Translations under genes and position numbers: made by a program
Assembly: GCA_040285825.1 (NCBI GenBank)
Contig: JAUPSS010000006.1
Coordinates: 186,001-250,000 of the forward strand
DNA from: Eukaryota sp. TZLM1-RC
Taxonomy: Eukaryota > Protista > Metamonada: BaSk clade
Direction of reading: 5' to 3'
DNA: 64,000 nucleotides
Part shown: positions 1 to 64,000 of the stretch, piece by piece
Numbering within the stretch: position 1 is the first letter of the stretch
How the letters are laid out: every line of letters begins with the position of its first letter
The notes under the pieces: model-generated
Seen by the model: only the letters and a program-made list of their open reading frames with translations
Databases searched by the model: none
What the model was told of the DNA's origin: nothing

Positions 1-2267
1 TGGCAAATTGAATTATGAGGTAAATTATGAAACCAAAGTCTCATATTCAAAGTCCAAATAGAATCAGTTAGGAAAGTTCCATAATCATTCATGGTCGTAA
101 TTATACTTATTCGAAATGACGGTGCTCTAATGCTTGTAGTTCTTGAAGGGATGACCATCTTTATTGATGTACGATCCAAGATATTTATAACGGTTAGCTC
201 AATCAACATACAAAAGCCCCCTAACTGTTTCCGTAAAACCATACAAACGATAACTACCAATCAAAGTTGCTGTTTTATAAATCACTGAACTTCTTCACTT
301 TAAAAAACTCATAACTAATGGGACAAAATCCATTGAACTAAGATATCCTTCACAGAATTTTGATCTGCTTGTTGTCTAGCTAACGTTTTTCTAATTCGAT
401 TCAAATACCCAGGTAATCCATTAATAATGGCAAATTCAATTCAAGAGCGACAATAAAAAACATCAATAATTATTTATACCTTTTTGAGACGATAATGATA
501 TCTAATTTTGTGAACCCTGAATTGCAATTGAATATATTCTACTGACTTCATTGTTTGATAAAGTTCCCTTCTGATTAGCCAAAAGTTCAATAGTTTATGT
601 GTACATAAAGCAAAATTCACTTTGTGGGAAAATTCCCATCTCGAATATATTGAGTAGAACAACAGCAAGTTGTTGTTCAAAGATCGGTAAAAAATCGCAT
701 ACCACTAAAGTTCAAAAACTTGCTTAAGGATTAACTAAACTTATGAAGGTTCATTTTTGTATTGATTTATGGAATAATACCTGTGGCTTAATTTAATTTG
801 ATGGAATAATGCAGCTTAAAAACGAAAGTTCTAGTTTAAACATCAAAAAGACTGTTCTCTTCACAGAAACAACTGACTTTTTGGACCATTTTTTCAGTTT
901 TGGACAATTTTTTTTCATATTTTTTCAAATTTATTTTTCGTCAAATAATTGATCTTCTTAGTTTTAATTATTCAACAAAATAGGTAATTTGAAATAATAA
1001 ATACAATGACTAGAGCTTTCACTAGTGAATCTTTAGAGCAAGGGAACTTCAAAACACAAACGCATTCTCGGTAAGGATTTTATGATTGTACACAAATAAT
1101 ATAATCAATTTAAACCAAAATCCAAATTAAGTGATCATTAACAGAATAAAGGCGGAATTTCACTATTCAAAATTTTATAGGTTCCGAAGCTCAAAAATTT
1201 CAGCATAATAGACTCAATAACCCTAAATATCGCTACTTTCTGTTGATCAAACCATTACTTATCCACACTTTTAGAAATAACAAGACTTCATAATTGTAAA
1301 AACTCATCCATTTTTGAGTGAATATTATTATTGAGCTTTGAATGGAAGTAATCAAATTTTAACATAATAATAATTTGAACTGAAAAGAGGTATGCTCAAT
1401 ATTCAAAATGTACTATTTAGTGAACAAATTTTGGTCTTTCAGAAGTTACTTCTGCACATCACAACCTATCCTTTTGTATGGACCAAACTGTTTAGAGAGT
1501 TGGGCATAGTGTTGAAACCGAAATTTCAAAAGAAGAATTAGAATGAAGGTCTATCACCACGAAAATAAGACCAATTTCTGTTGATTTTAATCAGAAACAA
1601 TACTGTTCCTGTGATCATTTCACTCTATTGGCTTTGTTAATCATCAATTCTGCTTTTAAAAAATATAATTATCTTTCACTGGATTCTTGGTTGTCGACGT
1701 TGCAAATAAGGGGGTAAGTTGAAGTGTTTTATCAAAGAAGCGGAAAATAGAACATCAACGCAATTTTCAACTCCAGGGATAACTAAAGTGTACTTTAATC
1801 ACTTCACTCTACTTTACCTTAAATCTTTTTTCCATAAAGTGATGACTTCTATGCACTTCTGACGATACTCTAGGACAACCTCAAACATCAGTTAGATATT
1901 GTAACTACTTTTTTGAACACAGAAGATGAAAAAAGTACATTTATTCAGAAACTCATCAAAAACTGATTGGAAACTACATGTAAACACTTGGTACACAAGA
2001 TAATTGCGTAAATCTGCAACCTTTCGGCCTTAAATGGTGTCAGCAGACCCTATTTGGTTGCATAATGGTGCTGGCCTTATAAGGAAGAGGTCAGGTATAC
2101 AGTGTCCTTACATTGCCCAACAATTTATCGAATCAGTTTCATGGCAAAGCAGGCACTGAAAGCGCGCACGAGTTTTTGAAAGCACTTCATTAAACCTACA
2201 GACATTTGCAAACAGTATAGTTCTTTAATTCCATTTTTTGGACCACTTCAGGCATCCCTGCTCTCAA

Positions 2268-4892
2268 CTTTATACTCAACATCAATGAACTGCACCTCAT
2301 GTAGAGAAGCTTTTGATTCCACTCAGCGTCAACCAATGCTGATCTGTAAGGACAATCATTCAGTTTGTGCTTTGTGTGCCAAGAACCTTTTGCGTTGTAA
2401 TATTTGTAACGTTAATGCTCTGCCTCAACCAAAGAAGAACCACGGTCTTCTCAATCTTGTCATAGCGTCCAATGTCGCCAGTTTCTCTCCTGAGATCCCG
2501 TCATCTGACATCAAAATAGGATATAAGATTGGAGAAGGCGGCCAGGCTGTTGTATACGAGGGGACATGGTGTGGTGCTCCTGTTGCACTCAAAGCGGTCT
2601 CTCTTACAGAGCAAGGTGTGTCACTGCTTAAGAGAGAGGTGTCCTTCTTATCAAGATTAGCTAATCCACATATCCTCCGTGTGTTTGGATTGACCTACCT
2701 GGAAGACAAAGTAGCCATTGTCATGGAAAAGGCCTCTGGTTCATTAAACACTCCTTCAGAACTCTCTCCCATGACCCTAAAGCATGCCATTGATATCTGT
2801 AATTCCGTTGCCTATCTCCATTCTCAGAGTGCTGTTCATGGTGATATAAAGCCAGCCAACATCTTGATGCTTCATGGTGAAGTTCGAATAGGCGATTTTG
2901 GCACTTCCAGAACCATTGCCAACACAACCAAACTCCCGTCTAGCACAGCCATTACTGCCAAGTATGCTCCTCCCGAAGCTTTTGATAACGAAATCCATCC
3001 TGCTGGTGATGTTTACTCCGTTGGGGTAGTGTTATTTGAGTTACTAACAAACACCGAGGCTTTTGCTGGTTTAAATCCAATGGCGCTTTTTGGAGCGAAG
3101 ATGAATGATAGACCACTCCCCTTTCCTGCTAATGTACCTCTACTGTTGAAAGAGTTGATAACTAATTGTTGCCGTAAAGAGCCTAATGAGAGACCTTGTG
3201 TTTTCCAAGTCATCAATGTTTTGGAATCATTAAGAGATTCTTTGGGTTTAAAAATTGATCTTGTTCAAAACTCAAGGTCTAATCAAATGAAACATTGTTT
3301 ATCCAATGCTGACATTGAAAGAGCGGTTGCTCAGGCTAATGCTGCTAATGAGGATAGAATAGCTGGTCTTGAGCAACAATTAGAACAAGTTGCTGCTGAA
3401 AGAGACCAAATTGCAACTGAAAGAGACCATAATAAAGCTCAACTTGATAGGGTTAGAGCTGAAAATCAAACCTTGCAAAAACGAAATGAAGAATTATCAA
3501 GGAATTTGGAATCTGCAAAAAGGGAAATCAACAATTCAAGGAAGGTGAATGATTCCGAAGCTGTGCCACGTGTTCCTCGTAAGGCGACTCCAAGCCTTGG
3601 AACTATTCGAAGATGCCAGCTAAGTGTTCCTAGAAGAGGTTCCAGAGGTTCAAATGGTGTGGTTTTTTCAAAGGTATATAAGTATAGTAGGGTTTATGTT
3701 TCTGATGATGGTTTGATGGCTGAAGGTGGTGGTGGTGGTTACCAATCAATAAGAGGAGATAAGCCCTTGAAGCATGGTAGTGTTCATAAATGGAGGGTTA
3801 GATATGAAGGTGATAGAGGTGGTTTTGTCATTGGTGTGATTGCTGGGAAGAAGTTTGACTTTAGGTACAACAGCTCTGATGTCTATGGTTGTTGGAATGC
3901 AGGTTACCCCATCAACACCTCTGGAAAATGTACCCAATGGAAAGAAGGTGATGTAATTGAAATCACTGTTGATTTAGTTAATTACACCATTAATTTGAAG
4001 GAGGTTGGTTCAGGTTATATTGATATAAATGGTGAACTACCTAGATTAGATGGTGATTCTTATTATCCTTATTTTGCGTTGTACTACCCAAGCGACAAAT
4101 TGTATATTGTAGAGTAATTGTGTTTGATTTGTTTTATAAATCATTTTTTTAAATCATTGTTTAATTTCAATTTATCAATTCCAACAAAATGATCATATTA
4201 ATCAATGAATTGACCAAAAACTTGTTCAATTTTCAGTAGAATTGTAAATTATTCAATGCTATTTAAATAAATAAAAGTTTTGAATTAGTTTGTTTAAACA
4301 TCAACTTTACACCAATTTTAACTGAAATAAAGAAACATTTAATACACACTTTGTACAAAAATTTACTAACCTTATAAAACATAAAAAGCGACTGAACAGT
4401 TCATTGAGTGCAATATTGATAAATGAAATAAACTTGAATAGACCATTTGCCATTGCAATGATGGATGGGTTACAAAGTAGCCAATCCTGAACAAAGCTTT
4501 GTCCAGAGTAGTTTCAGCAACACAAATGGTGACAGTACATTCAAAACAACGATGTGAGATGTTGGTGGGGAGAAATGAGAAGTTAGTCTTCAATTGAAGA
4601 ATTGCCCCTCTTGTGGATAGAGTTCAACTTCGATTGATGAGGAGAAAGCAAATGAAGCAAGTGAATTGTCGAGAAGCACACCTTTGGTTTCAGAAGATGA
4701 AGTTCGTCAAAGAATCTACGAAGAAGTGGACAGTCAATTGGTAAGGGATGAATGTATCCTTGAAGATGTAGCTTCTGAGGGATTGGTTATGGAAAAAGTG
4801 TATTCTACCATGATGAAGAGGGGGAAATGTGTTCTATTTCTTGGGAATGATTGCTCTACATTAATGCTCTTTTTACCTTTTACTAATTATTT
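2268..4892. repeat. Left arm of a ~2.6 kb inverted segmental duplication (partner ~17855-20382)
   Basis: The kinase gene plus ~770 bp of 3' flank matches the reverse complement of 17855-20382. Ends are approximate. Confidence 0.88.
2285..4117 (+). CDS. RING finger - TKL-like Ser/Thr kinase - coiled coil - B30.2/SPRY protein (610 aa)
   Basis: N-terminal CxxC..CxxxHxxCxxC..CxxC RING. Kinase motifs GEGGQAVV, VALK, HGDIKPAN, DFG, YAPPE, DVYS. Heptad-rich linker. C-terminal SPRY-like IRGDKPL..KWRV..FVIGV..GDVIEITVDL..YPYF. Confidence 0.88.
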   Translation: MNCTSCREAFDSTQRQPMLICKDNHSVCALCAKNLLRCNICNVNALPQPKKNHGLLNLVIASNVASFSPEIPSSDIKIGYKIGEGGQAVVYEGTWCGAPVALKAVSLTEQGVSLLKREVSFLSRLANPHILRVFGLTYLEDKVAIVMEKASGSLNTPSELSPMTLKHAIDICNSVAYLHSQSAVHGDIKPANILMLHGEVRIGDFGTSRTIANTTKLPSSTAITAKYAPPEAFDNEIHPAGDVYSVGVVLFELLTNTEAFAGLNPMALFGAKMNDRPLPFPANVPLLLKELITNCCRKEPNERPCVFQVINVLESLRDSLGLKIDLVQNSRSNQMKHCLSNADIERAVAQANAANEDRIAGLEQQLEQVAAERDQIATERDHNKAQLDRVRAENQTLQKRNEELSRNLESAKREINNSRKVNDSEAVPRVPRKATPSLGTIRRCQLSVPRRGSRGSNGVVFSKVYKYSRVYVSDDGLMAEGGGGGYQSIRGDKPLKHGSVHKWRVRYEGDRGGFVIGVIAGKKFDFRYNSSDVYGCWNAGYPINTSGKCTQWKEGDVIEITVDLVNYTINLKEVGSGYIDINGELPRLDGDSYYPYFALYYPSDKLYIVE

Positions 4893-5250
4893 AATTAGTA
4901 ATCAGCGTGACCGTTTTGTGACTCTTACCAACTATTTACTGTCTATTTTGGACAAGATTTCTGCAAAACTAAATGTTAATGATAAGAAAGTTGACACAAA
5001 AGAAGGTAAAAAGCAATCTGACAAGGTAAAGAGCTCAGAGTCGGATGGGTTGAAAATTTTAAAATTTTACCGAGATTTCAAACAGCGTAAATTAAAACAG
5101 AGTCTATATTCAAGCATAATTAAATGATCTTACTAATCAAATGTTTGACCAAAAACTTGTCCAATTTTCAGTGGATTGTAAATTAATCAATGATTTTTAC
5201 ATAAATACAAGTTTTGAATTAGTTGTTCTTAGTAACTAGTTATTATAGTC

Positions 5251-5716
5251 TAGGGTTGTTAATCGCTTCAGTTCAAAATTACTCAAATGACAATTTTTTA
5301 AACAACGCCATTGCATATTTTTTTATAAATTTTTTTGTTTCATATAAAACATTCTAAATTAAACAAAAAACACAACTTCTGCAAACAATCAAACTCTCAT
5401 CATTTTCGTCTGCATAAGATTCGCAGCGTTGTGTCGTCATAGATTAAACATTTTCTGTCGTTATCAAAGTTTCGTTCACAGATGAGAACATGAATCATTG
5501 TACCTTTATTGGTTTAACGTGTATGTTTTGTACAAAAGATTCAATTTGTCATAACACCATGACAGAAGTGCCGATTGTCATAAAATAATGACGCCATGGC
5601 TAGCCATAGTTCAAAATAACTTCAAAATTCTTTGGAAAAGAACTTGAACCAGTGCACGAGTAGCATGAACTGATCCGGTTCATAAACTGAGATGAACTGA
5701 ACTTCTAATAACACTA
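5251..5716. mobile_element. Degenerate hAT-like MITE
   Basis: Imperfect TIRs TAGGGTTGTTAATCGCTTCAGTTC / TAGTGTTATTAGAAGTTCAGTTC, subterminal GAACTGA repeats, flanked by direct TAGTC (5246-5250 and 5717-5721). Confidence 0.5.
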
Positions 5717-6374
5717 TAGTCATTTGTTTGTGCAAAAAGTGCCTCTTTTGTGCTTATCAACTTTATAAATCATGACACGCGATTCAAAAGTTCATGGAAT
5801 ACACGATTAAATGTAATAATCATGGATAGACCATTTGCCATTGTAATGGTGGACGGGTTACAATGCAGCAACATCTGAACAAAGCTTTGTCATCACAATG
5901 GTTTGATACTGTTCTTCTCATAAACGGATAAGAGATGATATATATCCGAGTTTTATTTAGCTTTATGACCTTGACATAATTTGGTCCTTTACCTAGCTGG
6001 TTCGAATTTCCTTGATGGTTATTCATTATTCACTCTATGTTTCTTTATCAAAGAGTGCACCGAGTGCGAAATTTAATTAATTTCTGTGCAAACTATGAAC
6101 CGTTGTACAACAAAGAGGTGATTTGATTGTTTTCAGCTAAAATGATAGTTTTACCATTTTTGATTTTAAATCCTTGAGATCCTTAAAATTCTTCTAACGA
6201 ACATTTCATTAACTCGGATGTCATTAATCCTCTTCTCACTAACGAAAAATATTTATTTGTAATATTAAATATGTAATACTAAAGTAAATTGATATTATTA
6301 TTTTAATTTTAATTTTAATTTTAAACTGAAATTTAAAATTGCTAAATACGCGAAACCCCTTTCTTCTTTCAAAG

Positions 6375-6662
6375 AAAATTCTCTTGCCGAACAATTATTT
6401 ATTTCCTTTTGTTTTTTCCTTGCTTGGATTTTTAGGTAAGCCTGCTATGGCTTTCCTTGAGAATTTTCATGTAGTTGTAAAGGAAAGAACAGGAAGAATT
6501 TTCAATCGTGTTTACTGGCAAAACAGGATTGTATTTTTCATTTTTAAGAGAATGTTGAAATTAATTTCTGATTCACTCTCTTCGTTTGGGAAATTTTCCG
6601 AATCTTTAGTACTTAAATGTTTTAAAATAAAAATGGCAGATTTTGAGGATGTGGAGCTTTAG
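6375..6662 (+). mobile_element. 3' fragment of an RLE-type non-LTR retrotransposon
   Basis: YLFPFVFSLLG..VKERTGRIFNRVYWQNRIVF is homologous to the C-terminus of the 15686-16501 ORF. Confidence 0.75.
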
Positions 6663-6899
6663 TTGTGAGTTTCATGATTTTTTATTTTTCATTAGATAAA
6701 TAAACACAAGTAATTGAAAACAAAGGTTGAAGAATTGCCTTCCTTGTGGGTAGAATTTGACTTCGATTAAAGACGAGAAATCAAGTGAATTGTAGAGAAA
6801 CACACCTTTGGTTACAGAAGATGAAGTTCGTGGAAGAGTCTATAAGAAGGAAGTGTTAGTTTTGGTTAATATTTATAGTTTTAGTTTATTCTAGTTCAA

Positions 6900-7662
6900 T
6901 CTTTTTGGTCCAAAATTTATGGTATTCTACTCAATGATCATCAATGGACCACCGTTATGAGAATGGGATGTTTTTTATGGCTTTGTTCGTTAGCAAATGA
7001 TTCAATTTGTCGCTGCAAGAATGTGGTTACGCTTTCCCATATTTTAAACTGTAAGTATTTTATAACTTATCGCTCAATTGTTCATGACTCATTTTGTCAT
7101 CAATTGTTAGCTATGTGTAAAAGTTTCAATATTAAGGCGTTCATTGAACCTTTAGTTCGTGAGCTATCTCCAGGTCAAACTTATGATTCTTTTGATAAAA
7201 GAAGGGCAGATTTAGTAGGTCCAGGGGTCGACGGTGGTGTCAACGTTGTGAAAGATGTCTCAGTGGATGTCTGCAAAAATTCTGCTACTCGTTTGGTGTG
7301 TTCCGCTGATTCGCCGTTATCTAACGCCGAAAAAAAAGAAAATCATAAAATATGAAGAACCATTGGCACAGTTAGGTAGAGTCAAGTATGTGAAATATCA
7401 GTTTGTGCCGTTTGCAACTTCATTTTTTGGCATTATTGGACCTTCAGGGTCACACTTTTTTGAAAATTTGAAAAAAAATTTCTGAATAGATCTCATTAAA
7501 ATTTAATTCCACTTTTTGGTTAAATGGAATTGTTTTTTGCATTTTGAAGTCTATTCCAACAATGATTTCTAAAGCTCTTTTAGCTATTGGTGTAGAATAT
7601 GAACGAAATGCTGTGAGTAGGTTTAGTAATAGTGATGCTTGTTTGGAGGATATTGAATATTA
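6900..7662 (+). mobile_element. Frameshifted 3' fragment of an RLE-type non-LTR retrotransposon (CCHC knuckle + RLE)
   Basis: CRC..HILNC..HD, RRADLV, AEK..KY and FVPFA motifs spread across frames. Confidence 0.8.
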
Positions 7663-8449
7663 GGCAGTATTTTAGTTCAAAAAAATTATAGTTCATAAGA
7701 ATTAGTTTTTGAATTTTTTTTGTCAAGTTGAATAGATTACTGAGATAAATCTGAAACTTTTTTTTGAAAAAATATCCCTATTATTCTTTTTTATACAAGG
7801 CTGCTATACCATGTAGCTTACTGATTTATTAACTCATCCAAACAGTTTGGACCACATTTAAAAAATACTATGAGAAAATCTGGTTCGTTAAATCACGTTT
7901 AACGAACCTCCATTTTTTCAAAGTTTTTCCGAATCTCAAAAATTCCTTCTCAAATTTTGAACCAGAAGCATCGTATCTGACACAACATTTATCCAGCAAC
8001 AATGGTGGAAAGGGACCATCGACCACTGTCGGTATAATGCAACCTCGGTGCTTCAAGACAACAGGGGAATGAGTGATGGATGATGAGTTTTCCACAATTT
8101 TACACAAAATCGATAGGGTGGTGCCTTGGACATAAGTGAAACTTTGAATGTCATGTATTGCCAAAGTGTAAGTTGGACATACATGGAATTCCCTAAAACA
8201 TAATGAGTGATGACGTAGCAAATATTGTGATTAATTTCTGGGAAGATATCTTGAGTGTAAGTGATCTTAATGTGAAAAATGTTATGGGACAATATAGTAA
8301 ATAACCAGAAAGGTCTTTACTTCGAGATCACAGAATCGTGGGAGAGTGGAGTTTTCAACAGGACACAGATGATTTTGATGAACACATTTGAAATACCACC
8401 TTCACCTCTTCTCTCCCTTCTCTCTTCTTATTAGTTCTCCTGTTAATCA

Positions 8450-9484
8450 ATGACAGATGACTTTGAACAAGAACTTCTAGAACATCCTTTCTTTGCTCAA
8501 AGAGTTCCTGACAACATTCAAGATAATGAAGCATTCTCAGCAATGCAAGCACTTGTCTATGAAGATCCACCACCCCAAGTCTGCATCAACTTCAAAAATA
8601 ATGCAGATGATTACCTCAAAAAATACACTGAAACCAAGAAGAAACAATTTCTGAAGAATGCCCTCACTTGGTATGACAAAGCAATGACGGTAGACGGTCT
8701 CACAGAAGAAGACGAACCTACACGTGTTTTGGTGCTCGCAAATCGATGCCAAGCCCACCTTTATGCCCACAATTATCGCAGTGCATTAGCTGACGGATTA
8801 CGTGTACTCAAGTTCTCCCCAAGTCATGTCAAGGCCGCATATAGAGCAATGACCGCCGCTTTTGAGTTGAAGCAGCCTGACATTGTGGTTTCTCTTTATA
8901 ATAACATTTCAAAACATTGTACGTCTTTACCTAAAAGCTTGCATACATTATATCAAAAGGCATCTGTGCTAGAACAACAATTACAAAAGAAACGAGAATA
9001 TGAGCAGCAACAAATACAAATAAAAGAACAAAAACTACAACAATATGAGGACTTATTGGAACGTCATGGGGTTTTAATAGGTCCTTCTCTGGTAAATATC
9101 GCTGATGATTGCGTTTCTAACACGGATCTGCCGTTTTGGGAGCAAGATGGCCAGCTTTTCGGCAAGATATTACTCTTCTTTCCAGAGTTTAATACATCTG
9201 ATCTGTTAAAGGAGGTTTGCTTTGATGCCAGTTGTGAGGACATTCTATCCCACGTGTTTGAAGTTCCTCTCTCCAACGAGTACACTTTTGATAACGTAGA
9301 TCTATACTACCGTCAGTCAAACAATGAGCAGCAGATCTGGTCAGGGGATTGGATCAAGATACCCAGGAGCATGGAGTTGAGGAAGCTCGTGGGAAGGCGA
9401 AAGTACAAGTATATCTGCCCTAAAGTTTGCTCCTTCTTTGTTTTTGTTACTGGTGGTGAATTTGCACGTAGATTTATGCAATAG
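8450..9484 (+). CDS. TTC4: TPR co-chaperone of the Cns1/TTC4 family
   Basis: HPFF..AMQALVYE N-terminus, three TPRs (FKNNADD, LANRCQAH, NYRSALAD, HVKAAYRA) and a wheel-domain-like LFFPEFNTSDL. Confidence 0.9.
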   Translation: MTDDFEQELLEHPFFAQRVPDNIQDNEAFSAMQALVYEDPPPQVCINFKNNADDYLKKYTETKKKQFLKNALTWYDKAMTVDGLTEEDEPTRVLVLANRCQAHLYAHNYRSALADGLRVLKFSPSHVKAAYRAMTAAFELKQPDIVVSLYNNISKHCTSLPKSLHTLYQKASVLEQQLQKKREYEQQQIQIKEQKLQQYEDLLERHGVLIGPSLVNIADDCVSNTDLPFWEQDGQLFGKILLFFPEFNTSDLLKEVCFDASCEDILSHVFEVPLSNEYTFDNVDLYYRQSNNEQQIWSGDWIKIPRSMELRKLVGRRKYKYICPKVCSFFVFVTGGEFARRFMQ

Positions 9485-10204
9485 ATTAGTTTTTACTCAC
9501 TTAAATTTTTTAATTTTTCTTTATTTTCCTTTATGCAAACACAAAATAGAAATTTATTTAACATTTAATTTAGTTAACAAAACATTGTATCAGTCTTTTG
9601 TTCACATTATTTATTCTGATGGGAAACTAAACAACAAAATTCTAATTCTGAGGATTCATATCCCAAATCAGCCAAAATGAATTGAATGGAAGTTTTTCCT
9701 TCATGAAAGCGACCAAGAGATAATAAGGCAGAAGACATTAAGGGAACAACACCTTTAAAAGTTGAAAATACAATTCTGTTCTGACAAAATAAATTGTCAA
9801 AAAAGTTTCCTTGATTCAGTAGAGGTGGATATTGTCTATCTATGTCGAATCAAATCAAATTTTGTGCAACAGCCGAAAGAACTTGCTTCTTGGCGTTTTT
9901 CGTTTCAGTGCATTCAATTCCAATTATGGATGAACTTGAGAATCAAACAAAAATTAAACTTATAACGCTAATCAATACCACAGTCGTCTTTGTGTAACGA
10001 TAGTTAATCAAATAGATTGGCGCCACAAACATTCATATTTGCAATTCATCCAATCTTGTTCTGAATCTTGTGATCTGAATCTTGTGATCTAAATCTATTG
10101 CTTTCTATAACTCTGATTGAGAGAACAAATGATTCTAGTATTGCGAAATGCTTAATCCAAATGCCTGATACAAACAAAATTTATTCAAAAATTATACAAA
10201 AAAA

Positions 10205-10699
10205 CTAATATTCATCATCAATATTGTCATCATTATTATTGTTCTCAAGAGCAACATTACTTTTGCAGTCTTCAATAACATTCATTATATGGCTAGGGTT
10301 GTTGATGTAATGCATCTTGGAACGAATAAAGGCTTTGGCACGAGCCATGGAGAACCTCCTCATGCGGTCCCCAAGTGAGTCGATCATGCTTATACAGGCA
10401 TCAAATTTGGCTTGGTTGGGGTCAAAGACAGCGCGTTTGAGGAGATCAAACATAAATTCAGTGACGGCGGGCTTTGATTGATGGGCCAGGAAGTAAACGA
10501 AAACCAACTTGAGAATGGAGTAGAAAGGCAGCCAGCTGATTAGCAAATCAGCAAACTTTTGGACAACAAGCAAGATGGAAAAGCAGACCCAGTACTTCAA
10601 CCAACGTTGCTGATCATCAGTGTTGTTGTTTTTGATGGACTTGAAGGTAACGTAAGCGGGACTGAGAAGACCGATGTAGAGGAGGATCAGTGAAAGCAT
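10205..10699 (-). CDS. TB2/DP1/HVA22 (REEP/Yop1) family membrane protein
   Basis: PAYVTFKSI..DDQQRWLKYWV..ISWLPFYSILKL signature. Start placed at the ATG of MLSLILL. Confidence 0.9.
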   Translation of the reverse strand: MLSLILLYIGLLSPAYVTFKSIKNNNTDDQQRWLKYWVCFSILLVVQKFADLLISWLPFYSILKLVFVYFLAHQSKPAVTEFMFDLLKRAVFDPNQAKFDACISMIDSLGDRMRRFSMARAKAFIRSKMHYINNPSHIMNVIEDCKSNVALENNNNDDNIDDEY

Positions 10700-11415
10700 G
10701 GGAATAGATTCAATGCAAAGCAAAGTTGTTTGTTATCAAATCAAGATCTATTGGGGACAGCGATCTATTTGTGACATACAGACCACCTCATTGCATAGCA
10801 GCTTTCTGACATTGAATCCATCGTTCATTATACATGTCAATGAGACTCCTTTGTTTATTAACACAATAATTAATCTCAATGTCGATCCAGAAGTCTGAAG
10901 AATGACTATTTCAAAACCTATAGCAGTTCGTCAAACTCAATCACAAAAAAGGTTACGTTTGAAACGGTAATGCTGAAACAATTATGGTATTCAACAAAAT
11001 AAATAATCAATAAGTTCTATTAGTATAATAAATATGAATCGTTTCCAAGAGCTTGTTGCCTTCCAACTAAGAAAGGCGCAGAAAATTCTCCTATTTATAG
11101 TTTTTATTGTTAGCACCTTTAAAATCTTTATGATGGTCGCACTCACCGCATTTCAAAAAATTGAATCAAATTATTTATTGACACGACACGAAACCATTTG
11201 ACGAAATTAATTTCTTTGTTTCCTACACATGGGAATATCATTAATTTAACCAGTTAGTCATTGTGATTTCAAAACTTTCAGCAGAAATGTTTTTTGAGAT
11301 AAAGTTTGACAAGAATGTTCAAGAAGATAAATTAAAGCAATTTTATTTTTAAATAATACAATAAATATACAAAATAACCACAATAAACCAATAAAATCTT
11401 ACAAAATATAATAAA

Positions 11416-13593
11416 TCATCGTCGTGGACTAACACCTTTTCCATGGAACCTATAAACGTTGGTAACTGGCTCCTCATTACCAGACAAGAGCTGTAGTATG
11501 GCCTCTCGCCGTTCAGCTCTATGGGGGGAAGATAAGGAGGAAGGGAGTGATGAGTTGCGTAGTCTAGCAGTGCTCCTTGCAGAGTAGCTATCAGAAGGAT
11601 CAGGTGCAGGGCTGAGTTTGGAAAGATCCATTGACAGATTGACAAGCTTCTGTTCGGGAAGATGAACAGGAGTCTTCTCACCAGCAGAAACCGGACGTTT
11701 GTAGGTACGTCTACCAGAGCGTGGGGTTAGTCCTGGGCGTGGAGTAACATCACAATGATGATCACCCACTGAGAATTCCCTACAGGAGGAGCAATAGTTT
11801 GGTGTCTTGCTCGTTGACTCTACTTGAGGTGAACCTGTAGATGAGTACAATGGTGACACCTGAGTCCACTGGCCTCCAGGTGTGATAGCTGCAGAAAAAG
11901 ACTTTGTAGCATCGTTTGCCTGCGGAGTACAACGATAGGCAAAAGGACGAGGCGTCATATTGTTTCTCGGTGTTTTTGTTGTAAAAGTAGAACGTGCTGC
12001 CGGCATTGGATCAAGAAGTAGTCTAACAGCAGATAAGACTGCTTCTAACTGTCTCCTCCTCTCTCTTTCCAATGCAGCCCTTCTGCGTGATATCTTATCC
12101 AACATGTCCTTTGCCCTAGCTTCGAGTCTATCAAATACCTCAAGCTGTTCCATATTTTTATGTTGTTTTTGATGCGGTGAAGGTAAAAGATCAGTGTGTG
12201 TGAGGTCAGTACGCAGATTACCAGTAGAAGACACCACGTCTTCCATTGGCAGAGTTGACTTAAATTTAACAGAAGATTCTCTCAACCTCATCGCCTCCTT
12301 TTCCTGCTCTGCTAGTTCCCTATCTGTTTCTCTTAGCTTTGTGGTTGTCTCTACAATGTTCTGAGTTGCTGACACAAGATCTTTTTCCTTTTTCTGAATA
12401 TCATCATATACTTCCTCACTATACTCAATTTCTTTCCTAAAGATTGGAGATGTTTCTCTATGTTGTGTCGGGGTTACGTCGGGTTCTGGTAATGGTGTTC
12501 TTGGCTTGTTAACCTGTTCTACTAGCTGCTTATTCTCTTGACGTAAGGCCTCCGTCTCTGTTTTGGCTTGGGTGAGGAGAGATTCGAGTTGTGTAATGCG
12601 TTCTGATTCCAAGTTGCTTGAACTTTGACTGTCAGCCAGCTTCTTCTCGAGTTCTTCAATTCTGGCATTAAGGTCAGAATTAGTGCTTTCAAGCTCAGAA
12701 ACTCGTTGACCCTCGACTCTACCTTCCTTTTCAAGCAATTGTTTTTCCTCTTGTAGTTTTTGAATTTTCTGTTCAAGCTCAACAGTGGCACTATCATCAT
12801 TGAATTCCTCTTCAAGTTTGTTATATTTGGTCTCCAAAGTCTTGTAACTTGCCTGTAAATGTGAAAGTTCAGCTTCGAGTCTTCCTGTTTCCAGTTCTTT
12901 TTGATCTTTGAGCTTGTCTATTTGAGCATTAAGATTAGATATTTGGGATAAATAGTCTTCTACATTTTGTTTTAATTCACCATTTTCCCGTTCTTTTTCA
13001 TCTAATTTTCCCTCTAGTTCGGCAATTTCCCTACTATATTGGTCAACTTTGGTAATGTTGGACTCCAATTTTTCCTTTAATCGACCATTTTCAGCTTCCA
13101 TTTCATCAAATTGATCGGATAATTGACTGTAATCCTGAGTTTTTGATTGTTCTTTTTTGAGACTGACTTCCAAGGAATTCGTCTTATTTTGAGCTGTCTT
13201 GAGTTCAGCATCCTTTTCCTTCAATGAACCGCTAAGTTTGGTGCAGTGTTCAATGTATTTGGATAGCTGCTGTTGGAGGTCCTTTTCTTTCTCTTGTGCC
13301 AATTTTTCCATTTCCTTTGTCTTCTCCTCCATGGCTTTGGCAATGGCTTCACGGAACTGACGTTGGATATCATCAGCATCACCATCGACTGTGGGAGCGA
13401 ATTCAGGGAGTTGATCAGGTTCATATCCAGGCCCAAGGCGAGCTTTTTGGAAGAGCATTTCTTTCAGAGCGATGAGTTGTTTGTAAAAGTCCGTCCGTTG
13501 TTCAGACATCATTTTGGTACGTCGTGCAAGTTGGTTTTTTAGAAAGTCTATTTGGACTTGGGGGTCATCAGGAAGAGAGGATGTCTGATGCAT
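11416..13593 (-). CDS. Long coiled-coil protein with S/T/P-rich disordered tail (725 aa), function unknown
   Basis: Uninterrupted 2.2 kb ORF with E/K/Q/L heptads and many TP/SP sites. Confidence 0.8.
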   Translation of the reverse strand: MHQTSSLPDDPQVQIDFLKNQLARRTKMMSEQRTDFYKQLIALKEMLFQKARLGPGYEPDQLPEFAPTVDGDADDIQRQFREAIAKAMEEKTKEMEKLAQEKEKDLQQQLSKYIEHCTKLSGSLKEKDAELKTAQNKTNSLEVSLKKEQSKTQDYSQLSDQFDEMEAENGRLKEKLESNITKVDQYSREIAELEGKLDEKERENGELKQNVEDYLSQISNLNAQIDKLKDQKELETGRLEAELSHLQASYKTLETKYNKLEEEFNDDSATVELEQKIQKLQEEKQLLEKEGRVEGQRVSELESTNSDLNARIEELEKKLADSQSSSNLESERITQLESLLTQAKTETEALRQENKQLVEQVNKPRTPLPEPDVTPTQHRETSPIFRKEIEYSEEVYDDIQKKEKDLVSATQNIVETTTKLRETDRELAEQEKEAMRLRESSVKFKSTLPMEDVVSSTGNLRTDLTHTDLLPSPHQKQHKNMEQLEVFDRLEARAKDMLDKISRRRAALERERRRQLEAVLSAVRLLLDPMPAARSTFTTKTPRNNMTPRPFAYRCTPQANDATKSFSAAITPGGQWTQVSPLYSSTGSPQVESTSKTPNYCSSCREFSVGDHHCDVTPRPGLTPRSGRRTYKRPVSAGEKTPVHLPEQKLVNLSMDLSKLSPAPDPSDSYSARSTARLRNSSLPSSLSSPHRAERREAILQLLSGNEEPVTNVYRFHGKGVSPRR

Positions 13594-13993
13594 GATAGAG
13601 GAAGAGAAGAGATGACGGGGGTGTGAGGTTGAGTATGTTGGTGATCCAGAATTCTTTTATCTTCATTCATCTTGATTCATCTTCTTTTATCTGATATCAC
13701 GGTGCAGGGCTCTGTTCCACGCAAATCTAAATAAAATGGTACTGCATTGTCGTTGTGTTCTAGGATATATCATTTTTGTACACTTTATACTCAAAAAGAT
13801 TATTACAACCAAATGTTTTCTCAATTGTTTATTCAAATCGAACAAAACCCCACTTGCCTTCTTAAATTATTTGAACATTCAGCCATTTTTCATCCTATAA
13901 ATTGTTCTTTTGCGATGTAACAACCTTATCATCAAATATCTACATCCTGATGTACGTAAGCAAACTTGCGAAATCTGTGACCAACCACTACAG

Positions 13994-14623
13994 ATGCAAA
14001 ATCTGCAAAATCTGACAGATGAGGATGTTTTGTCAATTCTCGGTGCAGAATTCTTAAATACAAATTATACCACCATCTCAACCCTCAACACAACAAATAT
14101 ACCACATATGCAAGAAGATCCTACTTCAGTCAACCACCAGCCACCACCTACAGACTGTATGGTTGTCACTGCACTTCTATTCACCTAAGACACTCAAAAA
14201 TACTACTGGTTAAAGAACAAATACAGGGATCTTGAAAGGCGCTTTAGAGCCCAAGAGTCTGAACTCGCTCAACTCAGAGCCAAGAATCAAGAATTAACCA
14301 CTGAACGCACGCATTTCATCGATCGACTGATAGAACTAGAGCACCTAGATGAAGAAGATCTCTCCATGGCTTCAACAGAGGAACCTCAACCAACACCCAT
14401 CAATATTATTTCATCCATACTGTGCAACCACAATGAAAAGGGAGTTAGATGCGGTCGTAGAGTTGTATCGGGACTACAAAAGTGTTTCCAACACGCCCCC
14501 CTCCAGGAGAATTCTGGTTTTGTTTATTGTCAAAGTCCAGGATGTCCAAATTCTGCAAAGCTTAATGAATCGGGAGGATCTTATTGTGCTTATCATAGGA
14601 GACCATCCCAGCAGCATCTGTAG
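13994..14623 (+). CDS. INO80E/TBRG1-like coiled coil + zf-C3Hc3H-like protein, with a 33-nt intron at 14157-14189
   Basis: Removing GTATGG..TTCACCTAAG removes the in-frame TAA and gives DYTQKYYWLKNKYRDL..ERTHFIDRLIELE, followed by two C3H motifs (C..C..CFQH; C..C..CAYH). A possible extra 5' micro-exon lies at 13950-13955 (intron 13956-13993). Confidence 0.65.
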
Positions 14624-15653
14624 TGAGTTTACTAAAAAAGTAGAGGTTTTTATTTTAGTTCTAGATGTTTAGTTAAAGTTTTTGTGCTTTTTGTGCGTGG
14701 TATGTAATAAAAATAACTTTGAGTTTGATTGGAATTTTTAGTTTTTAATTGATTGAAATATTTTCTGGTTTCATTTGCTCACTCATTTTTTATCATGCCA
14801 GGAAAATACACTATATTTATTGTATTTTTCAAAACAAAGTCTGTGTATTTTCCAGGTATGTTTCACACACTGTGAATCAACTTAATTGAAAATCGAAAAA
14901 CTTGAAAAGCAATCAGTTAAAATAACATTTATGATATCCATAATCATAACTATTGTTCAAATTAAATATTTAATAAATAAAAAGATAAAGTATTTTTATT
15001 AGTATTTTCTTTTGGTAAACTATTGTTCAATTCAAAACTAAATGGCAATTTCTTGTTGAATATATTCCGAATATTGAATATCAATCAAATCACGTATAAT
15101 GACGTGGCAGCAGTTCAAATTTAGTTTTGTATTTTAATAAAAGCCTTTTTTGTCCAAAAAGTAGTATTATCCATGCTTTCATTAAAATAGGAGCAACGTT
15201 TATATTGAATTAACCTAATTGAAAACTTAAGATTATTTAAATATTGTTTCAATTCTGGTGAAATTTAAACAAGTTTTGAATGTCAAAACTTGCTTGAAAC
15301 CTTTGATTGGTATGATTATATTGTTAGAATTGCTTTTAAATAAAATTTATTGACACTATTTTGCTGAGATGATTTACACAATTTATCTAAAATTACTTGT
15401 ATGTTAGAGAATTGAATTTTAATAGAAAAGGCCCACATTGCATTTCAGTTGGGTTTGTCAGCGAAACATTGTAGGTCCCACTTGCTGACGTCAAATGCAT
15501 TGAGGCATACCGATCATAATTGAGTAAGTATTCCAAGAGATGAAACCACTTTCTGCTGACATAATCAAATTATTGAGAATGAATGTTTGCGAAACACCCA
15601 CTCATCAGCTCTCAATTCACGCTCTTTTTAACTGTTGTTGTCAATTACTAATT

Positions 15654-17460
15654 GTTTTTTTTTAAAATTTAATTTTATTCTAAACCTATAAATCAACATC
15701 TAAAAAATCCATCTCTCCCAAAACAAAAACACTAGATGCAACTCTCTCATAGTGAGATCCAAGAGAAAGCAAAACATCAGAAACCATCTTCAACATCCCC
15801 TTAAAAATAGAAAACACAATTCTATTTTGCCAAAACAATCTGTTGAAATTTCTGCCAGTTCTTCTCTTTACAATCAATTCAAAATCATCCAAAAAACGTA
15901 AAGCAGTTGGTGCAATTGAACCAAAAAGGGAAAATACAAATGGATACAAATTGTATTTTGCATGCTGTAGACTGGCCAATTTGGACAAAGGTTCATTGTA
16001 TTTTTTGAATTTAAAATTTTCAGCATTTGAAAGGGGATTATGAATTTCAGAATTAACAAGCCTTTCATTTGAGGCATTACAAGGATCAACAGACATTACA
16101 TCCAATAAAATGAAGCTTCCATCTAATCCAGGTAATATGACATCACCTCTATTATTCTTATGAAAATCATTTTCAGCATCAAACAGATTTGACAACAGAG
16201 GTTCCAAGAAGGATTCAATTCTAGGAGATTTACACATACAATATAACTGGTCTCTTACAGCATCATGAACCTTGCTTCTAAAAGTAATAAAATGTTTACA
16301 ATTTAACAAATGAGTAGTTGTAATTTCTCGAGAACATTTACAAATTAAATTATGAGGTAAATTATCAGGCCAGATAAAGGAACGAAATCTCATATTCAGA
16401 GTCCAAGCAGAATCGGATAAGAGAGTACCATAAACTTGTGGAATTGTTGTTACTAAGGCAGAAGAAGTACTGTCACACATATCTTGTAAAAAGATTTGCA
16501 AAAGCGGGATTCTTTTTTCTTGGCCAAGCCAAGTCTAACATCAAAATCCAAGCTTTCAAAAATCTTTGACAATTTTTGTTGAAGCTTTTTACAGCAAAAC
16601 TGTAAATTAAACAGAGATCGGTTTGGAATTTCTTGAATTGATTGAGGAAAACATTTGGTCCAAATTTGTGGCGGTAATTTTTCAAGTTCACAAGATAACT
16701 CATACAAATAGGGACTACAATTGGGGACTAACAGATGAGAATCATCAGGAAATCTACGAGAAAATTCATAAATAAAATTTTTGCCACCACCCAAGAATGC
16801 TGATTGACACAAAATTGAAGATTTAGTAAAACCAATACCACCCAAATTTGCTGAAGAAAATAAATGGCTTTTCAACATTCCTGGTTCTACATCCAATAAA
16901 TCAGCAAAAAATTCTGTTCTCAATGAATTAAAAGAACGACAAAAATCTAATGCTATGGAAGGATCACAAGGTCTCAAAATGTGGGTTATTCTCCCAGTGT
17001 AGCAAATTTTAAGCATGAAAAATTTAATATGCTTTTCTATATCTAAAGAAGAAATTGAATCAAGTTCAATTTTCATTTTTTCCAAAATAACTTGCAATTC
17101 ATTCTGAATTTGAGGCACATTTCCTAACCAACAACCAAGGAACTTAAAAGCATCACTACTATAATTAGTAAAAGGGACAATAGAATCGTTTATCACGAGG
17201 TCTTGAGCAGAAGAGCCAATCAGAAGGCATTTGCTGGCATTAAGATGAAGCCCAATATTTTCATATGAATCGGCAATTTCTTGAGCAACCAATTCTAGTA
17301 AATCAAATGAACCAATCAAGGATATATCATCCATATAAACAACTATTTTTATAGAAGGGTATTTTTGCTTAATGATATTTAAAGTTTTGTGAATAGCTAA
17401 ACAAAACAATAATGGGCCTAAAGGATCTCCCTGCTTCACTCCAGAAGATGATTTAAGATT
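15654..17460 (-). mobile_element. 5'-truncated CRE-like non-LTR retrotransposon (RT + CCHC + restriction-like endonuclease), one frameshift near 16510
   Basis: RT motifs GVKQGDPLGPLLF, YMDD, FLG and GGIG. CKC..HLLNC..HD, RGDV..LDV..K..KY. A-run just 3' of the stop codon. Confidence 0.9.
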
Positions 17461-18538
17461 GTTTTTCAGATGATAATTTACGTATAATTTTATTAAAACA
17501 TACTTTATTAACAAAACTGTTTCAATTGATTTAGAAAATCGTTACTGATATTGTTTAATAATGTAGCTCCTGATTACGCTATTCTAAATCAACGCTTCAG
17601 TTGATCAATAAAGCGAAATAATGAGATTAGAGTTGCATGATTATTTCACATTGTGGCAAATTGCACAACATAGGTAGTGAATCAAGGTACTGAATTTGTG
17701 ACGAAACCTCAGCAGACCGCTTCTCGATTGACCAAATTATGCAACCACTAATGCTTGGAGAGTTCAAAATTGAATGAAGATCACCATCCAATACTTTTAA
17801 TGTCAGTTTTTGCATTCTTTGAAAGGATAAGTTAGGAACATGTAGTGGAATCAAAATAATTAGTAAAAGGTAAAAAGTGCATCAATGTAGACCAATCATT
17901 CCCAAGAAATAGAAAACATTTCCCCCTCTACATCATGGCATAATACACTGAATAACCAATCCTCAGAAGCTACATCTTCAAGTATACATTCATCCCTTAC
18001 CAATTGATTGTCCACTTCTTCGTAGATTCTTTCACAAACTTCATCTTCTGAAACCAAGGGTGTGCTTCTCTACAATTCACTTGCTTCATTTGCTTTCTCC
18101 TCATCAATCGAAGTCGAACTCTATCCACAAGAGGGGCAATTCTTCAACTGAAGACTAACTTTTCATTCCTCCCCACCAACATCACACATCGTTTTTTGAA
18201 TGTATTGTCACCATTTGTGTTACTGACACTACTCTGGACAAAGCTTTGTTCAGGTTTCACTCGCTTTTTATGTTTTATAAGGTTGATAAATTTTTGTACA
18301 AAGTGTGCAATAAATGTTCCTTTATTTCAGTTAAAATTGGTGTAAAGTTGATGTTTAATTCAACTAATTCAAAACTTTTATCTATTTGAAAATCATTGAC
18401 TCATTTACAATTCCACTGAAAATTGAACAAGTTTGTGTTCAAACGTTTGATTAAAATAATCATTTTGTTGGAATTGGTGAAAATTGAAATTAAACAATGA
18501 TTGAAAAAAAAATGATTTATAAAACAAATCAAACACAA

Positions 18539-20365
18539 TTACTCTACAATATACAATTTTTGATCTGGGTATAACAAACTACAGTAAGGATAATAAGAAT
18601 CACCATCTAATCTAGGTAATTCACCATTGAAATCAATATAACCTGAACCAACCTCCTTCAAATTAATGGTGTAATTAACTAAATCAACAGTGATTTCAAT
18701 TACATCACCTTCTTCCCATTTGGTACAGGTTCCTGATGTGTTGAGGGGAATACCACCATTAAAACAACCATAGACATCAAAGCTACTGATCCTAGAAGAG
18801 TAAAACTTCTTCCCAGCAATAACACCAATAACAAGACCCTGATTACCACCCTGATTACCACCTTGATAACTAACCCTCCATTTATGAACACTACCATGCT
18901 TCAAGGGTTCATCTCCTCTTATTGGTTGGACAAGACCACCACCACTTTTAGCCATCAAACCATCACAAGAAACAGAAACCACATCATTCTTACATTCCTT
19001 GGAAAAAACCACACCATTTGAACCTCTGGAACCTCTTCTGGGAACACTTGGCTGGCATCTTCGAATAGTTCCAAGGCTTGGGACCGCCTTACGAGGAACA
19101 CGTGGCACAGCTTGGGAATCATTCCCCTTCCTTGAATTGTTGATTTCCCTTTTTGCAGCATCCAAATTCCTTGATAATTCTTCATTTCGTTTTTACAAGG
19201 TTTGATTTTCAGCTCTAACCCTATCAAGTTGAGCTTTATTCTGGTTATTTTCAGCAGCAACTTCTTCTAATTGTTGCTCAAGACCAGCTATTCTATCCTC
19301 ATTAGCAGCATTAGCTTGAGCAACCGCTCTTTCAATGTCAGCATTGGATAAACAATGGTTCATTTGATTAGACCTTGAACTTTGAACAAGTTCAACTTCT
19401 AAAGCCAAAGAATCTCGTAATGATTCCAAAACATTGATGACTTGGAAAACACAAGGTCTCTCATTAGGCTCTTTACGACAACAATTAGTTATCAATTCTT
19501 TCAACGGTAGAGGTACATTAGCAGGAAAGGGGAGTGGTTTATCATTCATCTTCGCTCCAAAAAGCGCCATTGGATTCAAACCAGCAAAAGCCTCGGTATT
19601 TGTTAGTAACTCGAATAACACTACCCCTATGGAGTAAACATCACCAGCAGGATGGATTTCGTTATCAAAAGCTTCGGGAGGAGCATACTTGGCAGTAATG
19701 GCTGTGCTAGACGGGAGTTTGGTTGTGTTGGCAATGGTTCTAGAAGTGCCAAAATCTCCTATTCGAACTTCACCATGAAGTATCAAGATGTTGGCTGGCT
19801 TTATATCACCATGAACAGCACTCTGAGAGTGGAGATATGCAACGGAATTACAGATATCAATGGCATGCTTTAGGGTCATGGCAGAGAGTTTGGAAGGAGT
19901 GTTTAATGAACCAGAGGCCTTTTCCATGACAATGGCTACTTTGTCTTCCAGGTAGGTCAATCCAAACACACGGAGGATATGTGGATTAGCTAATCTTGAT
20001 AAGAAGGACACCTCTCTCTTAAGCAGTGACACACCTTCCTCTGTAAGGGAGACAGCTTTGAGGGCAACAGGAGCACCACACCAAGTCCCCTCGTATACAA
20101 CAGCCTGACCGCCTTCTCCGATCTTGCGTCCTATTTTGATGTCAGATGACGGGATCTCAGGAGAGAAACTGCCGACATTGGACGCTATGACAAGATTGAG
20201 AAGACTATGATTCTTTTTGGATTGGGGTAGAGCATTAGCGTTACAAATATTACAGTGCAAAAGGTTCTTGGCACACAAAGCACATACTGAATGATTGTCC
20301 TTACAGATCAGCATTGGTTGACACTGAGTGGAATCAAAAGCTTCTCTACATGAGATGCAGTTCAT
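18539..20365 (-). pseudogene. Paralogue of the RING-kinase-CC-SPRY gene with one in-frame TAA (19193-19195)
   Basis: Colinear with 2285-4117. ACC TTG TAA AAA versus ACC TTG CAA AAA, with the downstream ORF in the same frame. One 7-aa deletion in the coiled coil. Confidence 0.85.
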
Positions 20366-21044
20366 TGATGTTGAGGATAGTTTTGAAAATTGAAATTTCT
20401 GTTGTTTGGACAACAGTGACTATTGTTACTTTGCTTGGTGAGACTGAAGGAATGAATGTGAGTGTTGTTGCACACTCTTCACACCTTTCATTATTGAATC
20501 TGCTTAATGACATGACTTCAAAATTATTATGTCTGATGCAATACAACTTAAAAATGATGTGTCGAATTTAGCTCTTGAGACTCACTCTGTACAATTAACC
20601 CCTTGATTTAGTATCTGACTATAGGAAATAACGTTTGAATAAATATAAAAAACTCATTTTTAACATCAAAGCATTTTTATTTGGCATCATTAAAAACTTA
20701 TGCCAGTGCCATTAATGTTGAACTTTATTTTTTGAAATGTTGAAACAAGTGTTTTGAGTTGATGTCTGAAGTTTAAGTTTAAGGGTATCTTTTACAAAAA
20801 AAGTTACTTTTCAACAGTTACTTTTCCGCCGAGAAAACAGAAAAAAAGCCGCCGAACAGAAACTCCAACTAAATTGCTAACACTGAAAAATCTTGTTAGG
20901 TGATGTTTATGAAAAAGTGCAAATAGAAAAAACTACGAAAAGACTCACATGAAGAATTTCAAGATATATAATGATCCATACTGAATTTCGATGAAAACAA
21001 TAGTAAAGATCTTTGGATCTTTGGACTCAAGAATCAGTAAGAAT

Positions 21045-21578
21045 CAGTGGTGAGCTGAGATTAATCGCACAAGGTCTGAGGCGAAGATGATACAGAGATT
21101 CAAATCAGTAATTGGAGATCCCAGCCAAGTAGTTATCGGAATTGGAGACTGGGAACAACGAAAACACATGAAATTCAGAGAACCAACCAAAGCAAAAGGT
21201 TTGAGAATTCTATTTAAAAAGGCTGATTATAAGGTCTTTTTAATTGATGAGTTTCGAACCAGTTGCTGTTGTTTCAACTGTAAGAAAGCGGAGAAAACAG
21301 TTGAAACATTCCGATGGTGCAGAATTACCAGGCCATGGAAGAGGCATGAGAAGTCTATTCGTCACGGGGTAACCATGTGTAAATCATGTGAAAGTTTGTG
21401 GAATAGAGATCGAAATGCTTCGCTGAATATGTTGGCAGTGATGGAAGCACAGGTAAGGGGTGGAGATAGACCGGTATACCTACAGAGAGCCAAGGTTGAT
21501 GTCAGTTCAAAGAAAATGGTTTCAAGGAGAAAATCTTCCTCCACTACTCAAATACTTAGTCCCTCTACACCAGTGTAA
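21045..21578 (+). mobile_element. 5'-truncated Fanzor1 (eukaryotic TnpB) C-terminal half
   Basis: INRTRSEAKMIQRFK, IGDW, EPTK..G, IDEFRTS-CxxC..CxxC, WNRDRNASLNM and RPVYLQR. RuvC-I is missing. Confidence 0.85.
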
Positions 21579-21620
21579 AAAGGACACTTATTTCATTGTT
21601 TTAGACTTCATCTGTAACAA

Positions 21621-21959
21621 ATGAAAGTCTCTGAGAACCTCCGTAAGATGCGTTTTCTGCAGAAGGCCACAAAGTCAAAGTCGGCAACTAAATCTTCTAC
21701 ATCAGTGCTTGAACAATGGCGTCTTATAAAACCAGATCCTGTTCCTGAGGAAACTGTTATACCTTACGTCGACACTACATGCTCCAAGTTAATCGTAGGA
21801 AGGTTCTCTTTCAACGGCTTCAACCCTTCCATTGAGAAACTTCACACATCCAGAAAAAGACAATCTGTCAAGGAGGAGGACGTCTCTACCGCTGAGATGC
21901 TTTCCCATTACGAGAAGAATGTTAAAGCTCCTCCAGCAAAGAAGAAGAGGGATGTTTAG
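21621..21959 (+). CDS. MPHOSPH6: M-phase phosphoprotein 6 (exosome cofactor Mpp6)
   Basis: S.NLRKMRFLQ, GRFSFNGFNPSIEKL, DVS..EM and a basic C-terminus. Confidence 0.85.
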   Translation: MKVSENLRKMRFLQKATKSKSATKSSTSVLEQWRLIKPDPVPEETVIPYVDTTCSKLIVGRFSFNGFNPSIEKLHTSRKRQSVKEEDVSTAEMLSHYEKNVKAPPAKKKRDV

Positions 21960-24900
21960 TCTTTGAGTTGTTTATTTAGCCTTTTTGTGTTTCTAATTTT
22001 GTTGTCTTTTTTTGGTTGTTTTATTTAATCTAATAATGAGAAATTTTTAATTCTTTTATGAGTTTAGTTTTTATAAAAGTGTTGAATTTTACTGTGCAAA
22101 AAACTGTTCTAGTGATTATACAAATGAATAGTAATCTGGGTTTTGAGATAATTACTTTGAAACAAAACTTTGGTTATTGTACTTTGAATTGATTTTTGAC
22201 TGATTCTCCTCAACAATGTTAAATGGAACACTCAACAGTGTTCTTTCTCTATTTTTCATACCGACATACATTGCGACATAAATGAGAAATAGATTATTAC
22301 TATTTTGAAGTGAGACAAACTGAGGCGGTCGCGAATGTAATGTGCTATAGTTATATTTATTTTAAATTAAAACTATTCATTTTTTCTAAAAATTACAGTC
22401 TAAAAATCAATGTCTTTATAACAAGCTTCCACACTATTAAACCCTACAGCAGTAATGTCTTCGTAATGTACACTGACAGACATCAGAGCTTTCGGAATCA
22501 TTGTAGGAACATAGTTAATAGATTGCATCTGCTTTTTAACGATTAAGAGAAGCACTTGTGATAAAACAAGCAGATTAGTATTTTGTAGAGGGCATCTTGA
22601 TTTATTGAATTTAGATACATTGGGTTCAATTAAATTTTACTAAGTTTTGGATTAATCGAACTGCTTTTTTTGGTCAAACTACAAAACATTTCCCGACTTG
22701 AAAATATACTAATAAACTACTGACAACCCAAGAACCAATGAATTTGAAAATGCAATTGTACCTCTGTCCCTCCCAAATATAGTGAGAAGAGCTGTTCTAA
22801 ATTTGGACACTTCAAAACCCTTTTCCTATATTCAACAACCCCCCAAATCAATTCCCCTCTAGCTCCAACAATAATCCTCTGTAGGTATCCTTTTAAGTGA
22901 AATTCAATCTTCACCTTACTTCCAACATTGCGACGTTAGGAAAAGAATTAAGCACTCAATTTGTTGCGAGGTCACAAGAAAGCCTTGTTTCATGCACGAC
23001 ATAGTTTTTAAACAGTGTCTTCAACTTTGGTCTGAAAGAAACCGATCCTGTTCTTATTGCCGCGAACCTTCACAGCTACCGTCCTCGGGAGAGAATCTCA
23101 CAATCAGTCAGGCAATCAATGAAATTCTCAGCTAAATTCTCAGCTCCTGATGGTGCGACCATGGTGCGATCACTGTGAGCATTATATCGACTCTTACATC
23201 GTCTTACACTAGAGCTTAACCAATAACACCCAAGACCTATCAATTAGCTTTCCCCTCTTAACTTCTAGTATTGAGTCTGGTTTCAGGTAACCCTACTTAA
23301 GTCGGCTGATTTATTGTGGGCAAGCTGTTTACTAAGCGTTGAGTTTTTCAATATTGAGATTTAATTCTAATACAGTCTAAGGGAATGTAGTTTTGGATAG
23401 ACAAACAAAGGATATTGACTGAGAGCCAGATCACAAGTTTTTTGACTATATCAATGCTGATATATTGACTCTTATGTATTGTTTTTATGTTGTTTGCGTA
23501 TTTTGTTTATGTTATAAATTAGTTTTTCTTAACAATTGTTTTTTAACGTTATGACAACCTGTGTGTTCTGATGTATTGATTTTGTCAAAGTCCTTTCCTT
23601 TAACATTGCTCAACTTTCTTGATTGCTCAACAAGCTTCGTCTACCGAGGGATTGATGAACCCTAAAACAACGAGATTCTCCAACAACCCACTCAGATTTT
23701 GGCCAAATTGTTCCCATTGATCCTGCTGTAGGTTGAAGATAACTGGAAGAAATAGTATCAGCAATTTCAGTTATGAATGAAAAGCTTTGTTAGGTGACAA
23801 AAGACTACCCTGACACGGTGTTCATTCAGAATTGTTCGACAACAAATTTATTGCTTACTATCAATGAAAACCAATATGCACATCAATTTCCTTCAAAATC
23901 AAAAAAAAGCTGAAATCAACTCGCATTAGGTGTTTTTGTCATTATTACGACAATCCAAATGGTCTCTGAATACAAGATGCTATAAAAACGTAGAACAACA
24001 GAGGAAGACAAACAAATTTTTCATCAGTTTCATTCTTCCGGTCGAGTTTCAATCCTTTCCGAGCTAGTACCTTATTGTTTTTATTGAGATAAGTATTAGT
24101 GTTTGTAAGAACCTTGTCATGATTGATACAAACATCCAAAACACAGTAATTGATTAGTAAACACTTTGGCAAACTACAAAAACTATCACATTCTCAATCG
24201 AGGTTTTTACATAAAACACACCATAAAGTCAACATGTTTATTCATCATCAACAAAGGGTTAAGAATTTTGAGGTTGTTTCATTATCTTTCAACATGGTTA
24301 TTAGTCATTTTCTTCATTCATCCTATCATTAAAACAGTGTAGTTACCATCAGGAATTTTGACTGGAGAGTAAAAGAGGTTTTTTATATTGCTAATTGCAT
24401 TAACGAAAAAACCATCGGTTTGAGGAAAAGACACACAATTTGAATCTTCTTCGTTAGGAGAGAAGCAGGAGTGTTTGTTTGCTGCACTTTAGTGTTCAAA
24501 CAAGCATGAGTAAGTAAAAAGTGCTATTGAATTGCATTTCATAACAATAATTAGGTTGAAGTTTCAGTTTATACAAAGGCTGACACAAAATTTCCAACCT
24601 GTCTACCCTATTACATTCATATTTAGGGTTTCAATTTGAATAACGTGAAAACTTGTTCTATTATAGGTCATTATTCGGTGACTGTCTTAGAAACATTCAG
24701 ATTATACAACAATTTATGTGATTTACACAAGTTCTGAATTTTTCTAAGTATCAACATAAGCTGACTGTCGCATTGTTTTAATTTGCAAAGTATTCAAAAA
24801 GTCACTAAGTGGCTTATTACTTGAGAAACTCAGAAACCATCATGAACACACAGTTTTTGAGATATGTGTCATTGATGATACCACCGTATTGTTGAGCAAT

Positions 24901-25474
24901 GCATTCAACAGAAATGTCTTTTTCAGATTTGAGAAAACTTACACATTGTGAACAGAATTGTATTTAGGATTGAAATTTTCACTGTGGTATTCAGCAGTTG
25001 CAGAATCATAACTGTCAAGGTTGTTTCAAACATTGTTGTTGGTATAGTAAATCTTTTTTTTACTACATGACATTGTATTATATTTTCACTACTCTCTGGA
25101 CCAGCTTCCCAAATGTTGGTTGTTTTGTCACAAAATATAGAGACTAAAATGTGTTCAGGTTGAATTATAAATAAGATTTAAGAATAATTGTTTTTAAATA
25201 CAATCTTGTTGCACAAGCTAATTAGAAGCTAATCATGTTTATTTCTTGCATTCCAAGAGCTGTTGAAATTACTTCACAGAGTTCTTGTTAAATGACTAGA
25301 CTAGATGTAGGATGCTTACCAGTAAAAATGTACTCTTCAATCTCTTCTAGCAGCACGGTTGGTTCCAATAGTCGTTTTGCTTGACACTTGACGTTAACAA
25401 CAGACAACTTTTGAACTTCTTGTTTGTCGTTTTTCTGACACATTTTGTAAAATTCTATTTCCTCAAGAATTACA

Positions 25475-26057
25475 TAGGGCTGTCTAAGTTCTGTTCAGAA
25501 AATATTTGGAACCTGAACTAAACGAAACCATTGTGCTTATGAACTGAACCGAACTGAACCAGTTCCGAACCGGTATAATAAAGGAATAGTCTGTTTTTTT
25601 TTAAAAAACTTATTTTGAAAACAAAACAAAGAGAGTTATGAATTCTACGGACAATACGCATTAAGGTTCCATTTCTGGTGTTCTCACCAGAGGGGTTTGG
25701 CATTTCGTTCACAAGTAGTAACGTCACAACGGATAAGACCATTTGGGAGACGGGTCATATATTTCAGAACCCAGAACCTGTTGGGTGAAGTGAAAGGAGA
25801 AGACATTATGTGTTCTATTATAGATATGAAACGAAAGAAGTCAAATGCAAAATATAAACTTTGATTTGACATTTTGAAAAACCAAATTAAACAAAAATTA
25901 AGCATATTTATTAATTACTGGTTGTATTCATTTATTTTATGTCATTGCAATAACTGAATACAAGTTATAAACAGTGTTTAAAAAACAATCTGAGACATTG
26001 GCTGAACTGGTTCAGAACCAGTTTAAACTAGTTCCGAACTGAACCTGCACAATCCTA
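25475..26057. mobile_element. hAT-derived non-autonomous element (583 bp) with an 8-bp TSD
   Basis: TIRs TAGGGCTGTC.. / ..GCACAATCCTA. TSD GAATTACA at 25467-25474 and 26058-26065. GAACTGAACC subterminal repeats. BED-finger-like remnant W..YM..CDVTTC..NGTLMR..H on the minus strand. Confidence 0.85.
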
Positions 26058-27119
26058 GAATTACATCCTTCCGTTTATAGCAAAATAACTGAACGATTTA
26101 TTTTTCATTTTGTTTTTGAAAAACTAAATACGAAATTGATCAAGAAAATAAGAAAATTGGGAAATTGTTGTGGGAGACTATTCGAGAGTTTTTGGTGAGG
26201 GTTTACAACAACTTGTTGTAGGACGAATCAAATAGTTAAAATACCACAAACAATTCAACTATTAACTTATTTATTAACTTATGTTTATAAGACATCTCCA
26301 GACAATATCCAGGAATTGTTTATGTAAAAAAATGTGTGCCAGAATACGTTACGAACTTTTTTTAAACAATTCACTGTTTGTGCCAATGTCTTTGAGTGAA
26401 GTAGTAGAGATACTACTTAATACCAGGTGCTCATCCGCATGATTGATGGATATGTGAGGTAGTTATCGATGAGCTCCTACGATCACTTGATTTGTTATAA
26501 AAACAATGATAATACTAATGATAATTTATGATAGTGAGTTGCAATACACAATCCATATCAACATATTCAATGTCAAACCCCCGAACTCCAACCTGCCACC
26601 AGACTTCCTCCCATTTTCCTGTGTCTCCTCCGTGGAAACACCGTCGTCAAGAATCGCCTTTCAATTCTCGATCCAGCTCGCCATCTATATGTGAGTCATA
26701 TCATTACCGTCTCCCACCTTTACAGATCATTGGTGAAGCAGAATTTGCAATTTGTGGCACATTGTATTGGATTGTAACTGCTTGAGCGAGGGATTTAGAT
26801 ATCGAATAAGTTTCAACAATGCAGTATTCTCGGAGAAACTCAAGGGCAAATTGTTTTCTGTCATAACATCGATGAGAAGGCTCAGGATAGTTTACATTTC
26901 CTTTTTGGTGACTTCTGGAAAAGCTTTTTTGGTTACGAAAAGAGTGGTAGGTTGTGGAGAGGCTGACGACAAACAGAATACATCCGTATTGGGGAAATTA
27001 ATGAAGTGAATCGTTATCCATATGGAACGGAGATATTTTGATATTATCAATAATATTATAGATTAAAGAAAATAAGAATTCAGTAAAATCCTAGCTGGCG
27101 GTTTTTAGGTTTCAATACA

Positions 27120-27193
27120 GTCGGTTTTGGTTCAGCGAGGTTTTGGGAAAAATGGTTTTGGTTCGGAACCAGAACTGAACCTGGACAGCCCTA
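27120..27193. mobile_element. Solo end of the same hAT family
   Basis: GGTTCGGAACCAGAACTGAACCTGGACAGCCCTA matches the TIR and subterminal motif at 25475. Confidence 0.65.
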
Positions 27194-27659
27194 GTCTGTT
27201 TAGGTGTAGTTCATGAAGATATAATCCCAGTTGACCCAAATTCGGTTGTGAATTGTTTCACTTTTACTTTTGTCCTACTTTGTTCAAGATGTACCACATT
27301 TTCTTTACATTGAGTGTACCGCTTTAAGTTTTCCCTTTGAAATTTGACACACTACCCGTCGTTTATTCCACATCTATTTTCTTTTGGTGGATGACCTCAA
27401 TACCCATTGTATCCATGCGACATAGCCAAATTCTTAAACCCAAGTGTTCAGTATGAGCATGGTTTTGTATGTAAAGCAAAGGGAGCAGCACTGTCTCTAA
27501 TTTCTACACATAGTGCATTTCACGCAAAGTAAGACAGTACAATGTTACTAACCGTTGGCAGTACCTTGATACAAATACCATAAACTACCGGTGATTGGTG
27601 CAACTGTATCTGCCAAAAAATTAATTAGCATTTTGCTCTTTCCAACAAAGACTGTAATA

Positions 27660-27960
27660 CAGATACCCTTTTCAGATATCCTCTGAAACCTTGCCAACCC
27701 AACTCTGTTATGGTTAGTTTCGGCTCTTTTACTCCAATTCCTTTGCTTGCATCACTTTCCTTCACCCCCAATCTCGATAAATACCGGGTTTGCCGCTGAA
27801 CTTTTGATAACAATTTCTATCTTCTCTCTTTCATCGTATCTCTTCCTGATGATGTAAATCTCCGTAACACTCATCTCCTCTGTGATGCATTGTTTGTTCT
27901 GCTCTCATCTGTAAAAATACGACTTGAATTCAAAGTCACACAGTGGGACTCGAACCCAGA
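27660..27960 (-). repeat. B-box-headed dispersed repeat (SINE/Pol III RNA candidate); relatives at ~39560-39980, ~47245-47665, ~62165-62600
   Basis: GGTTCGAGTC(C/T)C at the 5' end, purine-rich body, near-invariant GAGTTGGGTTGGYAAGGTTTCAGAGGATATCT at the 3' end. Confidence 0.5.
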
Positions 27961-28228
27961 TGGACGATTCCAATTGTGATGATTTATCTCGCCATTTGCC
28001 AAACTTACTCTTTTTTGTGTGTTGGTTTTATTTACCGACCTGACGTCTTGTTTTTATCAGCAATTATTGAGGGAAATCGTCTAAACAATTATTTCTCAAG
28101 TTATTGTAGTTTTTTCCCTAAAATCTCTTTCTTAATTTACAAGCTGCACTTATAGCTTTACAAACTTAGCTTTTTTTAGCTCGCATACCCAAGCATTTTT
28201 TTTCATTTAATTGATTTTTGAATTTTAC

Positions 28229-29605
28229 AGAGTCTCTACCAATTATTAAGAGTAATTCTTTTTATTTTGAGTCTTTATTTATAAATACATAAACAACCAA
28301 GTAATCATCAATCATTCAGTTTGTAATTGATTGAGGGTGATTATGGTTAAGAAAGATCTGATTACATGTGTCTGTATAGTCTACATGGTTTTGGATCTTT
28401 GTTGGTTTAATACTTACAGCAATTTCATTTATGAATTAATTTGAGGGTTTCTTTTTTTACGTCAACATGATTAATTCATTTTTATTTTCTTTATGTACTA
28501 CAACAATTAATATTGTATATTTCTACATTTAAGATAGGTTTAATTATGAAATGACTAAAACAGGATCGATCTTTTGAATTTCTTCCTTTACTGTGATTTT
28601 CCCTTTTCTAGAAATTGTCAATTTTCTCAAAAAATATATTCTTCCGCTTTATTTTCACAAAACTACAGCACTTCTAAACTTCTGCTTGTTCAGCAGCTGG
28701 AAAGTTAATTTGAGGGTCAAAACAAGGTTTAACATAAAAAAAGATACTTTTTCAAGAAATTGTTGCTCACAGATGTATTTCGTACATATCTTGCTCGTAC
28801 ATGCTGCTTGAATCGAAATCATTCTGATTGTCCTTCTTAATCAAAGTTTGGTTAAAAAGATACAATATTCAAGCCTGATTGAAAGTTTGTTGCCGCAGAC
28901 TCAATCAAAGTTTGGTTATCTTCATTTTCCTCGGAACAACAGGCACATTAAACCTCAGTGACCTACAAGAAATCTTTGAAGGAGATTCAAGATAAACTTA
29001 CATGCATTTAATAAAAAGAATGTTTCTCTTGAATTATTCAGATTGAAATTGATGTAGTGTTCGAGAACAGAATCAGCAACTACTGCTTCGGGTTGGGCTA
29101 ATGGTTCATCTGGCAAAAGAGAGAAAGGATAATTGGCACAGACATTCGTTTTATCTAGAGCATTACAATGAGCACGAATAAAATTTTTTTGTCCAGGATT
29201 GACAAGTTTTAGGTAGACTTGTCTTCACGTTAGACGCTAATTGACGAGCCCGACAAGCAAGGTAAGGAGAAATCCCTTTTCTATTGATAAAATTACGTTT
29301 CTGAGACTGCAGCCAAGCATTGAGAAAAAGATTGAATGAATTTCTATAAGGCACTAAAGAATTTTCCCATGAAGAAACAAGAGACCTGTCTTGTTGATGC
29401 CGTAGGTTGGAAATGTGAGGTTAAGATAAAGGTGATTTATTTTCTATTCATTTTATAAAAGCCTAAGGGCGCCAACACTGCTTCTCCGGTTTTTCAAAAT
29501 CAATCAGCTTTATAATGAATATTCAACTAACATCAATAACTAATAAACTAAACTAATTCTTCTTATTTCTATTACTACGTCTAGGCCGTTTAGGGGCGCT
29601 AGACT
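28229..29605 (-). repeat. ~1.4 kb repeated module (decayed ORF + 86-bp LTR + integrase 3' tail); copies at ~40756-42130 and ~48440-49820, partial at 29690-29945 and 63337-64000
   Basis: Direct sequence identity between copies and the repeated MPYRNSFNLFLNAWLQ ORF. Confidence 0.85.
29392..29477 (-). mobile_element. 86-bp LTR (also 41893-41978 and 49578-49663)
   Basis: TGTTG...CAACA termini, preceded on the minus strand by a purine tract (GAAAAA..GGAGAAG.AG) and the KRPRRSNR integrase tail. Confidence 0.75.
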
Positions 29606-30200
29606 CGTTTGTGTCTCATTGGGTTTACTTCTTTGAAATTTTGATTTTAACTTTGTGTTTGTTCGCTGACTTTTGTTTACTATTTTATTGGAGTCTCTAC
29701 CAAATATTAAGAGTAATTCTCTTTATTTTGAGTGTCTATTTTTAAATACATAATCGACTGAGTAATCATCAATCATTCAGTTTGTAATTGATTGAGGTTG
29801 ACTACGGTCAAGAAAGATCTGATTACGTGTGTCTGTATAGTCTACATGTTATTGGATCTTTGGAGGTTTAATACTTATAACAACTTCATTTATGCATCAA
29901 TTTGAGGGTTTCTTTTTTTTAATTCAACATAATTAATTCATTTTAATTTTGTTAACACGAAATTCCAGTTCTGATTCATTACTTTTGAGGAGTTAATACA
30001 AACACTCATGTACCCGTTTGTTTCAAATCAAAATCCGTTAACCTATGTTTCTGATCCAACTCGTGCATTGATTTTTTAACTTCTGAGATTAATAATTAAC
30101 ATTGATCCTGATAATTAAAGTCACGTTGAGGATGCGGAATTTCTGCATTTTCTAAAGCTAATGATGAGATTATACCATCATTGATGGTGCCACCAAAGTC

Positions 30201-31557
30201 TTACCGAGTGCACATTTTGAACTCGTACAACTTCATTGTGATAGTGGTATCACTGTATCCTAGTTCATGGCGCACATGCACCTTGTTTCTAACAGCAAGT
30301 TTAGTTGTAACAAAGATTTCATCAGGATGAAATTGGATATTGTCACCTCTATCCGCAACGAATCGACCTCCCAACAGCAAGAGAACCTTAATCGTTCTCT
30401 CTCTTGGGTGGACATTTTCAACTAGGAAATGCCTTACCGTTCCTCTGAGTGATGGTCCTTTGTGATGGTGAGGATACATCTTGGCGATACAAAACAACCT
30501 GTCCTTATACTCATCACTTCCGCCGACATTAGTTTTCCCATGCGGAGTCGTTCGTCAGGAATGGCATCCCTGTGTCAATATTTAGTTTTCGGAGTAGCTG
30601 CCTGATACTTTGTACGCGGTGCGTCAAAGTAACAATTTCCAGGATCTTCAGCTACAAAACTAACCGAGCTCTCTGAATCGTTCCAAAAAATCGACTTCTT
30701 GATCTTGTTGTTCGAGAACTAAGTCGTCCTGCGTTTATCCACGTGAGCTACCAAATAGGAAAGGCCATCGTTTCTTTGGAAACTCTTCCCTTTCCTCTAT
30801 ACAAGAAGAATCGACAATAATATTGGATTCATTCTCGATGGCAGCCTCGATTTCATCATCGCTCCAATCTTTGATCAGGTAGGCTAGCAATGATAGACCG
30901 GAAGAAGTCTATAACAGTATAGGCGATTCTCTTCTTCAATTTTCGACGGTACCACTCTTGAGAAGTGCGGTATTCTGTGTCCGTCCATTGAATATCAGAA
31001 GGGGCAGTGGGGGGTTTATCACCATTCCAATGTCTAGTCCCATCGTTTGGGTTTGATGCTCCCATCTGAGAGGAGGTAACAGTAACAGAAGACGAGTCTT
31101 TATGAGCTTTTTCGGACGGGGAGGGAGGAGGGTTCGTGTTAGAGATATCCTCTCCATCTCCTTCCGTCACTTTCGAAGGAAGCTGTTGGTTTCTCACACC
31201 AAGAGGTAACTTCATCCCATTTGGGAGATTGTTGTTTGGGTCATAGGTGTAGTCGCCTATGTTACTTTCTGTATGCGGAGCGTTCTTCGTAGATGAAGTG
31301 CTTCTCTCCTCAGGCGGAGGATTACTCTTCCGAATGGAAGGACTACTCTTTAGGAAGGATTACTCTCCTTTGTATGAGGTCTCTCCTGGTGAGGAGGATT
31401 GCTGTTCACATCATGGCCGCCTAAGCCATTAATTAATGATGCTGTTGTAGACATGCTGCGTAACAGGTAAAATGATGAAGATCATTTACTAAATCCACCG
31501 GTCCTTCTAAAGGTTATCACTAGTGAAGTATCGATGACAAATGTACACAGTACAACA
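30201..31557 (-). mobile_element. Decayed element: putative 121-bp LTR (31437-31557), palindrome, disordered N-terminus and a possible tyrosine-recombinase-like segment
   Basis: TGTTG..GCATCA followed by TTAATTAATGGC. KVLLLLGGR..NIQFHPDEIFV resembles YR box I. No partner LTR was found. Confidence 0.35.
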
Positions 31558-31791
31558 CATCTCGGCAAAAATCAGGATTCAAATTATCTAGTTCATCTGG
31601 CATTTCTTTGATGTCATTTTCGTTTTAAGATATCCACGTGCACCACAAAACAGATAAAATAGATGTTCAGTATGTTAATTGCTGGTAGTTTTCAAACCAC
31701 GGAGTTTTTTCAAATGAGAAAATCGCATAACTTTAGAATCTGAATGTTCAAGTGCCAAATAGATCCCCCAAAAATTACGTATGGCCCCAAA

Positions 31792-32900
31792 TTATAAATA
31801 GGCAAAACAAAACTGACCCAAGCTGTAGTCAGGTGGTTGAATGATCTTCTTTGCCTTTGGATTTAGAACAAGGTGCGAAAGTTGATGGTCAACATTGTTA
31901 TTATCTATTCTTGTTTCAATTGAATACCCACACAAATTTTTGTGGTTAGGATCAATTGCACAAAATGAATATTCAATTGGATCAACTGGAGGAGGCTCAT
32001 AGGCATCGTCAGTTCTTCGACGTTGCCTTGCACGTACCTGTTGTTGAACTCTGGAGTTGCGTTTCTGACTTCTGGCAGGTATATCGTGTTGTCCACTGGC
32101 TATGGTGGTTGCCAATTGTCTGGCTATCCGGCGATTTTTGGTTTTGTTGGGGGCAAAGGAAAATGAAAAGCGGATTGAAACAGCATCTGAACTTTGTGTG
32201 TAAGTCATATACCTTTATTTTCTGAAAAAGGCAAACCGGTTCTTCAGCAGACAAAGGTTGGCAGTAAAAGAAAGAAAATGATTTTCCAGTTTTTGACTAA
32301 AAGAGATAAATCATGGCATCAGATGCAGTATTTTCGAGAAAGGATAAAATATTTAGCCCAGCAGTGATGGTGAAGGTGGTGTTGTCTGGATTGAGATTAA
32401 CACTGTCCAGCATCAACATAGTGAAACGATGAGGATCGACAACTTGGTGAGTAAATAGGTCCAGTATGTACTCGTAATGAGCATCATATCATGCTTGCAA
32501 AGAGTCAGGAATAGTGGCTGCAGTCGTGTTCAGCACTAATGAAGCATATTTTTTTTGGACAAGGGCATTCAAAGACGGTAGCCATTGTCCGGAAGAAGTT
32601 CAGCTTCCAGTAGACACGACTATCAGTAAGTATTTGACAAAAGTTGTTCGCCATTTGCAGTGTGCGAAAGCTTCTAATGTCGGAATGGCATGGTTCCTTT
32701 CTGAAAGCCAATAGGAGGAAACGGCCAGCTAGGTCGGAAACATACATCATAGAGTGCGCAGTGCACTTCCATATGATTCTCGAAGGGGAGTCTCACAGTC
32801 GGATGAGGTACCATTACAAAGTCTTGGCATTGATACCAAAACTGTTGTTGATATAATCAAGATGGATTTATCCACAAATTTTAAAATGATTTGGTCATTA
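31792..32900 (-). mobile_element. Fanzor1-like pseudogene fragment reaching RuvC-I
   Basis: SSDAVSIRF (TDG-like strand) followed by FCAIDPNHKNL. Homologous to 33150-33629. Confidence 0.6.
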
Positions 32901-34501
32901 TACAAACCATATAAGTTCCCCGCTGTTTGGGTTTTGCTGATTTTATTCAGTGGTACAGCTGATATAATTTTCAGAAAATGTCATGGAGAAATATTTTCGT
33001 CAACCTTTGTAGTAGTGTTATTAAATCTTCTACATCATGCTGTAACTTATTTTCTAAGGAAAACTTATTGACAACATTTTCATTTACGATCAGAAAATTA
33101 ACAACATCAACAGTTGTGGAGTCTGAGTGGCTGATTGAAGGTGTACTTATCACTTATTAAAAGAATGGGTTTCAATTTCATATTTGAGATTCGGAATCAC
33201 AAGTTCAAATTGGATCAACTGGAGGAGGCTCATAGGCGTCATCAGTTCATCAGTTCTTTGACGTTGCCTTGGACGGACCTGTTGTTGAACTCTGGAGTTG
33301 CGTTTCCGACTCTTGGTAGGTATATCGTTTTGTCCACTGGCTATGGCCGTTTCAAATTCTCTGGCTGAGCGGCGATTCATGGTTTTCTCAGAAGCTGTTG
33401 AGAATGGTAACCTAAGAGATAAACCATCTGATGCAAGTGTAAACAAGGGCAAAGTTCTTTTGTTGAAGTGCTTGAATGGGTTTCTGAGTAGTTGTCGGTT
33501 TGGATTTAAACGCAAGAAGTGTTTTTCAAGTTGTTGAGTGAAAGAAATAAAACCTGGTGAGTAGCTTGCGGATGGAGCGAGAGCGTCTCTCTTCAATGTT
33601 TCACCGGGCATGTTCTCGAGGAAGGACAAACTACTTGGAAGCCGGCTGAGATGATAACAGTCATCGATTCAGCGTTTAGTTGGATGTCAGTTTCTTCCAA
33701 GAGGGGGTTGAACTATTGGAACCTAGCAGGGTCACCTGATTGTTAGTTAAATAAATCAGTTATGTGAGCATGATGTTTGTCATACCAACCAAGTTCCTGC
33801 TCAGAAACGGCGGAATCTTTATGAACGGCAGCAGCTTATCCTTTCGGAGCTGGACAGTCAAAGAAAACTGCCATTGTTTTGTAGAAGTTAAGCTTCCATA
33901 CAACTGGGTCATCTGTCATTATTTGACCGAAATGGTTCGACATTTTCAAACAAAATGAAATCACGATTAGACAGTTGTCCTGAACATATTTGTAATAGTG
34001 TATAAGCAACAGCCCACCCACATAAGCAACTGCTTAATGTCTAAAGATAACCATGGACGTAGTGAGTAAGTAATATATCGCTGATGTTGAGGCTCAGTTA
34101 TTGAAGAGAAAGACTGTGCATTGTTGTAGTGAAAAGGCAAGACCCTCAAAACACGTATTTGCTCACACTTCCTTTTGCTTTGCAATGCATCTCGTTAATT
34201 CTTTTGTCCATGCCAGAGATTCTGGGACATCGCTCTGTGTTACGCCCGAATGTCTCTCTACTCAATTTGTCAAGAGCTTTGATGAGCTCATACATTTCGT
34301 TGAGGGGAATTTCTAATACCTTTGGGTATCCCCAACCATACTAAGGGTCTGAAAACCAACGTTTCTGCTTTTTTAGGAATGTAACCCCACATAAGGGAAG
34401 CTGCTAGAACAGACAGAAATCTGTTGGTTCGAGGTGAGCTTCCGCATCTTCCCTTAATAACTTATAGAACACATCGGAAGAGTCGTCCTATTCCTCCATT
34501 T

Positions 34502-35605
34502 TGTTGTTGTTGAACTCAAATTGAATTAGTAGGTTTCTTTGTATTTCGACTGATGACGTGATACTCATTTATGAATCAGTTTTATTAATAAACAACAGAT
34601 TTCTCTCTCTCCTTCGTGTGTTCATCTGCCTAACGGCATCAATAATTATTGGCCCTTCTTATTTCAGATGACTGTTCTTTCTGTCAACCTCCCGTCTCTT
34701 TCTTCCATGAAAGTTGAAAGTGTTCTCTTGTTCCTACAAGAGTGGAAGATCTATTCTTCTGTGACTTCTAAGAAAGAGCTTGTTCCAGCAAGACTCTTGG
34801 TCGATTCTTTTCTGTTTGAGTCCCTATCTCTCCAGAAATCCGACGTCTCTTCCAGTGACGATGTTCTTCTTAGACATCTACAATCTGTCGTATCGTTCGC
34901 CACGTACGAAGATTTTAGTCTGGCTATGTCAGAACTGAAGCTTGATGTCCGTATTGGTGACGTCCGAGAACGTATGTCCTGTTACCTGCGACGTTTCCTC
35001 CAGGTAAAGAGTAGGGCTTCCGGACTGAAGTTACCAGACACAGCTTTTCTGAATCGATTTACCAGAGGAATTCTTCCCGTAGGTCTTCAACGTTCTCTAC
35101 TAGCGAGAATTCGAGATGATGTATTCCCAGATCTTCACTCTCTTGTCGAAACCACTACTGATGAGCTGTTGGACTGCTCTAGGGTTGCTTCATGGACTCG
35201 TGGTTTCAAAACCTCAGTGAATGATGTGGAACGTACGGCTGGCACTAAAACGAGGTCCTCTTGGCGCACTCAGGATTTAAAAAATCAATCGTGCTTCAAG
35301 TGCCACAAGCCTGGACACATCTCCCGCGATTGTCCATCTAAAATCAAAACATGAGGTAAATTATTTGTGTCACACAAACGATGCACCAAAGAGTTTAACA
35401 AACCCCATATCTTCCCTCTATTGAGCCAATACTGTATTTGTCCTCAGAAAAGTGGGAAAAAGTAGTGTTGTTGTTGAACTCAAATTGAATTAGTAGGTTT
35501 CTTTGTATTTCGACTGATGACGTGATACTCATTTATGAATCAGTTTTATTAATAAACAACAGATTTCTCTCTCTCCTTCGTGTGTTCATCTGCCTAACGG
35601 CATCA
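34502..35605 (+). mobile_element. Gag-only (TR-GAG-like) LTR retrotransposon, 1104 bp
   Basis: Identical 140-bp TG..CA LTRs (34502-34641 and 35466-35605). TSD ATTT (34498-34501 and 35606-35609). PPT AGAAAAGTGGGAAAAAGTAG. Empty site CCTCC-ATTT-AATC at ~44922-44934. Confidence 0.93.
34668..35354 (+). CDS. gag: Gag-like protein with a C-terminal CCHC zinc knuckle (228 aa)
   Basis: CFKCHKPGHISRDC. Intact ORF filling the space between the LTRs. Confidence 0.85.
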   Translation: MTVLSVNLPSLSSMKVESVLLFLQEWKIYSSVTSKKELVPARLLVDSFLFESLSLQKSDVSSSDDVLLRHLQSVVSFATYEDFSLAMSELKLDVRIGDVRERMSCYLRRFLQVKSRASGLKLPDTAFLNRFTRGILPVGLQRSLLARIRDDVFPDLHSLVETTTDELLDCSRVASWTRGFKTSVNDVERTAGTKTRSSWRTQDLKNQSCFKCHKPGHISRDCPSKIKT

Positions 35606-38324
35606 ATTTAATCTAGTTGAGATTGAATTTCTTCATACTCTCCTGGTGGGGACTACGTGTCTATGGTGGGATTTCCATCCGTTCCCTCTGAGACAGGTTC
35701 TACATTTGGGAAGGGAGAGGGAGCCGGGTCCGTTACCACGTAAGCCTCTTCGTTATGTGTATGTGTGTATGTTGCTGGTTCCTGTCGCTGCATGTTAGGT
35801 GAGGAATTGGGGTCAGAGATATCTTGTTGAAAGATGTCTGACATGCGGTAAAGGTTTTTGAAAGGTGTTTACTAGTAAAGTGCTGGAGTTATTATACCTT
35901 TTGCTTCTAATGTTGCGAATAATTATTGTTGACTAAAGTCTATTGTAGTAAAGAAAAGTCTGATTTATTTTTTATTCATATTATATAAGCCTTAGGGCGC
36001 CAACACTGCTTCTTCCCTTTTTCAAAATAAATCAACTTATATGAATATGAAACAAAACTATAAACAAAAAACGAAATAACTATAAACAATCTAAATAAAC
36101 TAAGAATTAGCTTCGCTTCCTAATTCTATTACTACGTCTAGGCCTCTTAAAGGGTGTAGACTCATTGGAGGTACCTTGATGTCGACTAGTGTTACGTTTT
36201 CCAATTTTCTTGTTATCCTTACTAAATAACTGATAAGCTTCTGAATGTTCAATCAAATGGAGAGGCTCTTCTGTTGTTCTACCGCAGAACCATTGAACAG
36301 TACAGAAACCACCTGAATCAGAGCTATATTCTGTATTTGAGATATTCAATATCCTGTGGATTTTCTGCGTTATAGATTTTAGAATCTTTCTTGGCAGCTT
36401 TTAATTCTGTGCCAGTAGTAAGATTCTTCAATGATAAAGTGGATTTGAAAGGAAGGTCAATGACAAAGAATGGTCCATTCCAAGATCCATGCAATTTATT
36501 ATTTTGCTTGGTTTTACGTAAGACGTAGTCACCAATATTGAAAACTATAAAACACGAATTAGTATTATCTACTGAAGACGGAGTATTAAATTTTTGGTGA
36601 CGCTCTGCTTCTTCCCTTTTTTCTTGTAGACGAGTATTTTTTATTTTGATGTCATCCAATAAAAGGATATTAGTTTTAAATTTGGATAAATTTCCAGAGG
36701 AATTCTTCCCGTAGGTCTTCAACGTTCTCTACTAGCGAGAATTCGAGATGATGTATTCCCAGATCTTCACTCTCTTGTCGAAACCACTACTGATGAGCTG
36801 TTGGACTGCTCTAGGGTTGCTTCATGGACTCGTGGTTTCAAAACCTCAGTGAATGATGTGGAACGTACGGCTGGCACTAAAACGAGGTCCTCTTGGCGCA
36901 CTCAGGATTTAAAAAATCAATCGTGCTTCAAGTGCCACAAGCCTGGACACATCTCCCGCGATTGTCCATCTAAAATCAAAACATGAGGTAAATTATTTGT
37001 GTCACACAAACGATGCACCAAAGAGTTTAACAAACCCCATATCTTCCCTCTATTGAGCCAATACTGTATTTGTCCTCAGAAAAGTGGGAAAAAGTAGTGT
37101 TGTTGTTGAACTCAAATTGAATTAGTAGGTTTCTTTGTATTTCGACTGATGACGTGATACTCATTTATGAATCAGTTTTATTAATAAACAACAGATTTCT
37201 CTCTCTCCTTCGTGTGTTCATCTGCCTAACGGCATCAATTTAATCTAGTTGAGATTGAATTTCTTCATACTCTCCTGGTGGGGACTACGTGTCTATGGTG
37301 GGATTTCCATCCGTTCCCTCTGAGACAGGTTCTACATTTGGGAAGGGAGAGGGAGCCGGGTCCGTTACCACGTAAGCCTCTTCGTTATGTGTATGTGTGT
37401 ATGTTGCTGGTTCCTGTCGCTGCATGTTAGGTGAGGAATTGGGGTCAGAGATATCTTGTTGAAAGATGTCTGACATGCGGTAAAGGTTTTTGAAAGGTGT
37501 TTACTAGTAAAGTGCTGGAGTTATTATACCTTTTGCTTCTAATGTTGCGAATAATTATTGTTGACTAAAGTCTATTGTAGTAAAGAAAAGTCTGATTTAT
37601 TTTTTATTCATATTATATAAGCCTTAGGGCGCCAACACTGCTTCTTCCCTTTTCAAAATAAATCAACTTATATGAATATGAAACAAAACTATAAACAAAA
37701 AACGAAATAACTATAAACAATCTAAATAAACTAAGAATTAGCTTCGCTTCCTAATTCTATTACTACGTCTAGGCCTCTTAAAGGGTGTAGACTCATTGGA
37801 GGTACCTTGATGTCGACTAGTGTTACGTTTTCCAATTTTCTTGTTATCCTTACTAAATAACTGATAAGCTTCTGAATGTTCAATCAAATGGAGAGGCTCT
37901 TCTGTTGTTCTACCGCAGAACCATTGAACAGTACAGAAACCACCTGAATCAGAGCTATATTCTGTATTTGAGATATTCAATATCCTGTGGATTTTCTGCG
38001 TTATAGATTTTAGAATCTTTCTTGGCAGCTTTTAATTCTGTGCCAGTAGTAAGATTCTTCAATGATAAAGTGGATTTGAAAGGAAGGTCAATGACAAAGA
38101 ATGGTCCATTCCAAGATCCATGCAATTTATTATTTTGCTTGGTTTTACGTAAGACGTAGTCACCAATATTGAAAACTATAAAACACGAATTAGTATTATC
38201 TACTGAAGACGGAGTATTAAATTTTTGGTGACGCTCTGCTTCTTCCCTTTTTTCTTGTAGACGAGTATTTTTTATTTTGATGTCATCCAATAAAAGGATA
38301 TTAGTTTTAAATTTGGATAAATTT
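35062..38324. repeat. 1632-bp head-to-tail duplication (35062-36693 / 36694-38324)
   Basis: ORFs recur at +1632/+1631. Junction microhomology ATTT(A)CC. The duplication creates a third 140-bp LTR at 37098-37237. Confidence 0.92.
35927..36005 (-). mobile_element. 79-bp LTR (also 37559-37637 and 45246-45324)
   Basis: TGTTG...CAACA termini, PPT GAAAAAGGGAAGAAGCAG before it, ATAATTATT after it. Confidence 0.8.
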
Positions 38325-38930
38325 CCTCATATATTGGCATGGTCTGTTCTTGGACTAATCGAAGAACCAAACATAAGTTTGTACGGGGTAACCAGTTTTT
38401 TTGCTTTTAGTAGAATTTATCAATAGTTGGGATATAGGTATTTAAGGAGACCAATTTCCGTAGTCATTAAAATCTATTAATAGTTTCCTTAAGCATTGAA
38501 GAACGTTTCTCTGTTTACATTGTACAAGTCCATTACTTTCTGAATAGTGGGGAATTGAGTTACTCATCTCAATCGCTAATCTCTTACACGCCATTTTGAA
38601 AGCCTCAATGGCGAACTCGGGACCATTATCACTATGAATTAACATATGTATGCCAAACAATTGCGCAAACGTTCCAAATCAAAGCATCTGTGGTTTCCAA
38701 GGCATTGAGTTCTTTTAGAGGGACTAAAATTGTATATCCAGTAAAAGAGTCTACTATTACTAATAAATATTTATTTCCTTCGTTGTCAGCGTTCAGAGGT
38801 CCAATTGTATCGACGTTTAATCTGGCAACTGGACGATCTGCCCATAGAGATCCTGTGAAAGGTGTTTTTGACAAATTGGGGTTCTTGCTTCCCTCGAAAA
38901 CATCCACGACCAATGCATGTTGGTTCTTGT
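37738..38930 (-). mobile_element. Frameshifted Ty3/Gypsy integrase + GPY/F + chromodomain-like tail
   Basis: VDTIGPL..YLLVIVDSFT, IHSDNGPEF, SNGLV, WNGPF and VQW..TTEEP..I. Confidence 0.88.
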
Positions 38931-41900
38931 AACATTGTTTTGTGAATTATTTATACATCATTAGAACTAATTCATTTTTCTTTTTTTTAAATTACACATT
39001 CTTTTGTTCTAACAGTATAACCTTCTGACAATAGCAGTGGATTCCAAAGAAAAGGGATTGGTGGTAAGCGACAATAAAGATAACTTAAAGTTGAGAGGTG
39101 TATTACCAATTACAATTTTAAGAAGACGGTTGATTCGGATTAATAGAATAAAACAGTTTAATTCAAAAATCAATACAGACAAAAATTAAAACAGAGACCA
39201 GAATTAATGAATTTAAGTGGGAGATCTGATTTAACATAAAAATTATCAATCAGACAAAGAAATGAGAATATAGGAAGCTTGTAAGTACCTGTCTTTATTT
39301 AATATGTAGAAATTGTCATTGGTTATAAGGTCCACTGATCACTGACAAATAGCAATATGGTCAATGAATCCATGAAGGACACTAGATTTGCGTTCACCAA
39401 ATCATGAATTCAAAATCGAAAACTGAAGTTTACAATTGGGTTCGTCTTTTCTAATGAATAATTTTAAAGAATTTATATGCACTATTGGATGAAATTTAAT
39501 TTTTTTTGCCAACCCAATCGATCGGAAATTTGAAACAGAACAACTGTAAACATTAGAGATATTCTTTCAAGATATCCTCTGAAACCTTACCAACCCAACT
39601 CGCCTTATGCTTGGTTTAGTTCTTGCACTTTATCTGCTTTCTTTACGTCACTTTACATCACCTTGTTCTTCTAACGGTGTCTGTCGTTCTACACCATCCT
39701 CCTACGTGAATGCTGTTGTGAAAACTTTAGTCATTTCTCTTTTCTTTTGAACTACTGACATCACTCTAAGTCGTCTCATTTTTGTGATCTCATGAATTAT
39801 CCTTTCTTTCACTCCATTCACTCCTCACCGACCCTATATTCTCAGTTGGTGAACATGGAATCTTATATTTTGCATTCCGTGAATGTTACTTCATTAAACT
39901 TTATCCATTCATGTAAAGGGGTCAATACATGGAAAGTTGGGTTGGTTAATTTTTGGTCGTTCATGAGACTCGAACCTGGAACCTAGGCGAATTCAGTTAT
40001 TCTGTTTTAACTGTTTAAGTTCTTAAATTAAAGCTGGTTTATTGGTCATAATCAGCTGTCCTTTTTCTTTTTTGCTGATATTTCACTTTTCTTCTTGTAG
40101 TTTTTTTATGTATATGGACCATTTTGGTTTTCAAATTTATTTTGATAACCTATGTAAATTCAATCATTCAACAACCCATATTTCAACCATGAATTTAAAA
40201 TAAATCATTGATTAATGTACATGACTCAAGGTTGGTTCTCACTAATGTTAAAACTCTAGGTTCAGTTGATTCTAATGGTAATGATGTAAGTAGATGTGTT
40301 ATTATTGAGATTTTTACACTTGCTGATTCTCATGTTGATTTCGGTAATGTAGTTGTTGGTTGTGAATTCAATCTATTCTTACCACTGATGCCAATGTTGG
40401 GCACGACTGATGATGAATTTAAAAATGTTGAAAGCAAAGTTTTTGATTTCAGGAGTGAACTCCTTGTCAAAAACACCAAATTTTGACTAAATTATATCAC
40501 TACTGATAATGATTGTTGTCGCCAGATTGCTGATTCAACTATTGATTTAGTGAGTGTGTCTGCTACTTATGGTTATTTTTTACTAACCAAAATTAATTTG
40601 ATTATGATTAATGCTATGTTTCTGAAATACATTTTAATTTAAATTCAATGGTGACATATGGTAAATTTGTTTAAATATTGTGTTTTATGGTGTGAGTTTA
40701 TTTGAATTTTTACCTTTGTGTTTTTTGCTGATTTTTGTTTACTACCTTTTTATTGGAGTCTCTATCAAATATTGAAAGTAATTCTCTTTATTTTGAGTCT
40801 CTATTTATAAATACATAAACAACCGAGTAATCATCAGTCATTCAGTTTGTAATTGTTTGAAGTTGATTACGGTCAAGAAAGATCTGATTACATGTGTCTG
40901 TATAGTCTACATGTTATTGGATCTTTGTAGGTTTAATACTTACAGCAACTTCAGTTATGAATTAATTTGAGGGTTTCTTTTTTTACCTCAACATGATTAA
41001 TTCATTTTTTTCTATTATTTATTTTTACATTTAAGATAGGTTCAATAATGAGATGACTAAAGCAGCATCGATCTTTTGAATTTCTTCCTTTGCTGTCATA
41101 TTCCCTTTTCTAAAGATTATCAATTTTCTCAAAAAATATATTCTTCCATTTTTTTTTCACAAAACTACAGCACTTCTAAACTTCTGCTTGCTCAGCAGCT
41201 GGAAAGTTAATTTGAGGGTTAAAACAAGGCTTAACATAAAAAAGATACTTTTTCAAGAAATTGTTGCTCACAGATGTATTTTCGTACATATCTTGCTCGT
41301 ACAAGCTGCTTGAATCCAAATCATTCTGATTGTCCTTCTTAATCAAAGTTTGGTTAAAAAGATAAAATATTCAAGCCAGATTGAAAGATTGTTGCCGCAG
41401 ACTCAATCAAATTTTGGTTATCTTCATTTTCCTCGGAACAACAGGCACATTAAACCTCAGTGACCTACAGGAAATCTTTGAAGGAGATTCAAGATAAACT
41501 TACATGCATTTAATAAAAAGAATCTTTCTCTTGAATTATTCAGATTGAAATTGATGTAGTGTTCGAGAACAGAATCAGCAACTACTTCTTCGGGTTGGGC
41601 TAATGGTTCATCTGGCAAAAGAGAGAGAGGATAATTTGCACAGACATTCGTTTTATCTAGAGCTCTACAATGAGCACGAATAAAATTTTTTGTCCAGGAT
41701 TGACAAGTTTTAGGTAGACTTGTCTTCACGTTAGACGCTAATTGACGAGCCCGACAAGCAAGGTAAGGAAAAAGCCCTTTTGTATTGATGAAATTACGTT
41801 TCTGAAACTGCAGCCAAGCATTGAGAAAAAGATTGAAGGAATTTCTATAAGGCACTAAACAATTTTCCCATGAAGAAACAAGAGACCTGTCTTGTTGATG

Positions 41901-42678
41901 CCGTAGGTTGGAAAAGTGGGGTTAAGATAAAGGTGATATATTTTCTATTCATTTTATAAAAGCCTAAGGGCGCCAACACTACTTCTCCCCTTTTTCAAAA
42001 TCAATCGGCTTTGTAATGAATATTCAACTAACATCAATAACTAATAAACAAATTTTTCTTATTTCTATTACTACGTCTAGGCCGTTTAGGGGCGCTAGAC
42101 TCATTGGAAGGACCTCTTCTATTAGAAGTACGTTTACCAACTTTTCATAAATTGCTGGACTGTCGTTTGATTTTGAAGTAATACTTGTAACAAATATCCA
42201 TGTTTTGATCGAATATGATGGATTTTTCAGAAGAATCCCTTATTTTCAAAGAACAGAAGATGATTTTCAACGTCAGTTGCTAAACGATCAATGGAAGGAT
42301 CTTAAGGCTCAAGTAATGGAAAATGTATTGATACATATTTTGTACACAATACCAAATGAATTGATTCCTTCAGAACTAGATCAAATTCTGAATGTGGATT
42401 TCATGCATAATTTGATTTGATTGAAAATCAACAATGGGTTTATCACTGTGATGAATCCCCTTACAGATCACTTCGCAGTAGTTATTTTTTTTATGGTGAA
42501 ACAATACAATAACGTTGTTTAATTTGTGTAGATTAGCTGTTTTGGGATAAGACGATTTGTTTTTTTACCTCAACAGGATTAATTCATTACCTTTTGTATT
42601 TGGTTCGGGAAAAATTTCCGGGATAGGAGAAAGGCTTAATATTTAATATTGACTCAAAATTGGATGAATGGTATTGGC

Positions 42679-42885
42679 ATGTTTCATGTGATCCTTGTAC
42701 AATGTCATGATATTTCTTCTTTTAGTAGTTTTAAAGAATTTTAAAATTTATTAATTTCTCATTATTAACCTCGGGTAGCTGTTGCAGCAAGGGAATATCA
42801 TGCTGAAGGTGATTCCCATTTTCATTTACTATTCCGAACTAATCCTAGATTACAAGTGACAACCCGAAAAAGAATCTGTCGTGAG
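42679..42885 (+). mobile_element. HUH Rep fragment of geminivirus/CRESS type (second copy 50359-50575)
   Basis: In one frame: FHVILVQC (motif I-like) ... AAREYHAEGDSHFHLL (motif II). Two in-frame TAA. Confidence 0.65.
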
Positions 42886-43619
42886 CACTTTTTTTACGCT
42901 CAGGAGAAATGAATGAAACTTTTTTGGCTTCTTATCACAAAATCAAACTTATTTTGTCTCAAAATTCTCTCTGTACTATTGGTCAAAGTTTGGGAAACCA
43001 AAGAAATTGTTTCCTGCTCATCATTCCTTATCAGTGAAGCTATTTCAATGAGATTTCAATGAGAGTCACTATTTTCCAAAAAAAGTTCATATTTATTTTA
43101 AAACCAACAGCTTGCTATTTGTTCTGCCATGAGTCGATGAATTTTTTAGTCTGTTTGGTAGCAAAATTCGGCACAGTGAAAATTAAGTAAGGGTTCTTTC
43201 ATAGTGTTTTTGATGTGTTTTTTGTTGTAAAAAAAGTTCAAAATTTTCAGAAAAGGAAAAAATAGGCTTCAAATTAGCAAGATATGATTGTTCGTTTTTT
43301 CTAAAGTTTTGGGGAAATGCTAGCTGCACACCATATAAGTTCCGTGCTGTTTGGGTTTTGCTGATTTTATTCAGTGGTACAGCTGATATAATTTTCAGAA
43401 AATGTCATGGAGAAATATTTTCGTCAACCTTTGTAGTAGTGGTATTAATTAAATCTTCTACTTCATCCTGTAACTTATTTTCTAAGGAAAACTTATTGAC
43501 AACATTTTCATTTACGATCAGAAAATTAACAACATCAACAGTTGTGGAGTCTGAGTGGCTGATTGAAGGTGTACTTATCACTTATTAAAAGAATGGGTTT
43601 CAATTTCATATTTGAGATT

Positions 43620-45163
43620 CAGAATCACAAGTTCAAATTGGATCAACTGGAGGAGGCTCATAGGCGTCGTCAGTTCATCAGTTCTTTGACGTTGCCTTGG
43701 ACGGACCTGTTGTTGAACTCTGGAGTTGCGTTTCCGACTCTTGGTAGGTATATCGTTTTGTCCACTGGCTATGGCCGTTTCAAATTCTCTGGCTGAGCGG
43801 CGATTCATGGTTTTCTCAGAAGCTGTTGAGAATGTTAACCTGAGAGATAAACCATCTGATGCAAGTGTAAACAAGGGCAAAGTTCTTTTGTTGAAGTGCT
43901 TGAATGGGTTTCTGAGTAGTTGTCGGTTTGGATTTAAACGCAAGAAGTGTTTTTCAAGTTGTTGAGTGAAAGAAATAAAACCTGGTGAGTAGCTTGCGGA
44001 TGGAGCGAGAGCGTCTCTCTTCAATGTTTCACCGGGCATGTTCTCGAGGAAGGACAAACTACTTGGAAGCCGGCTGAGATGATAACAGTCATCGATTCAG
44101 CGTTTAGTTGGATGTCAGTTTCTTCCAAGAGGGGGTTGAACTATTGGAACCTAGCAGGGTCACCTGATTGTTAGTTAAATAAATCAGTTATGTGAGCATG
44201 ATGTTTGTCATACCAACCAAGTTCGTGCTCAGAAACGGCGGAATCTTTATGAACGGCAGCAGCTTATCCTTTCGGAGCTGGACAGTCAAAGAAAACTGCC
44301 ATTGTTTTGTAGAAGTTAAGCTTCCATACAACTGGGTCATCTGTCATTATTTGACCGAAATGGTTCGACATTTTCAAACAAAATGAAATCACGATTAGAC
44401 AGTTGTCCTGAACATATTTGTAATAGTGTATAAGCAACAGCCCACCCACATAAGCAACTGCTTAATGTCTAAAGATAACCATGGACGTAGTGAGTAAGTA
44501 ATATATCGCTGATGTTGAGGCTCAGTTATTGAAGAAAAAGACTGTGCATTGTTGTAGTGAAAAGGCAAGACCCTCAAAACACGTATTTGCTCACACTTCC
44601 TTTTGCTTTGCAATGCATCTCGTTAATTCTTTTGTCCATGCCAGAGATTCTGGGACATCGCTCTGTGTTACGCCCGAATGTCTCTCTACTCAATTTGTCA
44701 AGAGCTTTGATGAGCTCATACCTTTCGTTGAGGGGAATTTCTAATACCTTTTGGGTATCCCCAACCATACTAAGGGTCTGAAAACCAACGTTTCTGCTTT
44801 TTTAGGAATGTAACCCCACATAAGGGAAGCTGCTAGAACAGACAGAAATCTGTTGGTTCGAGGTGAGCTTCCGCATCTTCCCTTAATAACTTATAGAACA
44901 CATCGGAAGAGTCGTCTTATTCCTCCATTTAATCCAGTTGAGATTGAATTTCTTCATACTCTCCTGGTGGGGAAGACGAGTCTAAAATGGGATTTCCATC
45001 CGTTCCCTCTGAGACAGGTTCTACATTTGGGAGGGGAGAGGGAGCCGGGTCCGTTACCACGTAAGCCTCTTCGTTATGTGTGTGTGTATGTTGCTGGTTC
45101 CTGTCGCTGCATGTTAGGTGAGGAATTGGGGTCAGAGATATCTTGTTGAAAGATGTCTGACAT
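43620..45163 (-). pseudogene. Fanzor1-like gene, copy without the insertion
   Basis: Same motifs as 33190-35844. The ATG lies ~82 nt downstream of the 79-bp LTR. Confidence 0.55.
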
Positions 45164-45425
45164 GCGGTAAAGTTTTTTGAAAGGTGTTTACTAGTAAAGT
45201 GCTGGAGTTATTATACCTTTTGCTTTTAATGTTGTGAATAATTATTGTTGACTAAAGTCTATTGTAGTAAAGAAAAGTCTGATTTATTTTTTATTCATAT
45301 TATATAAGCCTTAGGGCGCCAACACTGCTTCTTCCCTTTTTCAAAATAAATCAACTTATATGAATATGAAACAAAACTATACACAAATAACGAAATAACT
45401 ATAAACAATCTATATAAACTAAGAA

Positions 45426-46620
45426 TTAGCTTCGCTTCCTAATTCTATTACTACGTCTAGGCCTCTTAAAGGGTGTAGACTCATTGGAGGTACCTTGACG
45501 TCGACTAGTGTTACGTTTTCCAATTTTGTTGTTATCCTTACTAAATAACTGATAAGCTTCTGAATGTTCAATCAAATGGAGAGGCTCTTCTGTTGTTCTA
45601 CCGCAGAACCATTGAACAGTACAGAAACCACCTGAATCAGAGCTATATTCTGTATTTGAGATATTCAATATCCTGTGGATTTTCTGCGTTATAGATTTTA
45701 GAATCTTTCTTGGCAGCTTTTAATTCTGTGCCAGTAGTAAGATTCTTCAATGATAAAGTGGATTTGAAAGGAAGGTCAATGACAAAGAATGGTCCATTCC
45801 AAGATCCATGCAATTTATTATTTTGCTTGGTTTTACGTAAGACGTAGTCACCAATATTGAAAACTATAAAACACGAATTAGTATTATCTACTGAAGACGG
45901 AGTATTAAATTTTTGGTGACGCTCTGCGTCTTCCCTTTTTTCTTGTAGACGAGTATTTTTTATTTTGATGTCATCCAATAAAAGGATATTAGTTTTAAAT
46001 TTGGATAAATTTCCTCATATATTGGCATGGTCTGTTCTTGGACTAATCGAAGAACCAAACATAAGTTTGTACGGGGTAACCAGTTTTTTTGCTTTTAGTA
46101 GAATTTATCAATAGTTGGGATATAGGTATTTAAGGAGACCAATTTCCGTAGTCATTAAAATCTATTAATAGTTTCCTTAAGCATTGAAGAACGTTTCTCT
46201 GTTGACATTGTACAAGTCCATTACTTTCTGAATAGTGGGGAATTGAGTTACTCATCTCAATCGCTAATCTCTTACACGCTATTTTGAAAGTCTCAATGGC
46301 GAACTCGGGACCATTATCACTATGAATTAACATATGTATGCCAAACAATTGCGCAAACGTTCCAAATCAAAGCATCTGTGGTTTCCAAGGCATTGAGTTC
46401 TTTTAGAGGGACTAAAATTGTATATCCAGTAAAAGAGTCTACTATTACTAATAAATATTTATTTCCTTCGTTGTCAGTGTTCAGAGGTCCAATTGTATCG
46501 ACGTTTAATCTGGCAACTGGACGATCTGCCCATAGAGATCCTGTGAAAGGTGTTTTTGACAAATTGGGGTTCTTGCTTCCCTCGAAAACATCCACGACCA
46601 ATGCATGTTGGGTCTTGTAA
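45426..46620 (-). mobile_element. Frameshifted Gypsy integrase + chromodomain-like tail (copy 2)
   Basis: Same motifs as 37738-38930. Confidence 0.88.
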
Positions 46621-49600
46621 CATTGTTTTGTGAATTATTTTTACATCATTAGAACTAATTCATTTTTCTTTTTTTTAAATTACACATTCTTTTGTTCTAA
46701 CAGTATAACCTTCTGACAATAGCAGTGGATTCCAAAGAAAAGGGATTGGTGGTAAGCGACAATAAAGATAACTTAAAGTTGAGAGGTGTATTACCAATTA
46801 CAATTTTAAGAAGACGGTTGATTCGGATTAATAGAATAAAACAGTTTAATTCAAAAATCAATACAGAAAAAAATTAAAGCAGAGACCAGAATTAATGAAT
46901 TTAAGTGGGAGATCTGATTTAACATAAAAATTATCAATCAGACAAAGAAATGAGAATATAGGTAGCTTGTAAGTACCTGTCTTTATTTAATATGTAGAAA
47001 TTGTCATTGGTTATAAGGTCCACTGATCACTGACAAATAGCATTATGGTCAATGAATCCATGAAGGACACTAGATTTGCGTTCACCAAATCATGAATTCA
47101 AAATCGAAAACTGAAGTTTACAATTGAGTTCGTCTTTTCTAATGAATAAATTTAAAGAATTTATATGCACTATTGGATGAAATTTAATTTTTTTTGCCAA
47201 CCCAATCGATCGGAAATTTGAAACAGAACAACTGTAAACATTACAGATATTCTTTCAAGATATCCTCTGAAACCTTACCAACCCAACTCGCCTTATGCTT
47301 GGTTTAGTTCTTGCACTTTATCTGCTTTCTTTACGTCACTTTACATCACCTTGTTCTTAACGGTGTCTGTCGTTCTACACCATCCTCCTACGTGAATGCT
47401 GTCGTGAAAACTTTAGTCATTTCTCTTTTCTTTTGAACTACTGACATCACTCTAAGTCGTCTCATTTTTGTGATCTCATGAATTATCCTTTCTTTCACTC
47501 CATTCACTCCTCACCGACCCTATATTCTCAGTTGGTGAACATGGAATCTTATTTTTTGCATTCCGTGAATGTTACTTCATTAAATTTTATCCATCCATGT
47601 AAAGGGGTCAATACATGGAAAGTTGGGTTGGTTAATTTTTGGTCGTTCATGAGACTCGAACCTGGAACCTAGGCGAATTCAGTTGATCTGTTTTAACTGT
47701 TTAAGTTCTTAAATTAAAGCTGGTTTATTGGTCATAATCAGCTGTCCTTTTTCTTTTTTGCTGATATTTCAATTTTCTACTTGTAGTTTTTTATGTATAT
47801 GGACCATTTTGGTTTTCAAATTTATTTTGAAAATTATGTAGATTCAATCATTAAACAACCCATATTTCAACCATGAATCTAAAATAAATCATTGATTAAT
47901 GTACATGACTCGAGGTTGGTTTTCACTATTGTTAAAATTCTAGGTTCAGTTGAGTCTGATGGTAATGATGTAAGTAGATGTGCTATTAATGAGGTTTTTA
48001 CTCTTGCTGATTCTCTGTTGATTTCGGTAATGTAGTTGTTGGTTGCAAATTCAATCTATTGTTACCACTGATGCCAATGTTGGGCACGACTGATGATGAA
48101 TTTAAAAATGTTGAAAGCAAAGTTTTTGATTTCAGGAGTGAAGTCCTTGTCAAAAACACCAAATTTTGGCTAAAATGTATCACTACTGATAATGATTGTT
48201 GTCGCCAGATTGCTGATTCAACTATTGATTTAGTGAGTGTGTTTGCTACTTATGGTCATTTTTTACTAACCAAAATTAATTTGACTATGATTATTGTTAT
48301 GTTTCTGAAATATCATTTTAATTTAAATTCAATGGTGACATATGGTAAATTTGTTTAAATATTGTGTTTTATGGTGTGAGTTTATTTGAATTTTTAACTT
48401 TGTGTTTTTTGCTGATTTTTGTTTACTACCTTTTTATTGGAGTCTCTATCAAATATTGAAAGTAATTCTCTTTATTTTGAGTCTCTATTTATAAATACAT
48501 AAACAACCGAGTAATCATCAGTCATTCAGTTTGTAATTGATTGAGGTTGATTACGGTCAAGAAAGATCTGATTACATGTGTCTGTATAGTCTACATGTTA
48601 TTGGATCTTTGTAGGCTTAATGCTTACAACAATTTTATTAATGAATTAATTTGAGGGTTTCTTTTTTTACCTCAACATGATTAATTCATTTTTTTCTATT
48701 ATTTATTTTTACATTTCAGATAGGTTTAATTATGAGATGACTAAAGCAGCATCGATCTTTTGAATTTCTTCCTTTACTGTCATATTCCTTTTTCTAAAGA
48801 TTGTCAATTTTCTCAAAAAATATATTTCTCCATTGTATTTTCACAAAACTACAGCACTTCTAACCTTCTGCTTGTTCAGCAGCTGGTAAGTTAATTTGAG
48901 GGTTGAAACAAGGTTTAACATAAAAAAGATACTTTTTCAAGAAATTGTTGCTCACAGATGTATTTCGTACATATCTTGCTCGTACATGCTGCTTGAATCG
49001 AAATCATTCTGATTGTCCTTCTTAATCAAAGTTTGGTTAAAAAGATAAAATATTCAAGCCAGATTGAAAGATTGTTGCCGCAGACTCAATCAAAGTTTGG
49101 TTATTTTCAGTTTTCTCGGAACAACAGGAACATTAAACCTCAGTGACCTACAGGAAATCTTTGAAGGAGATTCAAGATAAACTTACATGCATTTAATAAA
49201 AAGAATGTTTCTCTTGAATTATTCAGATTGAAATTGATGTAGTGTTCCAGAACAGAATCAGCAACTACTTCTTCGGGTTGGGCTAATGGTTCATCTGGCA
49301 AAAGAGAGAGAGAGGATAATTTGCACAGACATTCGTTTTATCTAGAGCTCTACAATGAGCACGAATAAAATTTTTTGTCCAGGATTGACAAGTTTTAGGT
49401 AGACTTGTCTTCACGTTAGACGCTAATTGACGAGCCCGATAAGCAAGGTAAGGAAAAAGCCCTTTTGTATTGATGAAATTACGTTTCTGAAACTGCAGCC
49501 AAGCATTGAGAAAAAGATTGAAGGAATTTCTATAAGGCACTAAACAATTTTCCCATGAAGAAACAAGAGACCTGTCTTGTTGATGCCGTAGGTTGGAAAA

Positions 49601-51025
49601 GTGGGGTTAAGATAAAGGTGATTTATTTTCTATTCATTTTATAAAAGCCTAAGGGCGCCAACACTACTTCTCCCCTTTTTCAAAATCAATCGGCTTTGTA
49701 ATGAATATTCAACTAACATCAATAACTAATAAACAAATTCTTCTTATTTCTATTACTACGTCTAGGCCGTTTAGGGGCGCTAGACTCATTGGAAGGACCT
49801 CTTCTATTAGAAGTACGTTTACCAACTTTTCAAAAATTGCTGGACTGTCGTTTGATTTTGAAGTAATAGTTGTAACAAATAACCATGTTTTGATCGAATA
49901 TGATGGATTTTTCAGAAGAATCCCTTATTTTCAAAGAACAGAAGATGATTTTCAACGTCAGTTGCTAAACGATCAATGGAAGGATCTTAAGGCTCAAGTA
50001 ATGGAAAATGTATTGATACATATTTTGTACACAATACCAAATGAATTGATTCCTTCAGAACTAGATCAAATTCTGAATGTGGATTTCATGCATAATTTGA
50101 TTGAAAATCAACAATGGGTTTATCACTGTGATGAATCCCCTTACAGATCACTTCGCAGTAGTTAATTTGTTTTTTTATGGTGAAACAATACAATAACGTT
50201 GTTTAATTTGTGTGGATTAGCTGTTTTGGGATATGACGATTTTTTTACCTCAACAGGATTAATTCATTACTTTTTGTATTTGGTTCGGGAAAAATTTCCG
50301 GGATAGGAGAAAGGCTCAATATTTAATATTTACTCAAAGTTGGATGAATGGTATTGACATGTTTCATGTGATCCTTGTACAATGTCATGATATTTCTTCT
50401 TTTAGTAGTTTTAAAGAATTTTAAAATTTATTAATTTCTCATTATTAACCTCGGGTAGCTGTTGCAGCAAGGGAATATCATGCTGAAGGTGATTCCCATT
50501 TTCATTTACTATTCCGAACTTATCCTAGATTACAAGTGACAACCCGAAAAAGAACCTGTCGTGAAGTGCGCTAAGTTTTTGAGCACTTTTTTTACGCTCA
50601 GGAGAAATGAATAGACCTTTTTTGTCTTCTTATCACAAAATCAAACTTATTTCGTCTCAAAATTCTCTCTGTACTATTGGTCAAAGTTTGGGAAACCAAA
50701 GAAATTGTTTCCTGCTCATCATTCCTTATCAGTGAAGCTATTTCAATGAGATTTCAATGAGAGTCACTATTTTCCAAAAAAAAATTCATATTTATTTTAA
50801 AACCAACATCTTGCTATTTGTTCTGCCAGGAGTCGATGAATTTTTTAGTCTTTTTGGTAGCAAAATTCGGCACAGTGAAAAATAAGTAAAGGTTCTTTCA
50901 TAGTATTTTTGATGTGTTTTTTGTTGTAAAAAAAGTTCAATATTTTCAGAAAAGGAAATCAAATAGGCTTCAAATCAGCAAGATATGATTGTTCGTTTTT
51001 TCTAAAGTTTTGGGGAAATGCCAGC

Positions 51026-51740
51026 TCAAGTTGGTTTTGGATAATCAATTAATAAATTAGAAGGGGACTTCTGTCGGGATTCGGCCGGCCCTGAACGTGT
51101 TCCAATGCTGGAACCACATAGATTTGAGTGGTTGGGGTCGATGGCCCAGAACACCATTTCCGTTTTGTCATCAGGTGCCTGCCACTTAGTAGCTTTTGGT
51201 TTCTGGCGAGGTCGTGGCCGTTCAACCTTGGCTTGCAAGGTATGTTTTCTATTTCGAGTGGTTTCGTGGTAATCAAGTTCCCCTCTGGATCTCTTATCAG
51301 CCAGCCAAGGACTCTCCACAGGTTGAGAACTCATGTCGAATTATTGGTGAAAACCTTGGACCAATCTCTAAACAATGTAGCAACAAATCCATCCAGAAAG
51401 CAAAGTATCTTCTTGTTGAACAGCACAATAATGATTGATTTTAAACATCAATTCATAATCAAATTAATGGCAAAAGAATACTTTAATATATTTTTCAATA
51501 TAAAAATATTTTTCATCGTAATTATCATCGTCACAAAGGGAGTTAAAAATGGTGATGAATACAGATTCGCCATTGCCACTAACTTTCATCAGCCACCAAT
51601 ATACCTCGCTTCTGTGGAGCTTCAGCTTAATGGTCTCATGTAACAATATCAATGATATCTGATTCTTGAGCAGGACCATCATGGGGATTAGTGCTGACAA
51701 ATTCAGCTGTAAATTGAGAATCAAAATGCTAGACTGCAAA
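51026..51740 (-). mobile_element. Third, divergent Fanzor1-like fragment with RuvC-I
   Basis: Frameshifted TLLS/DGFVATL, then VFWAIDPNHSNLCG. Confidence 0.55.
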
Positions 51741-53164
51741 CTTACGTAGAATGCCCAAAAAGCGGGCCATTTTCGGTGATCCACCGGTTCAACCATCCAG
51801 CTCCTGTTTGCCAATTCCCGTGACTCCTGTGGTTATTACTGTGGTTTTACCCCTTTTTGCTGATTTTTCCCCTTTTGTGTATGTTTACTGTGCTTGTTTT
51901 TATCAAAGACCCAAAAAAGACAATAACCGGATTCCTCCTTCCAACAAAAGCTATTTGTCACAGACTCCTTCCGGTTCAGATGATTAAACAGTAATAAATA
52001 TAAATGCTATAAGTTTGTTTTTATTCAACTTGGCAGATGATTAATAACAAATTTTTAATCAATCATTATTTCAGTATCATTTACGGTATAAAAATTTATG
52101 TCATTTGTTTTATACTTTTCAGAAAAGTGTTGGCAGTTACGCGTTTCTAAAAAAGACCTTTGCGTTCAACAATGATAAGTTCAACAGTGGTATTGCACTG
52201 CTACAATAAATTTTTGGACACCATAATTTTCACATTACCACCAAACGCATTGGTACCACGACTAGAGAGTGCCATGAATCTACGAAAATTGTTTTCACCA
52301 ACAGTAGGAATTTATAACTGATTTCATTAGTAGTTTTCTTTTAATCAATTATGTAGTGTCAATCGTTGTAATAAGGTTTATAAAGTTTGAGGATAATGAC
52401 TTGTCAAAAGGGAGTGAATGTAAATACCGGTATTCACGTATTTTACATTTTGCAAAACTACTGGATACCTGGCAAAAGTTCATTTCCATTCATTACATAT
52501 GTCCCGTAGGGCTTATAGTTCCAAGTCAAAGTATCTACTTAGTCACTTACGTAGAATGCCCAAAAAGCGGGCCATTTTCGGTGATCCACCGGTTCAACCA
52601 TCCAGCTCCTGTTTGCCAATTCCCGTGACTCCTGTGGTTATTACTGTGGTTTTACCCCTTTTTGCTGACTTTTCCCCTTTTGTGTATGTTTACTGTGCTT
52701 GTTTTTATCAAAGACCCAAAAAAGACAATAACCGGATTCCTCCTTCCAACAAAAGCTATTTGTCACAGACTCCTTCCGGTTCAGATGATTAAACAGTAAT
52801 AAATATAAATGCTATAAGTTTGTTTTATTCAACTTGGCAGATGATTAATAACAAATTTTTAATCAATCATTATTTCAGTATCATTTACGGTATAAAAATT
52901 TATGTCATTTGTTTTATACTTTTCAGAAAAGTGTTGGCAGTTACGCGTTTCTAAAAAAGACCTTTGCGTTCAACAATGATAAGTTCAACAGTGGTATTGC
53001 ACTGCTACAATAAATTTTTGGACACCATAATTTTCACATTACCACCAAACGCATTGGTACCACGACTAGAGAGTGCCATGAATCTACGAAAATTGTTTTC
53101 ACCAACAGTAGGAATTTATAACTGATTTCATTAGTAGTTTTCTTTTAATCAATTATGTAGTGTC
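51740..53164. repeat. ~620-bp direct repeat (51740-52360 / 52545-53164)
   Basis: Near-identical copies offset by ~805 bp. Confidence 0.9.
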
Positions 53165-53590
53165 TCGTTATGTATGTATTATCTCGTACATTCCATGGAT
53201 TTCTCAGTTCAGAATACTGAGATGAGTCAATCTCCACTGGTGCCAGTGACATTTCAGTTGTCAATTGAGGCGCTCTTTGGGTGGGGTGGGATCCTGTTCT
53301 TTTTCTGGAAGTGACATCCATAACAGCACCTATTGTCGTCAATAGTACGGTAGCACCATAAGTATCAAACAAGGAGCGAACAGTTTGAATTAGTTGTCTG
53401 TTACTCCTTGGTTGACCTAAACTTGATGAGCTACTGAATTCCTCTGGCTCTGTTTCAGGCTTGTCACTATCAATCTATGGTTAATAGTATGTAGCTGACA
53501 ACATACCGAGTCGTCACTTGAGGACAACTGTTGCTCTTCAACAATGACCTCCTCCACCTCGGCAGCACCTGTTTCTTTTGTATTGGACAT
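53165..53590 (-). pseudogene. Truncated unknown gene with a 32-nt intron (53475-53506)
   Basis: MSNTKETGAAEVEE.. is joined in frame to IDSDKPETEPEE by removing GTATGT..ATTAACCATAG. A frameshift follows. Confidence 0.45.
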
Positions 53591-54343
53591 TGAAATTGAC
53601 TTTTAATAAATTTTTTTATTTGTATTTTTTATTGTGTTGGTTCAACAATATATGTACACTATCATGCTCGTCACGACGAGAAATTTTCTCTTTGGGTTTG
53701 TTATGATGCAAGTTTAAACTTTAAATTGAAAAGAGTTGTATGGTAGATATATCTTCCATGTAAATGAAAATTTTCTAATCTTTCAACTTCAATTCCTACT
53801 ACCACACGATCCAAAAGATCACAGTCAAGACATTTCTCCAGGAAGACAAGGCGTTCCTTCAAAAAGCCAACTACCACCGCAAAGAAGCCAAGACAGGAAT
53901 CTGAATCCGATTCAGACTGTGTTTTACCACGCCCACGCCCATCCCAGCCTGAGACTAGAGAAAAGGTGACTGCATTGTTTCTGCCCCATTACAGGAACTT
54001 GTACCTGGTGCAACAGGTAAATGCCTTTGCATCGACTCTTGACAGATGGAAACAAGACCATCCAGCAGAGCATGCACCGATTGTAATTGCCCATCAACGG
54101 GAAGTCAAAGGTGCTGATCCAATCTGGCTTGTTTATACCTCCTCTTCTCAAGTCGTGACCAAATTTCTTGATGGTCCTTGGGATGTTGGTAATATTTGTC
54201 AAGCACCCACGCTCTCCGAGGACCCATTTGTCAATGATTACCTTGGTGAAACTCATCTGATCTCCACCACCACCTTCTTATAGAGATACGAGCAGTCTTC
54301 GTTCCCTTCGTATGTACAATGCTCGAACTTTTAGAGGAGTAAA

Positions 54344-55585
54344 ATGTTTCAAATTCCAGATCATGCTTACCTTAGTCCACATTATGGTGGTTTAAGGTGG
54401 ACGAAGGCTTCTATTCTTACATCGTGTGCTTTTGTTGGTGGATGCAAAAATGCAATTTTTGAGTTTTCCGAAAGATTTGCAGATTGGGAAGATTTATTGA
54501 TGACAACGCAAAGTTCCACTGTTTTTGCATTAAATGAAGAAATTTTCAAAATTAATGCAAAAAAATGGGGTTGATGCTTCCCCAATCATTCAATACTAAT
54601 ATTTCAGAAAAAAATGTTTTAAATTTGAAGTAAACTCTTCGAACATTACAGAAACGATTGACTGGAATGTATGAAAAAGATCTTTATAATAATATATGCA
54701 GCTCGGCTGTTTTCAATCAAGATCTTCACTCATTGTTATTGGAAAAGGGTGTTTGTCAAAACAAGTCGTCAGATTCTTCACTTTTTGTAACCATTGTACC
54801 ACGAAGATTTGGATTGTGTGCCAGTAATGAAGCATTTGTAACAAAAATGAGATTATATTTGAACATCCCCATTAACCAATTATTATCAAAAGAAGAATGT
54901 ATTTGTTCGAATTCACCTCAACTCACTTTGCACCATGCTCTGAATTGCTCTAAATTGATAACTTATCGTTCTTCATTACATGATGCTGTTAGAGACACTG
55001 TTTTCAATATGGCACAAACTGCAAGGGTATCGTGTATCAAAGAGCCCTCGCTGAAGGAAACACTTTCTCTGAATAATTTTGGTTCTGATGATAGAGGTGA
55101 TGTATACTGTGATTGGATTGATAATTCTGAAGCTATTGTTGACTTTGTCTCATGTAATGTTGCAAATGATACTTTGGTTCACAGAAGAAAACTGAATCCG
55201 GTGGCTGCTCTGGATTTCAAAGCAAAAGAGAAACATAGAAAATATGATAAAGATATTGAAGAGGCAAATGTCGATAGAAATACACAGCTGGTTTTTATTG
55301 CTTTCCCTTTTTCGACAAATGGATGATTATCAGTTGAAGCAGAAACTTTTTTGGATGACTTCCAAAAAATGGTGCAAGAAAAAACAATCAAAATATTTGA
55401 TATTTTTTTATGGCGTTCACGGATTCAATTTGCTATTATCAATAGATTACCTCGGTTTTTCAATCGAATTAGAGAAGCTTTAGCTAGACAGCAAGCAGAT
55501 CAAGATTTTGTAGAGGAAATCTTGGTGCAATGGTAGTCGTCCCATTAGTTATGAGTTAATTTAATTAAGTGTGCAAATTCAATAA
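54344..55585 (+). mobile_element. Decayed 3' half of an RLE-type non-LTR retrotransposon
   Basis: GGL..AFVGGCKN, CIC..HHALNC..HDAVRD, RGDV..VDF..KEKHRKY. Homologous to 15686-17460. Confidence 0.85.
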
Positions 55586-55619
55586 ATACATACTATTTCA
55601 AGGAGAAAAACCCAAATAC

Positions 55620-55887
55620 TTACCAAAATATAGATGCCTCTTCCACCGATTTGAAGATAACAAGCTTAGGGAGATATGTCAATACAAGGGAATCTACTGA
55701 TTTAGTTCCCACTAGTTGCTGTGGTCGACTATTGTTTATGACCACTAGAAAAATTAATGTAGGAGAAGAACTGTTTGTGCAATATTTTGACAAGCACGAT
55801 CCTGCCAGAAAAGATTTTAAATTACCTTTTCTGAAATCAAATGCCACTCCCAAGTACAATAGCGCAGATGACTTGGTACTGGATTAA
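55620..55887 (+). pseudogene. C-terminal part of a SET domain
   Basis: LGRYVN..RLLFMTTRKINVGEELFVQY. The canonical NH motif is degenerate. Confidence 0.6.
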
Positions 55888-56278
55888 ATTAACCGTAAAC
55901 GTACTCCAAAATTAGATTGATTGTTTGTGATGATTGTATTTCTATAAACAAGTACGTTATTGATTTTTTATCTCATTATGCATAAATACTGACATTTTTC
56001 ACAGTATAGTCCAAGTTGACAAGAAGTTCTATTATTTGAAAGGGGTATATACGTAAATACGTGTATTCACATACAATGTCTTCAACTTCGTCTAATGCTA
56101 CAGAATCTCATCAATGACAAGCCTCGTAGCACATAAAGCCTGCCAAATTACCATCAGAGTCATGTATTTAGAAAATTAAGTTCTGAAGGTCAGAGGTCTG
56201 GGATGAATTTCGGATTCATCAGTCACATCCACCTTTTCGTTTATCCCTGTAGTTACTCTTCCCTCCTTATCGCAACAA

Positions 56279-57013
56279 TTGATGTCCACATCCCCCGCAA
56301 CACCAACACAAGTGTCAACCATAACTTCAAAGCCCACTCTGCAACCTCGAGATGAGGACTTAAAACCTACGGTTTGCAGACCTGGGAAACCTTTCGTTGA
56401 AACGTTTCTTACGCTTGTGCAGTCTTACACTGGTAAGAAACCTCCGGATGAACTTTTGTCCTTATGCAAGCAACTAAAGGATGTCTTATCTATACATGTA
56501 TATCCGGTCTGCTTGCTTTACCAACAACCATCAATTTATCTTTTAAATACATTCCAATCTGAAATTTATCAATTACATCATGTAGACCTTCAATGTCCTA
56601 GTAAACTGTGCCGTTGTGATGATGAGACAAATTTGGTAAACGAAAAAGAATTAGTTGAACAATTCATCAGTGATGAAGAGATGCGGAGATATCACAAAAC
56701 AATGAATGCAATGACGCAGGAGAGTGTTTATATCAAAACTGATATACTTGCTTATGTTGTTAAGACAATGTACGAGGCTATATCGGATACCACTGTATCC
56801 TTAGATGTTAACCAGTCAGAGTGGACTGCCATTCCACAAGTTGACATGTGGAAATCACTATGCACCTATTCAAAATTCATTTTTTTGGGAGTTCCTCGGT
56901 CCGTGACCGTGTTAGAACCCAACACAGGGGAACCTAAAGAAGAGACAGAGACAAGGAAACAACGTAACTCTTCCCTGTCTGTACAATATCCTGTTAAAAG
57001 AATAAAGAATTGA
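56279..57013 (+). CDS. Hypothetical protein (244 aa)
   Basis: Open 735-bp frame in AT-rich context. No family recognised. Confidence 0.4.
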   Translation: MMSTSPATPTQVSTITSKPTLQPRDEDLKPTVCRPGKPFVETFLTLVQSYTGKKPPDELLSLCKQLKDVLSIHVYPVCLLYQQPSIYLLNTFQSEIYQLHHVDLQCPSKLCRCDDETNLVNEKELVEQFISDEEMRRYHKTMNAMTQESVYIKTDILAYVVKTMYEAISDTTVSLDVNQSEWTAIPQVDMWKSLCTYSKFIFLGVPRSVTVLEPNTGEPKEETETRKQRNSSLSVQYPVKRIKN

Positions 57014-57499
57014 ATACATAAATAGTAATAATTAAATAATTAAATAGAAAATCTTATTTAGAATTTCATTATATAGTACGATACATATTATTTAGTTTAT
57101 TTGTAAATACCAATGGTTAGGTTTTTAGATGTTGGTGTTGATTAATTGAATTATAACATGAATGTAGATTGTATTCAGATTCTTTTTTTATATAAAACTA
57201 TTTTCTTTTTTTAACACTTATTTGGTTTGAACATTATGAACTCAATGTCACTGAAAATAATCTCATTTTATTTGTTCACAAATGTTTCAATCTGTTTGCT
57301 TGTCAGGAAAAGTTTTTGCCAGTCACGATAATTACATTAATTTCACTGAGAAGCTAGAGAATATTCAAAACAATATTAAATCATTGTCACCGAGGTTGTT
57401 CTTGTTTTCATTCTATCTTTCACTCGAGGATGGCTTGCAAGAAAGAAAGTAGTAGGTCTTGGAGTTTTAATTTCAAAAGCAAGTGGATCATGTTGGATT

Positions 57500-57730
57500 G
57501 GAATTAATGGTATGTTGAATTAGAATTTTGACGACATAAGGTGTCTCGTTTGGATAGTCTTTCTAGTTGCATAGTACCAGAACGTACAATTTTTGCTTCT
57601 GCAGACAGCATTGATGCGAGTTGTCTCGGATTTTGTATAATTGACGCTCCCTTGCCTATCGGAACCTTCTTTTTTAATAAGTTCTGGTAGAAATAATAAT
57701 TTTGGAAAACAGAAAGTGTTCGAATCACAG
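57500..57730 (-). mobile_element. MULE/MuDR transposase N-terminal remnant
   Basis: KSETTRINAVCRSKNCTFWYYAT resembles the MuDR DNA-binding C-x4-C motif. Confidence 0.4.
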
Positions 57731-58284
57731 TGGTCTTGAATATGTATAGTCGAATAAGCTAAAAAACAATGCTGATAGTGTTTAATTTGTGTGAATGTGA
57801 GTGTAATGTGTAAATTTTCTTTATCATTGACCATAATCCCTATCATTTTACATAACTTCAAAAACATTTTTAATGATTTTTTTCAATATCAAGGAACATT
57901 ATTTATTCACATATACACAGTTTTTAATGATACAAAAGTAACCACTATGATTTATCGTACTATCATGAAAGCATTAGAACAAACAACTTCTCATTTGGTT
58001 GGAAATAGTTTATTGATCTTGTTCAAAGCCTTGGAGAAGTCACTCCACCTAGGTTCGGATGGGATGAGGAATTTGACCAATTGACGACTGATCGATATGA
58101 AGCGCGACGACAGGGTTTGGAACCTTGTGTGCTTGCTACACCTCTTCTAGAGCACACAGACCAAACAGATCTTTATAAACATCAACTATTAGGGAGAAAT
58201 ATTCCAAAAAAAATATGTCAACTATTTCACTCTATTTTCCGTGATGTTCTTGCCGCAACTTTGGAAGAAAACCCTGAATACCTC

Positions 58285-58745
58285 TTCAGCGCTTAGTTGG
58301 ATGTCAGTTTCTTCCAGGAGGGGGTTGACCTATTGGAACCTAGCAGGGTCACCTGCTTGTTAGTTAAATAAATCAGTTATGTCAGCATGATGTTTGTCAT
58401 ACCAACCAAGTACCTGCTCAGAAACGGCGGAATCTTTATGAACCTCAGCAGCTTATCCTTTCGGAGCTGGACAGTCAAAGAAGACTGCCATTGTTTTGTA
58501 GAAGTTAAGCTTCCATACAACTGGGTCATCTGTCATTATTTGACCGAAATTGTTCGCCATTTGGAGTGTGCGTGTTGGTACATCAGTTCCAACGAGTTGA
58601 AACGTCTTGAGGTATTGTCATACAGCAGTATCCAGGAAAATATTGGGTAAATAATTCTTTCCACTTTTGCAACGTATATCCTGAACTTTGGCATTTTTTT
58701 ATCTTTTTTTAACCAGGTCAAATAATTTCTCCGTTTTCGCAATTA
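58285..58745 (-). mobile_element. Further fragment of the Fanzor1-like family
   Basis: 58285-58560 is nearly identical to 33668-33940. HAHSKWRT matches the 32650-32680 region. Confidence 0.6.
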
Positions 58746-61700
58746 ATATACGTCAAATCAGCACTTTTTACTACTAAATTGAGGACGTGGGCACACATCA
58801 TCTGCGGGAAATCAGTCCTTATTGTGTTTCTAAAATTTTTGTGGCGTTGACAATGTTTATTCCCTTATCGGTGGTAATCAAAATTATTTTTTCAGTGATT
58901 GAAAACTGATTAAACAAAATTGTCAAATATTCGGCAATGTTGTCGGCAGTATTAGAATATGGTAATACCGAAATGTCCAAAATTACCGATTGCAATCGTT
59001 AATTATCACCGATCCAGTGAAGAGTAGTTATAACGTAGTGGTGGGCAACTTGTGGATATGTGTGAAGGACCTTTCAATACGTAGCCCAACGATCATTAAC
59101 ACAAGTGGCGTCTGCTTTTGTTTGTTAGAGACATTGGTCTGTTTTTGAAGCAATCCACACTGAAGAGAAACCGATTGAACGCTGAAAGATTGAAAAATCT
59201 GGTTTTCATTGACCACAACGAGAAATTGGTGAAAGAAGGTACTAGCAGTAGACCTTATTGGTTTAGAAGTAGCTTCTTAATCTATAGTTGATGAAGACTA
59301 CGATGATCTACAGTGAGGAAGTGTAAGAAATGGATTCTGACTGGAATAATGAGGGTGTAGAAGATGAAGATAATGAAGAGCAGAATGGTTTGCTGAACCT
59401 CCTTTTGATATATCCTTGATAGATTAATTACTACTGTACCTTGTTTTGATGATTTGACCAATGTTTATTTTTAGTAAAGATTTTAAATCTACTGTATTGA
59501 ATATCCAATAAAGTTAACCAGTTGTGAAATTGATTTTATTTACCATTATGCAGACTACTATCTAATGTACCCAATGAGTGGACCCACATCCTTTAACCCT
59601 GGATATTGTTATAAATAACACAATTTTATGGTTTTTCGATACAGTAGATTCGGTTTAGTTTATTGTGCTTACATTTTGTAAAATGTACTCTTCACAAAAA
59701 CTGCAGTAGAGAAGAACTGAGCAGCACTTGGTGGAACTGTCGCCTTACTGTTGTTATTTAGTTGCTCTGGACGCTTAACCTCCCAGGGGAGTGCACGCCT
59801 TCGACGGGAAACTCATTTGACATTGGGAATGTCAGTCGATAAAAACAATCAGTCATCCAACAATTAAATTTCATTTATTCACATCTTTGTTTCTGTAAAA
59901 ATTTAAAACATCAGCAAAAGGATAAATATTCACTATACTATGTGATACTTGAACTACTTCAAGTATTTTCTTTCTGAAAAAGGTTACAGTTGAAGGAGCT
60001 GTTTTTGGTGAAAACAGTAACTTGTTCAACCAAGAAACGTGTTGTTTCACCGAGTTCGTAAAGTTGTTTCACAATAAGATCAACTTTACACACTTTACGT
60101 CTCAACCAAATTCCTTGTTTCTTGAACCGTCGCATTTGTTTTCTCTACATTAAATGCTTCAACGAACATTATAGATATTTCATCTTCCAATCATACCTTC
60201 AAAAACAAGCACATCTCTGGTTCCTGCATGAAGTTCTTCTATGTGGATGATGTGGTCTGTACCTCAGCTTTCGACTCTCTCGCTCTTGTCACGTCAGAAA
60301 TTAATTCCTTGTCCTTTGAACCGTGTCACTGGTTTGTTGAAACCATCACTTCATTGTCCATCTTTCTTTCATTTATTTCTTTTCAATACTTTGTTGTCTC
60401 TACCTTCTCATGACACAACTTTCTTTAATCAGGCGTTTCTAACTTTGAAGGAAAACCCAAAGATCGTTATCCACAAGGTCATTAAACTGTCGTATCAATA
60501 CTCATAAGGAGGAAGTGTTCACATTCAATGTGTCTCACCATTGCTGGGAGCTTCACAACGAGATAATTTCTATGTGAAAAAACTGGCAAATAGAATTGTA
60601 TCTTATTGGGAATGGTGTTTTTGGATTGGTCATCAACCTTTTTTATAATGAATTTATTTAAAAACTTTTAAATAAACATTTAAATAATGTATTTCTCCCA
60701 AGACAAGAGCACTACACCGCTGGAAGTAATTAGTCTAACTAATCAGTATCACTGATTTTATTCTGGGCTCTTTTCAAAACTGACGAAGACAAGCTAATCA
60801 AATGAACCTTCAGAGGAATACGAGCTACTCCCAACTCCCCTAGCTGACCAAACGGAGATCGCCTGCCCTTTGGTCTTTGGAAAACTGGCAGTCTTTTTAG
60901 AAATAAACCACCAAGCTCATCTACGTCGACCTGACCCTTGTTGTGCTCCTATGTGAGAATTAATGCATCAAAGAATGTAACTTTCTGAAAAAAGCGGTAT
61001 TTTTACTGACAAACACCTGTTCTTAAACCTTTACGAGAAAAAATAGAATTATTTAACTAAGTTAGCATTTGATTATATTTTCTAACGATGTACACAGTTT
61101 CTGCAATTACGATTCCAAGTCAAAAGAACTTAACATGTTACGAAGAGAGGGAAAAGTTGACTTCTCTTTGATCTTTTTTGGTAACTGAAGCAATAAAACA
61201 TGACAAAAAGTTTTATTGTTATTGTCACCATTAATGTGTTCAGAATTACGACAGATGACATTAAATCACATTATACTACATGGGATAAATTCATAAACTA
61301 CATTGTCGAATGCCCAATATTATCTAAATTGACAGATGAGTCTTGTTGGATAGCTTAATTTTGAGCAGACTCTTAGTAGTTAGAGACTCCACTAACATGT
61401 CCAAATTGGATGACAAACCGACACAAAATTGGAATGAATTTGTTGATAAAAATTATTGAAAAGTTCAACTCTAGCTAAATTATTTCAAATCAAAGAGAAC
61501 GAATAAGATGATGAAAGATTTTGACATAGAACAGTTAACGTAGATATTGTACTAGGATGCCTAAACAATTTCAATTGATGCTCTATCGAACTGTCGAATA
61601 CACAAACATTTAAGGTTTATATTGTTACATTTATGAATGTATCATCGGAATTGATACGTTTCTTTGCTATTGACAGTCAAAGGAAGTATCACATTTGTAT

Positions 61701-64000
61701 GGATCATTTCTGTTCCTTACTCGCATGTTTTTCAAAACAAAACGACTATTGAAGCAAGTGGATAAGTGTATGTTTCTATTTGATGAATTATTTTGTGAAT
61801 AAATTAAATTTATATATTTAAATAAGATGTTGTTAAAACATTTTCAAATTAACTAATAATTATAATGCAACATATTCACAACAACATCACTGTGATTTGA
61901 CATGATGTCAATTCTAATTGTCATTGGTTATTAAGTCCACTAATCACTGACAAATAGCATTATAAGCAATGAATCAATGAGGGAAACTGGATTTGCATAC
62001 ACCACATCACATACTTTTCATCAGAAAATGAAGTTTAAAATTGAATTCGTATTTTCAAATGAATAATTTTAAATGGTTTACATGCTGTATTGGAAGAAAT
62101 TCTATTTCATTTGTCAACCCGATCGATCGGAATTTGCTGTTTGAAACAGTAACTGTAAACATTACAGAAATCCTTTCAAGATATCCTCTGAAACCTTGCC
62201 AACCCAACTCTCTTCATTCTTGGTTTAGTTCTTGCACTTTATCTGCTTTCCTTACATCACCTCCAGTCATCTTGTTCTTCTAATGGTGTTGGTTGTTCTA
62301 CACCATCCTCCTCTGTGAATGATGCTTTGAAAACTTCTGCCATCTCATTTTCCTATTGAACTATTGTCATTACCTCAAGTCTCCCCATGCTTTGTGATCT
62401 CAAATATTATCCTTTCTTTCACTCCAATCACTCCTCTCCGACTCCACATTCTCAACTTTCCTTCCAGTTGGTGTACATGATATCTTTTATTTTGCATTCC
62501 CTAGCTGTTGTTCTATTCCATTTCATCAATCAATGTCAAAGGATCAACACGTGGAAGGTTGGGTAATTTTTTGGAAGTACATGGGACTCGAACCCAGAAC
62601 CCTAATTGGGTTATTTTGCTTCAAATTTTGAATTTTCAATCTTCAGTGGTCTTTGTCAGCTGACATGTGACCTTTTCTTCTTTTGCTGGTTTTTTCGTTG
62701 TTCAATTTTCAAATTGTTCTAATCTCAAACTATTGTTGCAAGGGATGTCAACATAAGAAAAACTTGTGTTTATGCTTCAACTAATCATTACTTTTCAACT
62801 AGTTCAATGCTGGGTACGACTGATATTGAATTTGAGAATGTTGAAAGTTTTTGATTTCAGGAGTGATATCCATGTCAAAACTCCAAATTATGACTAAATT
62901 ATATCACCACTAATAATGATTTTTGTCACTATTTAGCTGATATAATTTGGAGTTATCATCGACGTGTTGAGCCATCATGTTCATTTATTACTTCAGCAAA
63001 GTTAATCATTATTGAAACTGCTGCATTTAATTATCAATTTGTGTAAAAAAAATTGTCTTCATGTAGAAACTGTTGTTTGTTTCAACGAAGTTAATTCTAA
63101 ACAATTAATTTTATGGACTCAATTTTACATTGCACATATTTTACTTGCAAAATATTTGTTTTGTTGTTGGAATTATAATCACAATGGTTCCATTTGGTTT
63201 TATTTATTTGGTTATTTGGTTTTCAGGACCAATTCTCCGCACACTTGGTTATTTAGAAACTGTTCTTGTTTGTGGTTCAACTACCACAGATGATTACCTT
63301 GAAGTAACCAAAACTACTTGATTTTTTTAAAATTTAGAGTCTCTACAAAATATTGAGAGTAATTCTCTTTATTTTGAATCTCTATTTATAAATACATAAG
63401 CGACTGAGTAATCATCAATCATTCAGTTTGTAATTGATTGAGGTTGATTACGGTCAAGAAAGATTTGAATACGTGTGTCTGTATAGTCTACATGTTTTTG
63501 GATCTTTGTAGGTTTAATGCTTACAACAATTTTATTAATGAATTAATTTGAGGGTTTCTTTTTTTACCTCGACATGATTAATTCATTTTTTTCTTTTATT
63601 TATTTTTATATTTAAGATAGGTTTAATTATGAGATGACTAAAGCAGCATCGATCTTTTGAATTTCTTCCTTTACTGTCATATTCTCTTTTCTAAAGATTA
63701 TCAATTTTCTGAAAAAATATATTCCTCCATTTTATTTTCACAAAACTACAGCACTTCTAAACTTCTGCTTGTTCAGTAGCTGGAAAGTTTATTTGAGGGT
63801 TAAAACAATGTTTAACATAAGAAAAGATACTTTTTCAAGAAATTGTTGCTCACAGATGTATTTCGTACATATCTTGCTCGTACATGCTGCTTGAATCGAA
63901 ATCATTCTGATTGTCCTTCTTAATCAAAGTTTGGTTAAAAAGATACAATATTCAAGCCTGATTGAAAGTTTGTTGCCGCAGACTCAATCAAAGTTTGGTT

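What the first reader, a model, noticed from the sequence alone, without database searches (positions are those of the whole stretch)
3650..4117. TRIM-like RING-kinase-coiled-coil-SPRY receptor pair with a hypervariable SPRY domain
Seen: the two paralogues differ at 8 of ~245 kinase residues but at roughly 33 of ~150 SPRY codons plus indels, with only ~7 synonymous changes there (hand count). Changes cluster in patches: VYKYSRVY/ECKNDVVS, GDRGGF/GGNQGGNQGL, DFRYNSS/YSSRISSF, WNAGY/FNGGI, FALYYPSD/CSLLYPDQ. They often alter codon positions 1+2 and keep position 3 (agt/gat, tac/gtc, ggt/ctt). Known: animal TRIM5/TRIM21-type proteins use RING-CC-SPRY with rapidly evolving SPRY loops to recognise foreign ligands. 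Inference: this may be a protist innate-immune receptor family with a kinase in place of the B-box, possibly sensing the abundant retroelement or viral proteins.
Basis: partly seen in the sequence, partly recalled or inferred. Interest (0 to 1): 0.75.

Follow-up and report, generated by a model that had tools for sequence, protein, structure and literature searches.

The report
Swappable variable SPRY sensor in protist
A free-living protist has two copies of a gene (one interrupted by a stop codon) that joins a RING-kinase signalling module to a fast-varying SPRY binding domain shared with TRIM-type genes, which likely makes it part of a mix-and-match receptor repertoire that would resemble vertebrate antiviral TRIMs; no ligand is known.

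Summary
The two inverted copies differ at 8 of 239 kinase residues and 37 of 154 SPRY codons. The changes are clustered, and synonymous divergence is flat along the gene, so kinase conversion does not explain them. (1) Copy B has an in-frame TAA in the coiled coil. (2) Whole-SPRY dN/dS is only about 1; the excess sits in 26 sites that also vary in four TRIM relatives (omega about 9 at the gene-wide rate, but not separable from local exchange). (3) The gene is a chimera: its RING-kinase-coil half is 77% identical to a RING-kinase-LRR protein, and its SPRY is 68-79% identical to RING-B-box-B-box-SPRY (TRIM-type) proteins of Skoliomonas litria. Related SPRYs in skoliomonads sit on BTB, B-box, RING, kinase and MLKL-like modules, and trees show kinase-SPRY fusions arising repeatedly. 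So A and B are not TRIMs; they are non-RD TKL-like kinases carrying a TRIM-clade SPRY. Best reading (0.55): a variable-sensor receptor for foreign proteins, coupled to ubiquitin and kinase outputs. Ligand, expression and immune role are untested.

The parts
2285..4117 (+). Gene A, intact intronless 610-aa RING-kinase-coiled coil-SPRY
   Evidence: ORF; held letter for letter in the protein collection; model domains
2291..2407 (+). A: RING-HC (C3HC4 spacing), aa 3-41
   Evidence: Spacing regex; Sina_RING E 0.01; weak PDB hit to TRIM32 RING E 0.04; relative P0026 Sina_RING E 1.3e-6
2510..3226 (+). A: TKL-like non-RD kinase (GEGGQAVV, VALK, HGDIKPAN, DFG), aa 76-314, under purifying selection
   Evidence: Pkinase E 1.6e-39; nearest solved MLK1/MLK4/TAK1; motifs; omega 0.15
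3305..3541 (+). A: coiled coil aa 341-419, predicted parallel in-register dimer
   Evidence: One 79-residue helix; self-pair score 0.51 against best control 0.00 with i:i contacts
3542..3652 (+). A: low-confidence basic linker aa 420-456; homology to the LRR relative ends near aa 431 and homology to the TRIMs starts at aa 458, so the fusion joint lies here
3653..4114 (+). A: SPRY/B30.2-fold domain aa 457-610; variable patches at about aa 464-474, 480-488, 506-514, 525-531, 537-553 and 596-604; invariant stretch aa 554-580 between A and B
   Evidence: Fold Z 15.8/15.5, rmsd 2.7, 141-143 aligned to HERC1 and TRIM67 SPRY; site table
18539..20365 (-). Gene B, inverted paralogue of A, same layout but interrupted
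19193..19195 (-). B: in-frame TAA at codon 391 (CAA, Q398, in A) inside the coiled coil; gives a 390-aa RING-kinase-partial coil
   Evidence: not covered by the one public run laid, so unverified
18542..19018 (-). B: SPRY domain, still open and without frameshift; annotated from an internal Met (18955) as a 138-aa protein
2271..4396 (+). Duplicated unit (matches 20379-18256 at 91%; a further block 4483-4892 matches 18257-17854)
   Evidence: blastn

Best explanation
Gene A encodes a RING, a non-RD kinase, a coiled coil predicted to form a parallel dimer and a SPRY domain whose sequence varies in patches, and it likely works as a cytosolic receptor whose SPRY binds a changing foreign protein and switches on ubiquitin and kinase signalling. 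Shown: the domain layout; purifying selection on RING-kinase and on the SPRY scaffold; patch-wise SPRY divergence at sites that also vary in four TRIM-type relatives; separate ancestry of the two halves (kinase sister to a RING-kinase-LRR gene, SPRY inside a TRIM SPRY clade); repeated pairing of this SPRY family with different N-terminal modules in skoliomonads. Predicted: the parallel dimer holds two RINGs and kinases at one end and two tethered SPRYs at the other. Inferred: the variable patches form the ligand face; binding a multivalent ligand clusters dimers and activates RING ligase and kinase output; SPRY and LRR are interchangeable sensors; variation comes from diversifying selection plus exchange among paralogues; B is a recently truncated copy in a birth-and-death family. 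The ligand is unknown (virus, intracellular bacterium, prey protein or mobile element).
For: SPRY 68-79% identical to four RING-B-box-B-box-SPRY proteins. RING-kinase-coil 77% identical over 438 columns to RING-kinase-LRR P0007. Kinase-SPRY genes rejected as one clade in the kinase tree (AU p=1.5e-4, 17 rows) and the SPRY tree (p=2.4e-7, 27 rows). A and B differ at 16 of 26 sites that have 3 or more states in the TRIMs, against 9 of 94 TRIM-invariant sites (p=1.4e-7). Omega is 9.3 at those 26 sites at a shared synonymous rate (LRT 40.3) and 0.39 at the 94 scaffold sites (p=0.003). Fourfold-site divergence in SPRY is 5 of 49, like the rest of the gene (0.10) and the 3' flank (0.09). Among the four TRIMs, SPRY is 73% identical against 96-97% for RING and B-box 2. 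The variability profile recurs in a separate 16-sequence SPRY clade, 10 of them named GEM-RC1 (rho 0.52). Self-pair score 0.51 against best control 0.00; runs agree in at least 70% of contacts, pLDDT at least 76; the mark was reached by 17 of 29 eukaryote proteins solved as homo-pairs and 0 of 30 monomers, and coiled coils may pass from memory. [quoted passage not shown] One related SPRY sits behind an MLKL_N-like match plus kinase and B-box (P0037).
Against: Whole-SPRY omega is not above 1. When the 26 sites get their own divergence time, omega falls to 2.7 and is not significant (p=0.17), so import of older segments fits as well. Adjacent double substitutions are in excess even in the 3' flank (6 against 2.3 expected) and in RING-kinase (5 against 1.9), which can inflate omega. 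Only two DNA sequences were available. B carries a stop. 16 of the 37 differing sites are in predicted strands (counted), and solvent exposure could not be computed. The non-RD motif is shared by the whole local kinase family, including DUSP and Hsp70 fusions, so it does not single out these genes. B-box 1 also varies among the TRIMs (75%). No ligand, expression or phenotype data exist.
Confidence: 0.55

Rival explanations
1. The SPRY family is a set of substrate adaptors for ubiquitin ligases (RING, B-box and BTB fusions) that target the cell's own proteins. Paralogues diverge on the exposed binding face as they take on or lose host substrates, with no non-self recognition.
For: The commonest N-terminal partner is BTB (10 of 59 scanned hits carry PF00651; 5 more). 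The nearest solved SPRYs include housekeeping ligase subunits (HERC1, RanBP9/10, SPSB). Whole-domain omega is about 1.
Against: Very young paralogues (dS about 0.1) already differ at 16 of 26 hypervariable sites with radical changes and in-frame indels. Expansions are lineage-specific and shuffle repeatedly, which fits an arms race better than stable host substrates (inference).
Confidence: 0.25
2. The patches are mosaics made by gene conversion or recombination among neighbouring SPRY paralogues, with little selection for novelty; the kinase fusion is a by-product of a repeat-rich, shuffling-prone region.
For: A local-time model with omega=1 fits the 26 sites almost as well. A shares 6 informative residues with TRIM P0001 where B matches P0003, and 0 go the other way (p=0.03, one of six quartets, uncorrected). 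The window is rich in repeats and element fragments. B is interrupted.
Against: Exchange alone does not explain why the same positions vary in a distant clade of about 35% identity, nor why scaffold and kinase stay constrained. Exchange and selection can act together, as in zebrafish finTRIMs (PMC2657112, passages).
Confidence: 0.13
3. B's SPRY has been decaying neutrally since the stop arose, and this produces the apparent SPRY hypervariability.
For: The in-frame TAA lies upstream of B's SPRY, and whole-domain omega is about 1.
Against: Differences are clustered. Scaffold omega is 0.39. Polarised against the TRIMs, A and B carry equal numbers of private states (13 and 13). There are no frameshifts. 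The four intact TRIMs vary at the same sites.
Confidence: 0.04

Closest known systems
Vertebrate class IV / group 2 TRIMs (TRIM5, TRIM21, fish finTRIMs)
   Same: N-terminal RING, central coiled coil and C-terminal SPRY-fold domain with variation concentrated in patches; expansion by duplication. finTRIMs also show positive selection, recombination and B30.2 shuffling with NLRs (PMC2657112, abstract and passages).
   Different: A and B have no B-box and carry a kinase; the coil is predicted parallel (TRIM coils are antiparallel, PMC8251876 passages); SPRY identity to solved TRIM PRYSPRYs is only 10-16%. Sardiello 2008 (PMC2533329, passages) calls the tripartite motif exclusive to metazoans, and Marin 2012 (PMC3503706, abstract and passages) finds only the MATH-type subfamily A outside animals.
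Skoliomonad RING-B-box-B-box-SPRY proteins (P0001-P0004, KAL0209799/795/988/779; P0040)
   Same: Same SPRY clade (100/99) and same variable sites.
   Different: Different N-terminal half. They are annotated only as hypothetical proteins.
Skoliomonad RING-kinase-coil-LRR protein P0007 (P9112_010329)
   Same: 77% identical over the RING, kinase and coil; sister in the kinase tree (100/100).
   Different: LRR_6 repeats in place of SPRY.
Non-RD immune kinases (IRAK/Pelle, RIPK, plant XA21/EFR) and MLK/TAK1-type TKL kinases
   Same: HxD without Arg; nearest solved kinases are MLK1/4, TAK1, MST3 and CTR1.
   Different: No orthology shown; sensor, kinase and RING are in one cytosolic chain. The IRAK/RIPK resemblance is recalled and from search listings, not tested.
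Nematode SPRYSEC effectors
   Same: Lineage-specific SPRY expansion with a hypervariable, positively selected binding surface (PMC5071358, passages); SS15 is the top Foldseek and profile hit.
   Different: SPRYSECs are secreted single-domain parasite effectors; these are fused to intracellular ligase and kinase modules in a free-living bacterivore.

Membership tests
TRIM/RBCC (genes A, B) | N-terminal RING | tested here: met
   C3HC4 spacing aa 3-41, pLDDT about 80; Pfam weak
TRIM/RBCC (genes A, B) | One or two B-boxes after the RING | tested here: not met
   No B-box match at E<=1; the kinase follows the RING. A and B are therefore not filed as TRIMs.
TRIM/RBCC (genes A, B) | Antiparallel coiled-coil dimer | tested here: inconclusive
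   Coil present; the model pairs residues in register, that is parallel; prediction only
TRIM/RBCC (relatives P0001-P0004) | RING plus B-boxes | tested here: met
   zf-C3HC4 and two zf-B_box stretches above Pfam cut-offs in 4 of 4; hits to TRIM72, 25, 21 and 5 N-termini
TRIM/RBCC (relatives P0001-P0004) | Coiled coil after the B-boxes | tested here: inconclusive
   Only a short heptad signal near aa 170-200 of P0001 by a rough score of my own; not modelled
SPRY/B30.2 domain | SPRY beta-sandwich fold | tested here: met
   Model pLDDT 82; Z 15.8, rmsd 2.7, 141 aligned; the top 33 rows are all SPRY-bearing entries by their titles; Atlas features 0.97 to SPRY clusters
SPRY/B30.2 domain | Variable sites form one exposed ligand surface (v1-v4 loops) | tested here: inconclusive
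   Sites cluster in sequence and alternate along strands; no coordinates for accessibility. The match to v1-v4 rests on recalled topology.
Positively selected restriction-factor type SPRY | Site class with omega>1 robust to recombination | tested here: inconclusive
   omega 9.3 with shared rate, 2.7 (p=0.17) with free local rate; two sequences only
TKL-like non-RD protein kinase | Gly loop, VAxK, HxD without Arg, DFG | tested here: met
Innate immune receptor | Binds a non-self ligand and triggers a defence output | not testable with these tools
   No ligand, expression or phenotype data

The most novel reading that the evidence does not exclude
Skoliomonads, far from animals, independently built a plug-and-play intracellular immune repertoire: dozens of hypervariable SPRY sensors (and LRRs) are swapped among RING-B-box (TRIM), RING-kinase, BTB and MLKL-like-kinase outputs, with specificity patches traded between paralogues, converging on the TRIM5/finTRIM/NLR-B30.2 strategy of vertebrates.
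Probability: 0.35. Interest if true: 0.85.

Novelty: new variant of a known kind. Interest (0 to 1): 0.62.

Why it matters
Little is known about how free-living protists recognise intracellular invaders. The two TRIM surveys I read in passages treat SPRY-bearing TRIMs as animal-specific. A cultivable metamonad lineage with TRIM-type RING-B-box-SPRY genes, a RING-kinase-SPRY chimera and the same patch-wise variation offers a direct test of whether the TRIM5-style sensor design evolved more than once. The few hypervariable sites give ready swaps for finding ligands. If the adaptor rival is right, it is still an unusual case of rapid domain shuffling, but of narrower interest.

Tried and rejected
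No whole genome is held for the window, so no DNA of other paralogues and no family-wide site models. The metagenome scan found no relative among 148 pattern matches. No RNA holder was listed; this says nothing on expression. The one DNA run (X1, share 0.08) gave short contigs that do not cover B's stop. Earlier findings of the scan: none. Rejected: TAA read as Gln (both genes end in TAA, and long ORFs such as 8447-9484 and 11416-13656 are open under the standard code); recent conversion of the kinase (synonymous divergence is flat); B-only decay; a special codon-position mechanism (24/24/22 by position; 27 transitions and 40 transversions). The first SPRY tree (64 rows) fell back to the quick method; the careful tree used 27 chosen rows. 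Of 64 hits, 59 were scanned with Pfam; P0002 was scanned earlier, four long repeat proteins were left out, and P0031 and P0058 look like spurious repeat matches. The Atlas top rows showed no RING-kinase-SPRY cluster, which shows no absence. Paper searches for this architecture or family in protists and for Skoliomonas listed nothing describing it; the library lacks most subscription papers, and I read no supplements (those of the bioRxiv genome paper are closed and could list these families).

Full report
Observation. Gene A runs 2285-4117 (+, 610 aa, one ORF). Its paralogue B runs 20365-18539 (-). The duplicated unit is about 2.1 kb at 91% identity, with a further shared 3' block. Codon comparison gives 6 of 60 differing residues in the RING region (omega 0.18), 8 of 239 in the kinase (0.15), 15 of 133 in coil and linker (0.84), and 37 of 155 in SPRY (dN 0.168, dS 0.167). 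B, however, has TAA at codon 391 (19193-19195) where A has CAA. The collection lists B as 390-aa and 138-aa products. The one public run laid does not cover the site, so the stop is unverified.

Anatomy. Residues 3-41 have RING-HC spacing, also found in six relatives. The kinase has all catalytic motifs, with HGD in place of HRD, and is nearest to MLK/TAK1-type solved kinases. The full model shows one helix at 341-419 and a low-confidence linker. Two copies of 335-610 fold as a parallel in-register coil: score 0.51, best control 0.00, runs agree in at least 70% of contacts, pLDDT at least 76. The mark was reached by 17 of 29 eukaryote homo-pairs and 0 of 30 monomers, and a pass may be from memory. 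The C-terminal domain, nearly invisible to Pfam, models at pLDDT 82 and matches SPRY/PRYSPRY structures (HERC1 Z 15.8, TRIM67 Z 15.5, rmsd 2.7; Foldseek).

Where the halves come from. A search with the C-terminal part found four proteins of Eukaryota sp. TZLM1-RC, the type isolate of the metamonad Skoliomonas litria (PMC11603281, passages). All four have RING plus two B-boxes above Pfam cut-offs, and their SPRY is 68-79% identical to A's. A search with the N-terminal part found P0007, a RING-kinase-coil-LRR protein 77% identical over 438 columns. The collection gives the same longest-contig length for these five proteins and the window's own, which suggests linkage. In the kinase tree A and B are sister to P0007 (100/100), and the six kinase-SPRY genes are rejected as one clade (AU p=1.5e-4). 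In the SPRY tree A and B lie with the four TRIMs (100/99), and the same six are rejected again (p=2.4e-7). So A and B are a chimera, and the same layout arose separately in GEM-RC1 (P0026, P0065, P0080). The trees give no direction of transfer.

The wider family. The profile search returned 64 representatives. Of 59 scanned, 10 carry BTB (PF00651), 3 BTB_2, 4 a kinase and 4 a B-box match, and one combines an MLKL_N match (score 29, cut-off 27), kinase, B-box and SPRY. Of 20 names looked up, 12 are GEM-RC1, 4 TZLM1-RC, 1 is the window's own, 1 is Gocevia fonbrunei, 1 an MMETSP transcript and 1 an unnamed ENA record. One search added six more GEM-RC1 members. SPRY clades mix N-terminal modules, for example B-box, RING-only and BTB in one 100/99 clade. 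Similar pairings exist elsewhere: the Atlas lists a B-box plus SPRY cluster (27% B-box, one member recorded as Heterolobosea) and BTB-SPRY clusters in nematodes and Mucoromycota. The parts are therefore not unique to skoliomonads.

Is the SPRY under diversifying selection? Over the whole domain, not demonstrably: omega is 1.15 (p=0.52). To avoid circularity I classed sites by the four TRIM proteins alone. A and B differ at 16 of 26 sites with three or more TRIM states, 12 of 34 with two, and 9 of 94 invariant ones (p=1.4e-7). A pairwise GY94 fit with one synonymous rate gives omega 9.3, 1.6 and 0.39 for these classes; the first is above 1 (LRT 40.3) and the last below 1 (p=0.003). Fourfold sites in SPRY differ at 5 of 49, like the rest of the gene and the 3' flank, so the kinase was not recently homogenised. 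Decay of B is unlikely, as private states are 13 and 13. Against this: with a free local divergence time omega is 2.7 and not significant (p=0.17), and multi-base mutations are common even in the flank. A resembles TRIM P0001 and B resembles P0003 at 6 sites to 0 (p=0.03, uncorrected over six quartets), a hint of patch exchange. The same positions are variable in a separate clade of 16 SPRYs (rho 0.52, 146 columns; alignment uncertain in one loop). Of the 37 differing sites, 16 lie in predicted strands, often at alternate residues, which would fit one sheet face; exposure was not computed. Conclusion: a constrained scaffold with a recurrently diversified set of sites; positive selection is likely but not separated from exchange.

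Mechanism. Shown: layout, constraint pattern, chimerism, repeated shuffling. Predicted: parallel dimer. Inferred: the SPRY patches bind a ligand that changes fast; multivalent binding clusters dimers and turns on RING ligase and kinase output; SPRY and LRR are alternative sensors on one module; B is a recently truncated copy. This rests on known TRIM logic (RING activity depends on self-association, PMC8251876 passages; variable loops form the ligand surface, PMC2657112 passages) and on the link between non-RD kinases and immunity (PMC8463890 passages). That last point is weak here, since the whole local kinase family is non-RD. I put 0.55 on non-self recognition, 0.25 on host-substrate adaptors, 0.13 on exchange with little selection and 0.04 on decay.

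Comparison and novelty. A and B work like TRIM-SPRY sensors but are not TRIMs (no B-box). Their relatives P0001-P0004 meet the RING and B-box tests; their coil is inconclusive. Sardiello 2008 calls the tripartite motif exclusive to metazoans (PMC2533329, passages), and Marin 2012 finds only MATH-type TRIMs outside animals (PMC3503706, abstract and passages). My searches listed no paper on SPRY TRIMs or RING-kinase-SPRY proteins in metamonads; the library is partial and no supplements were read. I rate it a new variant of a known kind, interest 0.62.

Noticed in passing
window:21054-21578 (+): TnpB/Fanzor-like fragment (Cas12f1-like_TNB, E 8e-6, at the Pfam cut-off) about 700 bp upstream of gene B.
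   Followed up: partly
window:15686-17541 (-); 54634-55326 (+): Broken non-LTR-type retroelement: RVT_1 match at 16453-17541 with a downstream ORF that resembles the one at 54634 by eye; lies between genes A and B.
   Followed up: partly
window:34575-35354 (+); 35059-51026: Gag-like ORF with a zinc knuckle inside nested repeats, including a 6.1-kb direct duplication at 97% (37235-43325 and 44924-51026) and a 1.6-kb tandem at 99.9%; the last could be an assembly artefact.
   Followed up: no
window:22956-23126 (+): Degenerate RING-like remnant similar to the TRIM RING of P0001 (32% over 60 aa, E 1e-5 within the window); no Pfam match. May be a dead TRIM copy.
   Followed up: partly
P0037 (KAL0226209.1): MLKL_N-like domain, RD kinase, B-box, SPRY and a hydrophobic C-terminus in one skoliomonad protein; a candidate cell-death receptor.
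   Followed up: no
P0007-P0014: The same non-RD kinase family is fused to LRR, UBA, DUSP, Hsp70 and ephrin-receptor-like/TM modules, which points to a highly mobile kinase cassette.
   Followed up: partly
run X1 laid on window:2200-4400: Short contigs match SPRY and coil parts but continue with letters unlike A or B; by eye one fits P0003 and others fit no stored protein, hinting at further copies or alleles (depth 2-4, weak).
   Followed up: no
window:8447-9484 (+), 10205-10732 (-), 11416-13656 (-): Ordinary genes between the copies: TTC4/Cns1-like (Wheel), HVA22/REEP-like, and a long coiled-coil protein.
   Followed up: no
window:31792-33668 and 43578-44096 (-): Repeated ORF fragments of an unidentified element, no Pfam match.
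   Followed up: no
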